From a virus: DNA of 64,000 bases. How positions within the stretch are numbered: the first letter of the stretch is position 1; each line of letters starts with the position of its first letter. The stretch is from the IMG/VR virus record IMGVR_UViG_3300031334_000002, positions 1-64,000 of that record; one strand, given 5' to 3'. Below, one piece after another: positions 1 to 64,000 of this stretch. The notes under the pieces are model-generated. The model did not search any database. It saw only the letters and a program-made list of their open reading frames with translations, and was not told the DNA's origin. The position numbers were made by a program, and so were the translations under genes.

Positions 1-461
1 TATTGGAGGAATTATGACAAAGGAAAATACTAAATTAGAAAAGATAACAAAATATCTGTTAGAGGAAATAAAAATTCAGAAGATATGAAATACATAGCAG
101 TTTGCGCTCACGTTCTTATTGTTAACTAGAACTATTACAATAAATTAAGGAGATGGCACGATGAAACTTAAACACAAAGGAGGTATATATTCTTTAAATG
201 TAGATGCCGCCCTAAGATTGTCTGAACTGAAACAATTTAACGGAAGGAGTAATACTATAGACCTCCCTAACGTAGAAGGTCTGAACGAAGCTGTCCTTCT
301 TATTAATTACCTATGTAGTATCACATTACAGAAATACCAAAGAGACTCAGAAGATTATTATCTCTTAGAAAAAGGATCTGAAATAGCGAAATTAGCAAAG
401 GGAGGTTTGGACATGTGTGAAATAAAAGACATCCTAAAAGAAGTTTACAACAAGGGTAAAA

Positions 462-890
462 ATGAAAACTAAATTTAAGAAACTATCACCAGATGCAACA
501 ATCCCACAAAAAGCTCATCCCTCAGACGCAGGGTATGACCTAGTTGCCACAAGCTGTGTGTATGATCCTGAGACTGGTTTATATACATATGGAACATCTA
601 TAGCTTGTGCTATTCCAAAGGGTACAGTTGGGTTGCTATGTCCTCGTAGTAGTATTTCTAAAACAACATTGAGACTCTCAAACTCAGTTGGAGTAATTGA
701 TCAAGATTATAGAGGTGAGATTATTTTTAAATTCGACATGAAGTTTCCAAATAGATGTAATGAATATAAAGTAGGAGACAGAATAGGACAACTGGTAGTA
801 GTTCCTCTAGGGGATGCTGGTAGCGAAGAGGTTGAAGATTTAGATGTAACAGTAAGAGGTTCTGGTGGGTTTGGAAGTTCGGGATGTTAA
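462..890 (+). CDS. dut: Trimeric dUTPase
   Basis: Motifs AGYDL, PRSS, GVIDQDYRGEI, GDRIGQL, C-terminal RGSGGFGSSG. Confidence 0.97.
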   Translation: MKTKFKKLSPDATIPQKAHPSDAGYDLVATSCVYDPETGLYTYGTSIACAIPKGTVGLLCPRSSISKTTLRLSNSVGVIDQDYRGEIIFKFDMKFPNRCNEYKVGDRIGQLVVVPLGDAGSEEVEDLDVTVRGSGGFGSSGC

Positions 891-1348
891 CATTTTCAGA
901 AGCTTTTGATAGAATCACGACATTTGAATCAACAGGTGTTCTTTTTGAATGGATACCTGATATGGAAGATCTTGAAGACCAACTAGCAGAAGGCAATTTT
1001 AAAGAAAAACCCCCAAGTCAAATGGGATACAAAGCTGATATTCTAAGTTTAGTTTGTCTTTTTCGTTTTGAAATAAAACCTCAAACATCATACCTACCAA
1101 GAAAGAAAAAGAAAAGACTTGCAATGCATTATAAAAAGAAGTACAATAAACTTAACAAAGAGCTTAGGAGGCGTTATGACTAAACAAGAATTCAGATTAA
1201 AACTAATACTAGAACTCAGCAATGGGGTTGCCATTAAAAATGGCGTAAACGTTGATAAGGTATTTAATGAAGCGGCTTCTGCTGGAATTGTTGCTACAGC
1301 AAATGCAATAACTGATAGAGTATTCGCTGAAACAGTAAAGGAAGACTA

Positions 1349-1567
1349 GTGGAAAACATTATCTATGTCGTCATTGGTCTCGTTTTGGGAGTCCTAGGTC
1401 TTACAAAGTATAAATCCAAAGAACTTCCTAAAGGTCTGTCTGACGATAAAGTAGAAGACCTTTCCGATAAGATTGATGGGTTAGATAAAAAGTCTAACCG
1501 TTTAAATAAAGAAGGAGCTTCTGACCTAAACTCAGAAGAAGTGGAGAATTTTTGGAAGAACAAGTAG
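1349..1567 (+). CDS. Small N-terminally anchored membrane protein with coiled coil
   Basis: N-terminal hydrophobic helix IIYVVIGLVLGVLGL followed by a charged helical tail. Confidence 0.5.
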   Translation: MENIIYVVIGLVLGVLGLTKYKSKELPKGLSDDKVEDLSDKIDGLDKKSNRLNKEGASDLNSEEVENFWKNK

Positions 1568-1680
1568 AACATAATTGTGAAAATTGTGGAAAAGATTCTG
1601 AAGCGTTAAGTATGTACACTGGATACGGATATCATGAAGAAACCCCTTGGCTATGTGAGGTATGCTTTGACGATGAGTAA
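1552..1680 (+). CDS. Small zinc-finger protein (42 aa, not in ORF track)
   Basis: TTG start after GGAG; my translation contains CENC...CEVC. Confidence 0.5.
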   Translation: MEEQVEHNCENCGKDSEALSMYTGYGYHEETPWLCEVCFDDE

Positions 1681-1915
1681 ACTAGATATGAGATTTCTGA
1701 TTAGTGAAAATAAGAGGTTAACTGTTGAAAATGAAATTGAGGGATGAGTTTTTAAGAGAAATGGAAAATGCTAGTACAGATTATCTAGACTGGGAAGAAT
1801 TATACTTTGGTGATAAAGAAAAGTCGGGATTAGAAGAAGCTACTGCTTCCTATGAAGGATTTAAGCATGCAATATTGTTCTTATCTTTAAAAGGGTATTT
1901 AAAAAAGGAAGAGAA

Positions 1916-2263
1916 ATGAAACTACTACTAGCCCTAATATTATCAATTAACCTATCTTTTGCTCAGACAATCAAACCCATTAACCAAGGCGACACAGCTC
2001 CCTTTACTGGTTACATCATTGATAAGAAGTTTGAACAAGCTAGAAGAACAGAGAGAGAACTATTAGACCTTGAGAAGTCTAAAACGGTAGTTCTAAGGGA
2101 GTTGGGTAAGGTTCATGTAGGTAGGACTGAATTTTACAAGGAAGAGGCTAAGAGGGCTAAAAGAGAGGTTCTTAAGGGACAGTTTAAGACTGTTCTATAT
2201 TTTGTTGGTGGTATCGTTTTAGGGGGTGCTGCTGTGTATCTAGGATCAAAGGTGGCTAAATGA
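1916..2263 (+). CDS. Signal-peptide protein with coiled coil and C-terminal TM helix (possible spanin-like lysis accessory)
   Basis: MKLLLALILSINLSFA signal, GDTAPFTG motif, C-terminal VLYFVGGIVLGGAAVYL. Confidence 0.45.
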   Translation: MKLLLALILSINLSFAQTIKPINQGDTAPFTGYIIDKKFEQARRTERELLDLEKSKTVVLRELGKVHVGRTEFYKEEAKRAKREVLKGQFKTVLYFVGGIVLGGAAVYLGSKVAK

Positions 2264-2517
2264 TTAATGTTTTGAGAATTTTATTGGTAATGGTATTTTT
2301 AGTAAGTTGCAGCGAAGATCCAATTAGTGAAACAGGTACTGATAATCCTAATATTAAAATAGATCTTCTATTTAATCATAATGGATGTAGTGTTTATAGG
2401 TTTAGAGATGGTGGATATTCTCGCTATTTTTCTGACTGTAGCGGTTCTATAAGTTCTAGAGTCTACTGTGGAAAAACCTGCACCAGACCAAACACAACAA
2501 TTAATATGGGACAATAA
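2260..2517 (+). CDS. Lipoprotein, DUF4884-like
   Basis: Lipobox LVSC; LLFNHNGCSVYRFRD motif. Confidence 0.6.
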   Translation: MINVLRILLVMVFLVSCSEDPISETGTDNPNIKIDLLFNHNGCSVYRFRDGGYSRYFSDCSGSISSRVYCGKTCTRPNTTINMGQ

Positions 2518-2520
2518 GTC

Positions 2521-3546
2521 ATGAAATTCACAAGATATTCATCAATTGAAAACGCATACAGAACCAAATTTATTCAAAAAATGCAAATGTATATGAGTAA
2601 TGAAGAGTTTGTTGTTCAAGAAAAAATACATGGAGCTAACTTCTCTTTCTATTGTGATGGTGAAACTGTTCTTTGTGGAAAACGATCTTCTATTTTACAA
2701 GGAGAGGAAATAGGTCAATTCTTCAATGCCGATAGTTTACTTAGTCAACATAAAAGTAAAATACTGGAGATATTTAACCACGTTAGATTGATAAAATTCT
2801 TTGATAAAGAAAGCACAGACGTAACCTCAATATCTATACATGGTGAACTTTACGGAGGAACATATCCCCACGATAATGTAGATAAAAATAACTCAGCCAA
2901 GAAAGTTCAGAAAGGTGTATTTTATTCACCAGATAATGAATTTGTTGCTTTTGATATGAAAGTTAACGAAGAGTATGTGAATATCGATCACATGAACGAA
3001 TGGCTTGATAGGTCAGGATTAACTAGATTAGAGATCTTAAAAAGAGGAAAATTAAATGAATGTTTAGATTACCCTAACGACTTTAATAGTCACTTACATA
3101 AATGTTTTCCTGAACTTGATAACAACACTTGTGAAGGAGTGGTTATTAAGACTGTCAATCCTGTTAGATTCCCTAGTGGAGATAGACCTATTGTTAAGAA
3201 TAAAAACGCCAAATGGAGTGAAAAGAAGAAAGGAGAGGGTAAAAGTGTACAAAAAGAACTACCTGAACATGTTAAGAAGCATGTATTGATAGGTCAAGAA
3301 TACATTACGGAGAATAGACTGAGGAACGTACTATCTTACATTGGTCCAATTGTTGAAGTCAAGAAAGCCTTTGGTCAGATCTTGGGAGCTTTTAATAAAG
3401 ATGTTATAAAAGACCTCATGGTAGAAAACGAAGAGTTCTTGGACCTAGAAAAACAAGATAGGAAAATAGTGACTAGTATGTTAAAGGGGTTGTCAGCGGA
3501 GATGATTAGACCCAACTTCGCCAATATACTCGATGGGGAGTTTTAA
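2521..3546 (+). CDS. rnl2: RNA ligase, Rnl2 family
   Basis: N-terminal FTRYSSIEN, motif I QEKIHGANF, GELYGG, FVAFDM, EGVVIK, IVKNKN. Confidence 0.92.
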   Translation: MKFTRYSSIENAYRTKFIQKMQMYMSNEEFVVQEKIHGANFSFYCDGETVLCGKRSSILQGEEIGQFFNADSLLSQHKSKILEIFNHVRLIKFFDKESTDVTSISIHGELYGGTYPHDNVDKNNSAKKVQKGVFYSPDNEFVAFDMKVNEEYVNIDHMNEWLDRSGLTRLEILKRGKLNECLDYPNDFNSHLHKCFPELDNNTCEGVVIKTVNPVRFPSGDRPIVKNKNAKWSEKKKGEGKSVQKELPEHVKKHVLIGQEYITENRLRNVLSYIGPIVEVKKAFGQILGAFNKDVIKDLMVENEEFLDLEKQDRKIVTSMLKGLSAEMIRPNFANILDGEF

Positions 3547-4553
3547 TGTCTACAATGACAGAGAAAATTATATGGTTTCAAAAATACCATCCAGAATTAG
3601 TAAAAGAAATGCAACAATGTACTCATCATGGTGAAGACCTCAATCCTTATCACTTAGAAGGGGATGTTTGGACTCACACTATGATGGTCTGTAAGCAATC
3701 AGAGAATCAATCGGAATTAGTACAATGGGCAACTTTACTACATGACATTGGTAAACCTAAGGTTCATTCTATTAATAAAAAAGGACATTCGTGCTTTTAT
3801 AATCATGATGCAGTTAGTGCTTTTATGGCTTTAGACGTTCTAGAAAATGCTAACTTTTGGAAGTTTAGCAACTTAATTGACCGACATAAGTTAACAATTT
3901 TTAAAGCAATATCAATACATACCCAAGTGTTTAAACAAACACCTGACAAACTTGGGGAAATGTTTGCTAATGATGTTCTTACTGCTGAAACTTTCTATGA
4001 GCTTGGGGTAGCTGATCATTCAGGTAGATTTACTAGTACAGAGGGTTCAGTTAACGAACCGGTATATACTTCTAGAGGATATCCTTCCGATAAAACAAAA
4101 AGACTCACTCTGTTATGCGGATTACCTGCTTCTGGCAAATCAAGTCATGTTAGTATCTCTGATTACGATTTTGTAGTATCTAGAGACGGATTAATAGAAA
4201 GTTCTTCACTAAATGGAACTTACAATGAAAAATGGAAGAACGCTGACCAGAAAGAAATAGATAGGTTACTGCAACTGCAATATGTCTGGGCAAAACAATA
4301 CAATAATGTTGTTATAGATATGACACATATGAACAAGAAGAGTAGAAGAAAATCTCTTTCTCACTTTGGAGATGAATACTATAAATGTTGTATTGTGTAT
4401 ATTTCACCTCTTTCAGTATTAGAGTTGCGTAATATGAATAGAAATGGTAAGGCAGTACCTGATGAGGTTTATGAAAGGATGTTGAAGTCTTTCTATCCTC
4501 CACTAATGGACGAGTTTGACGAGGTAATCTGGAAATATGACAACACTTTTTAA
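3546..4553 (+). CDS. HD-domain phosphoesterase fused to P-loop polynucleotide kinase (RNA end-healing enzyme)
   Basis: HLEGDVWTHT and LLHDIGK (HD); CGLPASGKS Walker A, SRD, VVIDMTH, R..R lid. Confidence 0.88.
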   Translation: MSTMTEKIIWFQKYHPELVKEMQQCTHHGEDLNPYHLEGDVWTHTMMVCKQSENQSELVQWATLLHDIGKPKVHSINKKGHSCFYNHDAVSAFMALDVLENANFWKFSNLIDRHKLTIFKAISIHTQVFKQTPDKLGEMFANDVLTAETFYELGVADHSGRFTSTEGSVNEPVYTSRGYPSDKTKRLTLLCGLPASGKSSHVSISDYDFVVSRDGLIESSSLNGTYNEKWKNADQKEIDRLLQLQYVWAKQYNNVVIDMTHMNKKSRRKSLSHFGDEYYKCCIVYISPLSVLELRNMNRNGKAVPDEVYERMLKSFYPPLMDEFDEVIWKYDNTF

Positions 4554-5616
4554 AGAACTAGATAAAAGAGTAGAAGATGGACATCTAAGAAAGGTAATAT
4601 CCCCATGCAGAAAACTCGTACTTTTTAACTATACTGATGCTTGCACTTACGATAAAGCATGGGACGAGCATACTTTAAACGCAAGAGGTACTGTTTACGA
4701 AATCGAAACAGGTAATATTATTGCTCAAGCTTTTCCAAAATTCTTCAACTACGGAGAGCTAGACTTAGATTTACAAAAAGACTTATTACATAGAAAGGAT
4801 TTCGATGTTTATGAAAAAGCTGATGGCAGTTTAGGTATTATATATCATTTTGATGGTGAGTGGAGGGTCAACACTAGAGGGAGTTTTTCTTCAGACCAAT
4901 CTGTATTTGCATCTAGTATGTTAGGCAATTACGATCTATCGGGATTCCCTAAAGACATAACGCTCCTTGTTGAGATTATATATCCTGAAAATAGAATAAT
5001 AGTAGACTATGGGGACGATAAAAAGTTAATACTTTTAGGAGCTTTTCAAAATGTCATTGATTTAAATTCTGAATTATTCGATATAGGATCTCGAATCAAA
5101 ATGGAAGTCGCTCAAAAGAAGTCTTTCAGCTCTATTGACGAACTAATCAAAGAAAGAGAAGTTATTCCTGCAGGAGAAGAAGGATTTGTTGTTAGGTTTT
5201 CGGATGGAGAAAGAGTTAAATTTAAAGGAATGGAATATCTAAAAGTTGCAAGAATACTCCAAGGTTGTTCTCCCCTAACATTTTGGGAGTCTATGGTCGA
5301 AGGTAATGTTGATAGGACAATACTAGAACAGATACCAGAAGAGTTTAGGGATGAATTTGATAGGATTGCTCAGGTTATTGAACATAAATACAGCGTCCAA
5401 AAACAACAATACACTGCTCTTTACTTTGATATAACAAGAAAACTAGCATTACCTCTAGTTCACGATCAAGTTAACGAAGAACATAGAAAGAAATTAGGTA
5501 TATACTTAAAGGAAAATAACATTAAAGAGTCTGGTGTTATTTTTACATTACTACTTGGACAGTCTATAGATAAGCAAGTGATGAGAGCAATAAGACCTAC
5601 AGCGAACGTTCTATGA
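4537..5616 (+). CDS. rnl1: RNA ligase, T4 Rnl1 family
   Basis: LFNYT, ARG, FPKFFN, motif I YEKADGSLGI, TRGSF, EGFVV, RVKFKG. Confidence 0.92.
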   Translation: MTTLFKELDKRVEDGHLRKVISPCRKLVLFNYTDACTYDKAWDEHTLNARGTVYEIETGNIIAQAFPKFFNYGELDLDLQKDLLHRKDFDVYEKADGSLGIIYHFDGEWRVNTRGSFSSDQSVFASSMLGNYDLSGFPKDITLLVEIIYPENRIIVDYGDDKKLILLGAFQNVIDLNSELFDIGSRIKMEVAQKKSFSSIDELIKEREVIPAGEEGFVVRFSDGERVKFKGMEYLKVARILQGCSPLTFWESMVEGNVDRTILEQIPEEFRDEFDRIAQVIEHKYSVQKQQYTALYFDITRKLALPLVHDQVNEEHRKKLGIYLKENNIKESGVIFTLLLGQSIDKQVMRAIRPTANVL

Positions 5617-6077
5617 CAATTAAACTTTTATTTCCCACCATTTATGTAGAAAAAAAGTCTGAAGCATTGTTAGGTCAAGACCTAATAGAGACTAACATAT
5701 CTTTCCCTACACAACTAAATTTGCAAACTTGGTCCAATTCCGTTATACTAATTATTAGTGTGTTGGGGTTTGGAGTAAGGATATATTGGAGATACAATGA
5801 ACAAACATGAATGCTTAGAATTTGAAAAAAGAGGTGTGCTTCATTTTATAGGAGCTGACTTTAAAAACAACACGATAATTATAAATTCCAAGTTCGAATT
5901 AAGAAAACCTACAGTTATTGATGTACTAAAAGCATACCTAACGTTAACAATACCTGCAGCAATGTTGGCTAGGGTTATCAGAAAAACTAGAAACAGAAAA
6001 GGAACAGTTCTGGAAAATATATGTATGAAATATTATTATGACAACACGGTAAAACTTTTAGCAAAGGAAAGTTAATT

Positions 6078-7268
6078 ATGAAAAGCTATACGCACACGGA
6101 TGAACAATTACAGTTTATAGTAAAAGAAGGCAATAGAGACGACATTTCTTGGAAACAACTTGCTATCAATTTTGAAAAGAAGTTTGGTATAAGTAAAACA
6201 GAAAACGCTGTTAGAAAGCTACACTCTACTTGGAAAGATCACGACTTTTCTTCTGACGAAATGTTAAAAAACATCAAAACAGCGCATAGTACCAAGAAAT
6301 TAAACAGTAAGTTAAGAAAAGAGAACAATACTATACTAGACCATCTTGCGTTAATGGAGAACTTTCTTGACGACATTAATGAAGTAATCGTAAAATCTAA
6401 GGTTAAAAAAGAAAATCTACCCAAGGCAAGGTATAGCAAAAAAAAGAAGAATATGGGAGTAGAACTTTTTATATCTGACGTTCACGTTGGATTAAAAACG
6501 AAAAGTTACAATTTAGAAGTTTGTGAAAAAAGAGTAAAGAAGTATACTGAGGATGCAATTAAAGATATCGGTAGACACGAGAAAGATTATAATATTTCAA
6601 AAATACAAATAAACTTTGCTGGAGATCTAATGCAAGGGGAACATTTACATGGAGCTGATAGTCAACACTCGTGTGAGTTTTCAGATGCAAGGCAAATGGC
6701 AGAATCGATCAGAGTGTTCTTCTATAAAGTAGTATTGCCTGTTGCTAGGTTAGGACATAAAGTAGATATCATTGGTATAGCAGGGAACCACGACAGACAG
6801 TCTAAGGACCGACCTATTACTAATGCTGGAGAAAGATATTTAACCTACACTATCTATAAAGCTATGGAAATGTTATGTATTGAAGCAAGGCTAACCAATG
6901 TCACTTGGGAAATACCTTTAAAAGAGTATACTTCTTTTGATATGTTTGGTCACAATTTCATTGTCGAACACGGTCACGCTAAAGGAATTCAACCAAATAG
7001 TAACGCTTTAGAAAAGCAACTACTAAAAAGAGCAAACCAACTAGGTATCATTGCAAAAGGGATTAGAATAGGACACTTCCACACTTCGGTAGTTTCTAAT
7101 AACGGCAGACATATTGTCGGACCTTCACCAGTATCAGATGACTGCTTTGGTGATCACTTAGGTTACGTCTCTCACCCTGCTATGATGATTAATTACTATG
7201 TTGAAACAAAAGAGAGAAATACTAGTTTTTACCATAGTTTTGATGTTAACTTGGAAAACGTAACATGA
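6078..7268 (+). CDS. Calcineurin-like metallophosphoesterase with N-terminal HTH/coiled coil
   Basis: SDVHVG, GDLMQG, GNHDR, EHGH, GHFH. Confidence 0.85.
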   Translation: MKSYTHTDEQLQFIVKEGNRDDISWKQLAINFEKKFGISKTENAVRKLHSTWKDHDFSSDEMLKNIKTAHSTKKLNSKLRKENNTILDHLALMENFLDDINEVIVKSKVKKENLPKARYSKKKKNMGVELFISDVHVGLKTKSYNLEVCEKRVKKYTEDAIKDIGRHEKDYNISKIQINFAGDLMQGEHLHGADSQHSCEFSDARQMAESIRVFFYKVVLPVARLGHKVDIIGIAGNHDRQSKDRPITNAGERYLTYTIYKAMEMLCIEARLTNVTWEIPLKEYTSFDMFGHNFIVEHGHAKGIQPNSNALEKQLLKRANQLGIIAKGIRIGHFHTSVVSNNGRHIVGPSPVSDDCFGDHLGYVSHPAMMINYYVETKERNTSFYHSFDVNLENVT

Positions 7269-7840
7269 AAGACGCCATTTCTCAACTATTCGACTACGAT
7301 TTATGTTTAGAAACTAGAACAATAACATTTTTTGACGAGGTTAACGAAGAATCAGCTAGTAAGTTCCTAAAAGCTCTACATTTACTAGACAACTATAAGA
7401 CAGGAACAATCACAGTACTTATTACCACCGAGGGTGGAGATGTTGGTGCTGGGTTAAAGATGTTAGACGCTATCAGGCTTCTAAAAAACCCCTCTAGAGC
7501 CATTTGTTACGCAGGGGTTGAGTCTATGGGTACTGTAATCCTACAAGCGTTCACAGAACGTTGTATGACCGCTAATAGTTATTTAATGATTCACGGCGGG
7601 GAGTCGGGAGCAATAGGTAAAAGCAAAGACCGAGCTGAGTGGAACAGACTGTTAGACTATCAAGAAGACATCTGCGTAAAAGAGTATTTAGACAAGATAA
7701 ACAACAGACAGAAAGATAAGAAAAAGAGAAAGTACACAAAAGAAGGCTTGACTAAAATTTTAGATTTTGATAAGATTTTGTTACCAAAAGAGGCAGTTCA
7801 ATTGGGACTTGCTGATATGATGATGGAAGGTGATTATTGA
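7265..7840 (+). CDS. ClpP-like protease
   Basis: EGGDV, ESMG (catalytic Ser), MIH (catalytic His), EAVQLGLAD. Confidence 0.85.
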   Translation: MKDAISQLFDYDLCLETRTITFFDEVNEESASKFLKALHLLDNYKTGTITVLITTEGGDVGAGLKMLDAIRLLKNPSRAICYAGVESMGTVILQAFTERCMTANSYLMIHGGESGAIGKSKDRAEWNRLLDYQEDICVKEYLDKINNRQKDKKKRKYTKEGLTKILDFDKILLPKEAVQLGLADMMMEGDY

Positions 7841-8415
7841 TGGGTATTAAAGTTGGTGATAAATTTAAAGTAAATAATAAATACAATGACGAATTGTTTA
7901 ATGTTGGGGACATTATTACTATAGTAGACCATAAACTTAATGATTATGATGTTCGAGCTTCAGGGTCCACTCTTAAACCAGACAACTATTGGTATATTCC
8001 AAAAAAATACCTAACTCCATTAAAAGATGAACCTAAACTTAGGGTTGGAGATGCCATTGAAAAAACCCCCCCAACAACAGAAGGAGGGGCTTTACGTTAC
8101 AACGAAGGTAAACCTCAGTTTTCTCATTTATCTCCAGACTTCATACTAGAGATGATGAAAAGCATGACCGCTGCTAACGAAAAATATGGTTATTTGAATT
8201 ACGCAAAGAAAATGGACGTTCGTACAGCATCAGATAGTCTCATGAGACATTTCCTAAAGTTTCAGCAAGGGGATAACATAGACGAAGAACTAGGAACTCA
8301 CCACTTAGCTTTGGTGGCAGTTAATGCTATGATAATGTATCAGAATCTTATGGATTTTGGTGACGAAGTGGATAATAGGTATTCAAAAGCAAAAGATGAG
8401 GTCCAGAATGTTTGA
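7837..8415 (+). CDS. DUF5664 dATP/dGTP diphosphohydrolase-like protein with N-terminal SH3/KOW-like domain
   Basis: RYNEGKP, KYG..NY.K, SLMRH, D.ELG.HHLA..AVNA. Confidence 0.8.
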   Translation: MMGIKVGDKFKVNNKYNDELFNVGDIITIVDHKLNDYDVRASGSTLKPDNYWYIPKKYLTPLKDEPKLRVGDAIEKTPPTTEGGALRYNEGKPQFSHLSPDFILEMMKSMTAANEKYGYLNYAKKMDVRTASDSLMRHFLKFQQGDNIDEELGTHHLALVAVNAMIMYQNLMDFGDEVDNRYSKAKDEVQNV

Positions 8416-10262
8416 ATTAGCTTTAAAAATAACAATGGGGACATTTGCTCTATTCTTCTTTCTTATGTTTTTAGTTAGTTCTATTGGTATTTTTTCTGTA
8501 ACCTTTGAAATGATAAGCGGTATAGACTTAATAACTGCTTTTATTAGACCTTTTTTCCAAAGTTTAATTTGACTATTTTTTAATAACATGGTATTTTTAT
8601 TTAAAGGAGAACTCAATGTTTAGCAAAATTAAAAGAATGTCCAACTGGAGATTAAAAATAAAGTTTATGAAAGAAGCTCACGGTTTTAATTATTTTAATA
8701 TACTTACTCTTTTTTTAGAAGAAAGACCATTGGATGATAACCCAGAGAATTTAATTAATTCTGGATTTTTTTTACTATTTTCTCTTACTAAAGACATTGG
8801 ACCAGAAGGTAAGATCGACGGTAATTGGAACATTAGAGTACATAATAAATACTACCTAAACGGTCCGAAAGGACTCTGGAACCCAGCAACTAAACCTTAA
8901 ATACTTACTTAACAAAAAGGAATAAGAATGATCAATAAATTAAAACAAACTATCGAAGCTAAATATAAATACTGGATTGCAGATTTTGTATCCTTGTTTA
9001 TATTTTTAGTACTAGCTTCTATTGTGTCTACTTTTTTAGACTCAGCTTACTTGGGCGTAGTATTCTTTGGATCGGGACTTCTGCATGGAAAACTTTCTAA
9101 ACCATTAGAGGAAAAGTTAGTTGAAAAAATTAAATAATCACATTGGCGAATGGACGAACGAATATACTGATCTCGTTCTTATTGTTAAAAAAGTACATCA
9201 CAGATACGAAGACGGTACAGTAAAAATTAGATACCGTCTTCTCAATAAGAAAAATGGCATAGAATATGAGAATCGTAACGGTAAACTTCCCAGTACTTTT
9301 TTTAAAATAAACAAAAGAATAGCGAACACATAAGCGAGTGTAAATGAATAAAAAGGCTCAAAAGATGACTTATCCTAAAGAAGATAATGCTAAACTTAAA
9401 GACGCAAATAGAGAATTGAGAGCTAAAGTAAAAAGACAAAAGAATGAAATCGTACAATTACAGAGACGACTAGACCAGTATGAAGATGCTTTTGCTAGAA
9501 ATTACGACCATATTACAGGAATGATGGAAGGGATGACAGTAGAAGACGCAATAAGGATAACCAAAAAACAATCAAATAAATCTAAACCCGAGACTAAAGA
9601 AATAGTAAAAGAAAAGTTTAAAGAAATGTACAGTAGGAATAAAAATGAAGAGAAGTGAAATGTTAGATATTATAGAGGTTAATATCTTGGAAACCGAGGG
9701 TCAACTTAACGCTTATCAATTAGCCGAAAGGTTATTGACTAGGATACAACAGTTAGGAATGTTACCACCTCTTTCAAAAACTAACGATGATGTCCTAAAT
9801 GAGCTTATAATGAGTTCAGAACCTGTTAATGGTAGAATATACGATTCTGATAATGTTATGTCATATTTTACATGGGAGCCAGAAGATGATTAAACAAGGA
9901 TATTATGGGTTGGTTAGAGCTGACCTTGATAGAAAAGAATACCCCCATGGAGCTGTTCTTTTAATTATGTCACACAATACTCACGAAAAACAGTACCAAG
10001 TCACTGATGTACTAGATAGTATTGCAACTAATATAAATCCATACATTTTAGAGAACGAAGAAACAGGCTTTAAGATCACAAAAGAACAATTTGACACAGG
10101 AGAGTTTCTTCCTTACAATATGGTAGAGCCTTTTACCTTTGAACCTGAGTTGACTGTAGTAAAGTTCTTACGTTCTACTGTGGGCATTATATCGTTAAAT
10201 GTCTTAGTTTTTTGTGCTGGCGCACTTCTTGCTCTGGAGTTTGTAAAATAGACCCTATAAAA

Positions 10263-10667
10263 ATGAAACCCAAAATTATATCCGCTCTCAGAAAATTAAC
10301 TTATGGGTGGGAGCCGAGAAAGGAAATGTCAGCAGCCGCTAAAAGAGCCCCTGCAACATGGGAATGTTGTGCCTGTAATTATTGGTGTTATGATGGAACT
10401 TCTGAAGTCAATTTCAGGAAACTTAAGGATGAGTTTCCTTCACAAAATATTAAAATGGAAAAATGTAAGGATGACCATATAAACCCAGTGATAGACGTTA
10501 AAGATGGGTTCGTAGATTGGAACACTCTTGTCGAAAGGATGTTTTGTCCTTATGATAATTGGCAAAAAGTTTGTAAAACCTGCCATGATATGAAAACAAA
10601 AGAAGAACGAGAACAAAGAAAACAATGGCGAAAGAAAAGAAAGGTTGAAGAAAATGCAAAGACTTAA
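10263..10667 (+). CDS. HNH-type endonuclease-like protein
   Basis: CACN/CxxC, DHINPV, NWQKVCKTCHDMKT; start placed at the internal ATG. Confidence 0.75.
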   Translation: MKPKIISALRKLTYGWEPRKEMSAAAKRAPATWECCACNYWCYDGTSEVNFRKLKDEFPSQNIKMEKCKDDHINPVIDVKDGFVDWNTLVERMFCPYDNWQKVCKTCHDMKTKEEREQRKQWRKKRKVEENAKT

Positions 10668-11511
10668 CAGATGGGAAGCTAAATATATAACAGATCTAAA
10701 AGACAAAGATCTACTAGCTTGGGATGATTTTTACGCATGGCAAAGATACCCTAAATTCTCTTGGGTTTATGATAAGCAGGCTTTAGCTAAGTTTACTAAT
10801 CTTCCCACCTACGATCTTGAAAGAGAGATACCAGATAATTCTTTTTACCCTTATATAGTGAAACCTAGAACAAACTTTGATGGTCTATCTAAAGGCTGTT
10901 ATGTTGTTAATTCAGAAGACGAGATAGAAGACTGGTCTGGGATGATTGCTCAGGAATTTATGGTTGGACAACAAGGCACTGCAGATATCGTAATACTAGA
11001 AGGGACGATAAAGGACTCATTTGCGTTTACAACTCACACAAACTTCTACGGAGAGATTACTTTATTTGAATCTAACCCATTTCTACCTCTTCCTGTAGCT
11101 AACCTAGTTAGGAATCTATTTCAAGACTATACAGGAGTAATTAATGTTGAATACATAGAGGGTACTGTATTTGAGATACATCTTAGACCTAGTTTACAAT
11201 TTTATGACATCTGTGGCGGTTTTATTGAACAGTTACCTAGTTTTATGAAAACCAAAAAATGGGAAAAGACTAAGTATGAAAGGACGTTTAGTAGAGTATT
11301 CAGGACCAAACATGATGGTATTCCAGAGATAAAATCACTACCCCCTATAGGCGAAGCAATTAGAAGTATTCAATTATGCTGGGAAGACGGAAAGAAACTT
11401 AGCGAAACTGATCCTAGTCTAGGAAAAAATAGATACATGGTAATAAATGGAACAAACTTGCAAGCCATTGAAAACTATGCAAAAGGAATAAACTTATGTC
11501 TAAAACCGTAA
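10654..11511 (+). CDS. ATP-grasp fold protein
   Basis: WVYDK, YIVKPRTNFDGLSKG, IAQEFMVG, INVEYI...FEIHLR. Confidence 0.7.
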   Translation: MQRLNRWEAKYITDLKDKDLLAWDDFYAWQRYPKFSWVYDKQALAKFTNLPTYDLEREIPDNSFYPYIVKPRTNFDGLSKGCYVVNSEDEIEDWSGMIAQEFMVGQQGTADIVILEGTIKDSFAFTTHTNFYGEITLFESNPFLPLPVANLVRNLFQDYTGVINVEYIEGTVFEIHLRPSLQFYDICGGFIEQLPSFMKTKKWEKTKYERTFSRVFRTKHDGIPEIKSLPPIGEAIRSIQLCWEDGKKLSETDPSLGKNRYMVINGTNLQAIENYAKGINLCLKP

Positions 11512-11672
11512 AATTCACTTGTACAAATCGCAAATGTCGTTTAGAGTACAATGTATCTAAGTCTCAAGAGCATATTGAGAGACTTCATACCTGCTTTGAC
11601 TGTAAGTCAGTTGCAGTAAAAAACATTGACCAAAAAGTGGTCTTTATTCACCCAAAGAAACGGAGGTTTTAA
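11496..11672 (+). CDS. Small zinc-ribbon protein (58 aa, not in ORF track)
   Basis: MSKTVKFTCTNRKC...HTCFDC; AGGA RBS; stop overlaps next ATG. Confidence 0.6.
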   Translation: MSKTVKFTCTNRKCRLEYNVSKSQEHIERLHTCFDCKSVAVKNIDQKVVFIHPKKRRF

Positions 11673-12385
11673 TGAGGGTAGTTTACTTTCTTTTAGCATT
11701 TTTAATCACAGCCTGCAGTGGCGACCCTAGAACCCCCAAACAGAAAATGAGACAAGACACTGGCAGTGCCGTAGTTAGGATCTTCGGCAAGACCTCTCAA
11801 GGATACCCATCAGGAGGCACAGGATTCGTCGTAAGAGCTTCTTCAGGAAAGACCTATATTCTCACTAACAAACACATTTGTAAGCTTCAGGACACTTCTC
11901 AGAGATTGATAGTGGAGTTCCCCGGTTTAAAACGTAAATATAAGAAAAGAGTCATTGAAATTAGCGAAGAACATGACCTATGTTTGGTAGAAAATAACCT
12001 AGGCTTTAAAAAAGCTCTGATTATTGCTGACAAAGTATCTACAGGAGAACTAAGTTACGTCGTTGGGCATCCTAAATTGTATGCACTTACTGTGGCTGAA
12101 GGCGAGTATATCGAAACAGCTAATATTTCGGTTATAACGAGTAAAAAGGACGGTAAACCTGTTCGGATTTTTAGAAAAGAGAACTCTTCCATGTCGATTG
12201 CAGGAGTTGTCGAGCACAGTGCCTTTAGGTTTAGTGTTTACTCTAGGGGAGGTAACTCGGGCTCACCTATTGTTAATAACCTAGGTCAAGTTATTTCTGT
12301 ACTGTTTGCAGGTAACAGAAATGATGTAATGGAAACGTATGGAGTACCACTAAAAAATGTCAAACGATTCATTGAAGGATATTAG
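11672..12385 (+). CDS. Trypsin-like serine protease, lipoprotein
   Basis: Lipobox ITAC; GTGF, LTNKHI (His), HDLCL (Asp), GGNSGSP (Ser). Confidence 0.9.
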   Translation: MRVVYFLLAFLITACSGDPRTPKQKMRQDTGSAVVRIFGKTSQGYPSGGTGFVVRASSGKTYILTNKHICKLQDTSQRLIVEFPGLKRKYKKRVIEISEEHDLCLVENNLGFKKALIIADKVSTGELSYVVGHPKLYALTVAEGEYIETANISVITSKKDGKPVRIFRKENSSMSIAGVVEHSAFRFSVYSRGGNSGSPIVNNLGQVISVLFAGNRNDVMETYGVPLKNVKRFIEGY

Positions 12386-12692
12386 TTCCTTACAAAACAC
12401 AGTATATAGATACCTAAAAAAACGTAACGTTAGAGGGGGGGGTTGTAAAACTCCTCTTTTCGTGTTATATTATCATTATGTTACTTATTGTCGAACTAAC
12501 TATTGTAAATTCGTTTCACCAATTGAGTTTGCTAGGAGAATGACTGTCTACTTTGAAAAAGGAAAATCAGGTAGATATAGTTACTATTTAACTAATTTGG
12601 AACCTCCAGAGTCAAAAAGAAGACGTAGAATTCGACTGTGGTATGATAAAATTTGGGCAAGGATGCGTAATGACAAAAAAGAAGAGAAGTGA
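12357..12692 (+). CDS. Basic winged-helix-like DNA-binding protein
   Basis: LYYHYVTYC...SPIEFARRM pattern resembles D5-primase C-terminal wHTH. Confidence 0.4.
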   Translation: MSNDSLKDISSLQNTVYRYLKKRNVRGGGCKTPLFVLYYHYVTYCRTNYCKFVSPIEFARRMTVYFEKGKSGRYSYYLTNLEPPESKRRRRIRLWYDKIWARMRNDKKEEK

Positions 12693-13353
12693 TTATAAAT
12701 ACCCTAACCTCAGTAGAGAGGTTAATTTGAAGTCCCGACAGGACTACATTGAAACTGATTACATAAACGGAATATACGACAATAATGGAAACGAATTGAT
12801 GCGTCCAATGACAGCAGAAGAAAAGGAATGGTTAGATACTTTCTATGGGGAGACAATTGTTACTTCGAGTAAAAAGTTCAATCCTACACCCGAAACAAAA
12901 AAACTAGCAAAAAGAAAAGGAAAATACAAAGCGAAAGCTGCTAAAAGAAAAAAAGAAATTAAACTAAAAGAACATGAAAATGATAATAAACTAAAGTACT
13001 ATAAGAAAAAAATTAGTGATATTGAAGAGTGTTTAGATTTTTTAAGAAAAGAAGCAGGAGTGTTAAACTATAAATCAGAGGACCAAAGGTCGTTGTATAA
13101 AGACAACAACACAAGAAATGATTGTATCTATAATAATTTAAAATCCAGAGGAATGTTAATTGATTTAACCATTGAAAATTACGATTCATTTATAGCCCAA
13201 ATGTGGGAGCTTATTTCGACTGACATATATGATTCTCAAGATGCAATGATAGAGGAAGTAGAAAAAAGACTTAGAGGTAGTTTTTTACCAGAATCAGTAG
13301 AGAGTTATCCCCAAGATCTTAGTGATTCCAGCGATTCCTCCGATGATGATTGA
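12670..13353 (+). CDS. Hypothetical basic protein, last gene of + block
   Basis: Long ORF; overlaps the convergent gene by 60 bp. Confidence 0.55.
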   Translation: MTKKKRSDYKYPNLSREVNLKSRQDYIETDYINGIYDNNGNELMRPMTAEEKEWLDTFYGETIVTSSKKFNPTPETKKLAKRKGKYKAKAAKRKKEIKLKEHENDNKLKYYKKKISDIEECLDFLRKEAGVLNYKSEDQRSLYKDNNTRNDCIYNNLKSRGMLIDLTIENYDSFIAQMWELISTDIYDSQDAMIEEVEKRLRGSFLPESVESYPQDLSDSSDSSDDD

Positions 13354-13623
13354 AATAAGACCTAATCTTGTAGACCAGTACTTTACCTTTAAATTTCTCT
13401 CTTTCTTTTTTAATTCTTGAAATTGATGTATTTCAGCTATTTCTACTATTAGTGGAAGTTTTTCCAGAACAGGAATTAATTCATTTATAATCTTTTTGTC
13501 ACCCGCAATATGTTCTTCGATTTTAGGTAACATGTGTTTCATGTCAATTCTCATTTCTATAACATCATGCTGCACTTTATCTAACTTATCTTCAATACGC
13601 TCTATTCTATTATCAACTTTCAT
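13294..13623 (-). CDS. Coiled-coil protein with C-terminal TM helix (holin-like)
   Basis: RIERIEDKLDKV heptads; LGLISIIIGGIAGITKILG. Confidence 0.45.
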   Translation of the reverse strand: MKVDNRIERIEDKLDKVQHDVIEMRIDMKHMLPKIEEHIAGDKKIINELIPVLEKLPLIVEIAEIHQFQELKKKERNLKVKYWSTRLGLISIIIGGIAGITKILGITLY

Positions 13624-15871
13624 CCTCTTTCTCCACTCTACGTAACAGCTCTCTAAATGCTGGTTGCTGTAATAATCCCATCAACGTTGTATTTTTCTTA
13701 CCTTGACCTTCTCCCTCAATTTTTGATAGTACCCTAGCAAAATCCTGAGCAGCAGGACTGTCCATTTCAGCCATTTTAGTTGAAACGAAATTAATATTCT
13801 CATCACTTTTGAGACTCTCTAATTTAGCCACTACCTGACGGTCTGGTTTCTGCTTTAAAGGGGTTCCGGCTTCATAACTACCATAATTAGCCTTACCTGC
13901 TTCCCTAGCTTTAGCTTGTCGATGAGGGGCTTGTCTGTTCATTGCAGCTATTGATATTGGTGTTGGGTTTAACTGTTCCACTGCAGCATAGGCTCCTTTC
14001 GCTAGTGGACTTTCTAGACCAAACTCATCCCCTGCTTCAGCATAATCTGCAGCAAATGTGGCGAGGGGTAGTGCACCTAATGCAACTTTTCCTAGTCCTT
14101 TGACTAGTGGGTTTTTACCTATTTTACTTGCAAACTTTGCTCCTCTAGTTGCCATTTCTTGAACTTTTGTTGCTGTACTTCTTAAAGATCTCTCAGCAGG
14201 GGCAACTGCCATACCTCCAGTCTTTACCGCAACTAGAGCATCTAACATACTAGCTTTATTTTCTTTAGTTGATTGTAGTATTTTATTTAATTCAGCATCT
14301 GTTATTAAGTCCTGTCTATTATATCTTTTTAATAAATCCATTAAATCGCTTTTAGCAGTAAGCTCTGCCCCCTCTTCAACACTCATTAGTCCTGCTAATC
14401 CCCTGTTAAAGTTGCTAGATGTAGTCTTTTGTCTGATCTTAGTACCTTTTCTATTTTCGGTAAAATCGTCAACAGATTCCAAAGGTAAGTCTCTTAGTAA
14501 GGACTTACTATCGCTAATTGCCCTTGCAGCTTTATTATCCGCATGTTGAGCGTAAGAAGACAGTTCATGCATGACCTCTCTCATTGCTTTTCTAACTTCA
14601 TCAGATCCTGTTTTTCCATACTGCTTGTTTAAGTACTTTCGTAAAGAGTGTAAATCTGACCCTTTTAGTACTTTTTTATTACCAATTCTAGCTTTTAATG
14701 TCTTCATAAAAGAATCAACCTCTGGTGATAGGTTTTTTGTTTTTATTGAAGAAACTTTTGCTGCTTTTTTTGCTTCCTTATAATCTGAACTTAATTTTTC
14801 TAGTCTACTATTAGCTTTTTTAGTATTACTTCCTATTCTTTTAAATTCATCTTTTTTATCGTAACTTAATTGTTTTTTATCTTTTTTTAATTGTATGTTT
14901 TCTTTTTTTAGATCATCAACAACCTCTTGGTCTTTTCTGATAAGTTCAAAATCTTCTTTTAGTTGTTCGCTTAGTTTTCTTTTAGCATCTTTTAGTTTAT
15001 TCTCTTGTTCCTTTATATCGAAGATGGCTTCTCTACTTCCACCTGCTCTTTGGTATTCTACTTTTTCATCTCTAAGTTCAGATAAACGATCGTTTATCTC
15101 AGCTATCTGTCGATTTTTAGTTACAGTTAGATCCATTTTTTTTGATTTATTAGCTTCATACTCTCTAATACGATCATCAGTCTCTACTGACTTATTTTCA
15201 ATATCTCTTAGTTTTTGTTCATAGAAGTTATTAGCTTTTTCTTTTACTATTGCTTGTTTTTCAAGCTCCACCTGAGCTTTTGTTCTTTTAGTTTCTGCAG
15301 ACTTTAACCTTCTTTTTCCTTTTTTAGCTTCTTGAAGTTTTTTCTCGTCAGGCTCAAATAAAGCTCCTCCTGTTTTTTGTTCAAGTTCATCAATTAACTC
15401 ATCAGTCTTTAACTGTATCCCTTGTGCGTCCATTACATTTCCAACATGCTTAGTTGCTGTGTATCCCGTATCTTCAACGTTTTTATTGAATTTAGCAAAA
15501 TCGTCACCCAGCGTACCCGGACTAGACTTAATCTCCTTGTACCTATCAACGTTTTGGTATAACGTTTTTACGTCTGAAGAGTCTAACCCACCTAAAGGAA
15601 GTCCTCCAATAACTGAAGCTCCTGCAGCTTTTACGTTCTTTTTAAGACTTTGAACGGGTTTACTGTTAACCACATCACTAACGCCTTGACCTATTAAATC
15701 TGCCTCAAGAACACCAACATTAGGACTAGGTAAATTAGATTCGTCTGTTGGAGAATCCGAAAGTTCTCTAAGTTCTATACTTTCAACATCATTTACATCA
15801 AAAGATGTAGTTTCATCCCAACTTGGGGTTTCAATTATTTCTTCAGTGTCGTCCCATTTTGGAGTTTCCAT
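13613..15871 (-). CDS. Large coiled-coil internal virion/ejection protein
   Basis: Position after tail genes; helical K/E-rich; N-terminal ETPxWD repeats. Confidence 0.55.
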   Translation of the reverse strand: METPKWDDTEEIIETPSWDETTSFDVNDVESIELRELSDSPTDESNLPSPNVGVLEADLIGQGVSDVVNSKPVQSLKKNVKAAGASVIGGLPLGGLDSSDVKTLYQNVDRYKEIKSSPGTLGDDFAKFNKNVEDTGYTATKHVGNVMDAQGIQLKTDELIDELEQKTGGALFEPDEKKLQEAKKGKRRLKSAETKRTKAQVELEKQAIVKEKANNFYEQKLRDIENKSVETDDRIREYEANKSKKMDLTVTKNRQIAEINDRLSELRDEKVEYQRAGGSREAIFDIKEQENKLKDAKRKLSEQLKEDFELIRKDQEVVDDLKKENIQLKKDKKQLSYDKKDEFKRIGSNTKKANSRLEKLSSDYKEAKKAAKVSSIKTKNLSPEVDSFMKTLKARIGNKKVLKGSDLHSLRKYLNKQYGKTGSDEVRKAMREVMHELSSYAQHADNKAARAISDSKSLLRDLPLESVDDFTENRKGTKIRQKTTSSNFNRGLAGLMSVEEGAELTAKSDLMDLLKRYNRQDLITDAELNKILQSTKENKASMLDALVAVKTGGMAVAPAERSLRSTATKVQEMATRGAKFASKIGKNPLVKGLGKVALGALPLATFAADYAEAGDEFGLESPLAKGAYAAVEQLNPTPISIAAMNRQAPHRQAKAREAGKANYGSYEAGTPLKQKPDRQVVAKLESLKSDENINFVSTKMAEMDSPAAQDFARVLSKIEGEGQGKKNTTLMGLLQQPAFRELLRRVEKEDES

Positions 15872-15872
15872 A

Positions 15873-17354
15873 TTAATCCTCATACTTTATAAATTCTTTA
15901 GTTTCGGCATCAAATAATGCAGTCCTTCCGTCTTTTGTTTTTCTTTTTACCGTTACGGGCATTGTTTTTTTTTCGCCTACAACAGAAGCAAAACCTGATA
16001 AGGATTTATTTTTTTCATAATATTGAGCTTTTTTAGTTTGCATCTTTAAGTTATCTTTTAGTTCTTTTATCTTACCCTGTATCCTTATAGCATTACTTTT
16101 ATTATCCAACTCGTCATTCCAAAACTCTCTAGCAGCAGCCTCACGTTCCGCATCAGAAAGCTGTCCACCAAAAAGCTCTTTTAGTGTTTTATTAGCAAAG
16201 TTTCTAGCATCATCTCTACGCTCAATAGCAAGTCTACTTCTAAACACGTCAGGTATAGGAAATCTAGTTCCTCCGGCTTCTCCAAAGCCTGTATCTGCTG
16301 CAACTTCTGCTTGTAACTTTTCTAACTTTGCGATAGTATTTGATGCATTATTCATACCTGTAGCTGTAAATTTGTTATATTCTTTAGCGTAATCTTTATC
16401 TACGGCTTTTTGTCCTTCAGTTAAGCCTTCTTCCTTCTTTTGTTTTTTATCTAATCTTTTATTTTTAGAAATCAACTCTTTATTTCTTAAATCTAAAGAT
16501 TCTTTCTGATAAGGAGTCATATTAGGGTCTTTCCCTAATCCTTGTAGTTTTGCTATATTGATAGTTTCATTGAGACTAGGAGCTGGTCCTGCATCAAATT
16601 GTTGAGCTTTCAAAGCTACACTGTTTGGTGAGTATTTGTCAAAAGTAGAAGCTATTGAAGAAAGAGCTGACATATTATCAGCACTTGATTGTCTCTTATT
16701 GTATTCTTCTTTTTCTCTTCGATAGTCCTCTATAAGCTTTTCTATATTATCAGGTTCTTTAGACATTAACCCTCCATCATCATAATCTTTAGCTGATTCT
16801 ACTTCAACTTTAGGGGCACTTCCTAAACCATTAAGTTTATTTTTTAAGTCTTCTAATTTTTTTAATTTATCCATTTCTTTTTCATCCTTTAATGGGATAT
16901 TATTTAACAAATCTAAATACTCAACTGCTTTTGTACCATATGCATCAGTAGGAACCTCTCCTGTTTTTAGCATTTTAGAAACACCCCCAGCTCCCACTAA
17001 ATGAGCCGCACCAACAAGTCCTGACTCTGATACTTTCCTTCCGTTAAAGTCCTTACCTATATAATCAGTAGCACCTTTATTTTTAAGATATTTTCGACTA
17101 AGTTTAATATGGTCATCCATAGCTTTTTCTTGGATTTCTGGGGAATTTAAAAAGTCTTCTTCTCTCTTTATTCCATCCTTTCCTGTCCAGTTACCTTTTT
17201 TATCCTTGTATCCAGTATCAACTAGGGCATCTTTACCAAACTGATACTTTCCAATATAGCCTAGAGTGTTCTTGGCTTTGTAATTGTTACTGGATTCTCT
17301 TTTAGCTAATATCTCTTTGTACTTTTGCAATGAAGCGGGGTCTCTTTTCTCCAT
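15873..17354 (-). CDS. Internal virion protein with N-terminal lysozyme/lytic-transglycosylase-like domain
   Basis: RESSNNY, GYIGKYQFG, AAHLVGAGG; start reassigned to MEKRDP. Confidence 0.8.
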   Translation of the reverse strand: MEKRDPASLQKYKEILAKRESSNNYKAKNTLGYIGKYQFGKDALVDTGYKDKKGNWTGKDGIKREEDFLNSPEIQEKAMDDHIKLSRKYLKNKGATDYIGKDFNGRKVSESGLVGAAHLVGAGGVSKMLKTGEVPTDAYGTKAVEYLDLLNNIPLKDEKEMDKLKKLEDLKNKLNGLGSAPKVEVESAKDYDDGGLMSKEPDNIEKLIEDYRREKEEYNKRQSSADNMSALSSIASTFDKYSPNSVALKAQQFDAGPAPSLNETINIAKLQGLGKDPNMTPYQKESLDLRNKELISKNKRLDKKQKKEEGLTEGQKAVDKDYAKEYNKFTATGMNNASNTIAKLEKLQAEVAADTGFGEAGGTRFPIPDVFRSRLAIERRDDARNFANKTLKELFGGQLSDAEREAAAREFWNDELDNKSNAIRIQGKIKELKDNLKMQTKKAQYYEKNKSLSGFASVVGEKKTMPVTVKRKTKDGRTALFDAETKEFIKYED

Positions 17355-17355
17355 T

Positions 17356-19218
17356 TTACCTCTTGCGTTTACTGAGCATAGACATAAGATCACCCATGCC
17401 ACCTGTAGGTTCTTTAACAATTCTTTCATTCGGTAGATCCTCAATTTCTAGCTCACCTCTGGCTACTGCCATAAGATTTTCTTGTTGAGAAGGATTGACT
17501 TCTTTCGCACCTTCGTCTACCATTGTATCAGTTCTCATCTCACTTTTCAAACGCTTATAATCCATTAACATGTCGTTAATACGATCTTGTTGTTCCATGT
17601 TCAGTACCATTTCGCCATCATTTATACGATCAGGTAAGTTATCCCCTGAAAAACTATCAGTACCTGAGTCTATAATAGTGCCTTCTCCTCCATCATTGTA
17701 AGCCATTCCATTAGAAACTCCACCGTTATTATACTGATGTCCTTTTTCTATGTTTTTTATGATACTTTTATCCAGCTCATCTATTTGTTTCTTGTACTTA
17801 TTTGCGTTATAGTAGTCTTCTCCCATTTGTTGTTTCAATTGAGTCTTACTGTCTATTAACTTCTTTAGGTTATCATCTGAGTATTTAGTCCCCCCATCAG
17901 CAGCAATCAATCGTTGACTTCCTAAGCCAGATAAAGCTTTAGTATTAACTACAGGCGCATTAGATATGTTCACCTGTCTCGTTTGAGCTTTTGGTTTGTT
18001 TGATTGACCTGCAATAGCTGATAATGCTTCCATATTTAGATCTGATTTACCTTTTGGGGCTTCAGCCGGGTTAGCTTTAGGACTTCTACCGATTAGTTCT
18101 TCTAGACCTGACATTAAAGTTCCTGCTGACTCTGCTGTGCTTCTTGTACCTCTTTCTCCGAACATTGCTTTTTTATACGGATCGTCACCGAACTTCTGAT
18201 CGTTCATGTAATCGGCTTCAGCTTGCCTACCGTCCATTTGATCTTTAGAAAGTCCTCCATCAGCAAAATTACCAGAGTTATTACTTTGCATACCTCCACC
18301 AACAGCTCCACCAAGTTGAGCACCAACTGAAGCTCCTTTTGCTCCTGTCCCCGACATTGCACCAATTCCTGCTCCTACTAATGTACCAATCATCCCCCCC
18401 GGTCCTTGACTTCTACTAACATTCTGGGCAGTCATATTAGCAATAGGTTGAGTTGCATTTACATAAGCACCGGCTTTTTGCATTTCATTGCCAAATTGTT
18501 GTTGTTGTAGATTACCTAAGTTACTGTACATTTGTTGTTGTTGTTGCGACCTTTGGTCCTCTTGTCCTTGTCTAAGATTTAGGTTTTGAGAATTTGTATT
18601 TTGTCTGTTCATTGCATTAAAAGCTGCAATCTGATCTCTAGCTGTTGCTGCTGTTGATTTTTCTCCATACTCCTGTGATCTCATTCCAGTAGATGCATTA
18701 GCTACTTGTTGTAAAGCTGATCTTCTGGAAGCAGCTTGATCCATAGCGAGTCTATCGCCAGCCTCTGCTGCATTTTGTGCCGAATCTTGTGATGATTGTA
18801 GCCTAGCAATTAGTTCAGATCCTGAACCCCCCACACCACGTTGAGCCATGTCACTAAGTATTGATTTTTGTCTAGCTTGTTCGTTAGAATTTACTTCTCT
18901 CTGAAGTGATCTTCTTTGAGCCATGTCCTCTTCGGTTAACCCTGATTCAGCAGCTTCAGATAACCCTTCAAGAGCCTGCATTTGAGCGTCTTTTAACCTA
19001 GGGTCGATTTCGATGTCTTCTAAAGCAGAGTCTTCTCTATCTATATTTTGATATAGACCCATTAGTCCGGGACGTTCTGCTGCCATAGATCGAATGTAAT
19101 CTTCCATCTGATTATAGTCAGGTTCTGCTACGGCTTCTAGTTTTGCTCTAGCTGCTTTCTGTTCAGCTATAGCAGCGTTCATTGCCTGCACTTCAGCTTC
19201 ATTAGTCTTTTTACCCAT
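17356..19218 (-). CDS. DNA ejection/pilot protein
   Basis: Q/A-rich helices, Gly-rich segment GTLVGAGIGA, repeated xxxGG motifs, D.LP.RINDGEMV motif. Confidence 0.65.
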   Translation of the reverse strand: MGKKTNEAEVQAMNAAIAEQKAARAKLEAVAEPDYNQMEDYIRSMAAERPGLMGLYQNIDREDSALEDIEIDPRLKDAQMQALEGLSEAAESGLTEEDMAQRRSLQREVNSNEQARQKSILSDMAQRGVGGSGSELIARLQSSQDSAQNAAEAGDRLAMDQAASRRSALQQVANASTGMRSQEYGEKSTAATARDQIAAFNAMNRQNTNSQNLNLRQGQEDQRSQQQQQMYSNLGNLQQQQFGNEMQKAGAYVNATQPIANMTAQNVSRSQGPGGMIGTLVGAGIGAMSGTGAKGASVGAQLGGAVGGGMQSNNSGNFADGGLSKDQMDGRQAEADYMNDQKFGDDPYKKAMFGERGTRSTAESAGTLMSGLEELIGRSPKANPAEAPKGKSDLNMEALSAIAGQSNKPKAQTRQVNISNAPVVNTKALSGLGSQRLIAADGGTKYSDDNLKKLIDSKTQLKQQMGEDYYNANKYKKQIDELDKSIIKNIEKGHQYNNGGVSNGMAYNDGGEGTIIDSGTDSFSGDNLPDRINDGEMVLNMEQQDRINDMLMDYKRLKSEMRTDTMVDEGAKEVNPSQQENLMAVARGELEIEDLPNERIVKEPTGGMGDLMSMLSKRKR

Positions 19219-19543
19219 TATTTAATTCCTTAACAAAATAGAGAAGTTCTTCATTATTTACTTGCGTGAATCCTGCAGATTCTATACCTTTTTTATTAAC
19301 TTCCCAATTATTAGTTGTGGTATCTATTGTTGTTATTACTCTATTACAATTCATTCTTTTTGCTATTTTTATGGTCTGTTCTACTAGTTTTCTTGCGATT
19401 CCTGTTTTTCTCTTTTCAAAACAAACGAACATGTCCCTAAGATATAATGCGTCATCTATTTTTTTATATGTAACAAAAGAGTCCTTATCTTCAAAACAAC
19501 CAAAACCTTCACGTTCCATTATATAATCTGAATACAAACTCAT
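19211..19543 (-). CDS. GNAT-family acetyltransferase
   Basis: LYLRDMFV...RKTGIARKL acetyl-CoA loop; AGF. Confidence 0.8.
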   Translation of the reverse strand: MSLYSDYIMEREGFGCFEDKDSFVTYKKIDDALYLRDMFVCFEKRKTGIARKLVEQTIKIAKRMNCNRVITTIDTTTNNWEVNKKGIESAGFTQVNNEELLYFVKELNNG

Positions 19544-21843
19544 TATTGCCCAAGGGTTGTTTTAGCAGCATCACTTTGAACAAACGAACTTTCAGACTCG
19601 CCTCTTAGTGCGTTACTATTTCCAGCACTAAACATTTCATTGGCAGCTTGTGTTTTTTCTAGTGCAGAAATAACCGCATTTCTTATTCGATCAGCACTAA
19701 CTGATACTCCATGTCTTCCATTTTGTCCCACATGGTTCCAATAAACAGCATCTCGTAGGAGACCGATAGCATTTGGATCTCCGTTAACAACGTCCTCTAA
19801 ATTTACATCAGTGTGGTTTGTACCTGTAAATCCTTTTTCTACTAATTGTTGGATATTGGATGATATTATACCAACATCGGGATCTTGTTGTTGTAGACTC
19901 GATTTTATTTCGTTTCGTGCTTGGTCTAGATTTTCAAATTGTTGTCCCGATCTTAACTTATCTTTAAATTGCATAACCGAGTTTCTATCGTTATTACTCA
20001 GCTCACCTAAAGTCGTAGTTTGTTCTTGACCCTCACCTCTTAATTGACGAGCCATGATTTCATTTTCATTAAGAAACATTTCCTGATTATCTTTACCTGA
20101 TAGACGAGCTAGGGCTTGCGCCCTAGCCACATCTGTCAAGTTAGCTACGTCTTGGATACTATACTGAGTGGGATCATATTCATTTAGTAACGTAGCTGGG
20201 TCTAAATTGTATCTTTCTTCACCTGTAATGCCTAGTATTTCTCTATCTTGAGCTGAGAGTCCTTGACCTGATTGTAATTTATCTTGTAGTTCTTTTATGT
20301 AACTACCTTCTCCACTTTGAACTCTACTTTCTAGATCTTGCTGTAGCGTTTCGTTTGCTGTGTCTAGTCCTTGCTGTAATTCTTTTTGTAAATTCTCAGT
20401 TCCAAGTCTTAGTTCATCTTGACTAATCCTTCCTTGCTCGAAAGCATCTTTCAACATTCTTTGAGTGTTCTGTGCTTGATCTCTTAGACCCTGAACTAAC
20501 GAAGAACTTGCTTCTTTATTTCCACTTAATATCAAATTATCTAGAGTAGCTTGACCTGAAGTATACCCGCCTTGCTGACCAAAGTTTTGTCTTAGTAGGT
20601 TTCTTCTTCCTTCACTGGTATTAGATAGTTCCGCTGAACTAGAAAGTTCATCTGATTCTCGTTGCTGCGTGGTTAAATTAAGTATAGCATCATCAAACCT
20701 CTCAACGCCAGTTCTTAGGTCATTAAATCTCTGAATGTCATCCTGAGTTAATTCTTGAGAAGCATTATCTATCTTTTCCTGAATAGCAGCCATTTCAGTT
20801 TGAAGTTGGTTTTTATTTTGGAATAATCTTTGTTGTTCTTGTGCTCTATTATATTCATCCTGAAGCTGGTCTAACTTGCCCCGCTGTGTTTGATTTTGAC
20901 CTTGTGCTTCTTGTTGAGCGTTTAGGCTTTGTCTGTATTGTTGAAAAGAGTCTAAACGTCCAGTCAAAGTATTCAGTTCATCTATTAGTCCCGGATTACC
21001 TGTCCCTAGTTGTAGTTGTTCGTTTATTTGATTAACTCTAGTCTGATCTTGCTGTAAACTCTGATCTACAGCTTGAATCATGTTTTGATCTCCAGAAGCA
21101 AGTCCTTGTTGAACTTGTTCATTGTCGAAGTAAGTAGGGGTCACTCTTACGCCTTCTTGAAATCTATTATATGTCATTTGCTCACCAGACTGTACTGGTT
21201 GATTTAACTGTTGTCCAAAGTTCTGCGCCTGTTGATTAAAGTTTTGTTGTGCTTGATTGTAAGCCTGTTGTGATTGATCGTAAGCTATTTGTTCTGTAGC
21301 TTGGTTTTGTTTATTTTGATTTATATTTGCTGTTTGGTCTGTAAGATTGGGATTAAACTGATCATACCTCTGTTGTGTATCCGACTGTTGTTGCTGTAAC
21401 ATAGGGGTACTTTCTTGAATTTGAGCTTGTTGTATCGTTTGTTGACCAAAGTTCTGAGCCCCTTGTATCCTATTGCGGTTAGACTCGACCCTAGACATGA
21501 AATCGTTCTTTTGTTTACTTATTGCATTTTGAACGTTCTGGTTTTGCATTCCTGTATTTTTTTGAATGTTCTGGGACATATTCTGAGCCCCAGCTTTGTT
21601 TTGATTAATATACTTTTGGATATTAGTGAACATACCTGAAGAGGCTTTCTTAGAAGCTCCTGAGGGTGCCTTGGGGGCAGTCTGGGTGTTAGTGTTACCG
21701 ACAGTAGCACTTTGTGGTCCAGACACGTTTAAATCTTGATTCTGAGCTTGTGGTTGATTGTTTTGTTGGGTAGCGTTAGACTGAGGGGCAAGTATATCCA
21801 TGCCCGACTTTTCGTTGTCGTCCTCTTTTGGTATGTAAGCCAT
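19543..21843 (-). CDS. Gln-rich internal virion/ejection protein
   Basis: Very Q/N-rich coiled coils; sits between nozzle and pilot genes. Confidence 0.55.
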   Translation of the reverse strand: MAYIPKEDDNEKSGMDILAPQSNATQQNNQPQAQNQDLNVSGPQSATVGNTNTQTAPKAPSGASKKASSGMFTNIQKYINQNKAGAQNMSQNIQKNTGMQNQNVQNAISKQKNDFMSRVESNRNRIQGAQNFGQQTIQQAQIQESTPMLQQQQSDTQQRYDQFNPNLTDQTANINQNKQNQATEQIAYDQSQQAYNQAQQNFNQQAQNFGQQLNQPVQSGEQMTYNRFQEGVRVTPTYFDNEQVQQGLASGDQNMIQAVDQSLQQDQTRVNQINEQLQLGTGNPGLIDELNTLTGRLDSFQQYRQSLNAQQEAQGQNQTQRGKLDQLQDEYNRAQEQQRLFQNKNQLQTEMAAIQEKIDNASQELTQDDIQRFNDLRTGVERFDDAILNLTTQQRESDELSSSAELSNTSEGRRNLLRQNFGQQGGYTSGQATLDNLILSGNKEASSSLVQGLRDQAQNTQRMLKDAFEQGRISQDELRLGTENLQKELQQGLDTANETLQQDLESRVQSGEGSYIKELQDKLQSGQGLSAQDREILGITGEERYNLDPATLLNEYDPTQYSIQDVANLTDVARAQALARLSGKDNQEMFLNENEIMARQLRGEGQEQTTTLGELSNNDRNSVMQFKDKLRSGQQFENLDQARNEIKSSLQQQDPDVGIISSNIQQLVEKGFTGTNHTDVNLEDVVNGDPNAIGLLRDAVYWNHVGQNGRHGVSVSADRIRNAVISALEKTQAANEMFSAGNSNALRGESESSFVQSDAAKTTLGQ

Positions 21844-21885
21844 TTAATCCTCGTATAATATCCTATATCTAGTTGTTATTTCAAC

Positions 21886-22299
21886 CTAGTATATGACTTC
21901 ACATAACAGTTGAAAGCGGTTAGAAGCAGGTAAACCTGTAATTTTATTGACTTTATATAGTGAATTGCCCGTAGGTTCAAACGAAATGAAAGGTGAAGCA
22001 TTAGGGAATACCGCCCTATTCGTAAGATTTTGAGCACTTAAAACAACAATACCTCTAATAGTATTTCCGGTTTCAGTTCTGAAAGTTATTGGATTTATTG
22101 AGTTTCCAGATCCATCTAATGTCACGTCTATCGTTATTAACTCTCTATTTATGTTGTCGTAGTCCAACCTACCATTAACAGTATCAACGGTCTGTGTCAT
22201 AAAGTAATTAAATATTTCAGCAAACTTAGCTACTAACTCACGATCCTCTTCTTCAAAATCTTCTATCCTAAGTCTTTGCACATTTGATAGTCTAGTCAT
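21886..22299 (-). CDS. Virion structural protein
   Basis: Synteny downstream of nozzle; beta-rich C-terminus. Confidence 0.45.
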   Translation of the reverse strand: MTRLSNVQRLRIEDFEEEDRELVAKFAEIFNYFMTQTVDTVNGRLDYDNINRELITIDVTLDGSGNSINPITFRTETGNTIRGIVVLSAQNLTNRAVFPNASPFISFEPTGNSLYKVNKITGLPASNRFQLLCEVIY

Positions 22300-25200
22300 T
22301 ATTTATATGCCCTGTTACTAATCTGTCTAACCATTAAAGAAATTCCGTTTATCCTGACTATTTCCCTAGCATTAAGATGGTTAATTTGGACTGTCAAATA
22401 TCGACACCTTTGCTTTTCAAGAGGTATTAAAGTTCTAAAAGGAACATCGTTACCTAAGCCTCCCCAAGTACCTGTACCCCAAAAAGGTGTACCCCATTCA
22501 CCAATTCCCAGTCCACTAAAATTAGTAGAGACGAAGGACGCAGATTGATCACTGGCGTAAGCTATAGACCCACCATAGAAAGCACTTTGGTCGAATAAGA
22601 TTGTTCCTTGTCTTATTTGTTTTAGCAGTGTTGGGTCTCCAAAGTGTTCTGGGGCATATTGAACTTTTACTGGTATCCCTTTGAATATTGTTATAGAACC
22701 TTCCACGAATGGCGTATCGAAAAGTCCAGTAAGTAAGTTGCCTTGAGTTGTCACGCTATCAACGACTACTTCATAAGAAACAAGAAGTGATACTTCTGAG
22801 TAATCTTTAAAAGAAGTACCTGAACTGACAATATTCAATTCTTGCATTAGGTCGTTGTATTGATCTTTTTGTGTTTCGATGTCATTACTGTATACAACAG
22901 GCGTAACCGATATACCATCAGTAATTAATTTATCATTAATATCACCCAACGCATTACTAATCCTAGTACCTGCAGCGTATTGAATAGTCTGTTCGTAATT
23001 CGAACTAGATACTCCGTTATCGATATCTAATTTTTGTAAGAGCCTTCTAATCACAGATAAGGTAACGTATTGATTTTGAAAAACTACATCACCTTTTTCT
23101 ACTTCAGAAACTGTACTTACGCTTAATACATTAGAAGAAACTCCTGAAGGTAATAATGTTAAATTAAAATCTCTGTCAGAATAGTCTGTTCTGTTGTTGT
23201 TTTTACGTTCCTGAGTTAGTGTATTTCTATCACCTGCTCCTATTATTAATTTATCATTTCTACTAGTTACCATACCACAAGTAGCGTCTATAATGAATCT
23301 AGTCCAAGTTCTAGTAAAAGAGTTAAACCTATAGCATTGTGTTGCCGTCGTATCCTCTTCATTCGTTGGTAACCACAAAAGATAACTTCTATCTGAACTG
23401 TATGATACACCAAATGCTACAGTAGAAAAGTTAAACCTACTATTAACTACATTTTTTATTAAGTTCTCTATAGGTCTTGATATTACCTGTACTCCAGTGT
23501 CTGAAATCCTAACAACACCTTCATCAGTAAGAGCATAGATAACATTATTTAACACAACAGCACTGTCAGGAGCTTTTAGCTCCGTAGACCCATCCAATAA
23601 CCTCACAGTGAAATTGGGAGCAGAGGTTCCAGATATGATATATATGCCGTCTTCCTTTAATGCGAATAAGTTATCTCTTAGAGGTAGTATTCTGAGTATC
23701 GGTTTGTCTTTAGGACCGATATCAATAAAATTAACTATAGGGACAGCCTCTGGTCTATTGCTTTTTGAGAAGTATATCCTATTGGGTTTTTCTTCATTAT
23801 CAGAAAAGTTACTTCCTAAAAATACCTCTCCTTCATTGAGGGTGTCTGTTGTTGTTTCAAAAGGTATAGTAAAATTATTATTATTTATCTTAGTGATCAA
23901 AAACGATCCTCTAATTATAGGACTTGAAGCTAAGTTTTCAACAAAAACAGTTTGACCTGTTGCATATCCATGACTGACGGATTCAATGTTAGTAGCTGTT
24001 CCTAATGTGGTTGATGTTATAGTCTTTTCTAAATTTAAACTAGGGTCGAAACTAGGTTGTGTGTTTAGGTCTGATGTCGCTATGTAAAATGTATCATCTA
24101 CTAATGTTTTAGCTTCTAGCAAGATTATCCCCGGAACGTCGTTTGCTGAGGAAAGATAATAAGCATTAACTGGGGATAGACTATCTGCGTTAATAACTTT
24201 AACTATACTTCTAGCAGTTTCATCTATACTTGCGGCAACTGATATTTGATTAGAAAGAAGAAATTCTTGCAAGCCAGTGTCTTCTCCATCCCCTTCTGTA
24301 GAAGGAGCAGAAAATACAAACCCTGTACTTTCTGAAACGGAATCCCTAGCGTTTTCAGTTACGATACCATTCTTAGACCATGTTATAGTCATAACTGAAC
24401 CTAAAACTGAAATTTCAAAATCACCGGTAGTAGCAAGTGCTGTTGCTATTTTTACTGCAATATCATCAGTAGAATCTCCACTATTATAACGGACCCTAAC
24501 TGCTATTTTATTATCGAATTCAGAATCAGTAGGTAGTGGGTCATTACCATCTTCGTCGAAATAAACAAAATACTTCCTCTGGTTTCTAGCTGAGTCGATT
24601 AACCAACCTTTACCGCCTATTGTATTAGAGTTTACTTCTATATCTTGAACTTGAGTTTCACCTATCGCTGTGTATTTTCTTTTAACTTGGTCGTTAGCTA
24701 TGATAAAATCAGAAACTCCAGATGTAAAAGAAAGAACAGAAACTAAGTTAAAAGTTAACTTATGAGTTGTTTTAGTATTTGAAAAAAACGTAGAACCATT
24801 AAAAAGTGCTATATCTTTTGCTACTGGAGGTCTAGAGTTCGCTTGAGTTATGCCTTCTCCAGATATAGGATTCGTGTATAAAAAAGCTGCTGAAGCTCTA
24901 AAATCCTCGGGTGTTATATCTTCAATTGTTACTTCGGTTAAGAGATCTCCGTTCGAATCTAGCGGATTTCCTTCGAATACTAAATTCATTTCGTCCCCCG
25001 GATCAATATCATCAAGGGTTAATCCGTCAGGGACTGTTACTGAAGTAGTTCTGTATATTTGATAGAAATAGGTATTGTCTATTCCAGAAGGAACACTAAA
25101 ATTAACAGTTGTATTTGCAGAAGTTCCCTCTGTTACTGATCCTTGTTCTAAAACTGTAGTAGTAAAATTAGTAGCCGGTCCTCCTGATGTTTCGTAGTCA

Positions 25201-26099
25201 GCAACGTCGTCTACGTTTTCTGCTTCTACTACCGAAACTTGAACTGCATTAGAACTAATCGATACTTCAAACTCAAATAAATTAGATATAGCGTCAGCTG
25301 TTTTAGATGCTGTAGTCAAGTTTGTTTGACCGGGACTTGATAAATTTATTTCAATACCAGTTTTTCCTAAGGTTTCTGCTGTCTGAGGTTCTTCATCCGT
25401 ACCCGATAACTGATACCAAATAAAATAATCATTTACGCTTGACGAAAAAGTAAAATACTCTGCGGTTGTAGGAACGGATGTGAATGTTATCTGAAAAGTC
25501 TCTGAAACCTCCACCGAGTTGCTTGTGTTAGTTAATACGAAACGTTCTGAAGGGTGTCCCAAGAGTAAATTACTATTGTTATCTTTTTTTCCCCACAAAA
25601 CTCTATATGCGGTTTTACTTTGAGGAGGAAGAAATCCGCTTTGATTAAACAATAAAGACGCCTCCAAAGATACTGCCCTAGGTACACCTGCTTCTTCTAT
25701 CGAATCAACAGTCACTTGGGAAGAGTTAACTGCTGATATCTTTTTAATGCCACTATTTTCTGTAAAGTAAAAATTACCGTTTGCTTCTAATGATTTTATT
25801 CTAAGACCAGCTTTTAGTTCTTGATATGAACCAATAAAATCAGTAAAAACTCCAGAACCGTTATCATATTGTAGTTGATCGTTAAAGTGTCTAATAATTA
25901 AATCTTTATACTCACTAACTTGTTTCACTCGATCATCAATGTTAGGAAGATCATCACCAAACTCAGCTTGACCTCTTCTAATTTCGATAACATCATCTTC
26001 GTCTATTATGATATTATTAGCAATATCCATGGCTCCATCAGGAACTGTCGTTTCATTTTTGTACGTGTACAGTCCTTTTGCGTTAAGTGTAAATGGCAT
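22299..26099 (-). CDS. Tail nozzle / tail tubular protein B-like with inserted domains
   Basis: PDGAMDIANNI...IEIRRG N-terminus, NRIYFS...PE, SRPIE, WG..WG..WG, RCRY C-terminus. Confidence 0.75.
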   Translation of the reverse strand: MPFTLNAKGLYTYKNETTVPDGAMDIANNIIIDEDDVIEIRRGQAEFGDDLPNIDDRVKQVSEYKDLIIRHFNDQLQYDNGSGVFTDFIGSYQELKAGLRIKSLEANGNFYFTENSGIKKISAVNSSQVTVDSIEEAGVPRAVSLEASLLFNQSGFLPPQSKTAYRVLWGKKDNNSNLLLGHPSERFVLTNTSNSVEVSETFQITFTSVPTTAEYFTFSSSVNDYFIWYQLSGTDEEPQTAETLGKTGIEINLSSPGQTNLTTASKTADAISNLFEFEVSISSNAVQVSVVEAENVDDVADYETSGGPATNFTTTVLEQGSVTEGTSANTTVNFSVPSGIDNTYFYQIYRTTSVTVPDGLTLDDIDPGDEMNLVFEGNPLDSNGDLLTEVTIEDITPEDFRASAAFLYTNPISGEGITQANSRPPVAKDIALFNGSTFFSNTKTTHKLTFNLVSVLSFTSGVSDFIIANDQVKRKYTAIGETQVQDIEVNSNTIGGKGWLIDSARNQRKYFVYFDEDGNDPLPTDSEFDNKIAVRVRYNSGDSTDDIAVKIATALATTGDFEISVLGSVMTITWSKNGIVTENARDSVSESTGFVFSAPSTEGDGEDTGLQEFLLSNQISVAASIDETARSIVKVINADSLSPVNAYYLSSANDVPGIILLEAKTLVDDTFYIATSDLNTQPSFDPSLNLEKTITSTTLGTATNIESVSHGYATGQTVFVENLASSPIIRGSFLITKINNNNFTIPFETTTDTLNEGEVFLGSNFSDNEEKPNRIYFSKSNRPEAVPIVNFIDIGPKDKPILRILPLRDNLFALKEDGIYIISGTSAPNFTVRLLDGSTELKAPDSAVVLNNVIYALTDEGVVRISDTGVQVISRPIENLIKNVVNSRFNFSTVAFGVSYSSDRSYLLWLPTNEEDTTATQCYRFNSFTRTWTRFIIDATCGMVTSRNDKLIIGAGDRNTLTQERKNNNRTDYSDRDFNLTLLPSGVSSNVLSVSTVSEVEKGDVVFQNQYVTLSVIRRLLQKLDIDNGVSSSNYEQTIQYAAGTRISNALGDINDKLITDGISVTPVVYSNDIETQKDQYNDLMQELNIVSSGTSFKDYSEVSLLVSYEVVVDSVTTQGNLLTGLFDTPFVEGSITIFKGIPVKVQYAPEHFGDPTLLKQIRQGTILFDQSAFYGGSIAYASDQSASFVSTNFSGLGIGEWGTPFWGTGTWGGLGNDVPFRTLIPLEKQRCRYLTVQINHLNAREIVRINGISLMVRQISNRAYK

Positions 26100-27061
26100 T
26101 AGTTACCTCTAAATTTGTTACGGTTTCCGTTTACTGCATCTCTAAGGGGACTATGGCGAGGCTTGATCTTTTGCGGAGCACCTTCCACTCTATTATCTAT
26201 TAGGTTAGTTACTGCTTTTTCCATTTTCATAAGTTTTCTTGTTGCATTTGTTAAGCCTTCGGTGTCACCTAACGCTTGTAAACAAAGTAAAGCCCCTCGT
26301 TGAGCTAAGATTGCATGTAGTTCAGTTGGCATTTGGGGATATGGTGACTCTTCGGCTTGACATATGTAGTCTCCAGAAACTAAATCAGAAGGTAACATAT
26401 CATTATTAATAGTTACTGACTTAGTGTTCTTATTTATAGAGGTTGCTTGTATATCAAACTTTTTCAATTTATTAGGAGACTTACTACCTACTATGTCAAA
26501 TAAAGGATTATTTGCAAAGGTATCAGGAAAGTTATCTATCGTTATAACCGTTTCTGTAGTTCCTTTTGTTATTCCTATAATTTTTCCTGTTTCTTTTACT
26601 AGAACTAGATCGCTAGGTCTTAAATAGAAGTACATGCGTAATTTAGAATTAGGTTGAATAGACAATGAAGGAATAACTACGTTGTTGTTTTCTAAATAAA
26701 AAACCGATGCTTGATTTGTCGAATAAGAACTAGTGTAATCAGATATCTCTTCGAGACTAACTCTTGACAGTTCTGAAGGATTTCCAGCACTGTCAATGTA
26801 TGCAACATCTCTAAGTTTGTTACCTATTGAGCGATAAGGAATCTCATATTGAAAGGGAGCTTCAATATCTGCAGGTATTTCAACATAATTAACTAAATGT
26901 TCCTCGTGTTGTTCCAGCAAGTAAGGGAGAATCCCAGTACTAATCTCTTCGTTCAGTATCTCTAAAAAATCTTCTGACTCAAACGTAGATTGGTCGGTTG
27001 GTATCAGAGCGCGTCTTTTTAGTGATCTGATTAAATCATCAGATGTTAAGGGTTTAGCCAT
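26099..27061 (-). CDS. Head-tail adaptor / tail tubular protein A-like
   Basis: LNEE, YEIP, Y.LRP, MP.ELH.IL pattern; synteny. Confidence 0.7.
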   Translation of the reverse strand: MAKPLTSDDLIRSLKRRALIPTDQSTFESEDFLEILNEEISTGILPYLLEQHEEHLVNYVEIPADIEAPFQYEIPYRSIGNKLRDVAYIDSAGNPSELSRVSLEEISDYTSSYSTNQASVFYLENNNVVIPSLSIQPNSKLRMYFYLRPSDLVLVKETGKIIGITKGTTETVITIDNFPDTFANNPLFDIVGSKSPNKLKKFDIQATSINKNTKSVTINNDMLPSDLVSGDYICQAEESPYPQMPTELHAILAQRGALLCLQALGDTEGLTNATRKLMKMEKAVTNLIDNRVEGAPQKIKPRHSPLRDAVNGNRNKFRGN

Positions 27062-27076
27062 TTTTTTATACCTTTA

Positions 27077-27313
27077 TTATTTAGATTTTTTCTTAGATTC
27101 CATTGCAGCCTTGATGAGGTCTTTCATGTCTCCAGACTTAATACTTTTTACTGTGTCTTCGGCAGCTTCTAGTCCTTCTTCTAGTCCTTCGGCATCATCG
27201 GCTACCACTTTTACTGCCATTTTGCCTTTCAATTCTTCTGGCATCTCGCTTCTTTTCATTTCTGATTTCAAGGATTTAATAGCTTCTCTTCTAGCTTTAT
27301 TGTTATTTTTCAT
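27077..27313 (-). CDS. Small charged late protein
   Basis: Preceded by late motif and GGAG RBS. Confidence 0.55.
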   Translation of the reverse strand: MKNNNKARREAIKSLKSEMKRSEMPEELKGKMAVKVVADDAEGLEEGLEAAEDTVKSIKSGDMKDLIKAAMESKKKSK

Positions 27314-27812
27314 TGATTCTCCTATTTCTAGTTGTTATTAAACTTTCTATATCGTGCGGTTTTACTAAATCAGCGTCTAGGTCGTAATCTCCTAAGTGTT
27401 TAAAAACATGAAGATATAATAATTCGGAACAATTTCTTCCTGTTTTCCAAGGGTTTTTAACCTTAACCCCAAAAACATTAAGTATATCTACCAACACTAT
27501 TCCTACATTTTGCATAACGCCATAAGGAGCACCTGCTTCCTCGTGGCATTCATTTCTAATTGTTAAGTACAATTCATCAGAAACCTCTATTATATATTCT
27601 TTAACTATGTTGTGTTTTTTAATAAACTGCAACTCAGACATATAGTTTACCATTCCGTCTGAAGCTTGATAAAAAGTATCATACTTAAATATAGGACTGT
27701 CCATTCTAAGGGCAACGTGTGAATACTCTTTATTAGTCCAAAGTCTTATAAGCCAAGAACCTATAGCAAATTTCTTTTTGGACTTTGTAAATACTATGTT
27801 TAATTGTCTCAT
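27303..27812 (-). CDS. Permuted papain-like (YiiX/NlpC-P60) amidase/peptidase
   Basis: His motif YSHVAL precedes Cys motif NCSEL; G.PYG. Confidence 0.8.
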   Translation of the reverse strand: MRQLNIVFTKSKKKFAIGSWLIRLWTNKEYSHVALRMDSPIFKYDTFYQASDGMVNYMSELQFIKKHNIVKEYIIEVSDELYLTIRNECHEEAGAPYGVMQNVGIVLVDILNVFGVKVKNPWKTGRNCSELLYLHVFKHLGDYDLDADLVKPHDIESLITTRNRRINEK

Positions 27813-28438
27813 TTTACGTACGCTCTTACTGTTGCCTTTACGCCAACATCAGTGGTTCCGTTTGATGTATATTTTATTCTAATTATTAAACCTAAGAGGT
27901 TTGTTTCAGTAATGGCTTTGTTTTTTGCGTGAGCATATCCCACGGTGTTATCTGATTTATGTATATCAATAGGAATACTATCTAGGTATAAGTGGATATC
28001 CTGCCCTGATACTGGGTGAGCTATGCTCATTGATACAACGTCATCTCTATGAAAATCATACGCTATGAGGTGTCCGTCTTTTACAAATAAGTCTGATGTC
28101 ACTGTATAATCAAAGCTAGTGGTCGTTCCTGCTGTTGCTGTAAAGATAATGCCCTTATCGGACACCCTGTCTCCACCTTGGGGAATGACCTCTTCGTATT
28201 TAACTACTGACTTGTCAGGTGCGGATGCTCCTGTGTGTGAGCTAAGTAATGCGACTAGCAAGGTCTCTTCTTCGGTTGATAAGGGTGCTTTAAAGTTTAT
28301 ATCTAAGTTATCGTTTGCCGCTGATACACTAGCTAATGCTATAGTTATAGAAGACTCTACGATCTCTTTGTTAAGTTGAACCATGTCTACTTTGTTATTT
28401 AAAGTAGCCAAAGAAATGTTGTAATTGTAATTAGTCAT
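27809..28438 (-). CDS. Virion accessory protein
   Basis: Synteny within fibre cluster; beta-rich. Confidence 0.45.
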   Translation of the reverse strand: MTNYNYNISLATLNNKVDMVQLNKEIVESSITIALASVSAANDNLDINFKAPLSTEEETLLVALLSSHTGASAPDKSVVKYEEVIPQGGDRVSDKGIIFTATAGTTTSFDYTVTSDLFVKDGHLIAYDFHRDDVVSMSIAHPVSGQDIHLYLDSIPIDIHKSDNTVGYAHAKNKAITETNLLGLIIRIKYTSNGTTDVGVKATVRAYVK

Positions 28439-29940
28439 TTTGTTCTCCAAACTTCTATGACACTTTCATACACTCTAGATTCCCTATTTGATCTTTCAGG
28501 TCTAAGTTGTAACGTAAAGGTGTGGTTTCCTACTGATAAGTTCTCAGCATAGTGTAGTAAATTGTTTTGTATTCTTTGATCTTCTCTGCTGTCTTTTGGT
28601 TCTATCCTTAGTTCTTTGACTTCTACTCCGTCAAGTAATACTCTAACTAATATGTCGTTAGCTGTCGAGCCATGGCTCCAAAAGAAATCAGCGTTTAGCC
28701 TGTATGTGTTAGTTCCAGTAGACTCTGTTACAGTAAAAGGTAGTTCATCATAAGTAACAAAGGAGTTTCCTGTAACAGTCACAGTTGCTATTCTCGTTGT
28801 ACTGTCTGCGTCTCTTCCGAATACTACTGAATTTAGTTGTGTTTGCAGTTTTCCTATTGCAACAAGTATAGAATCCGATGCTGTTACTAGTGTTGTGTTC
28901 GCAAAGGATAATCCAGTTAAGATGGTTGACCTAACTGTTTCAGCAAAGTCGTTGATTGTTGACGATAGTTGAGTCCCTGTGTGATTAGATCTAGCTCGAT
29001 TATTAGTATCCCTTACGTTCAGTTGTGCAGGAGTTTCATAGCCTTGCGGATTAGAGTTGTTGTACTTTAGGTTCAATGCTGTTTGTGTTGCTGTGGATAT
29101 TGGTTTGTTTAAATCACTTGTGTTATCTACGTTTCCTAGACCTACATCTGTTTTGTCTAGTTGAGAGTTTACCCAAAATGATCCATTATATTGCAAAACT
29201 TCTCCAGTTGTCTGAGTCGGTACTTGAACATCAGTAAGCTCATCTAAGGTTAGGTTCATTAGTGTGCTTATTGGAACTTTAAACCAAGCACAAGGTCTAA
29301 CGTCTACTGCGCCTCCTCCAGTTACCGTTCTAAAGTTTACGACATCTCCTGCGATATATTGTACCGGAGCAGGCAATTCTACAAAACCCGAGTTATTAGA
29401 TTGTAAACCTGTGGTTGCCACGTTTGTGTTGTTTTGAGTTACGGCTATTTCTGTGTTCGTTCCTGAAGTTTCAGCTTGATACGATACAGCAAACAATCTA
29501 GCATTTACTGGTATAGTTACGCCTATGTTTCCTGTTGATCCGTTTCCGAATGAAAACTCTAAACTATTATTAGCTAGTCCTCCGTTTTCTTCAGCCCATA
29601 TAGCAAATATACCAAATTCGTTTGGAGTAACAGTTAACTCTTCTAGTGCGCTTCTTACGTCTTTTGAAACGAAACTAGAACTGTCTAATCTTACAGAATT
29701 TGCAAAATTAGGGAATGAAACGTAGTTAATTCCTTCTGTCGATGATAGGTCAGAAACGCCATCATTTACTACAACCTCTCCTGCGTTTATAAGAGGAGTT
29801 AATTCTAGTACGGAATCTACTGTTGCTAGAGATATGTAATCTTGTGCATTTATTTCTATTTCACCCAATGCTGGAATGTCTATTCCTAAAACATTAAGAT
29901 CTATGATGGTCCCCGTGGTGTTTTTTAATATCTTAGACAT
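28435..29940 (-). CDS. Tail fibre-like protein
   Basis: LDELTDV, DVGLGNVDNTSDLNKPISTATQTAL, RARSNHTGTQ, DSILVAIGKLQ fibre motifs. Confidence 0.8.
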   Translation of the reverse strand: MSKILKNTTGTIIDLNVLGIDIPALGEIEINAQDYISLATVDSVLELTPLINAGEVVVNDGVSDLSSTEGINYVSFPNFANSVRLDSSSFVSKDVRSALEELTVTPNEFGIFAIWAEENGGLANNSLEFSFGNGSTGNIGVTIPVNARLFAVSYQAETSGTNTEIAVTQNNTNVATTGLQSNNSGFVELPAPVQYIAGDVVNFRTVTGGGAVDVRPCAWFKVPISTLMNLTLDELTDVQVPTQTTGEVLQYNGSFWVNSQLDKTDVGLGNVDNTSDLNKPISTATQTALNLKYNNSNPQGYETPAQLNVRDTNNRARSNHTGTQLSSTINDFAETVRSTILTGLSFANTTLVTASDSILVAIGKLQTQLNSVVFGRDADSTTRIATVTVTGNSFVTYDELPFTVTESTGTNTYRLNADFFWSHGSTANDILVRVLLDGVEVKELRIEPKDSREDQRIQNNLLHYAENLSVGNHTFTLQLRPERSNRESRVYESVIEVWRTK

Positions 29941-30416
29941 TAAGAATTACTCCCAGATAAGTTTATACCAACTACCACATTTTTAGCTGATCCTCCAGTT
30001 AGCCTAACCGCTAACTGCCTACCGGTAGTAACAGGTACTGATATTGTTCCACTATCTCCTACCTTAGACGACGTTACTGAGATTGTAGTTAGTATTGTTA
30101 AATTGGCGGAATCTCCCTCGTGTTCGTATATTGTGAGAGTATAAGTATTTAAGTTTTCAGTTGATATATAGATCCTAACAATATTTGCATTATTAAACGT
30201 GACAGCGCGACCCGATCTATTTGAAGAAACTCCTTCGTTACGGAGCCATGTATTTGCACTTATGTTACCAGATCTTCCCCATGAGAACCCCGGAGAAGCC
30301 GATGTTGCAACTTTAGTACTAAGTTCTTCAATAGCACCCTGTACATCATCGGAAGCAAATCCATTACTATCGTTATCAAAAGGAATAGATTCTGCAACCT
30401 GAGATTTTTTTATCAT
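29940..30416 (-). CDS. Short fibre/accessory structural protein
   Basis: DVQGAIEEL trimer motif then beta domain. Confidence 0.55.
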   Translation of the reverse strand: MIKKSQVAESIPFDNDSNGFASDDVQGAIEELSTKVATSASPGFSWGRSGNISANTWLRNEGVSSNRSGRAVTFNNANIVRIYISTENLNTYTLTIYEHEGDSANLTILTTISVTSSKVGDSGTISVPVTTGRQLAVRLTGGSAKNVVVGINLSGSNS

Positions 30417-30718
30417 CCTAGATCCGTCACAACGACATCTACCGTTCCACTGTCAGTGATCATAAAAACCGATTGCCCTTTAATTGCAATTTCAATCCAT
30501 TGTTTTTTTAAAAGAGGTTCTCCTGATGCAACCGTTAATCCCGTTGGACCAACGTATACAGTCTTTGTTCCCTTATTATAGATTCTAACAAATTCTCTTT
30601 CATCAATGTTAGTTGTGGCTCCTATAGCCTCTACTTGAACAATACCTACCGAAATTACTTCTTGCTCATATAGATCAGAGTTAGTGTCATCAAATTCTCC
30701 AGATACTTGTATGCTCAT
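30413..30718 (-). CDS. Small beta-sandwich structural protein
   Basis: R..V.I.N.G..TVYVG motif, paralogous to C-terminus of 31096-31851. Confidence 0.55.
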   Translation of the reverse strand: MSIQVSGEFDDTNSDLYEQEVISVGIVQVEAIGATTNIDEREFVRIYNKGTKTVYVGPTGLTVASGEPLLKKQWIEIAIKGQSVFMITDSGTVDVVVTDLG

Positions 30719-31056
30719 TTTATTTTGTCCGTTTTCTTGTAGTTTTTGGTTTTTTTATTTTTTCTAATTCTTCTTTTAGAAGTTTGTTTTCTTGTTTTAA
30801 TTCTTCTGCAAATTCAACTACTTTACTGTTTTCTTCTTTTACCGCCAAACAAAGCTCATCATAAGACATTTCTATTTGAAGTGCATTCGCTATTTTACTC
30901 TGCAAATCCTGAACTAATTTAAAGGAATGATATGCTTTAGATACGTCTTCACAATCTAAATTATCTAATTTTACGTTTTGTGCTATTAATTTTAATAGAT
31001 AACCACTAACTAAATGATCCGACTTTACAAACTTCATAAACACTCCGAGTTAAATT

Positions 31057-31090
31057 AAAAATAGGGGCATCTTCATAATACCCCTAAAAT
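31057..31090 (-). terminator. Putative intrinsic terminator
   Basis: TAGGGG...CCCCTA stem with T-run on - strand, right after the 31096 stop. Confidence 0.55.
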
Positions 31091-31095
31091 TAAAA

Positions 31096-31851
31096 TTATG
31101 CAAGTTCTAAAATACGAATATCCGCAGTACCAGAAGCTGAAATTGCATGAAAGTCTAGTCCCGAACCGACTTTCAGTGTAATCGAACCTCTTGCTGGAAC
31201 TCTAATTCCGTTAGAGATCGTAACACTGGCGTTTCCAAGAAAAACGGCTCTATTATCTAGGTTTTGAATCGTTATCTCTTTCCTTTCGGTTAAAGCTGAC
31301 GATACTAACTGAGTTGCAACATTTGTAACACTTATTGCAGAAGTAGCAAACCCCGTTGCTGCTCTATCAACCACTTTAAGGTCTGTATTTGTTGACACTC
31401 CTGCTAAAGTGGTGCCGTCGCCAATTCTTAGTGAATCAAAGTTAGCCCCAGTGTGTTCAAGTTGAACGTTAAGGTCGCCAGCAGTAATTTGAATATCACC
31501 AGTAGCTGATGTTAGTTTCACAGGCAGAGGTTGGTTGTTTGCAGGTGTTATGCTGTCTTCGATAACTTCAACAACAGCGCCATCTAGTCTAAACTTAACC
31601 GGACTGTCCAGTGTAGCATTAACGTTAATAGAACCGTCAGCTTGGACATCTAATTCATCACCATCAGAATCAACTATAGAAATACCACCAGTAGATCCTG
31701 CTAAATTAACATCGAGCGCTTGTACTGCTCCTGTTGTGTTTGTGTGCGTCAGTAATGTTCCGTCCGAAGAACGAAGATAAGCACCAACAGAATCACTATC
31801 TGCAATTTCTGTTGGATCGAAAATTAATTGGTCTTTTCCAATTACACTCAT
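31096..31851 (-). CDS. Virion decoration/fibre protein
   Basis: ALDVN repeats; C-terminal RKEITIQN..VFLG domain; preceded by late motif. Confidence 0.55.
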   Translation of the reverse strand: MSVIGKDQLIFDPTEIADSDSVGAYLRSSDGTLLTHTNTTGAVQALDVNLAGSTGGISIVDSDGDELDVQADGSINVNATLDSPVKFRLDGAVVEVIEDSITPANNQPLPVKLTSATGDIQITAGDLNVQLEHTGANFDSLRIGDGTTLAGVSTNTDLKVVDRAATGFATSAISVTNVATQLVSSALTERKEITIQNLDNRAVFLGNASVTISNGIRVPARGSITLKVGSGLDFHAISASGTADIRILELA

Positions 31852-31866
31852 AAAACCTCCCTAAGG

Positions 31867-32808
31867 TTATGTCCAGTAAACCAATTCTACAGTTTTACCG
31901 GGTTTATTTGTTTCAAAGAATATCGTAACGCTAGTTGTTAAAAGGTTATCTTCTGTATATATAATCGCCCTCTTTAATTCAAGAAAACTCCCTGCTGCGT
32001 CATATTTTATTTTTAGTTTTGTATCGTTCTCTCTTACTTTTATAGTAAATTTTTTGGTATTATCAGGTAGTGCTATTGATTGTTCAGTATTAGCCAATAG
32101 CACCGTCAGGTTTACGATTGTTGGAGTTCTCGAACTTGATTCTAAAGTCACTTCAATAGGACTTGTATCTATAACCTCAAAGGTTTTTTCATAAGGATTA
32201 TAAACATACTTAATGTCGTTTTGTTGAGGGAAATCGTAAGTCTTTACTAAACTTGAGATACCATCCTGTATTGTATCGAAATTAAACCCCGTATCAAAAT
32301 CTGAAATACTAGATTGACCTATTACTTCATTTTCTATTTGTATTTTATTACCAAGTAACATTTTAACATTAAACTCTGGTATGTTATTTAAAACGAGTTG
32401 ACTTGCTAAGGCTGTAATTCCTGCAGGATCATTGAAAGCCACTGGCACTTCTATTCCTGTTCTACCGGGTATTTCAGGATCTACTCCTGTCCCTCCTACA
32501 TTATACCAAACATAAAATTGTTTTTCGTTCTGTCCCGAGTTAATAAGAAATGTTTTATTATTTAAACTTCCAGCAACATCAGCTAAAGTAGTTAAGTTAT
32601 ATATTCCTCTTTTTTCATCATAGTAAAAATCAGCACTTTCTACTGAGTCATTACCGTCGTAAGCTAAAACAACATGACTCCAATAAGATCCTACGATATT
32701 GTCAGTATCGATGACACGTAAAGCGTCCGCTTCTTGAGAGTGAACATTCTTTAAGACCCCTCCGGGGTCTAAGTTACTAGCATACTTCCTTGTTGGTCTA
32801 CCTACCAC
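31867..32808 (-). CDS. Virion structural protein
   Basis: FYVWYNV..G.DP...TGIEV module shared with nozzle; GTG start after GAGG. Confidence 0.55.
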   Translation of the reverse strand: MVGRPTRKYASNLDPGGVLKNVHSQEADALRVIDTDNIVGSYWSHVVLAYDGNDSVESADFYYDEKRGIYNLTTLADVAGSLNNKTFLINSGQNEKQFYVWYNVGGTGVDPEIPGRTGIEVPVAFNDPAGITALASQLVLNNIPEFNVKMLLGNKIQIENEVIGQSSISDFDTGFNFDTIQDGISSLVKTYDFPQQNDIKYVYNPYEKTFEVIDTSPIEVTLESSSRTPTIVNLTVLLANTEQSIALPDNTKKFTIKVRENDTKLKIKYDAAGSFLELKRAIIYTEDNLLTTSVTIFFETNKPGKTVELVYWT

Positions 32809-33484
32809 TATATACCTCTTTTGCCGAAAGCTGAATAGGATGATCAACTAAAGGGAAATATATTGAGAAAACATCACTCCAGTTTCCGTGAGTTCTTTTT
32901 ATTAGAAAATCACAGACTAATCCTGCGAAACGCATACTTAAAAAATTACGCTTTAACATCTCGACTTTAACCCATGTTAAAAGTTTTCCAGAGGTATGAG
33001 GTCTAGATTTCATGCAAGCAATAATACAAGCTACTCCCAATAAAGGCAAGAGGAGTCCACCTATAATAGGACAGTTTACTGCTACGTACAAAACCCAGTC
33101 TCTCGGGTGTATCAATCTTACTTCTTTATCTTTAACGTTATTATAAAAAAACAACTTTTGATTCTTTATTTCAGCCATGATCTCTTTATGAAAAACCCAG
33201 TCTTCCCTGTAACTAATTAACATTATGGCAATCAATTGATCAGGAGACATATAAGTGTCTCTTTTGTGAGCAACTCCAAATTCAACGTGTGAGGGGTTTT
33301 GCATGAACAACCCTTGTCCTACCCTGCATTTTTCTATAGAACGCTTTAAAATAGCAATTCTGGCTCTCTGATCGTTACCTTTTCTCTCCTCTAAGAGTAT
33401 ATGTTGTAGAGTCCAGAGTAGTCCATTCTCAGCTCCACTTTCATCTGGTTTTGAATTTGTTAGTCCGTATTTATCTATAAACAT
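32798..33484 (-). CDS. Hypothetical protein with hydrophobic segment
   Basis: 228-aa ORF; no recognised family. Confidence 0.5.
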   Translation of the reverse strand: MFIDKYGLTNSKPDESGAENGLLWTLQHILLEERKGNDQRARIAILKRSIEKCRVGQGLFMQNPSHVEFGVAHKRDTYMSPDQLIAIMLISYREDWVFHKEIMAEIKNQKLFFYNNVKDKEVRLIHPRDWVLYVAVNCPIIGGLLLPLLGVACIIACMKSRPHTSGKLLTWVKVEMLKRNFLSMRFAGLVCDFLIKRTHGNWSDVFSIYFPLVDHPIQLSAKEVYSGR

Positions 33485-33493
33485 TATTATCCA

Positions 33494-35014
33494 TTATATA
33501 TGAGTTACGAGTGCTCTAAATGACAATTCCGTAGATATGTGTCCTGTTATATCAGTAGAATCATACGTAACTTGACCATCGTTGTCTATGTCAAATGTTA
33601 CCCCAGATAAGTCTCCCAAGCTGGAGTATGAGATTTCCCAGACACCACCACGATTGAGTCCTAAAATCTCGAATGCTTCAAATAGATCCAAAGTTGCATC
33701 TCTACTTACTGATACTAAGGCTTTAAAAGACCTAACAACAAGTTTATCAAATAGTAAACCAGTCACATCAAGTCCACTTACGTTGTTTGCTCCTATAAAA
33801 CTAGTTAGATCTATATCTCCACTAGCCTTGGCTAAAGATCCAGCAGGAGTTGCGTTGTTTATGTATGTCTTTATTGCGTCAACCGACGGAGCTTGATCTG
33901 TTTCGTTCCCTGTTGTGGAGTTCACCACTGCTGATGTTTTAGCCCGTGCATCTGTAAAATAAAGGTTAGCGATTCCTTCACTGAGACCATCAGTATCCTC
34001 GGCAGCAAAATCTATACCAAATAGCGAACTAAAATTAGAGATAGCTACTTTTTCATTGTCAACTTCTTCAATGGCATCCTGAACGTTGGTTGCTATGATG
34101 TCGCCTGCGGGAGTAAACGTAATCTCTGAAGCTTCGTCCTTAGTTAACACTGCAGTATCTACGTAATTTTTTACAGTTAGTGATGTTGGCACTTTCGTAT
34201 CGTCTGCTGTAGAAAGAGTATCATCTAGATCAATAACTCCTGTTTTGAAATTATCTAACTCGATATTACTGACTGTATTACTATCTAGGTCTATAGTTTT
34301 ATTGAGTAAGGATTGAGTATGGGTTGTCGTTGCAATTTCTCTTAGATCGCCAACTTCGCCCACTTTCATTTTAGAAGTAAGAGTTGAATCGAACCCCAAA
34401 GCAACGTTAGTTGCATCCGACATTTCAACAGTTAGACCGGCAGTGCCTAAATCGGCAGAGACTTCAGTTCCTCCATCGTTTACTGTAATATTTGCATCAG
34501 AGACATCTAAATTAGTCGAGTTTATTGAAGTTGTTGTTCCATTGACAGTGAGATCACCAGTTACAATCATGTCTTGAATGCCAGTAACATTGCCAGAATC
34601 GTCAACAGTAATTGACGTTTGTTCCATGTCAACCCCAGTAGTTCCAACAGATTTTAATAATCTATTATCTGCAACTGGAGATATTCTGTTTACTTTTTCA
34701 TCTAATCCATCTTGTATTTTCTGAGAAGACCATAAAGTTGATGTTGTTGTTTGCGCGTCATCCTGTACTCTATGTTCTTCTATTTCAAAATTTAAAAGAA
34801 GGTCATGGTCAATGACAGTTTCATCAACATCTAAAACTAGGGTCTCGTTGCCAAATGGGTTGCCTATTGATTTGGTTATTTTTCCTGATAACGCAGGTTG
34901 TATTTTATCATCTAAGAATCCAGAGCTACTATCAGAGATTCTAGTCTTAACTCGAATGTCAGTGCCACCTGTAGCTAATAGATCTATTCCAAGTCTTTTG
35001 TACGTGTTTGCCAT
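33494..35014 (-). CDS. Tail fibre-like protein
   Basis: GDLTVNGTTT, LWSSQKI, TNVQDAIEEV, EG..NLYFTDARA motifs. Confidence 0.8.
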   Translation of the reverse strand: MANTYKRLGIDLLATGGTDIRVKTRISDSSSGFLDDKIQPALSGKITKSIGNPFGNETLVLDVDETVIDHDLLLNFEIEEHRVQDDAQTTTSTLWSSQKIQDGLDEKVNRISPVADNRLLKSVGTTGVDMEQTSITVDDSGNVTGIQDMIVTGDLTVNGTTTSINSTNLDVSDANITVNDGGTEVSADLGTAGLTVEMSDATNVALGFDSTLTSKMKVGEVGDLREIATTTHTQSLLNKTIDLDSNTVSNIELDNFKTGVIDLDDTLSTADDTKVPTSLTVKNYVDTAVLTKDEASEITFTPAGDIIATNVQDAIEEVDNEKVAISNFSSLFGIDFAAEDTDGLSEGIANLYFTDARAKTSAVVNSTTGNETDQAPSVDAIKTYINNATPAGSLAKASGDIDLTSFIGANNVSGLDVTGLLFDKLVVRSFKALVSVSRDATLDLFEAFEILGLNRGGVWEISYSSLGDLSGVTFDIDNDGQVTYDSTDITGHISTELSFRALVTHI

Positions 35015-35017
35015 GTC

Positions 35018-35374
35018 CTAATGCCTCCGCTTACCTGAAAACTCAACTACTTCGATATCACACGAACCGCTATTAATAACAAAAGCAACTCTAATGTAAT
35101 TAACACCCATTTCAGAAACATCCCAAATATGAGTTCCTGTTGCATCGGTTACATTCTGAACAGACTCATCAATCCTAGAAAAACTTTGACCATTAGTTGA
35201 AACCTCTAGGTAAAGGTCCATATCAAGTCCTACTCCATTCAAATAATCAACTTGAACCGAAAACGTATTCTCAACACCAGATATATCATAATCTTCAGTT
35301 GTAGTGTCAGAACTAATAGATTCTGGACCTTCTAGTATTTTCTTTTTTACAATAGCGTCAAGAAAGTTACCCAT
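35018..35374 (-). CDS. Small beta-sandwich virion protein
   Basis: LEVSTNG..F, YIRV pattern. Confidence 0.5.
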   Translation of the reverse strand: MGNFLDAIVKKKILEGPESISSDTTTEDYDISGVENTFSVQVDYLNGVGLDMDLYLEVSTNGQSFSRIDESVQNVTDATGTHIWDVSEMGVNYIRVAFVINSGSCDIEVVEFSGKRRH

Positions 35375-35568
35375 TATGATTCCTTCTTAAGTTTTTTAGT
35401 GACATAAGGCATCAAACTAACTAAGGCTAGTCCTATATCATTAGCCCCTAGTGCAGGGGTTACCATGATCTTCCCTAGCATTAATATTGCTGCGATATTT
35501 GAGATAGACAGGTTATTTTCATTATCTAGTATTCTAAAAAACCTACCGACTCTTTTAATCTTTTCCAT
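35374..35568 (-). CDS. Small two-TM holin-like protein
   Basis: Two hydrophobic segments, basic C-terminus. Confidence 0.4.
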   Translation of the reverse strand: MEKIKRVGRFFRILDNENNLSISNIAAILMLGKIMVTPALGANDIGLALVSLMPYVTKKLKKES

Positions 35569-35628
35569 ATGCGTATATTCCCTATTATCTATTAACCTTT
35601 GGTATTTACTTATATTTTACATTTTCTT

Positions 35629-35656
35629 TTGACAACTCTTCTTTTTTTGTTATAAT
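35629..35656 (+). promoter_or_regulatory. sigma70-type promoter antisense to the late operon
   Basis: TTGACA-16 bp-TATAAT with perfect hexamers, in an intergenic gap. Confidence 0.65.
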
Positions 35657-35758
35657 AAAAGACACGATGTGGTTGAGTATGCTAATTTCACTTTTGGTCA
35701 CATTAGCTTTTCGACACATAGATTACAGTTTTATTGTACAGATGTGACACATTGTGGA

Positions 35759-36226
35759 TTATGTATAACTTTCATATCCGGGTATATGTCTAACGGATTC
35801 CACCCACTTCTTCCACCCATCAAACTCCATCAGCTTACGTTCTAATTTACCCTTTTTTATATCTTCTGGTAAATTACGTAAATATTCTCTATACTTCCTA
35901 TATTCTTTTCTCTTGTTAGAATCTAGAGGATTGTCAGCAAGTTGAGTCCAGTCGGTTTCTTTTAAAAGAACATCCCTGTCTTCTCTTAAACGTCTCAGCT
36001 CTAGTTTTAGTTTGTCTTCTTCACATGATATGCTTAAGTTTTCTAAAAGCTTTAAACGTTTTTCTGCTAACTTTTTATCTTCTTCTTCTAGTATATATTT
36101 CTTAAAGTACTCGTATGGTTGATACTGAGGAGCTGCTGTTACCAACAACTCCTCGATATCATCTAACGCCTCAAATCTTTTGGTCCACTCAGCAGTATCC
36201 AAGACGTATTCCTTTATTCTTCCCAA
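35759..36226 (-). CDS. Tail fibre assembly chaperone
   Basis: LREDRDVLLKETDWTQLADNPL...YREYLRNLP. Confidence 0.85.
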   Translation of the reverse strand: MGRIKEYVLDTAEWTKRFEALDDIEELLVTAAPQYQPYEYFKKYILEEEDKKLAEKRLKLLENLSISCEEDKLKLELRRLREDRDVLLKETDWTQLADNPLDSNKRKEYRKYREYLRNLPEDIKKGKLERKLMEFDGWKKWVESVRHIPGYESYT

Positions 36227-36450
36227 CTAGACCATTTGTCTAGAGGGCATTTTTCTTGTCTGATTAAGCTCTTAGCTTTTATAAAACAAAAACACTCTCC
36301 ACATTGTCCTGTAGCTTTTAGCCTAGGACACCCTGCGCAAATTGCTCTTCTTTCTTCTTTAACAGCTTCTGGTACAGATTGATCTACTCCAGTAGCTGCG
36401 TTCTTAGCAATAGTAAATAGTGACTTCATACCACCTTTAATCTTGCTCAT
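36214..36450 (-). CDS. Cys-rich DUF6171-like protein
   Basis: R.AICAGC...QCGECFCFI..K....EKCP..KW. Confidence 0.75.
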   Translation of the reverse strand: MSKIKGGMKSLFTIAKNAATGVDQSVPEAVKEERRAICAGCPRLKATGQCGECFCFIKAKSLIRQEKCPLDKWSSWEE

Positions 36451-36844
36451 TTAGTAAACCTCTCATTTGCTCAAGTAGAGGTTTTAGTTCTGTAGGGTTA
36501 TTAGTTTTACCTAAGAACTCTTCGTCTTCTGGGTTAACAAAATAAAAAGAAGGAGCAGCGTAGATAGGCTCTAGTATGTCATTGCCTTCTTCGTCTTTTA
36601 GCACCTTTGAAAAAGGACGACCTGAGTGGTTTTTTAATACCTCACCTTTGTCGTCTTTTAAGTATTCTTTTGCAGGCTCTAACTCTGCATGAGCTATGTA
36701 AAGCTCAATCTTGTCTACAGGAAGAGATGCCTCAGTAAAGGTAAACTCTTTGTATTCGTTTTTTAGCTTCTCGAAAAGTAGCTTAGCTGCATCGCAAGCT
36801 CGACACCCTTCTAGTTGATAAAAAACGACCTCCATGCTACTCAT
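36437..36844 (-). CDS. Thioredoxin-fold protein
   Basis: FYQLEGCRAC CxxC; AAPSFYF cis-Pro loop. Confidence 0.7.
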   Translation of the reverse strand: MSSMEVVFYQLEGCRACDAAKLLFEKLKNEYKEFTFTEASLPVDKIELYIAHAELEPAKEYLKDDKGEVLKNHSGRPFSKVLKDEEGNDILEPIYAAPSFYFVNPEDEEFLGKTNNPTELKPLLEQMRGLLNEQD

Positions 36845-36845
36845 A

Positions 36846-39821
36846 TTACCTGACCTTTGTGATTTTTAACTGAGTATAAACTTCACTTACTCCAAAGTTT
36901 GAAGCGAGACCAAAGCCTGATGTTGACTGAGTTCTGCTACATCGGTGTTGAATTTCAAACACCTTAGCTACACTAATATTTAGTACTCCTTTGAATGGCG
37001 AGTTTGTCGGCATTGCCACGGAACTACTAGCATCATCTCCTCTAGCAGTACCGCCAATAATGCTATCAACTGAGTCTGTAATATTTCTAACTTTTGTTTT
37101 ATGAATGTTAACAAAATAAGCAGGGCCATATCCCTCAATGGTGTATTTGCCCGAATCTAAAGTAAGTTGATTTGAAGATAGCGACAAGAAATAACAGTCT
37201 CCCTCTAGGGTATTTATATCTCTAGTTCGCCACGCTCCTGATGTAAAGGTTCCCCCTGCGCTATCGTTTATCTTAACGTCTTTAACGTAGCAAGTAGGTT
37301 GATCAAGACCGTTAGGAAATACCATCGTTCTCTCGGTTTCTTTTATGTAGTCGGGTGCCATTTTCGTAATTGCGCAATGGTAGTTTCCGTCTACGTCAAC
37401 ATCGGAGCTGGCAATATATGTCCTTACGTCAAAGCCAGTTGTCGTTACATTTTTTATCTCTGCATTTACGTTCCCAAAATCATCACTTGTGCATCTTACA
37501 GATGGAATCTTTGTTAAGGATAACCCTGGGTATGCTATAGAGGTGCTTCCTGTGGCAGACCTAGATACTCCGAAGGTTCCGACAATGGACTCTTCGCTAA
37601 TGACGGCTGTTCCATTATTCGTTACCCAAAAAGCAAAATCATTCTCCACGCTGCTAGAATCTGTGCGCCCCATTACCACTACACCTTGGGCTGAGTCTGA
37701 CCAGCCTGCGATTGGTACTTCAAGCCAAAAGGTCTGAGCCTCACCTGTACCAAAAACCGTACCACCAGTTACGGGGGAAGTTTGTACCGTTGAAACTGTC
37801 CTGTCGCTTCTCCCAAGTTCAATAAACGAGTCGCCCTTTGTAGCCAAGAAATGGAGATATGTGTTTGAGTTACTTGCTCTTAATAGCCTTCCCGTAGGGA
37901 CAACTAGAGCGGTTTCCCCTCCGACTGTTAAACCATTAGGTAGACCGAGCTGAAACAAACTTCCTGTAGGTGTACCAGTTGTAAAAGTCCCTCTTATTTT
38001 CATATTAGAGCCACTTCTCATCCACTCGATTGCGACGAGGGAGGGGGTGCCTATACCTTGAAAGACTGGAGTATAGGACTCCCACTCCGAACTAGCATAA
38101 ACATCTGTAGGGGCAAGAGGGTTAACCTTAAATTCGACGTCATCAATAGTCAACACTGCACCAATATTCTCAGTGATAACTTGAATACCATAACGCATTT
38201 CGGTACAAGTTTCTGGTATATTAAATACCAATTCAGTAGGCTTAACTGTTGCATTTGCTCTTAGTGGAGCAGAGGCTATAACCGCAGAATTAGTTACATC
38301 GTATACAATTAAATCTACTTCATTATTGTTACCAGTGTATGTAGAGGAGATGTTAACTCCTGCTAATTGTCCACGCTCTTTGATATCTACAGCAAAGGCA
38401 GGAAAAGCGAAATAGTCCATAGATGAACCAGCTACTTGAGTGTATTTTATACTACGATCTCCTTTTAAAGGAGATACTTCTTCGTTAACAGGACTCGCAG
38501 AGGCAACTCCTCCACCAAGAAACGCTGCATCACTACCAGTGGTAGCATCAACAGCTTCTGTTTGTTCAAACCTCTCTACGTGGAATATATCAACTCCACC
38601 AACACCAGAACCTCCGATTGAAATTAATTCAGCATCAACAACTTGGTACATTTGTTTTTCATCAGTTGCAAAGACAATTTGACCGTTTGAAGCACCAATA
38701 GCATAAACCTCTAAGTTTACTTTAGTATCTTGTTTTACATCACTTCTAATGGGCGTTTCTAAAGACGCGCCTTGTATCGTTTTACTTGTGAGTGTTTGCG
38801 AGTCGGTAGTTCCAACAACGTCGCCAGTTACACCGTGAACTCCAGAAGTATCTCCCGTATGAGATGTTAGGTCTGCGTTAGTAGCTCTGGTATCAATATC
38901 AGTTTGAAGTTCATTTACAGCTTCTTGCATATCAGTCGCAACTAAATTACCAGAAGGAACATTAGAAATAGCTGAAGCGTCATGAGCATCTACAGCATCC
39001 GACAAGTGATCAGATAACCCAGAAGCAGCATCAGAAGCAACAGTTTCGGTTGTGTCTAGTCTTCCCTCAACTTCATCAATGGCACCTTGAACTTGAGTAG
39101 CAGCAAGTCCTGATGTTGTATTAACATACTCTATGGCTGACGCAGCATGAGCGTCCGTAGCATCGGTTATGTGAGCGTCTAGTTGTCCAGATGTAGCTCT
39201 GGTATCAATATCAGTTTGAAGTTCATTTAGAGCACCCTGAGCGTCTGTGGCAGCTAGGTTTCCTGAGGGGGTGTTTGTGATAGCGGAAGCTGCATGGGCG
39301 TCAGTTGCGTCAGCAATATGGTCATCTATATCAGATTGGGCAGAATCTCCAGATCCTTGAGCAGCAGCAGCACTGTTAGCAACGTTATCAAGAGCAGCTT
39401 GAACATCAGTTCCAGCCACATTAGGATTTGTGTCATCAAAACTGATCTCTGAAGCGTCATCCTTGCCTGCGATAGCAGAAGCAACGTGAGTTCTAACTGC
39501 AGCAGCAGAGGGAAGTTCAGTATCAGTTCCTGCAACACTGATATCGGTAGTCAAAACTCCTGATTTTAGGTTGTCTACTTCTAGGTTAGACACTGTTGCA
39601 GTATCTGCGTCAATTGTAACTGAATTGTCTGCAGAACTTAGAGTTTTGTTACTTAGTGTTTGCGTTTGATCATTCGTGACAATCTCTCTTTCAGAGCCTT
39701 CAGTAAAAATCTTTTGTTTACTATCAGCAGAGTCGTTACGAATTTCACCTTCTTCTGTTGCAGCAGAAGTAGTAGGCTTTGTTATAACGCCTTTTGTGAA
39801 TCTTTTCGATTTAATTGTCAT
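36846..39821 (-). CDS. Major tail fibre / receptor-binding protein
   Basis: Repeated DAHAASAI and DVQAALDE units; WESYTP, VPIAGW C-terminal modules. Confidence 0.85.
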   Translation of the reverse strand: MTIKSKRFTKGVITKPTTSAATEEGEIRNDSADSKQKIFTEGSEREIVTNDQTQTLSNKTLSSADNSVTIDADTATVSNLEVDNLKSGVLTTDISVAGTDTELPSAAAVRTHVASAIAGKDDASEISFDDTNPNVAGTDVQAALDNVANSAAAAQGSGDSAQSDIDDHIADATDAHAASAITNTPSGNLAATDAQGALNELQTDIDTRATSGQLDAHITDATDAHAASAIEYVNTTSGLAATQVQGAIDEVEGRLDTTETVASDAASGLSDHLSDAVDAHDASAISNVPSGNLVATDMQEAVNELQTDIDTRATNADLTSHTGDTSGVHGVTGDVVGTTDSQTLTSKTIQGASLETPIRSDVKQDTKVNLEVYAIGASNGQIVFATDEKQMYQVVDAELISIGGSGVGGVDIFHVERFEQTEAVDATTGSDAAFLGGGVASASPVNEEVSPLKGDRSIKYTQVAGSSMDYFAFPAFAVDIKERGQLAGVNISSTYTGNNNEVDLIVYDVTNSAVIASAPLRANATVKPTELVFNIPETCTEMRYGIQVITENIGAVLTIDDVEFKVNPLAPTDVYASSEWESYTPVFQGIGTPSLVAIEWMRSGSNMKIRGTFTTGTPTGSLFQLGLPNGLTVGGETALVVPTGRLLRASNSNTYLHFLATKGDSFIELGRSDRTVSTVQTSPVTGGTVFGTGEAQTFWLEVPIAGWSDSAQGVVVMGRTDSSSVENDFAFWVTNNGTAVISEESIVGTFGVSRSATGSTSIAYPGLSLTKIPSVRCTSDDFGNVNAEIKNVTTTGFDVRTYIASSDVDVDGNYHCAITKMAPDYIKETERTMVFPNGLDQPTCYVKDVKINDSAGGTFTSGAWRTRDINTLEGDCYFLSLSSNQLTLDSGKYTIEGYGPAYFVNIHKTKVRNITDSVDSIIGGTARGDDASSSVAMPTNSPFKGVLNISVAKVFEIQHRCSRTQSTSGFGLASNFGVSEVYTQLKITKVR

Positions 39822-39832
39822 TTATTTCTCCG

Positions 39833-40303
39833 TTATAAATCTATTGTTTGGGCTTTAAAAAGTATCAATGATGAAACGTGATCAGTTAAGTCACTGGAAG
39901 TATATGTGAATTGCCCACCTGAGGTTATATCTAGATTAACTCCAGTGTCATCACCAGTTGATTCGATACTAATTCTAAAATCAGCACCATTGAAATTTCC
40001 ATATATTGGACCAGATTCAGTAATAACGGAAGCTCCGCTATCAAAAGTTCTGATTACGAGATATTCAACATCTATATGTTGAACTTCACCTGTGTTAAAT
40101 ACTAATCCGGGGATGTTTTGAGGAGTTATAGAATTGTTTGCTAGGTTTGCTGCACTTATCAATATATCATTTGGTCCTAAGAAATTGGCAAGAGCCGCTG
40201 TTACACCTTCTGCCCATGCTGTGGCGTCTTCTCCGTGACCGTTACCTTCACCTTGAACTGGATAATTATATGTAGTATTACCTATTTGTAACTTGATTGA
40301 CAT
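39833..40303 (-). CDS. Virion protein (fibre-adaptor-like)
   Basis: Preceded by late motif; C-terminal domain paralogous to C-terminus of 33494-35014. Confidence 0.55.
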   Translation of the reverse strand: MSIKLQIGNTTYNYPVQGEGNGHGEDATAWAEGVTAALANFLGPNDILISAANLANNSITPQNIPGLVFNTGEVQHIDVEYLVIRTFDSGASVITESGPIYGNFNGADFRISIESTGDDTGVNLDITSGGQFTYTSSDLTDHVSSLILFKAQTIDL

Positions 40304-40348
40304 AGTGGACCTTTTAATATTCTCTAATACTAGTTGTTAAATAATACG

Positions 40349-40377
40349 AAAAGAGGGGAACAGAACGCTCCCCTCTT
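40349..40377 (-). terminator. Intrinsic terminator after major capsid gene
   Basis: AAGAGGGGA...TCCCCTCTT stem followed by T-run on - strand. Confidence 0.8.
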
Positions 40378-40402
40378 GAACTTGAATACAGGACGTATTC
40401 TA

Positions 40403-41650
40403 TTATGATTTAATGAATGTGAGTAGTACTGTTTTACCGGGACAACAGGTAAATAACGCTTGATCTGTGTACATTCTCATTTCGTAACCGTTAAAACCTT
40501 CCATTAACTTAAGGAATTGACCGCCTAGACCCGGACGCTCATAAGTAACATCGGAAGAACCGATTCTCATGAAGTCTTTCTCACAGATCATGTAAGCATA
40601 TCCTTCTTTACAGTAAATAGTAGAGCTGATGCGGATAGTACCGTTTTGAGCAGTAAACTCAAGTTCTTTTGAACCGTTTTTTAGTTTAGAATCAGAGTAT
40701 GAACTATCAAACTGTCTTTTAGCAACTTGCTCAGTAAGAAGGTTAGACCATGATTTAGGGTTACAAAGTAGAAGAACTTCTTCATCTGCAAGACCTTTTT
40801 CCATTGCTCTTGAGATACCAGATTCAACTTTAGCGAAAGAAAGAACAGCTTCGTTACCAGCAAAATCAGTACCAACTTCTACAACGTTACCTTTCCAGAG
40901 ATTGTATGCAGAAGCATCAATGTTGAAAAGTACACCAGTATTAGTGATGATTTTGTGAATACCAGCAAATTCGTTGTCTTTTGCACCTTTGTAAAAGATT
41001 ACGTCAGTAGCAGCAACTGAAAGAGTTGTTAGATCTGTCCCAACTGTAACGGTTTTAGCGTCAAAGTCGTAAGAAACAACAGCAACTTCACCTCTAAGAG
41101 CACCAGCAGCACTATAAATTTGAATTGGCATATTTTCAGTACCAGACCAAATTCCTGCAGCCCATTCGTGATCTTCGATTTTTATTACATCATCACCAGC
41201 ACCTTGTACTGCTTCGACTACACCAAGACCAACTTGACCGTACATAAGTTGTACTTCGAGTCTGCGAACGAATGATTTAAGCATATTTTCAACAATAAAC
41301 TTAGTTTCTTGTACAAAAGCGCCTTTACTGTTGCTTGAACGAGAAGCGGCACCAACAGAAAGAAAAGATCTAAGGACCATTTCGTGACCTTTAATCTGGG
41401 CTCTTTTGTGAGTAGAAGCAACCGCTTGGTTAAGAGCAAAAGCTGTACCATCTTGTCCACCATAAGTGAAACCGTGCTCAAGACCTAAAGAAACAGGTTG
41501 AACGTAGTCAAGACCGTTTTGTTTCTCAGCTCCGATAAAAGCAATTGAGTTATAAAGTTTAACGCCTTCAGGAATGAGATCTACGATCTTATCAGCATAG
41601 ATATCCTTAAAGTGTGCGTTAAGTGTTTGAAAATCGTTATTTTGTGGCAT
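40403..41650 (-). CDS. Major capsid protein
   Basis: 415 aa after scaffold, own late motif and terminator; LNAHFKDIY, LMYG..GLG, FAGIHKII. Confidence 0.85.
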   Translation of the reverse strand: MPQNNDFQTLNAHFKDIYADKIVDLIPEGVKLYNSIAFIGAEKQNGLDYVQPVSLGLEHGFTYGGQDGTAFALNQAVASTHKRAQIKGHEMVLRSFLSVGAASRSSNSKGAFVQETKFIVENMLKSFVRRLEVQLMYGQVGLGVVEAVQGAGDDVIKIEDHEWAAGIWSGTENMPIQIYSAAGALRGEVAVVSYDFDAKTVTVGTDLTTLSVAATDVIFYKGAKDNEFAGIHKIITNTGVLFNIDASAYNLWKGNVVEVGTDFAGNEAVLSFAKVESGISRAMEKGLADEEVLLLCNPKSWSNLLTEQVAKRQFDSSYSDSKLKNGSKELEFTAQNGTIRISSTIYCKEGYAYMICEKDFMRIGSSDVTYERPGLGGQFLKLMEGFNGYEMRMYTDQALFTCCPGKTVLLTFIKS

Positions 41651-41790
41651 TATTAATCTCCTAATAGATTTTTGTTTTAAAGTGTGTTATGATTAAATTG
41701 TCATATTCACATGAGGGTATCTAACAATCCATTAAGGGTATGTATGAATCCTAGTTATGTTTCAATAACTCTCTAATGCTAGTTGTTAAA

Positions 41791-42795
41791 TTATCGTCCT
41801 AAGTTCCTGAAAAAGTCAGAAGATCTAAGTTTTTCTTTTGAAGAATCTTCTGTTTTCGATACCTTAGCCGTTTCTTTTATTGTTTGCTTTGGGTTATTCT
41901 TTATAGAATCTACTCGACTTTTACGAAGTCTTTCGATATTCTTTTTACCAATAACTTCCTCCATCATAGTTTCTGGTGCGTTGTCTAGGAAACTTCTCAT
42001 CTCTGCTCTAATTTCTTTTTCTACTTCAGGTATAATATCTGCAACAGTGATTCCGCTTGCATCATATCCATTCTCTTCAGCATAATCCATAGCATGTAAC
42101 AGTGCATCTGCAATCCTAGCCATAGTTTTTTGTGTCGGAGGTAAAGTACTGTTATCTTTTAATTCAGTAATGATTTCTTCTTCTAATTGCGCTCCAGCTT
42201 CTGCTATTTTTTCTTGTTCTTCTTTGTCTTGTTGAGTTTTCTCAATTTCTTGAAGACGTTTGCGTGCTTGAGATAGTTCGATTTCCATCTTTTCTTTCTC
42301 TAGTTGATCTGGGGTTTTTTTCATTTCTTCAATTCGATCTTCGATGAATCTTTCATTAAGATCTTCTGGATCTAGACCTAGCTCTTTTAATACTTCCCAA
42401 GGATTAGATTGTAGTCGGGCAATTTCATTTTCATACGTTTTTTTTAATTTTGCAGCTTCTTGGGCTGTGTGATTAAAAGCTGCTGATTTTTGAAGTTCTT
42501 GTCGGACGGCATCTTCATCCGAAAGATCAATCTCTCTTTCAATTGTTTTACCATTAACTTTTAATTGGAACTTACGTACCATTGATTTAACTTCTTCTTC
42601 CGAAGCACCATCTTCAATAGCCTCTGCCACTTCTTCTTGAAACTCTTCGGTAGTTTCTGCTTCAACTTCGGGTGAATCAACGATATCAGGTGAATCAACG
42701 ATATTAGGTGAATCGTCAACAATTTCTAGATCTGTTGTTTCTTCTAAAACTTCCGTTACTTCTTCTGGTGCTGAATCTACTGCTTCATTCGACAT
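41791..42795 (-). CDS. Capsid scaffolding protein
   Basis: Acidic N-terminus, FQLKVNG, coiled coil; between portal and capsid. Confidence 0.8.
   Translation of the reverse strand: MSNEAVDSAPEEVTEVLEETTDLEIVDDSPNIVDSPDIVDSPEVEAETTEEFQEEVAEAIEDGASEEEVKSMVRKFQLKVNGKTIEREIDLSDEDAVRQELQKSAAFNHTAQEAAKLKKTYENEIARLQSNPWEVLKELGLDPEDLNERFIEDRIEEMKKTPDQLEKEKMEIELSQARKRLQEIEKTQQDKEEQEKIAEAGAQLEEEIITELKDNSTLPPTQKTMARIADALLHAMDYAEENGYDASGITVADIIPEVEKEIRAEMRSFLDNAPETMMEEVIGKKNIERLRKSRVDSIKNNPKQTIKETAKVSKTEDSSKEKLRSSDFFRNLGR
42671..42720. repeat. 18-bp tandem repeat encoding IVDSP(D/N) in scaffold
   Basis: GGTGAATCAACGATAT(C/T)A x2 plus a degenerate third copy. Confidence 0.8.
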
Positions 42796-42856
42796 AATCT
42801 TCTCCTATGTTACAATTTATATATGTAAACATGTCTCAGCCGTTATTGGTATGAGA

Positions 42857-43126
42857 CTAAAATGCTGTGTTGTCGTCTTCGAATTTTCTTTGTTCTCTTA
42901 ATTTTTTTAGTTTTTTTAATATCCTCTCTTCTTTTTTTGTGTCACCATCTTCTGATGCTTGGATTGAGTCTTTCGCTAATTTCTTCATAACAGACGTCAT
43001 TGTTTTATCTCTTAGTTTTTCCAAAGCTTTTTTCCGAGCTGTATTGGGACTTTTTAATGATTCAGAACCATCTACTTCAACAACATCACTATCTAAATAC
43101 GTCTTTACTCTCTTTTTATCTTTCAT
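42857..43126 (-). CDS. Small basic late protein
   Basis: K-rich 89 aa between portal and scaffold. Confidence 0.55.
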   Translation of the reverse strand: MKDKKRVKTYLDSDVVEVDGSESLKSPNTARKKALEKLRDKTMTSVMKKLAKDSIQASEDGDTKKEERILKKLKKLREQRKFEDDNTAF

Positions 43127-45192
43127 TAACCTACCTTTGGTGGTTGTGCAACTCTAGGCATCCCTGAGGTATTAGATGCTTGTTGGGACTCTGCTCCGGG
43201 GTTTCCCATTGCAGGAGAGGGTGCTTGATTAGGTTGAGGTGCTGCTGCATTATTAGGATTGACAGGACTACCTCCAACTGGAGCTAGAGGTTGTTCTCCT
43301 ATTATACTAAGAAGATCTGGGTTAACTTGTCTCAACGCATCAACGTGCTCTTGGATATGAGCTAGTGCTCTTGTAACTAATTCGATGTCTAGTCGAGCAT
43401 CGGGGTCAGCAAGTACAATTTTATGCTCTCTAATGTGTAAAGCATGATCGTCGGTATCAATTGCAATAACATCACTACTATCATCAACCAGTCTTTCGTT
43501 TTCTGCTTTTATTAATAACAGTTCGTCGTGTTGACCTTGGATCAAAGGTTCTAGTTTACCAGTATTAAGCACTGCGAAATATTCTTCTGGACTTTTTATT
43601 AGTCCCATTTGTAAAAGATTAGAAGCCATCTCTGCTCTACCGGCTGTCGTCTGGGAAAGAGGATTACCGGCATCAACCACAACTCTAGTGATACTATTAA
43701 CATCATCTCCGACAAATTCTTTCATCTTACTTCGATTAGATTTTCCTGCAATTTCGGCTATCCTAGGGACTTTTGCAAAATCCTGAATTAGCTTAATTAA
43801 GCCTGTACCGAGGTCTTCAATCAATTGGATATAAGATTGAGACAGACCTGAAAGAAACTGTAATGCTTGAGATTGAACTAATGCTAGTGCATTACCCGAC
43901 CTCAGTGAAGCTTCAGGATTACCCCTTGCAACAGAGTTAACACCAGAAACCGTTTCCATTGCTCTCTCTATCATTTGTAGGAAGTTAAAGATTTCTCCGG
44001 GGGTCTGAGTTAAGTTTAATGAAGTAGGTGCACCTCCGTTTGGAGCCCCATCTACTGTGTTGTATTCGATAAAATTCATACCTTCTGCAACCTGAGAAAC
44101 TTTAACGTCATTACCTCTTGGACTTAAAATACTTTGAACTCCGTGCGCATTTTGGTTAGTGAGAATTGTAGAATATAATGTATTTACTGCATCCTGCATT
44201 GGAAGTAAATCAAACATTGAAGTATACCCATAAGGTGTACCTAATATGTCCGAAGGAGATATCCTATATATAGGCAGGTTTCTATAAGGCATGGGAGTAT
44301 CCATAAGCGCGATATTAGTATCAACATAAAGAAGATACCTGCCCTCAGGAATGGACTCTGTTTTTTTATGAAAAAACTCATACACAGGAACTTCAACGGT
44401 ATCATCGATATACGACAACGTTGCGCGTATCCCACTTTGTTCTTGGTTTTTAGACTTTAGAGACATTATTTCTTCAGCTTTTTCTGGATATTTTGCCGCA
44501 ATGTCGAATTTATTCTTAAACGTTCTAGTAAGAACCCAATCGTGGTTTTCTGCGCTTTCTTTTGTATTATCAAAAATAACATCATAAGGTGATAGGTTTT
44601 CAAACTCAACATCACCTTGATATACTGGGAATGGTTTTAGAATACGACCATTCTCGTCAAGAGGGTTATCGTCTTCATCATAGTCAACTATTAGTTCTTC
44701 ATCAAAGTCTATTGTATCGTATACTTCACCGCTAGTTGAGTTCCATTCCATTTTTATAAAACCCGAACCAAGAACGATAGCATACTCAACCGCTTTTTTA
44801 ATAAACCTTTCTAGTCGTTTTTCTCTCATATAGTATTCTAGGATGCCATGAGCGAGGTATGTTTGAACTTGAGATTTATGGTCGATATTAGATGATCGTG
44901 CTTGGAAAGCTGGTCGAGTTGATGTCACCATAACTAACATATGTTGAGCTATATTTCTAAAGTGATTAACCGCAATATTTACATACTCACCTTGCTCTCC
45001 TCCGAAAGTTATTTGATGTCCATCTCCACCATTATCAGTAAAATAGGCTCCATGATACGACATCCAGCTTCTTTTAATTTTTTCAAGGTATCTATTATGA
45101 TATAGGTGATTAAACCAATTAGAACCTTTCTTTGATAAATATTCGACGGTTTTCTCTACTTTGTCTGCAGCAAAATATATTTCTGAACTCAT
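43126..45192 (-). CDS. Portal protein (P22-like podovirus type)
   Basis: 688 aa after terminase; G.GFIKMEW, SPYDVIFD, Q..VN, SGVNSVARG, P/Q-rich tail. Confidence 0.9.
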   Translation of the reverse strand: MSSEIYFAADKVEKTVEYLSKKGSNWFNHLYHNRYLEKIKRSWMSYHGAYFTDNGGDGHQITFGGEQGEYVNIAVNHFRNIAQHMLVMVTSTRPAFQARSSNIDHKSQVQTYLAHGILEYYMREKRLERFIKKAVEYAIVLGSGFIKMEWNSTSGEVYDTIDFDEELIVDYDEDDNPLDENGRILKPFPVYQGDVEFENLSPYDVIFDNTKESAENHDWVLTRTFKNKFDIAAKYPEKAEEIMSLKSKNQEQSGIRATLSYIDDTVEVPVYEFFHKKTESIPEGRYLLYVDTNIALMDTPMPYRNLPIYRISPSDILGTPYGYTSMFDLLPMQDAVNTLYSTILTNQNAHGVQSILSPRGNDVKVSQVAEGMNFIEYNTVDGAPNGGAPTSLNLTQTPGEIFNFLQMIERAMETVSGVNSVARGNPEASLRSGNALALVQSQALQFLSGLSQSYIQLIEDLGTGLIKLIQDFAKVPRIAEIAGKSNRSKMKEFVGDDVNSITRVVVDAGNPLSQTTAGRAEMASNLLQMGLIKSPEEYFAVLNTGKLEPLIQGQHDELLLIKAENERLVDDSSDVIAIDTDDHALHIREHKIVLADPDARLDIELVTRALAHIQEHVDALRQVNPDLLSIIGEQPLAPVGGSPVNPNNAAAPQPNQAPSPAMGNPGAESQQASNTSGMPRVAQPPKVG

Positions 45193-45213
45193 ATTATCTC
45201 CTGTTTCTAGTTG

Positions 45214-46695
45214 TTACTTTTTCCGATTCATCACTGAGTTCATAAAAGTTTGTTGACTAGTTTGTTTATTTCCTAAGTGTGATTGGTAAACATTACTTCC
45301 TGATAATTCGAAATACCCTTCTGGATAGGGATTTTTTTCAGGTTGCAAATTTCTAACGAGATACACGAGCGCATCAAGTAAATCTGAGTGATTAGCTTTA
45401 ATATTCTTATTTTTATTTCCTTTATTTCTAGCAAATTCTTTTCTATTAGGTTTCCATTTAGCATTGCGAATATGTTCTATTAAATTAACACATCGGGGAT
45501 GGATCTCTATCTCACCACGTTTAAACATCATCCTAACCATGTTCACTTTATCTTCTTTTCCGTCTTTTTTTGTAGCTTTAAATCTGATATCATGGTTAGC
45601 AAGAAGGTCGTTTATGAGAAGTGGTAAGTTATTATCAATAATTCTCATGTAAGGTTTTTTTACTTCGCCAGTATACGGGTTTGTGTATACTGAGGATTCT
45701 TTTCTAACTATACAATTAGCTATATCGTCAGTGGTTAATGCTCTTTGTCCTTCTCCACCAAGAACACCTTCATCTACTATTACTAGTTTTTTTCTAAGGT
45801 AATCAAAATAACCAAAAACTATTCCAGTTAAATCGACAACTGCCGGATCGCACGACACGTACCCATCGTAGTAAACTGGAATTTCTACCTCTTTGAGTAT
45901 ATCTTTTTCAAGATCGGACCACTCAGGAATAACCATTAAAGAACTATATGTATTACTCTTAAGAAGGTATTCTCTTTGGTATTCTGGATCTTCCTCTCCT
46001 AGAGGGTATCTGGCTATAATTTTTTCTCTAACTTTATCATTAATTAACGGATTCGAGTATATATCGTACTCAACAAGCCAACCTTTGGATCTATAAACAT
46101 CAACAAAGTTAGTTAAAAAAGGATGATCAGGTTCTTTAGAGGGAGTTGATGCTATTATCATTTTACCATTAGTAGTTGTCATGGTAGGTAATAGAATAGA
46201 GTTAACTATGTACATCATGTCGTTATAAGGAAAAAACCCACCTTCGTCACATAATATTAAATGTATAGTCTTTCCTCTTGCCGCTTCTGCATGTCCACCA
46301 TCAGCACCAGCCATCATAATAATAGAACCGTTGGGGTATACAAATTCTTTATCTGCGATTTTATGTTCAGGTTTAAGGTATTCAGGACAATCTTTATGTA
46401 TTGTTCTCATTTGTTCTTTAGCGACTGCTGCTGCCATGTTTTTTTTAGGAAACATTAATAGAACTTTTGTGTTCGGGTTTTTTTGACAATACTCTGCAGC
46501 AATTAAACACATGGTATAACTTTTTCCTGTTTGTCTCGAACATAAGAAAACGGTAATGTCGTGAGGCGAGTCGTACACTTTATCGCGCATTTCTTTTTGT
46601 ATTCCTTTTAGCTTATACGACAAATCTCCAATTTCCCAGAGTTTCGCTATTGCTTGTTCTTTAGATAATGTCTTTTTTCCACGTTTGGTTGTCAT
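45214..46695 (-). CDS. terL: Terminase large subunit
   Basis: SRQTGKS Walker A, LCDEG Walker B, ASTP, YQREYL, SCDPA, HSDLLDALVY. Confidence 0.95.
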   Translation of the reverse strand: MTTKRGKKTLSKEQAIAKLWEIGDLSYKLKGIQKEMRDKVYDSPHDITVFLCSRQTGKSYTMCLIAAEYCQKNPNTKVLLMFPKKNMAAAVAKEQMRTIHKDCPEYLKPEHKIADKEFVYPNGSIIMMAGADGGHAEAARGKTIHLILCDEGGFFPYNDMMYIVNSILLPTMTTTNGKMIIASTPSKEPDHPFLTNFVDVYRSKGWLVEYDIYSNPLINDKVREKIIARYPLGEEDPEYQREYLLKSNTYSSLMVIPEWSDLEKDILKEVEIPVYYDGYVSCDPAVVDLTGIVFGYFDYLRKKLVIVDEGVLGGEGQRALTTDDIANCIVRKESSVYTNPYTGEVKKPYMRIIDNNLPLLINDLLANHDIRFKATKKDGKEDKVNMVRMMFKRGEIEIHPRCVNLIEHIRNAKWKPNRKEFARNKGNKNKNIKANHSDLLDALVYLVRNLQPEKNPYPEGYFELSGSNVYQSHLGNKQTSQQTFMNSVMNRKK

Positions 46696-46730
46696 TTGTT
46701 CCGTCGAATTTATTAGATTTACTGTTATTT

Positions 46731-47078
46731 TTAACTTTTTGCTATTTTGATCAGATCTTTAACTTGGGCTTTAGTTTTGGTTTTAGCTTTCTTTTTAGGT
46801 TGACCTCCCCTAATAAGGTTCAAGTCTTTCACTAGAGTGTCGAATATTTTAGCTTGTTCTTGGTCGAAAGCCATTCCTTCAGATTGTTCCTTTAATCTAC
46901 CTATCTGAGAGATACATATATATTCCTCATCTGACATTTCAGGTATATCATCTATGTCTAGGTCATTATCTCTTATAATCTGTTCATACTTGTAGATTTC
47001 TTTTTCTAATTCGGAAATTTTTTTTCTTAAAGCTTCATTCTCAAATCCACTTTCCATTCCTAGTATATCATCTGACAT
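46731..47078 (-). CDS. Candidate terminase small subunit
   Basis: Helical 115 aa immediately upstream of terL. Confidence 0.35.
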   Translation of the reverse strand: MSDDILGMESGFENEALRKKISELEKEIYKYEQIIRDNDLDIDDIPEMSDEEYICISQIGRLKEQSEGMAFDQEQAKIFDTLVKDLNLIRGGQPKKKAKTKTKAQVKDLIKIAKS

Positions 47079-47346
47079 TCTTTCTCCTAATCTCTCTAGT
47101 AAGTTTCACGCCAAGTCCCATTGCTTGGATGACTCGACGAACTCTTTCTTTTAGGTATCTAATGTCTTTGGTTTGAGATACCCCTCTCCTAACTATGTTT
47201 CCATTACCCATATTAACGATCTCGAATTTCATACCTTCAGGGTAGAGTCTAATGGTATAACGTGCTCCGGTTACTTGTGATAATATAACCCCAGATACGA
47301 GTCTTTCATTTTTCTGGTCTTTAAAGTATCTTATTCTAGTTTTCAT
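47068..47346 (-). CDS. Hypothetical basic protein
   Basis: GAGG RBS; stop overlaps next start. Confidence 0.55.
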   Translation of the reverse strand: MKTRIRYFKDQKNERLVSGVILSQVTGARYTIRLYPEGMKFEIVNMGNGNIVRRGVSQTKDIRYLKERVRRVIQAMGLGVKLTREIRRKNVR

Positions 47347-47410
47347 TAAGTCCTCTTGTCAAAAACATTTATTTACTTCCTGTAAATTGTTTTTGCCTAC
47401 GGCATCCTGC

Positions 47411-47761
47411 CTAAAAGCGCATTCCACCTTTAGTTTCGATAGTTTTACTAATTTCACGTTTTGTGTATTCTTGATCTGTTAAGAACTTCTTAAGTTTTAA
47501 GGCTGCAATGTCATTTTCTTTTTTTAAGGCAGCGATTTCGGAATCTTCCAAAATAGGCTTTTTAAGGTCAAGCTCTTTATCAAGGATACGAAATTTTCTT
47601 AAGTCCTTACGGTGTAGATGTGACAACACCTTAGGGACTACCATCAAAAGAGATAGGACACCTAAAACGAGAGCTTCTTGGAATGTAATTGGATGTAATA
47701 CTGATTTAGAACAAATAAATAATAAATAGGCTACAAATAAGCCTAACGGAAGGTGTTTCAT
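47411..47761 (-). CDS. Two-TM membrane protein
   Basis: AGGAG RBS; two hydrophobic helices then coiled coil. Confidence 0.55.
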   Translation of the reverse strand: MKHLPLGLFVAYLLFICSKSVLHPITFQEALVLGVLSLLMVVPKVLSHLHRKDLRKFRILDKELDLKKPILEDSEIAALKKENDIAALKLKKFLTDQEYTKREISKTIETKGGMRF

Positions 47762-47808
47762 TTTTTCACTCCTGAAGTAAGTCCAGTAAACCAGCAATTA
47801 AGTATTGT

Positions 47809-48045
47809 TTACTTTTTCTTTTTAAGTAGTTTTTTTAATTTATCATATTTGACACCACCACATGCGTAAGTGTCATTATCTTCTCTTTCTTTTCTTTTTT
47901 TGTTGGCAGCATCAATGGCTTTTGCCCGAGCTATGTCAGTTGGGTCCATTCCTTCGTAATTTCTTTCATAAGGATCTTTCTCGCCAGTTTCTTTTCTTCT
48001 TCTTTTTTTAGAGAGCAATTTAGCTCCCATAGCTTTCCAATCCAT
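47809..48045 (-). CDS. Small very basic late protein carrying a YACGG motif
   Basis: First gene behind late motif at 48104; GGAG RBS. Confidence 0.6.
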   Translation of the reverse strand: MDWKAMGAKLLSKKRRRKETGEKDPYERNYEGMDPTDIARAKAIDAANKKRKEREDNDTYACGGVKYDKLKKLLKKKK

Positions 48046-48973
48046 ATGTTGACTCTCCCAAGTATATATGCTATTCTTATTTTGACGTATTAATAACCTA
48101 TATCTAGTTGTTAAATTTATGAAAAACTACCTATTTAAATCTAAAGTTCTTTTCCCTTTGTCCTTCTGAAGAGGAGTATTGGGTAGATGCGGAGATTATT
48201 GTTGATGAATTAGCCTACATGATTTTATCTCAATGGGAAGTAGGGTCATCTAGAGCAGTTTGGTAGGTTGAGAACAATAATTCTCTATATTTTAGGTTTA
48301 ATGTTACAATTAAGGAGTCAATATGGGGTTATCTGGAGCAGTCTGTCCGGCAAATAGGTCTAAAAACATTCTAAAAGACCTTCAATACATAAAAGAAACC
48401 TATGTTGAGTACTTTTTAGGTGGAAATGAGAGTGGTTTGCGTGAAGCTAGTGATCTTTTTTCTAAGATTGAAAAGTATATAGTAGAAATCTCAGCAGAAA
48501 GGAAAGTACTAGATGCTAAATTGGCTGAAGAAATTAAAAAATCTTAAAATTTGGTGTTATTTTGGGTTTCATAGATGGGTAAAGATTAAAAAGGAGTTGA
48601 TTTGTTCAAAATGTGGAAAGATTGTACTATTCTAATAGGTCTTTCACTGCCTCCCGTACTTTTTATTTGCTTTTGTTTGTATTTTATAGTACCTTCTTAC
48701 AGAGTTGGTGATTGTTTATTGCTAAATGATAACAATAAGTTGTACAGAGTTACTGGTTTCAGACTAGACCGCTATATTTTGAACGAAAAGATAAAATTAA
48801 ATTATAGAATGGTAGATAATAGCTCTAAAAAAGTAAAATGTACCATTTCTGTAAAAGATAAATATATGTTAGATAAGGACTTTAAATGAGAAAAGTGTTT
48901 GATAGCATTGCTATAATTCTAATAGGTTGGAGTTTAGGTACATTAATTACACACTTAGTATTAGGAGTTTAGT

Positions 48974-49150
48974 ATGTATTGTGCTATATTAACTTTGTTG
49001 TTGGTTAACGGACAGAATTGGACATTTGAAGACCTGAATGATATGGAGTATCAGGCAATCAAATGTAATACCAGAGGGTTAGGTTGTTTAAGTAAGGTTA
49101 CGAAAAAGAGTGAATACGAAATAGAATACACTTGTGAGGTAAAAAGATGA
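48974..49150 (+). CDS. 58-aa Cys-containing protein, paralogue A (not in ORF track)
   Basis: AGGAG RBS; MYCAILTLLLVNGQNWTFEDL...CLSK...C. Confidence 0.7.
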   Translation: MYCAILTLLLVNGQNWTFEDLNDMEYQAIKCNTRGLGCLSKVTKKSEYEIEYTCEVKR

Positions 49151-49385
49151 GTAATTATACGTTTTTATTAGAAAATGAAAATAGAAGACTAAGAAAGTCA
49201 GTTAAAAAAGAAGTTGAAGACAACCATAATCAATTATTTGATAGAATTGACTTTTTAAATGACAAAATTATCGAAGCAATCGGTTGGATGCACGCTGAAG
49301 CTTGTGTTGCTGTAGACAAAGGGGAAGATATTAGAAATATATCAATCCCAGATTTAATAGATAGAGCAAAAAGGGATTTAGAGTT

Positions 49386-49565
49386 GTGATCTGTACGGTA
49401 CTGTTGTTAGTTCTACTAAATGGTCAAACATGGACCTTCAAAGACCTGACTAATATCAGAGCTTCTGCTAAATCTTGCCAAAGAGAATATAAACAATGCT
49501 TAGGTAAGTTTGTGAAAAAGGGTAATAGGAATTACTATGCAGAATGTAAAAATAAAAGTAAGTAA
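49386..49565 (+). CDS. 59-aa Cys-containing protein, paralogue B (not in ORF track)
   Basis: GTG overlapping previous stop; MICTVLLLVLLNGQTWTFKDL...CLGK...C. Confidence 0.7.
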   Translation: MICTVLLLVLLNGQTWTFKDLTNIRASAKSCQREYKQCLGKFVKKGNRNYYAECKNKSK

Positions 49566-49812
49566 ATATAAAAGAGAGATAGAAGAATACTACATGTATG
49601 AAGATATTTTTTGTACTAACTGTGGAGAAAAAGGACACGTTTATAGTCGGCTAGGTAATGAATGTTACTACCAAGGGGCAACTTATTATTGTATTAATTG
49701 TAGTAGCGTGGCAATGGAACCTTGCTTCCATAAAACCGAAAATGACGAATCTATCATTGCTTTGAAGAAGACATTAGAGAAGGCTTTAGAGCTTGACAAG
49801 AAAGAGGACTAG
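49537..49812 (+). CDS. Zinc-finger protein
   Basis: CTNCG...YYCINC. Confidence 0.55.
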   Translation: MQNVKIKVSKYKREIEEYYMYEDIFCTNCGEKGHVYSRLGNECYYQGATYYCINCSSVAMEPCFHKTENDESIIALKKTLEKALELDKKED

Positions 49813-49821
49813 GGATAGTAT
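49793..49821 (+). promoter_or_regulatory. sigma70-type promoter
   Basis: TTGACA-17-TAGTAT upstream of a short ORF starting ~49882. Confidence 0.5.
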
Positions 49822-50354
49822 AGGTTTAGCCCATGGGAGGGCTTAGAGAAAGGATGAGAGCTTCTGGGGGAGGAGTTAGTAATGGAGACTACGTTTACAA
49901 TAAAATTAGACCATGAAGGGTTTTTTATTGCAAGAAATGTGACAGTTATGTCACCCCCTACAAGATTAACCGAAGAACAATTAATGGAGCTAAACGTTGA
50001 CGTTGTATATATTTAATACTATAAGACAAGCGATCTACCAAAAATGCTTCCTGAATGTTCCAAGCTAAGTTTAAACGGAACTAAAGATTACAAAGTACAC
50101 ACGCTAACCCAGAGAACCGATCGTCTTAGAGGGTGTAGGTTTTATTTGTCGATTGTTTTTGGTTTAATGAAACGTGCGAAGAAATAATCCGTATCACCAA
50201 AAGGGACACTAAAGTTCAAGCTATTGATTGTTGGTCTGGAGAATGGGGTGATGTGTGTAACATACAGTATTAAGTCTAGGTAAGTATATATATTGTTAGA
50301 GAGTCTCCTATAAATCACCCAACCCAAATGTCCCTCACCCCCCACCACCCCCCT

Positions 50355-50791
50355 TGGCATGGAACTTGCAGATGCAATAAACGTGCCAGTGTTCTAGCTG
50401 GCATGGAACTTGCAGTAGCAATAATTGTACCAGAGCTACCCCTTGCAAGTAACGGACCAAGAAGACTTGGCAACCTACTTGCAGATGCAATAGTTGTGCC
50501 AACCTTCTAAGATAGTTCTTGACACATAATAGTTTGATTACCCAAACAAAGATAGTTCTTGACAAACCTTTTAGTATGCAAGATCTATGCCATTAATACC
50601 TTGTCAAGTGTTAATATTCTGACACCCATTGTATAAACATTTTACATATCTATCAGGATAACAGAATGACCGCTCTAAGCTATCCTAACGTTACCCCTAG
50701 TCAGTACATGGAAAGTTATTTTAAATGGATTCTAGAGGTAATCTGAGCTGCCACAGATTGTTGGTATTAGGTCTATGGCATGTTTCTTGCA
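50355..50791. promoter_or_regulatory. Array of nine sigma-54 (RpoN) -24/-12 consensus sites
   Basis: TGG-N8-TTGCW with exact GG-N10-GC spacing at 50355+, 50373-, 50399+, 50417-, 50444-, 50468+, 50486-, 50577-, 50776+. Confidence 0.85.
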
Positions 50792-50809
50792 ATACCTTCT
50801 TATAGTGTA

Positions 50810-51184
50810 TATAAAAATAGTGCTTGTAATAAATGACACATGGTGTATACTGGTTATATAGAAATAAACAACAAAGGAATTAAATATGACTAAGTGTCCA
50901 AGTATTTTAACTCACCTATTAAGCGTTTATAAATCAGCCAATGATGAGGGAGCTGCTTACAGAACATTAAAGGCTTGTGTATTCACTAATAATCAGCCAG
51001 TCAATATAGTGTCAGCGATGACGGCGATTAGAGACATTCAATGTATGATTAGATTAGATAGGTGTCATGCTGTAGAATTAGAGTATTGTATCAGATACTT
51101 TTCAGAAGTAACGGCATATAGTGCGATTGAAATAAATCAGCGATTATAAAAATAGTGCTTGTAATAAATGACACATGGTGTATA
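50810..51184 (+). repeat. 40-bp perfect direct repeat containing an early promoter (50810-50849 and 51145-51184)
   Basis: TATAAAAATAGTGCTTGTAATAAATGACACATGGTGTATA twice, flanking ORF 50886-51149. Confidence 0.9.
50886..51149 (+). CDS. Early hypothetical protein
   Basis: Own promoter and AAGGA RBS. Confidence 0.6.
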   Translation: MTKCPSILTHLLSVYKSANDEGAAYRTLKACVFTNNQPVNIVSAMTAIRDIQCMIRLDRCHAVELEYCIRYFSEVTAYSAIEINQRL

Positions 51185-51217
51185 ATGAAGTATAGAAACA
51201 AACAACAAAGGGAACTT

Positions 51218-51484
51218 ATGAACTTAGACACTACACTTATAGAAAATTTAGAGCTGATAGACAAAAAGAGAGTAGGTCAGGAATTTGAAATGATTTCAAA
51301 GCATGGTAACGCATACAGGTTTAGTCTTATTTTTAATAGTCGTGGTAACTATGGCTATATAATTGAAAGGCAAAACGGAATTACAGGAAAATACCATTTT
51401 GAAACTTCTAGCGGATACCTAACAAGTAGGTCTCACCTATATCAATGCGTGGAGTCTCAAGTATTTTACCACTATGAACTTTAA
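51218..51484 (+). CDS. Early hypothetical protein
   Basis: Start reassigned downstream of promoter, AGGGA RBS. Confidence 0.6.
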   Translation: MNLDTTLIENLELIDKKRVGQEFEMISKHGNAYRFSLIFNSRGNYGYIIERQNGITGKYHFETSSGYLTSRSHLYQCVESQVFYHYEL

Positions 51485-51556
51485 TACTTTTTAATTATGA
51501 CACATGGTGTATAATGAGCTGATTTACTAGAGTGTAACAAAGATAGGGGGTAACTA

Positions 51557-51817
51557 ATGATTTACTTTGTGCAATTACTAAAAGCTGTTAAAGATAAAAG
51601 AATGTTAGCAATGATGCTAAATGATATTCAGTGGGAAGTGGAGGAGCTAGGTTACACTGGTCTAGAGAGTGAACTAATAAATGAATTATTGTCTAGTCAT
51701 TTTGGTGTCGAGATAGAATGCCCTAATCAACTAGATATGTTAACTAAGTGGGTACTCAATAATCAAGGTCTCATCAATACAAAGGCTGAAGAACTAGTGA
51801 AATCATATAACCTGTAA
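51557..51817 (+). CDS. Early acidic helical protein
   Basis: AGGGGG RBS; followed by terminator. Confidence 0.6.
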   Translation: MIYFVQLLKAVKDKRMLAMMLNDIQWEVEELGYTGLESELINELLSSHFGVEIECPNQLDMLTKWVLNNQGLINTKAEELVKSYNL

Positions 51818-51841
51818 ACTAGGTAACATTTAAAAGATCAT

Positions 51842-51867
51842 AGCCCCTAGAAATAGGGGTTTTTTTT
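51842..51867 (+). terminator. Intrinsic terminator
   Basis: AGCCCCTA-GAAA-TAGGGGTT then T-run. Confidence 0.9.
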
Positions 51868-52574
51868 GGTTAAAATAGTTATTGACAAACAGTGGCACTT
51901 GTGCATACAGGGGATAGTTGCAATGACCTAAAACTGCTGGAAGAACTGGACCTAATATTGACTGAGATAGAGGTAAGTGGTTGATATCAAAGGGGTTTTA
52001 TGGCAGCCTTCTTTGGTATACCCTATACACTACTTTTAAGCTGTATAACCTAATTCGCTATCAGCTAGTAACCTTAAGCACTCTTTATTGTAATGTTTGG
52101 AAGTTTTATAGATAAGAAAAATGTTGGTGACTACATGGTTACTCTGTACTACCAGTTGTTAAATGTTGACTTACGCATTTAGTTAAATGGCGAATTTCTA
52201 GGATAGGAGACCTAAGAGGATGTAATAGATATTAAAGCACGGTCGTACTTACGCACAACTAAGTTGTTGATTACTGGTGAGCGTAAACAGATTCCAAGTA
52301 CTTACAAAATGTAATTTGGTGGAAAGATTTTCAGGTATTAAAATAATAATTCAATTATAGCCTATTATTAAATAGTTATAATAAATTATTTTCTTTACAC
52401 GAGGTGTTATTTTTGCTATTATAGTTATAGGGAAACAAAACAAGGGATTAAAGCAATGAACCAACTAAACGAAGATTATATCTTTGAAGTGAGGAAAAAA
52501 TGAAGTGGACTTAGACAATTATACCGCAAAAGGTCAATGTTAAAAAATACTTCACTTTCGGGGAGAAAATAGTA

Positions 52575-52967
52575 ATGAAAATAGAAATAACACCTAAACA
52601 ATTATACTTGATAGAACTAATTAATGAGAAGCGGGGTAAAAGAAATAAGTTATTAGCTAGTCAGTCTTCCATAGACTATTACACTAAGTGGTGGGCTGAT
52701 TACGCTCTAGAAATAATAGAAGAGCTAGGAGACTTTGATTTTAGTGGGGTAGAGGTAGAGATAACAGATAGCACTAGTTCAAATTGTTATCGTTCAGAAA
52801 ATTATAAAGTAACATCTCCTAGAAAGCTAGAATCAAGAGACCTAGATATACTTAGAGCTTATGATACTTTTATGGGAGGTCAGGAGGTGGGAAAGTTATA
52901 CCGAGAGGAGGAGATAAACGGAAAATTTGTCTATAATCTAAAATCGGTATGTGATAGTTCAGACTAA
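52575..52967 (+). CDS. Early hypothetical protein
   Basis: GGGGAG RBS, 130 aa. Confidence 0.6.
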   Translation: MKIEITPKQLYLIELINEKRGKRNKLLASQSSIDYYTKWWADYALEIIEELGDFDFSGVEVEITDSTSSNCYRSENYKVTSPRKLESRDLDILRAYDTFMGGQEVGKLYREEEINGKFVYNLKSVCDSSD

Positions 52968-53068
52968 ACAAAATTATTAGAATAGTGGTTTATTTTTTAA
53001 TTGACATACTGTATTAAATAATGTATACTAATTTTAGAAGGTAATAAATGATTCAAAAAGGAGACAGC

Positions 53069-53221
53069 ATGACTATTACTAAACAAATATCAGTTATCAT
53101 TAGAATTCTAAACAATTCTAGATTACACACTTGCCCTTGTGGATTTCAATGTATGCCTATGATTGTCAGTGGTAATAAGTTTACGTGTCCAGAATGTGAA
53201 AATGAAAGCGAGATTCAATAA
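53069..53221 (+). CDS. 50-aa zinc-ribbon protein (not in ORF track)
   Basis: AGGAG RBS; CPCG...CPEC; own promoter at 53001. Confidence 0.6.
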   Translation: MTITKQISVIIRILNNSRLHTCPCGFQCMPMIVSGNKFTCPECENESEIQ

Positions 53222-53504
53222 TGATAGAATTATTTGTATACATTAACGGCTTTGTTATTGTAACAATAATCGGTATTGATATGTTGATGAATAGTAAAAG
53301 GAGAAGATAGTGAAATATGTAATTGCGCCACATAAAGGATACTGGGCAGTATGGGAAGATGTTGACAATTGGAAGAAGTGTAACCCTATTAGTGATCTTT
53401 ATGTGGATTATATGGGAGCATTCCAATGGTTATTAACAAAATAGTTATTGACGCAGTGTATAAAGTATGATATAATTATGTATAACCTAAAAAAGAGGAC
53501 AATC

Positions 53505-54152
53505 ATGGAAAAATCAATACTCGAAAAAATACAAAAACTTTTAAAACTAGCCGAGTCGTCAAATGAGAATGAAGCAAAACTAGCAATGACTAAAGCGCAG
53601 GACCTCATGTTGAGACATAATATCAGTATGCGTAGCGTTGAAAACCATGATAGTGAATATATCAATGAAACTTCAGACACTTTTAAAAGAAAGCCCGAAA
53701 ATTCGGACTATATCAATAACATTTTAAGAAAATACTTTTTTATTGAGATAGTAACATCTAAAAGACATGGGGGTTCATTTTTTAATTATATAGGTGAAAA
53801 AAATAACGTTAATACGGCTATTTATATGAGAAACTTTATAACTGATACTTTTAAAAGGTTGTGGTTAGACTACAAAAAAGAGACTGGGGTAAGTGTTAGG
53901 TCTAAAAGTTCTTTCATGTATGGATTACATCAAGGTTTTTGTGAGAAGTTAGAAGAACAACGACAAAACGTAGAGCAAGAAACAGGACTAGTACTTGTAA
54001 ACGACCAAAAAGCAACCAACAAAATGAATGAATTATTTTCTAAATTGTCAAAGGGTAGGGCTTCAAAAACTACTATTAGGGATTGTCAAGCTGTTAATAG
54101 TGGTGTAAGACAAGGTAAAAAGATTACAATATCAGCAGGTGCACTAAAATAG
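53505..54152 (+). CDS. DUF2786-domain protein
   Basis: ILEKIQKLLKLAES.NENEAKLAM.KAQ.LM.RHNI; SFMYG; start after GAGG. Confidence 0.85.
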   Translation: MEKSILEKIQKLLKLAESSNENEAKLAMTKAQDLMLRHNISMRSVENHDSEYINETSDTFKRKPENSDYINNILRKYFFIEIVTSKRHGGSFFNYIGEKNNVNTAIYMRNFITDTFKRLWLDYKKETGVSVRSKSSFMYGLHQGFCEKLEEQRQNVEQETGLVLVNDQKATNKMNELFSKLSKGRASKTTIRDCQAVNSGVRQGKKITISAGALK

Positions 54153-54203
54153 TTATTGACATACTATAACACACTGTGTTATACTTAGGTAAGGGAGTAA
54201 AAG

Positions 54204-54674
54204 GTGAACTACAAAAGAAAAGACATTGATCTAGCTTATAGTAATATTAGAACTATTATTGATAAGCTCATGATACGATATCAGGTTAATTTTAAGCCCT
54301 CTAGTAATGCTCCTAGTACTTACAAGGCTATGCGCTCTAAAAGAGACGAGAACGGCTATTTCGTTGTTTACAACGGTGGTGATCATGGACTACTAGGTGA
54401 GGACTATAATATTAAGTTTAGAGCCCTACATGACTTTATGCATTACAAGCATAATTTAAGTTTTAAATTTGAAGATGAAAGAAAATTGTCCGATATAACA
54501 ATGATAACTTTTAGTGAAATGGCATGGGGTGAACTAAACATTACAGCTTGGCAGACTCATTGCATTCGACAAGTTATAGATAGGGAAATAAGAGGACAAA
54601 TTGATTATTTTGAAACAAGAGGTCACTATGTACCTAATCAAAGTGTGTTTATTTTAGACCACTTCAACTTATAA
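54204..54674 (+). CDS. Hypothetical protein with N..FRALHD..H (zincin-like) motif
   Basis: NIKFRALHDFMH, F..E, EIRGQ. Confidence 0.55.
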   Translation: MNYKRKDIDLAYSNIRTIIDKLMIRYQVNFKPSSNAPSTYKAMRSKRDENGYFVVYNGGDHGLLGEDYNIKFRALHDFMHYKHNLSFKFEDERKLSDITMITFSEMAWGELNITAWQTHCIRQVIDREIRGQIDYFETRGHYVPNQSVFILDHFNL

Positions 54675-54689
54675 ACAAAAGGAATTTAC

Positions 54690-55175
54690 ATGAAAAAACT
54701 AATCGCATTGGCTACTCTAGTTTTACTAACAAGTTGCGGGAAAGACATTTCAGTTATTGAAACTTTTAAAACTCAAGATTTCGAAGGTTTCTATTTTTGC
54801 GACAATCAATCAAGTTTAGAATTACTAGTTGATTTTAACAATAGAGTGACATTTGAAACAAGCGGTCAATCTCTTAATACCGTTAATCCAGTTAACGACA
54901 CACTAGGGACACATCCAACAATTGGAGAAAGGGATTTATTGATGGCTAACAATAAACTAATAGTTACACCTAGAAACTACAACTATAATTCAGCCACACA
55001 CGATATCGAAGAGGACATTGGTGGGTCCGACATCAATGGTAACAGACGCACGGACTTAGAGGTAGTTTTGGTTAAAGAAAAGGAAGTGAACATTACTATC
55101 AGCATTTTTGCTAATGCTGTAAATTCAAATGTCAATAATGTTGTAGTAAAAAGAACAATTAATTGTAAAAAATAA
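54690..55175 (+). CDS. Lipoprotein (possible superinfection-exclusion/receptor-blocking)
   Basis: Signal MKKLIALATLVLLTSC lipobox; function is inference. Confidence 0.6.
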   Translation: MKKLIALATLVLLTSCGKDISVIETFKTQDFEGFYFCDNQSSLELLVDFNNRVTFETSGQSLNTVNPVNDTLGTHPTIGERDLLMANNKLIVTPRNYNYNSATHDIEEDIGGSDINGNRRTDLEVVLVKEKEVNITISIFANAVNSNVNNVVVKRTINCKK

Positions 55176-55588
55176 GTTGACAATAATAACGCATAGTGTA
55201 TAATTAAAGTAAGTCAAAAAGGGGGTATTTATGGCATCACAAAATTATCTAAATACTCAAGAAGGTGAAACTACGGAATTGGTTCAAATTTTCCTACCTA
55301 CCATAGATACCCCCCCTTCTATTTCTCGTTTACATGAGCTGAGGATGACGAAAAGAGTAATGGACAAAGTAAAGAAACAAAGCGAAACATTTTATAGATA
55401 TAACGACAAGGAGAATGTAGCATGAAAGGATTAAATAGTCAGAATTTTTTCTATTTAGGATTACTAATTGGTTTATCTATTTTAATAATTATGCAGGAGC
55501 TACTGGAATGGTTTATTGGATAACAAAACATTTAATTTTATTGTACTTTTTAATTTTTATAATCAATCAAGCTTAATAGGAGCATAAC

Positions 55589-56230
55589 ATGGCAGATAAA
55601 AAAGGGAACACTGGTTACAGGAACACTGGTTACAGGAACACTGGTGACATGAACACTGGTAACTATAACAATGGTGACAGTAACACTGGTAGCTGTAACA
55701 CTGGTTACAGGAACACTGGTAACATGAACACTGGTAACATGAACACTGGTAGCTGGAACACTGGTAACATGAACACTGGTAGCTGGAACACTGGTAACTG
55801 GAACACTGGTAACTATAACACTGGTAGCTGTAACACAACAACACCTAATGTTAGATTATTTAACAAAGAAACAGACTGGAAATTTACGGGGACGAAGTAC
55901 GCATCTTTTTTGAATAAAATTTATAAATACCAATGTAATCTTTGTAGGTGGGTATATAGTAAAGACATGACACTTGAAGAGAAAAGGGACCATAAGACAC
56001 ACGAAACTACAGGAGGTTATTTAAAAGTGTTAAAATCTAAATACAACGAAAAAGAAGTCTCAAAAGAGGACATTGATTACTTTGAAAGTCTTCCTAACTT
56101 TTGTCCTAAGATACTAGAGGAGACTACTGGAATTGTATTAAATAAAACCAAAACAATAGAAATTGACGGAGAGACCATTGAAATTAGTCTAGATAGTTTT
56201 AATCAATTAAAGAAAAGTTTACTTAAATAG
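55589..56230 (+). CDS. NTGxx pentapeptide-repeat protein
   Basis: ~15 tandem 15-bp units AACACTGGT-N6 (55607-55835); ETTGGYLK, SLPNF..I..E.TGI C-terminus. Confidence 0.85.
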   Translation: MADKKGNTGYRNTGYRNTGDMNTGNYNNGDSNTGSCNTGYRNTGNMNTGNMNTGSWNTGNMNTGSWNTGNWNTGNYNTGSCNTTTPNVRLFNKETDWKFTGTKYASFLNKIYKYQCNLCRWVYSKDMTLEEKRDHKTHETTGGYLKVLKSKYNEKEVSKEDIDYFESLPNFCPKILEETTGIVLNKTKTIEIDGETIEISLDSFNQLKKSLLK

Positions 56231-56240
56231 GAGAAGGACT

Positions 56241-56651
56241 ATGCGTCAAGTTGTATTTACAGAATTTTTTATCTTTTCAGCACATAAAAAGGGACTCTCG
56301 GTAAACGAGAATCATAAGAGGTCTAGAGAGCTTTGGAATGTTTTAACAGATTTAGGTGTCAACTTTGTTAACGTGGGAGGATGTTATAAAGACGATAAAC
56401 AACAATCAATTATGTTACTAGACGGGAATGAGGAAACTGTAAAAGAGCTATGCGGCTTATATGATCAAGAAAGCTACTTGCATAGAAGTGCGGATAACTC
56501 CGTTTTACTTAAAATGTTAGAAGGGGAAATTATAGAGTTAGGAGAACCATTGGTAATAACTCAAAATGAACTAAACGATTTTGAAAGTTACACAATTTTA
56601 CCTCAAAAAAATGGCACTAATCTGTATTTTACTTTTAAAAAGGTACAATAA
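56241..56651 (+). CDS. S-adenosylmethionine lyase (T3 SAMase-like)
   Basis: Aligns by eye to T3 gp0.3: FIFSA...N..R...L, GCYK, L...Y.QES.L, YTI. Confidence 0.75.
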   Translation: MRQVVFTEFFIFSAHKKGLSVNENHKRSRELWNVLTDLGVNFVNVGGCYKDDKQQSIMLLDGNEETVKELCGLYDQESYLHRSADNSVLLKMLEGEIIELGEPLVITQNELNDFESYTILPQKNGTNLYFTFKKVQ

Positions 56652-56695
56652 AGGTTGACAAGTAATGACACATAGTGTATACTTAGGTAAGGGAG

Positions 56696-57250
56696 ATGAG
56701 AATGAACTACAGCAAGAACATTGAAAATATCTTTAAGCAAGCAAAACCTTATCAGATCGCTCAAGGCAAAAATTGGTATAGACAAGCTAATGCGTTTTGT
56801 GAAGAAATTTCACAAAGTCATAATTTGCCTACTTGGAAAGTGGCGTTAATTGTTTCTGCATTGTCACCTAGAAATAAATGGCATAGAAATAAACTAGACG
56901 CTATCAATCTAATTGAAAAACAATTAGACGGGAAGTATTCAACTTTTAATTCTAATAGAGATAAGGCTATCAATATTCTAGGTTGTGAGAATATATTACA
57001 AGGGCTATCTCTACTAGGTAAAGGTAAGAAAACACGAGCTTTCTTTTTTAACATCTATAACCCAAAAAGTAAGGTTGTTTGCGTAGACTCGTGGGCGTGT
57101 AGGATAGCTGGACATCCAAAAGACTCACCTACTCCTAAGCAATATGACGTTATAAGTGACGCATATAAAAAGGTAGCAAGTAAGTTTAACATGACGGCTA
57201 GTGAATTACAGGCAATTACTTGGTGTGTATTTAGAGGAGCTGCGGCATGA
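56696..57250 (+). CDS. Conserved phage protein with HhH-GPD glycosylase-like features
   Basis: G..WY..A, SALSPR.KW..N, KTRAF..NI, VCVD.WA, QAITW. Confidence 0.6.
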   Translation: MRMNYSKNIENIFKQAKPYQIAQGKNWYRQANAFCEEISQSHNLPTWKVALIVSALSPRNKWHRNKLDAINLIEKQLDGKYSTFNSNRDKAINILGCENILQGLSLLGKGKKTRAFFFNIYNPKSKVVCVDSWACRIAGHPKDSPTPKQYDVISDAYKKVASKFNMTASELQAITWCVFRGAAA

Positions 57251-57364
57251 TGATATTTTTAACATGTAACGATTGTAACGAAGAGGTAGAGGTCTATTGT
57301 GATGGTGACGGTCCTATGATGTGTCCAGAGTGTATGAGTATTGATAACTTTAGTGAGGTGGATT

Positions 57365-57628
57365 ATGAATAAACGAGAACAATTAAAAAAAGAATTAAAA
57401 GGTAAATTTTTTACAGTAGTATTCACTAAGAAAAACGGCACACTTAGGAAAATGAATGCAAGACTTGGTGTTACTAAACATTTAAAAGGTGGCAGTAAGT
57501 CTTTTAATGACGCTGATTTTAATTATCTAACAGTCTTTGACCTACAAAAGAAAGCTTATAGAACTGTAAACCTAAACACTGTAAAAAAGATAACCTGTAA
57601 AAAAGACTTGACGCATCTTGTTAATTAG
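57365..57628 (+). CDS. SH3/WYL-like beta-barrel protein (DUF2693-like)
   Basis: FTVVFTKKNGTLRKMNA...VFDL.KKAYRTVN. Confidence 0.75.
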   Translation: MNKREQLKKELKGKFFTVVFTKKNGTLRKMNARLGVTKHLKGGSKSFNDADFNYLTVFDLQKKAYRTVNLNTVKKITCKKDLTHLVN

Positions 57629-57856
57629 GATATAATATAAATAGGAGGTAATTATGAACTTAAACGAAAAAGATTTTAAATTAATTATCAAAAGCTTAGA
57701 ACTTCTTACAAAAGAAGCCGACAGTCAAAAAAGCAAACAATACATAGTAGAACTTAGGGATTACTTTTCGAATGCGCTTTGTGATATGTTACCCCTAGAA
57801 ACAACTAAAGAAGATTGTCCAGACTATAATAGACTAACAGTAGAGGAGAGTAACAA

Positions 57857-59821
57857 ATGAAATACCAAACTTCAGAAAATAAACTAATACAGTCACAGAA
57901 AACTATGTCGGTAGAGTTGAGCCTTAATGACACAAAAAAGGCTATTGAACTTCTTTACTCTCAATACAGAAATCCAATTAGAACTACCGTACAGGAAATT
58001 GTATCCAATGCTTTTGATGCGATGACGCAATCTGGCAAGGAAAATGTGCCTATAAAAATACAAGTACCTAACGAAATAAATGACTTTATGTTTGGTGTTA
58101 GGGATTACGGCAATAGTATGGATGATCATACTATAAAAACAGTTTATATGAGAGTAAACGCTACGACAAAAGGCGCAAGTAACAATCAAATAGGAGGATT
58201 TGGTATTGGCTCTAAGACACCTTGGAGTTACACCGACACGTTTATATTGAAAACCTTTTTAAATGGAGTAGAGACTCATTACGTGCTTGTTAAGGGTAGA
58301 AATACAGTGCAAATAGGTTACAAAGGTGAGACTGAAGAAGATAATGGCACTGAGGTACTTTTTAAAACTAAAAGACAAGACGTTGATTCATTTAAGTCTG
58401 CCATTAGTCGAATTAGTTTGCTAGCTAAGACTAAACCACAAGTAAATGGACACGTTAGAAATAAAGTGCTTAACAAAATCGAAGCTTCTAGTAACATATT
58501 TTTGATTGACAATTACATTGATTCCGAGATCTCTAAGGTTTTTGTGAGTATGGGAGGAGTTTTGTATAGAATATGTCGTAATGATTTCCCACTACCTTTA
58601 ATAGGTCAAATAACTACAGGACTAAAAAATTGTAATCTCATTATAACCTTACCTATTGGATCATTGATGCCACTACAGACAAGGGAGGGGTTATTCACAC
58701 AAGGAGACGAGGGACAAAATAACAAAACAATACTAAAAAAAATCCTAAAATCCACTTATGATAAATTAGTAGCCCTAGAGACAAAAGAAAAAAGTAAAAT
58801 TGTTGATATAGAGACCGCAATAAACTATAATGCGACGGCTAAATTTACCTTAGAACATAAAGAGTTTTCTTTTGGTAAAGTAAAGGTAAATTGTAGAAAT
58901 CAAATTGACGTATCAGAGTTCAAGGTAAAAAACCTATTTAGCATTATTACAAGGAAAAGGAAGCGTTATGGACAAGGCAAAAATTTGACTGCAAGAAAAG
59001 ATACTCAAAATTGGATTACCATAGGAGAGAAAACCGTCATGTTTAGTGAAGTTTCACCCAATATAGCTAAACTAAATAAAAGACTTTGCGAGATTACATA
59101 TAAAGAAGACGTTGTTGTTCTTGAAAAACATTTATTTGAAAACCAAGAAACTTACGAAATGCTTAAACTTCAATTAAAAGCGATTGATGTTCTCAAGATC
59201 GAAGTGCCTAAGGTAACTAGAACTTTATCCAGTAGTTACAAGAGAGATAGTAATGAGGTTGTTTTATATAATTATGACAATAGCAGATCACATAGCGTAT
59301 ACCTTGACGAAGGGTTTAAATCTCCGACCATCATAAGAAAAAAAGGTGACAACAATGGTATATTTACAGCTAAACATTTAGGTGTACTTGGTTATGACGT
59401 TTATTATGTTGCACCTTCTAACTTTAAGAAATTTAAAGGTGTTAGTAATGTATTTAATGATTCGGACGTAAATGACCTAACACCATTAAGAAAGGAGTAT
59501 GTTATATGTTTTGCTAACAGGGTAACTAAAAATATTCAACTACAATGGGACTCTGAAAAAATAGAGCTATTACCTGAAAATAAGAGAATCTTATTTAAAA
59601 CTAAAACGACTACATTAGATCATTATAATTTCTACGGAATAGAAAAGCTACTAAAAACGAATAAATTCGATAAAGAAATGAGAAGGGAGATAAAAAGAAA
59701 AATAAGAGCTTTCAATTTAGAAAAAAAATTACCTTTAGTTGGGGTAGTAGAATCTTATGACATTGATGGTCAAATAGCTACAGAATTAAAAACCTACATA
59801 AACAATAAATTGGGAGAATAG
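57857..59821 (+). CDS. rIIA: RIIA-like protein (GHKL ATPase N-terminus)
   Basis: LYS...QEIVSNAFDA, VRDYGNSM, GGFGIGSK, NGTEV, REGL. Confidence 0.85.
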   Translation: MKYQTSENKLIQSQKTMSVELSLNDTKKAIELLYSQYRNPIRTTVQEIVSNAFDAMTQSGKENVPIKIQVPNEINDFMFGVRDYGNSMDDHTIKTVYMRVNATTKGASNNQIGGFGIGSKTPWSYTDTFILKTFLNGVETHYVLVKGRNTVQIGYKGETEEDNGTEVLFKTKRQDVDSFKSAISRISLLAKTKPQVNGHVRNKVLNKIEASSNIFLIDNYIDSEISKVFVSMGGVLYRICRNDFPLPLIGQITTGLKNCNLIITLPIGSLMPLQTREGLFTQGDEGQNNKTILKKILKSTYDKLVALETKEKSKIVDIETAINYNATAKFTLEHKEFSFGKVKVNCRNQIDVSEFKVKNLFSIITRKRKRYGQGKNLTARKDTQNWITIGEKTVMFSEVSPNIAKLNKRLCEITYKEDVVVLEKHLFENQETYEMLKLQLKAIDVLKIEVPKVTRTLSSSYKRDSNEVVLYNYDNSRSHSVYLDEGFKSPTIIRKKGDNNGIFTAKHLGVLGYDVYYVAPSNFKKFKGVSNVFNDSDVNDLTPLRKEYVICFANRVTKNIQLQWDSEKIELLPENKRILFKTKTTTLDHYNFYGIEKLLKTNKFDKEMRREIKRKIRAFNLEKKLPLVGVVESYDIDGQIATELKTYINNKLGE

Positions 59822-59822
59822 C

Positions 59823-60587
59823 ATGCCAACTGTATTTATTACAAATAAAACTATGACAGTTATTAACAAAGGTAAAATAGAAATAGTAGATTTGAATACT
59901 GATCTAGGTAAGGAATGTTTAATTGCATATCAAGATGATGACATTGATGATATTATTTTTATGATAAACGAAGATAAAATTTTAGGAGATGATGTAGAAG
60001 AATCAACAACCGGAAACATATTAATAGAAGGGGTAGAGTTAGAAGTTGACCTAGCTAACAAAGTTCGACAATTTAAAAACGAAAACGTTCCTTTTGATCA
60101 CCTTCTAAAGTTCGCGGAAAGGGTAAAAGATAACCCCTCTTTTAACAGTAGGAAGATGCTGTATAAGTTTTTAGAACATAACGGTCATCCTATCACAAAA
60201 ACAGGGACTTTTCTTGCTTATAAAAAGGTTACGCATGATTTTAAGGATTTACATACTAAATCTTTTGATAATTCAATTGGTAACGTAGTAGAGATGGATA
60301 GGAATCTAGTAGATGATAATCCGAATAATACCTGTTCTAGTGGGTTACATGTTGCATCTTTTGGGTATGCAAAAGACTTCGGAAATGGTAAGCTACTCTT
60401 AGTAGAGGTTGCTCCAGAGGACGTAGTCAGCGTTCCAGTAGACTACAAAGGCACAAAGATGAGAACTTCTAGGTACACCGTGTTAAGTGAAGTTAACGAA
60501 GAATTAGACGGTCTAATAGTGGAGGATCGCGACGAATCATTTGAAGAAGATTGGAGTATTGACTATGATGGTAGTTTGTATTGGTGA
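59823..60587 (+). CDS. rIIB: RIIB-like protein
   Basis: LYKFL, G.FLAYKKV, MDRNLVDDN.NNTCSSGLHV, DVVSVPVDY..KMR. Confidence 0.9.
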   Translation: MPTVFITNKTMTVINKGKIEIVDLNTDLGKECLIAYQDDDIDDIIFMINEDKILGDDVEESTTGNILIEGVELEVDLANKVRQFKNENVPFDHLLKFAERVKDNPSFNSRKMLYKFLEHNGHPITKTGTFLAYKKVTHDFKDLHTKSFDNSIGNVVEMDRNLVDDNPNNTCSSGLHVASFGYAKDFGNGKLLLVEVAPEDVVSVPVDYKGTKMRTSRYTVLSEVNEELDGLIVEDRDESFEEDWSIDYDGSLYW

Positions 60588-60596
60588 GGAGTAGAA

Positions 60597-60740
60597 ATGA
60601 AATGGATATTTTTAATTGTCACAATTAGTACTTTAGCTAGCGAGGTCTGTTACGAAGTGACTTGCACAAGAGTAACTAATGGTGTAACTTTATACACAAC
60701 AGCATGTAACTACTGTCCGATAGGTTGGACACAAGAATAG
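60597..60740 (+). CDS. 47-aa secreted 4-Cys peptide (not in ORF track)
   Basis: GAGGAG RBS; MKWIFLIVTISTLA signal; C-x4-C...C-x2-C. Confidence 0.6.
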   Translation: MKWIFLIVTISTLASEVCYEVTCTRVTNGVTLYTTACNYCPIGWTQE

Positions 60741-60747
60741 GAGAGAT

Positions 60748-60972
60748 ATGAGAACTTTTAAGAAATACGCTAACAGAAAGCTTTATAGCACTCAGGATAG
60801 TAAGTATGTAAACCTTACTCAATTGTACAATGAAGTAAAAGGCGGAGTGACCGTTATCGTTACTGAAAATAAGACTGGTAGGGATGTTACACTAGAGACT
60901 CTAAAACAGGCTGTAATGCGTTGTAAACCTATGAGCTTAGATAGTGTAGAAGAATTAATTAGAAACGATTAG
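60748..60972 (+). CDS. Stand-alone PhaR-type (PHB_acc_N) DNA-binding domain
   Basis: KKYANRKLYS...SKYVNL..L...V..G..V.V...KTG.DVT..TL.Q. Confidence 0.85.
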   Translation: MRTFKKYANRKLYSTQDSKYVNLTQLYNEVKGGVTVIVTENKTGRDVTLETLKQAVMRCKPMSLDSVEELIRND

Positions 60973-61395
60973 GAGGCATAATGAAGTACGCTGAGAGCAC
61001 ATTGATGTTACAGTCTATATTAGATAAACTCATTATGGACCATAATGTGGATACTGAACTAAGAGCTGACATTGATGGATATCAAGTTGCTATGTTTGAT
61101 TATGAAACTCAAGAAATGTTGGCTAGTTTTAGTGGTGAGGATGAAAAAGAACTAATAGTTAACATGGCACTAGGTAATTTCATTGGCAGAAGAAGACTTT
61201 CATGGTAGTGTTATATGTGTTTTTACTTGTAGTACTTTCTTGGTTATTTTCGGTTCATCATGTGGAAAGAGCACATAAGATAGTGGAAAGGTGTAGGATA
61301 GAAAGAACATCTAGGTATAGAAAGTTAAAAAAAGAATTGTTTATAGAAAGAGAACATGTTAAACTACTAGTGAGTTCAGCAGCAAGGAGAGTGAA

Positions 61396-62283
61396 GTGAT
61401 AACAATAAGAACTCAGAGAGAATGGGATGAGCTACCAGAATTGTTCGATGAGTTTACCGTGATTGAAATAAGGTCGGAAGAATGGGTTAAGATAAGAAAG
61501 ACACCTGAAAACTCTCGTGTTGAGGCATGGGGCTCTTCTCGTGTTGAGGCAAGGGGCTCTTCTCGTGTTGAGGCAAGGGGCTCTTCTCGTGTTGAGGCAT
61601 GGGGTTCTTCTCATGTTGAGGCATGGGGTTTTTCTCGTGTTGTGGCATGGGGCTCTTCTCGTGTTACGGCATGGGGCTCTTCTGTTTGTGATAACGGGTC
61701 AACAAACACTCAAATTCAAGCAGGAGACAATTCTACACTATATCTAAATGTCGAGCCGGCACACTTTAAGGCTGAAGACACGGTAAATATTATCAGGGAG
61801 TTTATTTCGCCTTCTTTCGAGCGGTGGCTGAGTCGTGGTTGGGTTGTTGCCGACGGTATTAGACAAAAATTGGTCAGCAAAAAATCCCTTGGCAACATTA
61901 CAATTTACACCACTGAGGATTTTTGGGGCGAGACTTTTTACGTCGCACAGCTTGGTGATAAGTTCGCACACGCAAATTCTATTGAAGAAGCAAAAAATGA
62001 CCTTAGGTACAAAATTTCTGACAGAGATAAGTCACACTACGAAAGCTGGACGCTCGAAACCAGCGCAAAGGTAGACGATATGATTGAGGCGTATAGAGTA
62101 ATAACCGGTGCGTGTTCGACTGGCACGAAAATGTTTTGTGAAGGACGCGAGCTGAAGGATGACTACACGGTTAAAGAGGTGATTGATTTAACTAAAGGAC
62201 AATATGCAAGCGAACAGTTTTCGCAGTTTTTTAAGAGCAAGCAAGGAGAGTTTTTAGCTAAGATTAATGGAGGTGAGAAATGA
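61396..62283 (+). CDS. Octapeptide (SRVEAWGS) repeat protein
   Basis: Seven 24-bp tandem units at ~61513-61683; C-terminal FAH...A..DL, YRVITGAC..G. Confidence 0.8.
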   Translation: MITIRTQREWDELPELFDEFTVIEIRSEEWVKIRKTPENSRVEAWGSSRVEARGSSRVEARGSSRVEAWGSSHVEAWGFSRVVAWGSSRVTAWGSSVCDNGSTNTQIQAGDNSTLYLNVEPAHFKAEDTVNIIREFISPSFERWLSRGWVVADGIRQKLVSKKSLGNITIYTTEDFWGETFYVAQLGDKFAHANSIEEAKNDLRYKISDRDKSHYESWTLETSAKVDDMIEAYRVITGACSTGTKMFCEGRELKDDYTVKEVIDLTKGQYASEQFSQFFKSKQGEFLAKINGGEK

Positions 62284-62468
62284 AATACTTAATATTACTA
62301 TTGTTTATGGGGTGCGCAACACCAAGACCTGAGGTAACTACACCAAAACAAATAGTATTCAAAAGTAAGCAGGTCCGAATTATGGAATGTCTACAATTCG
62401 TAAAGTCAATGGAAAGTGATGATAAATTTGCAGGTGAGTTCTGTAGAGGTATCTACAAGGAGGATTAG
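62280..62468 (+). CDS. Small lipoprotein
   Basis: MKYLILLLFMGC lipobox. Confidence 0.55.
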   Translation: MKYLILLLFMGCATPRPEVTTPKQIVFKSKQVRIMECLQFVKSMESDDKFAGEFCRGIYKED

Positions 62469-63055
62469 TGTACGTATGTCAATGTGATCCAAGTAAGGAT
62501 GACGCTTTAGAAGCAGTGGGTTCTTTTAGACAGGTGGAAGTAGATGGTGAAGGGATATGTAATGAGTGTGGGTATTATGCATTATTCACTACCACCTTTC
62601 AGGGATCTGCCATGAGAGGAATGTTCGATTCACAAGGATGTACTATTTTTACGAGCAATAAATTGTTTACTTATTTTGAAAACATTAGACACATAGAGTC
62701 AAAGTATCAACTTTATAAGATTAGAAAAGGACTCTCGGAAAATGGATACTATAATGGTAAAAATTACACTGTCATCCTAGGTCATAAAAATGAACTACCT
62801 GAAGAGTTAAAATTTAGTGAACCTAAACCTATATACGTTTTTAAAACTACAGGAAGCTTTGAAGGAGTATACGATACCCAAAAAGCGGTAACAGATGGCA
62901 CTGGTGTATCAAAAGAGATCGTAAGGAAATGCTTAAAAGACGGTCAGTGGAAAACTAAGAAAGGGTTTATTATTACTTATAATAAAAACCTAAACGTACA
63001 AGAACATCTTAAAAATATAAAAAAATTAAGGGACCAAGAAGAAATCGATTACTAA
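62468..63055 (+). CDS. Zn-finger plus NUMOD1-type HTH protein
   Basis: CQC...CNECG; KPIYVF...G.Y.....A....GVS...V.KCLK...KT.KGF. Confidence 0.65.
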   Translation: MYVCQCDPSKDDALEAVGSFRQVEVDGEGICNECGYYALFTTTFQGSAMRGMFDSQGCTIFTSNKLFTYFENIRHIESKYQLYKIRKGLSENGYYNGKNYTVILGHKNELPEELKFSEPKPIYVFKTTGSFEGVYDTQKAVTDGTGVSKEIVRKCLKDGQWKTKKGFIITYNKNLNVQEHLKNIKKLRDQEEIDY

Positions 63056-63289
63056 AGGTGATAGAATGTTTAAAATAGAAGACGTATATTTTGATGAACT
63101 AGATTATTTTTTTAACTACGAGTTTGATTTTCCTAATGATGAAACTTTTCCACTAGATAATAAACAGAAAGAGATTGACACAGGGTATTGTTCATGTAAT
63201 AATAGGAAAGAGACTAAGGTTCTAATTATGAACGAAGTTGTATATGTATGTAAAAAAGCCGATGGTGGCTGTGGTCGAGAAATAAAAAA

Positions 63290-64000
63290 ATGATATACTT
63301 AGAAAACCAACCAGTGGATGTTACTATATTTCCTGATAAAACCTCTCAAGTATGGAATGTTAATGAACAATGTTTAGCCTCAATAAAAAACTTTACTAAT
63401 GGCGCTCAGTGTACCGTTACTTGGTCTTTTGAAAGTGAGGGTGAATTTCTTCATCTTGCTCAATTAAAAGATCTACTAGATAGCGAAGGTATTTCGTCTA
63501 TACTAAATATACCAACGTTACCCTATGCTAGACAAGATAAGGAGATTAACAATAAAGAAACGTTTGCACTTAGAACTTTTGCTAAATTATTAAATACTCT
63601 AAAATTTAAAAGAGTCTATTCAAAAGACGTACATAATATAAAATTAACGGAAAGTCTAATAGACAACTTCGCTAACATAGCTGCCGACCCTTCTATCAAT
63701 ATGGTATTTGATAGAGTAAAAGCTGATATGATATGTTTTCCTGACGAGGGAGCTAAACTTAGGTATAACCTAAAAAAAGAGAGCTGTTATGGTATCAAAA
63801 AACGATGTCCTGAAACAGGGTATATAGAAGGGTATAATTTCGTTGGTGAAGTTAGAGGTAAGATTATTCTGATCTGTGATGATCTTGTTGATGGCGGTAT
63901 GACATTTATAAAATGTACTGAGAAATTACTACAAGGGGGGGCGAAAGAGGTTTACTTATATGCCAGTCATGGTATATTTAGTAAAGGAACTAACGTTCTT
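63290..64000 (+). CDS. PRPP-synthetase-like protein (Prs/Adps), truncated by window end
   Basis: My translation: FPDKT, LPYARQDK, DVHN, FPDEGA, ICDDLVDGGMTF, LYASHGIFSKG; absent from ORF track because no stop in window. Confidence 0.9.
   Translation, partial: MIYLENQPVDVTIFPDKTSQVWNVNEQCLASIKNFTNGAQCTVTWSFESEGEFLHLAQLKDLLDSEGISSILNIPTLPYARQDKEINNKETFALRTFAKLLNTLKFKRVYSKDVHNIKLTESLIDNFANIAADPSINMVFDRVKADMICFPDEGAKLRYNLKKESCYGIKKRCPETGYIEGYNFVGEVRGKIILICDDLVDGGMTFIKCTEKLLQGGAKEVYLYASHGIFSKGTNVL

Follow-up and report, generated by a model that had tools for sequence, protein, structure and literature searches.

A gene-free gap in the genome of an uncultured phage, recovered from salt-lake metagenome runs, carries nine closely packed 16-mers whose assignment as sigma-54-type sites is well supported by sequence comparison, and the array formed by these sites sits at the boundary between two early units. 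We tentatively propose that this array is a docking cluster for the host sigma-54 polymerase, one in which the orientation of individual sites would not matter and which may serve as a sink for the polymerase and/or as a barrier or landmark at the early-gene boundary. Our ranking of the explanations considered below places such occupancy first, conditional promoters second, a genome end, packaging site, origin or anchor third, and a phage-encoded binding protein last. The window analyzed here comprises positions 1-64000 of an 80,105-bp IMG/VR record, which is classed as linear and has a CheckV completeness of 92%.

Sequence and geometry of the site array

A scan of the window with the pattern TGG-N8-TTGCW recovered all nine 16-mers listed by the first-pass annotation, each at its coordinate and on its strand (50355+, 50373-, 50399+, 50417-, 50444-, 50468+, 50486-, 50577- and 50776+), and the exact GG-N10-GC spacing claimed for them holds in 9 out of 9 cases. 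The three face-to-face pairs described in the same annotation (50355/50373, 50399/50417 and 50468/50486) have exactly 2 bp between their -12 boxes and form three 34-bp palindromes of the type TGGCA-N6-TTGCA-NN-TGCAA-N6-TGCCA. Constant -24 and -12 boxes combined with variable spacers, also claimed at the outset, are seen across the nine sites. When the sites were scored at the 12 informative positions of the sigma-54 consensus (TGGCAYR-N4-TTGCW), six had no mismatch, one had a single mismatch and two had two. The array and the features around it, in the coordinates of the window, are as follows:

48104..48113, minus strand: one copy of TAACAACTAG, the phage-specific late motif, preceding the first late gene
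49929..49944, minus strand: degenerate tenth site (TGT for TGG), an inverted copy of the 50776 site, from an inverted-repeat search
50017..50885: gene-free control gap of 869 bp in the ORF list, between a plus-strand unit of seven ORFs (48323-50016) and a plus-strand block starting at 50886
50332..50353, plus strand: C-rich tract abutting the first site; Logan contigs break here in 2 of 4 runs
50355..50388: palindrome 1, sites 50355-50370 (plus) and 50373-50388 (minus); the -12 boxes are 2 bp apart, and neither site has a mismatch to TGGCAYR-N4-TTGCW
50399..50432: palindrome 2, sites 50399-50414 (plus) and 50417-50432 (minus; TGGTA and TTGCT variant); 2-bp gap
50444..50459, minus strand: single sigma-54-type site, TGGTCC variant with 2 mismatches
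50468..50501: palindrome 3, sites 50468-50483 (plus; TGGCAA variant) and 50486-50501 (minus); 2-bp gap
50509..50564, plus strand: two exact 16-nt copies (50509-50524 and 50549-50564) of the usual upstream/-35 promoter element of this phage, each followed by a poor -10
50577..50592, minus strand: lone consensus sigma-54-type site that overlaps the would-be -10 belonging to the second of these sigma-70-type -35 elements
50776..50791, plus strand: lone consensus sigma-54-type site, 95 bp before ORF 50886 and 32 bp before the -35 box of the strong sigma-70 promoter
50814..50852, plus strand: strong sigma-70 early promoter with an ACAC-N3-GTGT operator, first of two copies of a 43-nt repeat (second copy at 51145-51187)

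The core of the array holds seven sites in 147 bp (approximately one per 21 bp), compared to nine in 437 bp for the array as a whole, and its start-to-start series of 18, 26, 18, 27, 24 and 18 bp is made up of the packing values that are typical of the entire class of arrays (see below). The same is true of the single site 50444-, which lies in tandem with the preceding minus-strand site at 27 bp, counted between starts, and back to back with the following plus-strand site at 24 bp. The GC content of the core is 47-52% in a genome of 35% GC, and the repeats of the array are mostly inverted. Only one of the nine sites, 50776+, faces the start of an ORF, the other eight being directed at another site or at the antisense strand of genes. 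We ruled out a hairpin or cruciform reading of the palindromes, since the spacer of one arm does not complement that of the other.

The pattern TGG-N8-TTGCW occurs 19 times in the window, as compared to 3.0 ± 1.8 times in dinucleotide-preserving shuffles, none of which reached 19. At the rate observed in the rest of the genome, 0.06 sites would be expected in the 437 bp that hold nine (Poisson P ~3e-17, or ~5e-15 after correction for the number of windows). The first-pass annotation had reported no comparable site elsewhere in the window and had anticipated enrichment at the array alone. The enrichment is indeed there, with 9 of the 19 matches within 437 bp, but it is not exclusive, as 10 matches (versus ~3 expected) are located outside of the array, among them isolated or weaker ones such as 54549+ and 10218+. 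The same annotation saw no credible ORF in the array, in agreement with the lack of a family match for any of the ORFs that cross it; the only look-alikes of these ORFs are ORFs that cross other arrays.

Gene context

The virion genes (including terminase at 45214-46695, portal and capsid) are located on the minus strand, from 47797 down to 13613. The late motif TAACAACTAG is present in seven copies, all of them on the minus strand (0.36 expected), which precede late genes including the first one at 48045. A sigma-70-like promoter at 48049-48077 heads the seven small plus-strand ORFs (48323-50016), and no plus-strand terminator-like site was found between this operon and the array. To the right of the gap, plus-strand ORFs of no known family follow strong sigma-70 promoters that share the ACAC-N3-GTGT palindrome, all of them from 50836 rightwards. 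Both blocks that flank the array, the late minus-strand block with TAACAACTAG and the right block with sigma-70 promoters and ACAC-N3-GTGT, therefore have promoter classes of their own. The remaining genome encodes a family B DNA polymerase, a DnaB-like helicase, ThyX, an RNA-repair trio, NAD salvage genes and RIIA, and its closest cultured head genes are those of a Silvanigrella phage (27-28% identity).

Searches of the gap and its surroundings for other functions gave negative results. Pfam failed to identify any family among the ORFs inside the gap, as did PHROGs and Pfam among the neighbor proteins of the array. At the gap, searches for Rfam families (one match, far below threshold), tRNAs and DnaA-box clusters came up empty, and an AT-rich stretch was not seen at the array. 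An ATPase of the Sigma54_activat family (PF00158) was found neither in this phage nor in five 100%-complete array-bearing phages, although the host may supply an activator. No Sigma54_DBD-like domain was found in this phage. The search for a T7-type RNA polymerase, a weak one as its control was silent, found none in these phages.

Assignment of the sites to sigma-54

A palindrome scan of IMG/VR in which only the four 5-nt boxes were fixed (20 specified bases, or less than one chance match by a rough estimate) retrieved the 34-bp palindrome from 44 phage contigs ranging from 34 to 60% GC. In 596 Gb of bacterial and archaeal genomes the palindrome was matched only twice, and one of these two matches belongs to a viral contig that had been binned into a MAG. 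In the 90 half-sites from the 44 unrelated contigs, the two positions left free after TGGCA are occupied by C or T in 89 of 90 cases and by G or A in 87 of 90, reproducing the TGGCAYR of the sigma-54 consensus. A 90% consensus of nine homologous arrays retains little besides the boxes, and the orthologous palindromes of Pakpunavirus combine constant boxes with divergent spacers. The first-pass annotation had argued for selection on a protein-binding pattern, naming as a sign to the contrary relatives that keep the spacers and not the GG/GC boxes. The opposite is seen, with boxes kept and spacers lost, and the argument is further strengthened by the fit of the free positions to the consensus and by the phage-specific layout.

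The motif is unchanged over a GC range of 30-63%, among phages whose terminases share 20-44% identity, and in Pakpunaviruses. This constancy across diverse phages, and a match to the consensus that extends to every informative position, are more readily explained by a single conserved host factor than by phage proteins that co-evolve with their sites. The sigma-54 holoenzyme forms a stable closed complex at sites of this kind and does not fire without an enhancer-binding ATPase. Judging from the sequence, sigma-54 itself would be the factor that binds the predicted sites.

Architecture of the arrays as a class

We surveyed the architecture of 839 sites in 138 loci. The preferred start-to-start distances are 18-21 bp for sites that are face to face, 23-26 bp (then 32-36 bp) for those back to back and 26-28 bp for those in tandem. 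A scan that left the gap free placed the -12 boxes 2-5 bp apart in 112 of 155 distinct face-to-face pairs, with almost none at 0, 1 or 6-8 bp; the count at a gap of 2 among the 155 pairs is inflated by the initial palindrome scan. The footprint of a sigma-54 closed complex is approximately 30 bp, and sites packed at 18-28 bp are thus too tight for several holoenzymes to be accommodated simultaneously. The 2-5 bp limit between -12 boxes suggests a mechanism more specific than packing.

In the complete genomes that were checked there is essentially one array per genome, with 17/17, 10/10, 8/8, 6/6, 6/6 and 6/7 of the sites in one locus and 0-1 in a reversed-pattern control. The outermost sites point inward (plus, then minus) in 35 arrays and outward in 9. 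Isolated intragenic sites, 21 of them co-oriented with the gene and 21 antisense, have no gene-directed bias. In some other phages (L020 and G006) sigma-54-type sites are dispersed, at roughly one per gene. An array lies between divergent genes in 60 loci, between tandem genes in 46 and between convergent ones in 5 (n=111), and arrays are often found 0.4-1.3 kb upstream of the first lysis/packaging genes. The terminase family is present in 65 of 139 loci, at a median distance of 1.3 kb from the array, which in the first terminase cluster is upstream of the terminase start in 15 of 15 loci. A protein of ~130 aa that belongs to no known family is encoded ~0.4 kb from the array in 44 loci.

Relatives and synteny

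A blastn search with positions 49500-51500 against 50,697 phage records gave no match, and protein-seeded searches (with RIIA, a 234-aa protein or terminase alone) returned either nothing or one contig that ends short of the array region. Retrieval independent of the motif, by means of a terminase profile, gave 21 metagenome loci. Of the loci with long upstream flanks, three distant relatives (L175, with 44% terminase identity, L177 and L167) have sigma-54-type sites clustered 4-6 kb ahead of the terminase gene, while three others have no such sites. The layout of L175 and L177 is that of the window, namely a late block, then a divergent junction followed by several small ORFs, a gene-free gap that holds the sites and finally more ORFs, and their small ORFs have no recognizable homology to those of the window. 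A check for the same array next to terminase or early genes of relatives had been proposed in the first-pass annotation; site clusters of this kind are present in L175, L177 and L167, in the former two in a gene-free gap. Most sites of L175 and L177 point at the downstream block, and L177 has a proximal site at a distance similar to that of 50776+ before ORF 50886. No arrays were found in the cultured terminase relatives (Vibrio phage QH, Alteromonas phage ZP6, Stenotrophomonas phage BUCT555 and the Silvanigrella phage).

Genome ends and the comparison with Pakpunavirus

The first-pass annotation placed the array at the probable genome end, which is a supposition and not an observation. The record does not end at the array but runs from 1 to 80105, and its positions 1-84 are repeated at 79869-79952. 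The 24 phage-bearing runs were examined as assembled contigs, which cannot show the ends of a molecule. Among four runs the array does not differ by a single letter, 47000-50839 is covered by one Logan contig of one run, and one run contains a natural 335-bp deletion between the two 43-nt promoter repeats. The depth of the array contig in one run is ~2x that of its flanks, which mixed strains explain equally well as a terminal repeat. The "direct terminal repeats" assigned by IMG/VR to two array-bearing contigs had to be discarded as evidence of ends, since these repeats of 127 and 144 bp are assembly overlaps; in one of the two contigs the array is located mid-contig.

Circumstantial support for a genome end comes from the syntenic position upstream of the terminase block in the relatives, and indirect support from cultured phages of the genus Pakpunavirus. 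The terminal redundancy of PaP1, mapped by experiment, is 1190 bp (PMC3652863). Terminal repeats are annotated in K5, Ab02 and EM of this genus and carry conserved sigma-54-type sites; the annotated repeat of K5 (1-1182) has 4 strict sites in 1182 bp versus ~0.013 expected. Overall, five sigma-54-type sites in the ~1.2-kb terminal repeat are conserved across five Pakpunavirus members at 73-89% identity, several of them within an HNH endonuclease gene. The palindrome is also present in Pakpunavirus, in a 625-bp gap at ~80.4 kb. Our literature search found no link between rpoN and Pakpunaviruses.

Another phage of interest in this respect is PAK_P3. Hi-C revealed in it an early 14-kb loop with two anchors, both gene-free and untranscribed ("devoid of genes and transcription"), of which one is at the termini (PMC13510664). 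Matching by distance, as the text of that paper gives no coordinates, we take the inner anchor to be probably the gap at 50570-51081, which contains two sigma-54-type sites; the gap at the termini contains none. The Pakpunavirus counterparts of these gaps have 3 and 5-7 such sites.

Occupancy and alternative explanations

According to the explanation that we favor, the array would act through occupancy rather than transcription, with host sigma-54 (RpoN) polymerase docked on it as closed complexes, and would be maintained by the phage in the gene-free stretch that separates its first rightward operon (48323-50016) from the early block under operator control (from 50836). For one member of a face-to-face pair to melt its DNA, it would have to open the binding site of its partner, and each 34-bp palindrome would therefore hold one polymerase, in either orientation, and be poorly suited to firing. 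Once the phage DNA has replicated, the sites would far outnumber those of the bacterial chromosome, which in Salmonella has approximately 70 sigma-54 binding sites (PMC3844500). Sigma-54 polymerase may thereby be retained on phage DNA, which would make the array a sink, or it may block or mark the boundary irrespective of orientation, as a barrier or landmark, or both. Titration of RpoN, capping of an end and help with DNA entry, as suggested in the first-pass annotation, are no more than candidate roles. That the complexes stay closed, and that the phage gains from it, we infer. Occupancy is favored over ordinary promoters because no activator gene was found, because melting would run into the partner site and because the orientation of the sites is unbiased. 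The first-pass annotation had likewise considered the geometry poor for ordinary promoters, an opinion that we share in view of the tight packing, the unbiased orientation, the failure to find an activator gene and the different promoter classes of the flanking blocks. More polymerase could be held per site if the sites were further apart, which counts against a sink. The narrow 2-5 bp gap, the bias toward divergent junctions, the position upstream of lysis/packaging genes, the normal promoter distance of 50776+, the dispersed sites of L020 and G006 and the sigma-54 promoter reported for phage YuA (PMC10914365) count against occupancy in general.

A more far-reaching version of the occupancy proposal, which appears to us rather doubtful, holds that phages of many lineages carry a dedicated DNA element, a face-to-face array of sigma-54 sites, that captures host sigma-54 polymerase without transcription. 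At its boldest, two sigma-54 molecules would clamp the two fork junctions of a small bubble in the middle of each palindrome, which would explain the 2-5 bp gap between -12 boxes. The array may then be a sigma-factor sink, a transcription barrier or a protein-primed point of unwinding or anchoring at the head of the early region or at a chromosome end.

A different role, and in our view an unlikely one, would be that of conditional sigma-54 promoters that operate in both directions, are fired by a host enhancer-binding protein or by an unrecognized phage activator, and provide the flanking blocks with an additional input dependent on signal or time. The enrichment of arrays at divergent junctions (60 of 111) and their rarity at convergent ones (5) are in line with such promoters, as are the common location 0.4-1.3 kb upstream of the first lysis/packaging genes, the position of 50776+ 95 bp before ORF 50886 with a matching proximal site in L177, and the direction of most L175 and L177 sites toward the downstream block. 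A sigma-54-like promoter is reported for phage YuA on the basis of capped-RNA mapping and a promoter trap (PMC10914365), and these phages appear to depend on the host polymerase, as no T7-type RNA polymerase was found (a weak argument, given the silent control). On the other hand, neither this phage nor the five complete array-bearing phages yielded a Sigma54_activat ATPase, and the face-to-face overlap turns each melting region into the binding site of the partner. The PAK_P3 gap with two sites, a match by distance only, fits an untranscribed anchor (PMC13510664). Moreover, arrays of up to 17 sites are far beyond what a promoter needs, their outermost sites are mostly inward, and the isolated sites have no gene-directed bias. 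In the present phage, minus-strand sites would read antisense through seven genes, and both neighboring blocks already have promoter classes of their own.

Two further explanations appear to be still less probable. A physical or replicative landmark (a terminal repeat or packaging start, a replication origin or a looping anchor), in which sigma-54 polymerase would be a host accessory factor in the way that IHF is at lambda cos, seems quite improbable. It draws on the association with terminase (upstream of its start in all 15 first-cluster loci; in 65 of 139 loci overall, at a median of 1.3 kb), on the grouping of this family with T7-, T5- and VP5-like terminases, which we take to be those of phages with terminal repeats, on the five conserved sites inside the 1.2-kb terminal repeat of Pakpunavirus, on the contigs of two runs that break at the C-rich tract beside the array, and on the early 14-kb loop of PAK_P3 with one of its two gene-free anchors at the termini (PMC13510664). 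Yet the "direct terminal repeats" of the two array contigs are assembly overlaps with one array mid-contig, the cultured terminase relatives QH, ZP6 and BUCT555 lack an array, the terminal gap of PAK_P3 lacks a sigma-54-type site, the array has neither a DnaA-box cluster nor an AT-rich stretch, and several repeat sites of Pakpunavirus are within the HNH endonuclease gene. A packaging site (cos, pac or DTR) would be expected to co-vary with the terminase that reads it, and such co-variation is not seen: the motif is the same among terminases of 20-44% identity and missing in the cultured relatives. Nor does the array look like an iteron-type origin, with no DnaA-box cluster, a core of 47-52% GC, mostly inverted repeats and neighbors without a family. 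The least probable explanation, and a distinctly remote one, is that a phage-encoded DNA-binding protein (a small terminase, initiator or repressor) binds the 16-mers and that their likeness to sigma-54 sites is coincidence or mimicry. Iterons, centromere-like sites and packaging sites typically consist of dense alternating repeats, a small protein would fit the packing more easily than a holoenzyme, and the ~130-aa protein of no known family ~0.4 kb from the array in 44 loci would be a candidate. However, phage proteins and their sites normally co-vary, and here the motif is identical across terminases of 20-40% identity, Pakpunaviruses and GC contents of 30-63%. The sigma-54 consensus is matched at all 12 informative positions, two of which had been left free, a gap that varies from 2 to 5 bp is unusual for a dimeric binder, the neighbors of the array match no family and are not common to the syntenic relatives, and no Sigma54_DBD-like domain was found in the phage.

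Significance and comparison with known systems

Alone among bacterial sigma factors, sigma-54 parks polymerase in a complex that is both stable and silent. Should phages exploit this parking by means of site arrays, these would represent a device for host takeover or genome organization that is encoded purely in DNA, adding a role of sigma-54 outside enhancer-dependent promoters and a new item to phage-host biology. We know of no DNA-encoded sigma-factor sink, and our search of the literature found no description of sigma-54 site arrays in phages. New in this study are the terminase-linked synteny of the arrays, seen in relatives retrieved without use of the motif, the occurrence of the face-to-face palindrome in 44 viral contigs as against 2 bacterial matches together with the 2-5 bp gap rule, and Pakpunavirus as a cultured test system whose terminal repeats, mapped experimentally in PaP1, contain sites. 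The array idea is directly testable because these cultured Pseudomonas aeruginosa phages (PaP1, K5 and the PAK_P1 group) carry the same palindrome, and rpoN mutants and ChIP tools exist for their host.

With respect to titration, the closest analogy is the E. coli locus datA, which titrates DnaA. Like the proposed sink, it is a cluster of high-affinity sites that holds a regulator instead of expressing a gene, the difference being that datA is a host locus and its ligand an initiator protein. The anchors of the PAK_P3 loop resemble the arrays as untranscribed gene-free gaps that flank early genes, one at the terminal repeat and the inner one with two sites; they differ in that the paper names no factor and the terminal gap is free of sites, which makes the connection a lead only (PMC13510664). 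Pseudomonas phage YuA (Ceyssens 2008, as cited in PMC10914365) is similar in being a virulent phage with a sigma-54-like promoter and different in having a single promoter with no array or palindrome.

Among bacterial sites, ChIP has mapped non-productive and intragenic ones in Salmonella, E. coli and Vibrio, with interference and antisense control among the proposed roles (PMC3844500). These have in common with the phage sites that many of them drive no obvious gene, but they are scattered singles of weaker consensus, ~70 per 4.8 Mb, as opposed to the consensus-grade, dense phage sites of fixed geometry. Finally, the bacterial -24/-12 promoters of the glnAp2, pspA and nifH type (TGGCACG-N4-TTGCW) have the same boxes, the same GG-N10-GC spacing and the same Y and R preferences as the phage sites. 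In contrast to these promoters, which are single, face a gene and are each provided with an enhancer and an AAA+ activator, the array of this phage consists of 7-9 abutting sites in both orientations, in a gene-free gap of a genome in which no activator gene was found, and is built on a face-to-face palindrome that hardly ever occurs in 596 Gb of bacterial and archaeal sequence.

Sequence motifs of the phage

Outside the array of nine sigma-54-type sites (50355-50791), 10 more matches to the loose pattern TGG-N8-TTGCW are found in the window versus ~3 expected, and nine of these 10 run in the same direction as local transcription; this may be due to coding-strand composition rather than function. 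The phage has motifs of other kinds. TAACAACTAG is present in 7 exact copies on the minus strand (window 21869-48113; 0.36 expected), all upstream of late genes and in the same orientation as those genes, and probably serves as a late promoter or an activator site specific to the phage. Six plus-strand copies of ACAC-N3-GTGT (window 50836-56678; 0.69 expected) are all contained in early sigma-70 promoters right of the array, and AAAATAGTTnTTGACA is an upstream/-35 element common to the promoters of the phage.

Array contigs and record ends

Among the salt-lake metagenome runs containing the phage, one shows a natural 335-bp deletion (window 50810-51144) between two 43-nt promoter repeats, through which the ORF at 50886-51149 is lost. 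In run X15, the array contig (window 50314-50839) has a depth of 42.7 versus 22-25 for its flanks, a rough doubling that could reflect either a terminal repeat or a conserved array common to several strains. As to the record ends, window 1-84 recurs exactly near the record end (G000 79869-79952), after which the sequences diverge; this 84-base repeat could stem from the starts of paralogous genes, or else from a circular join that is imperfect.

RNA-repair genes and terminase

window 2521-5616; L162:47-2485: RNA-repair trio and NAMPT-like gene

The trio comprises an Rnl2-like ligase, an HD/kinase protein and an Rnl1-like ligase; the NAMPT-like gene (812 aa) has a weak, below cut-off intein-domain match in mid-gene. 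The sole IMG/VR relative of the terminase, an 859-aa ORF (L052:77-2656, 71% identity), exceeds the 493-aa query by ~370 residues; the query aligns from residue 56 on, at L052 1337-2650. The extra residues could be inserted sequence (an intein, for instance) or could stem from a fusion.

Sigma-54-type sites in cultured Pseudomonas phages

Features of Pakpunavirus and PAK_P3 genomes
L061:1-1182: direct terminal repeat of Pseudomonas phage K5 (KU497559), five sigma-54-type sites (131+, 344-, 623-, 1023-, 1078+)
L051:3314-3499 (K5 80267-80452): Pakpunavirus face-to-face palindrome and third site; also L013, L032, L042, L044-L046
L060:571-1081 (PAK_P3 50570-51081): gap 1, two sigma-54-type sites; a 24-nt direct repeat is present three times
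L156:2819-3739 (PAK_P3 62818-63738): gap 2, location of the termini; a CCCATTGTGTAAC-like motif occurs five times

The five terminal-repeat sites, several of them inside an HNH endonuclease gene, are kept in 5 Pakpunavirus members (K5 and L185-L188) at 73-89% identity. The palindrome and third site are housed in a 625-bp gene-free gap amid small early genes, and a TTGACA box follows the palindrome at a distance of 10-14 nt; among orthologous palindromes the boxes are constant and the spacers vary.

The largest two gene-free gaps flanking the PAK_P3 early genes have ~13 kb between them, and no sigma-54-type site was found in the one with the termini (62818-63738). According to a Hi-C study, PAK_P3 has two untranscribed loop anchors (PMC13510664); both gaps (50570-51081 and 62818-63738) fit these anchors, as matched by distance to a text that carries no coordinates (PMC13510664).
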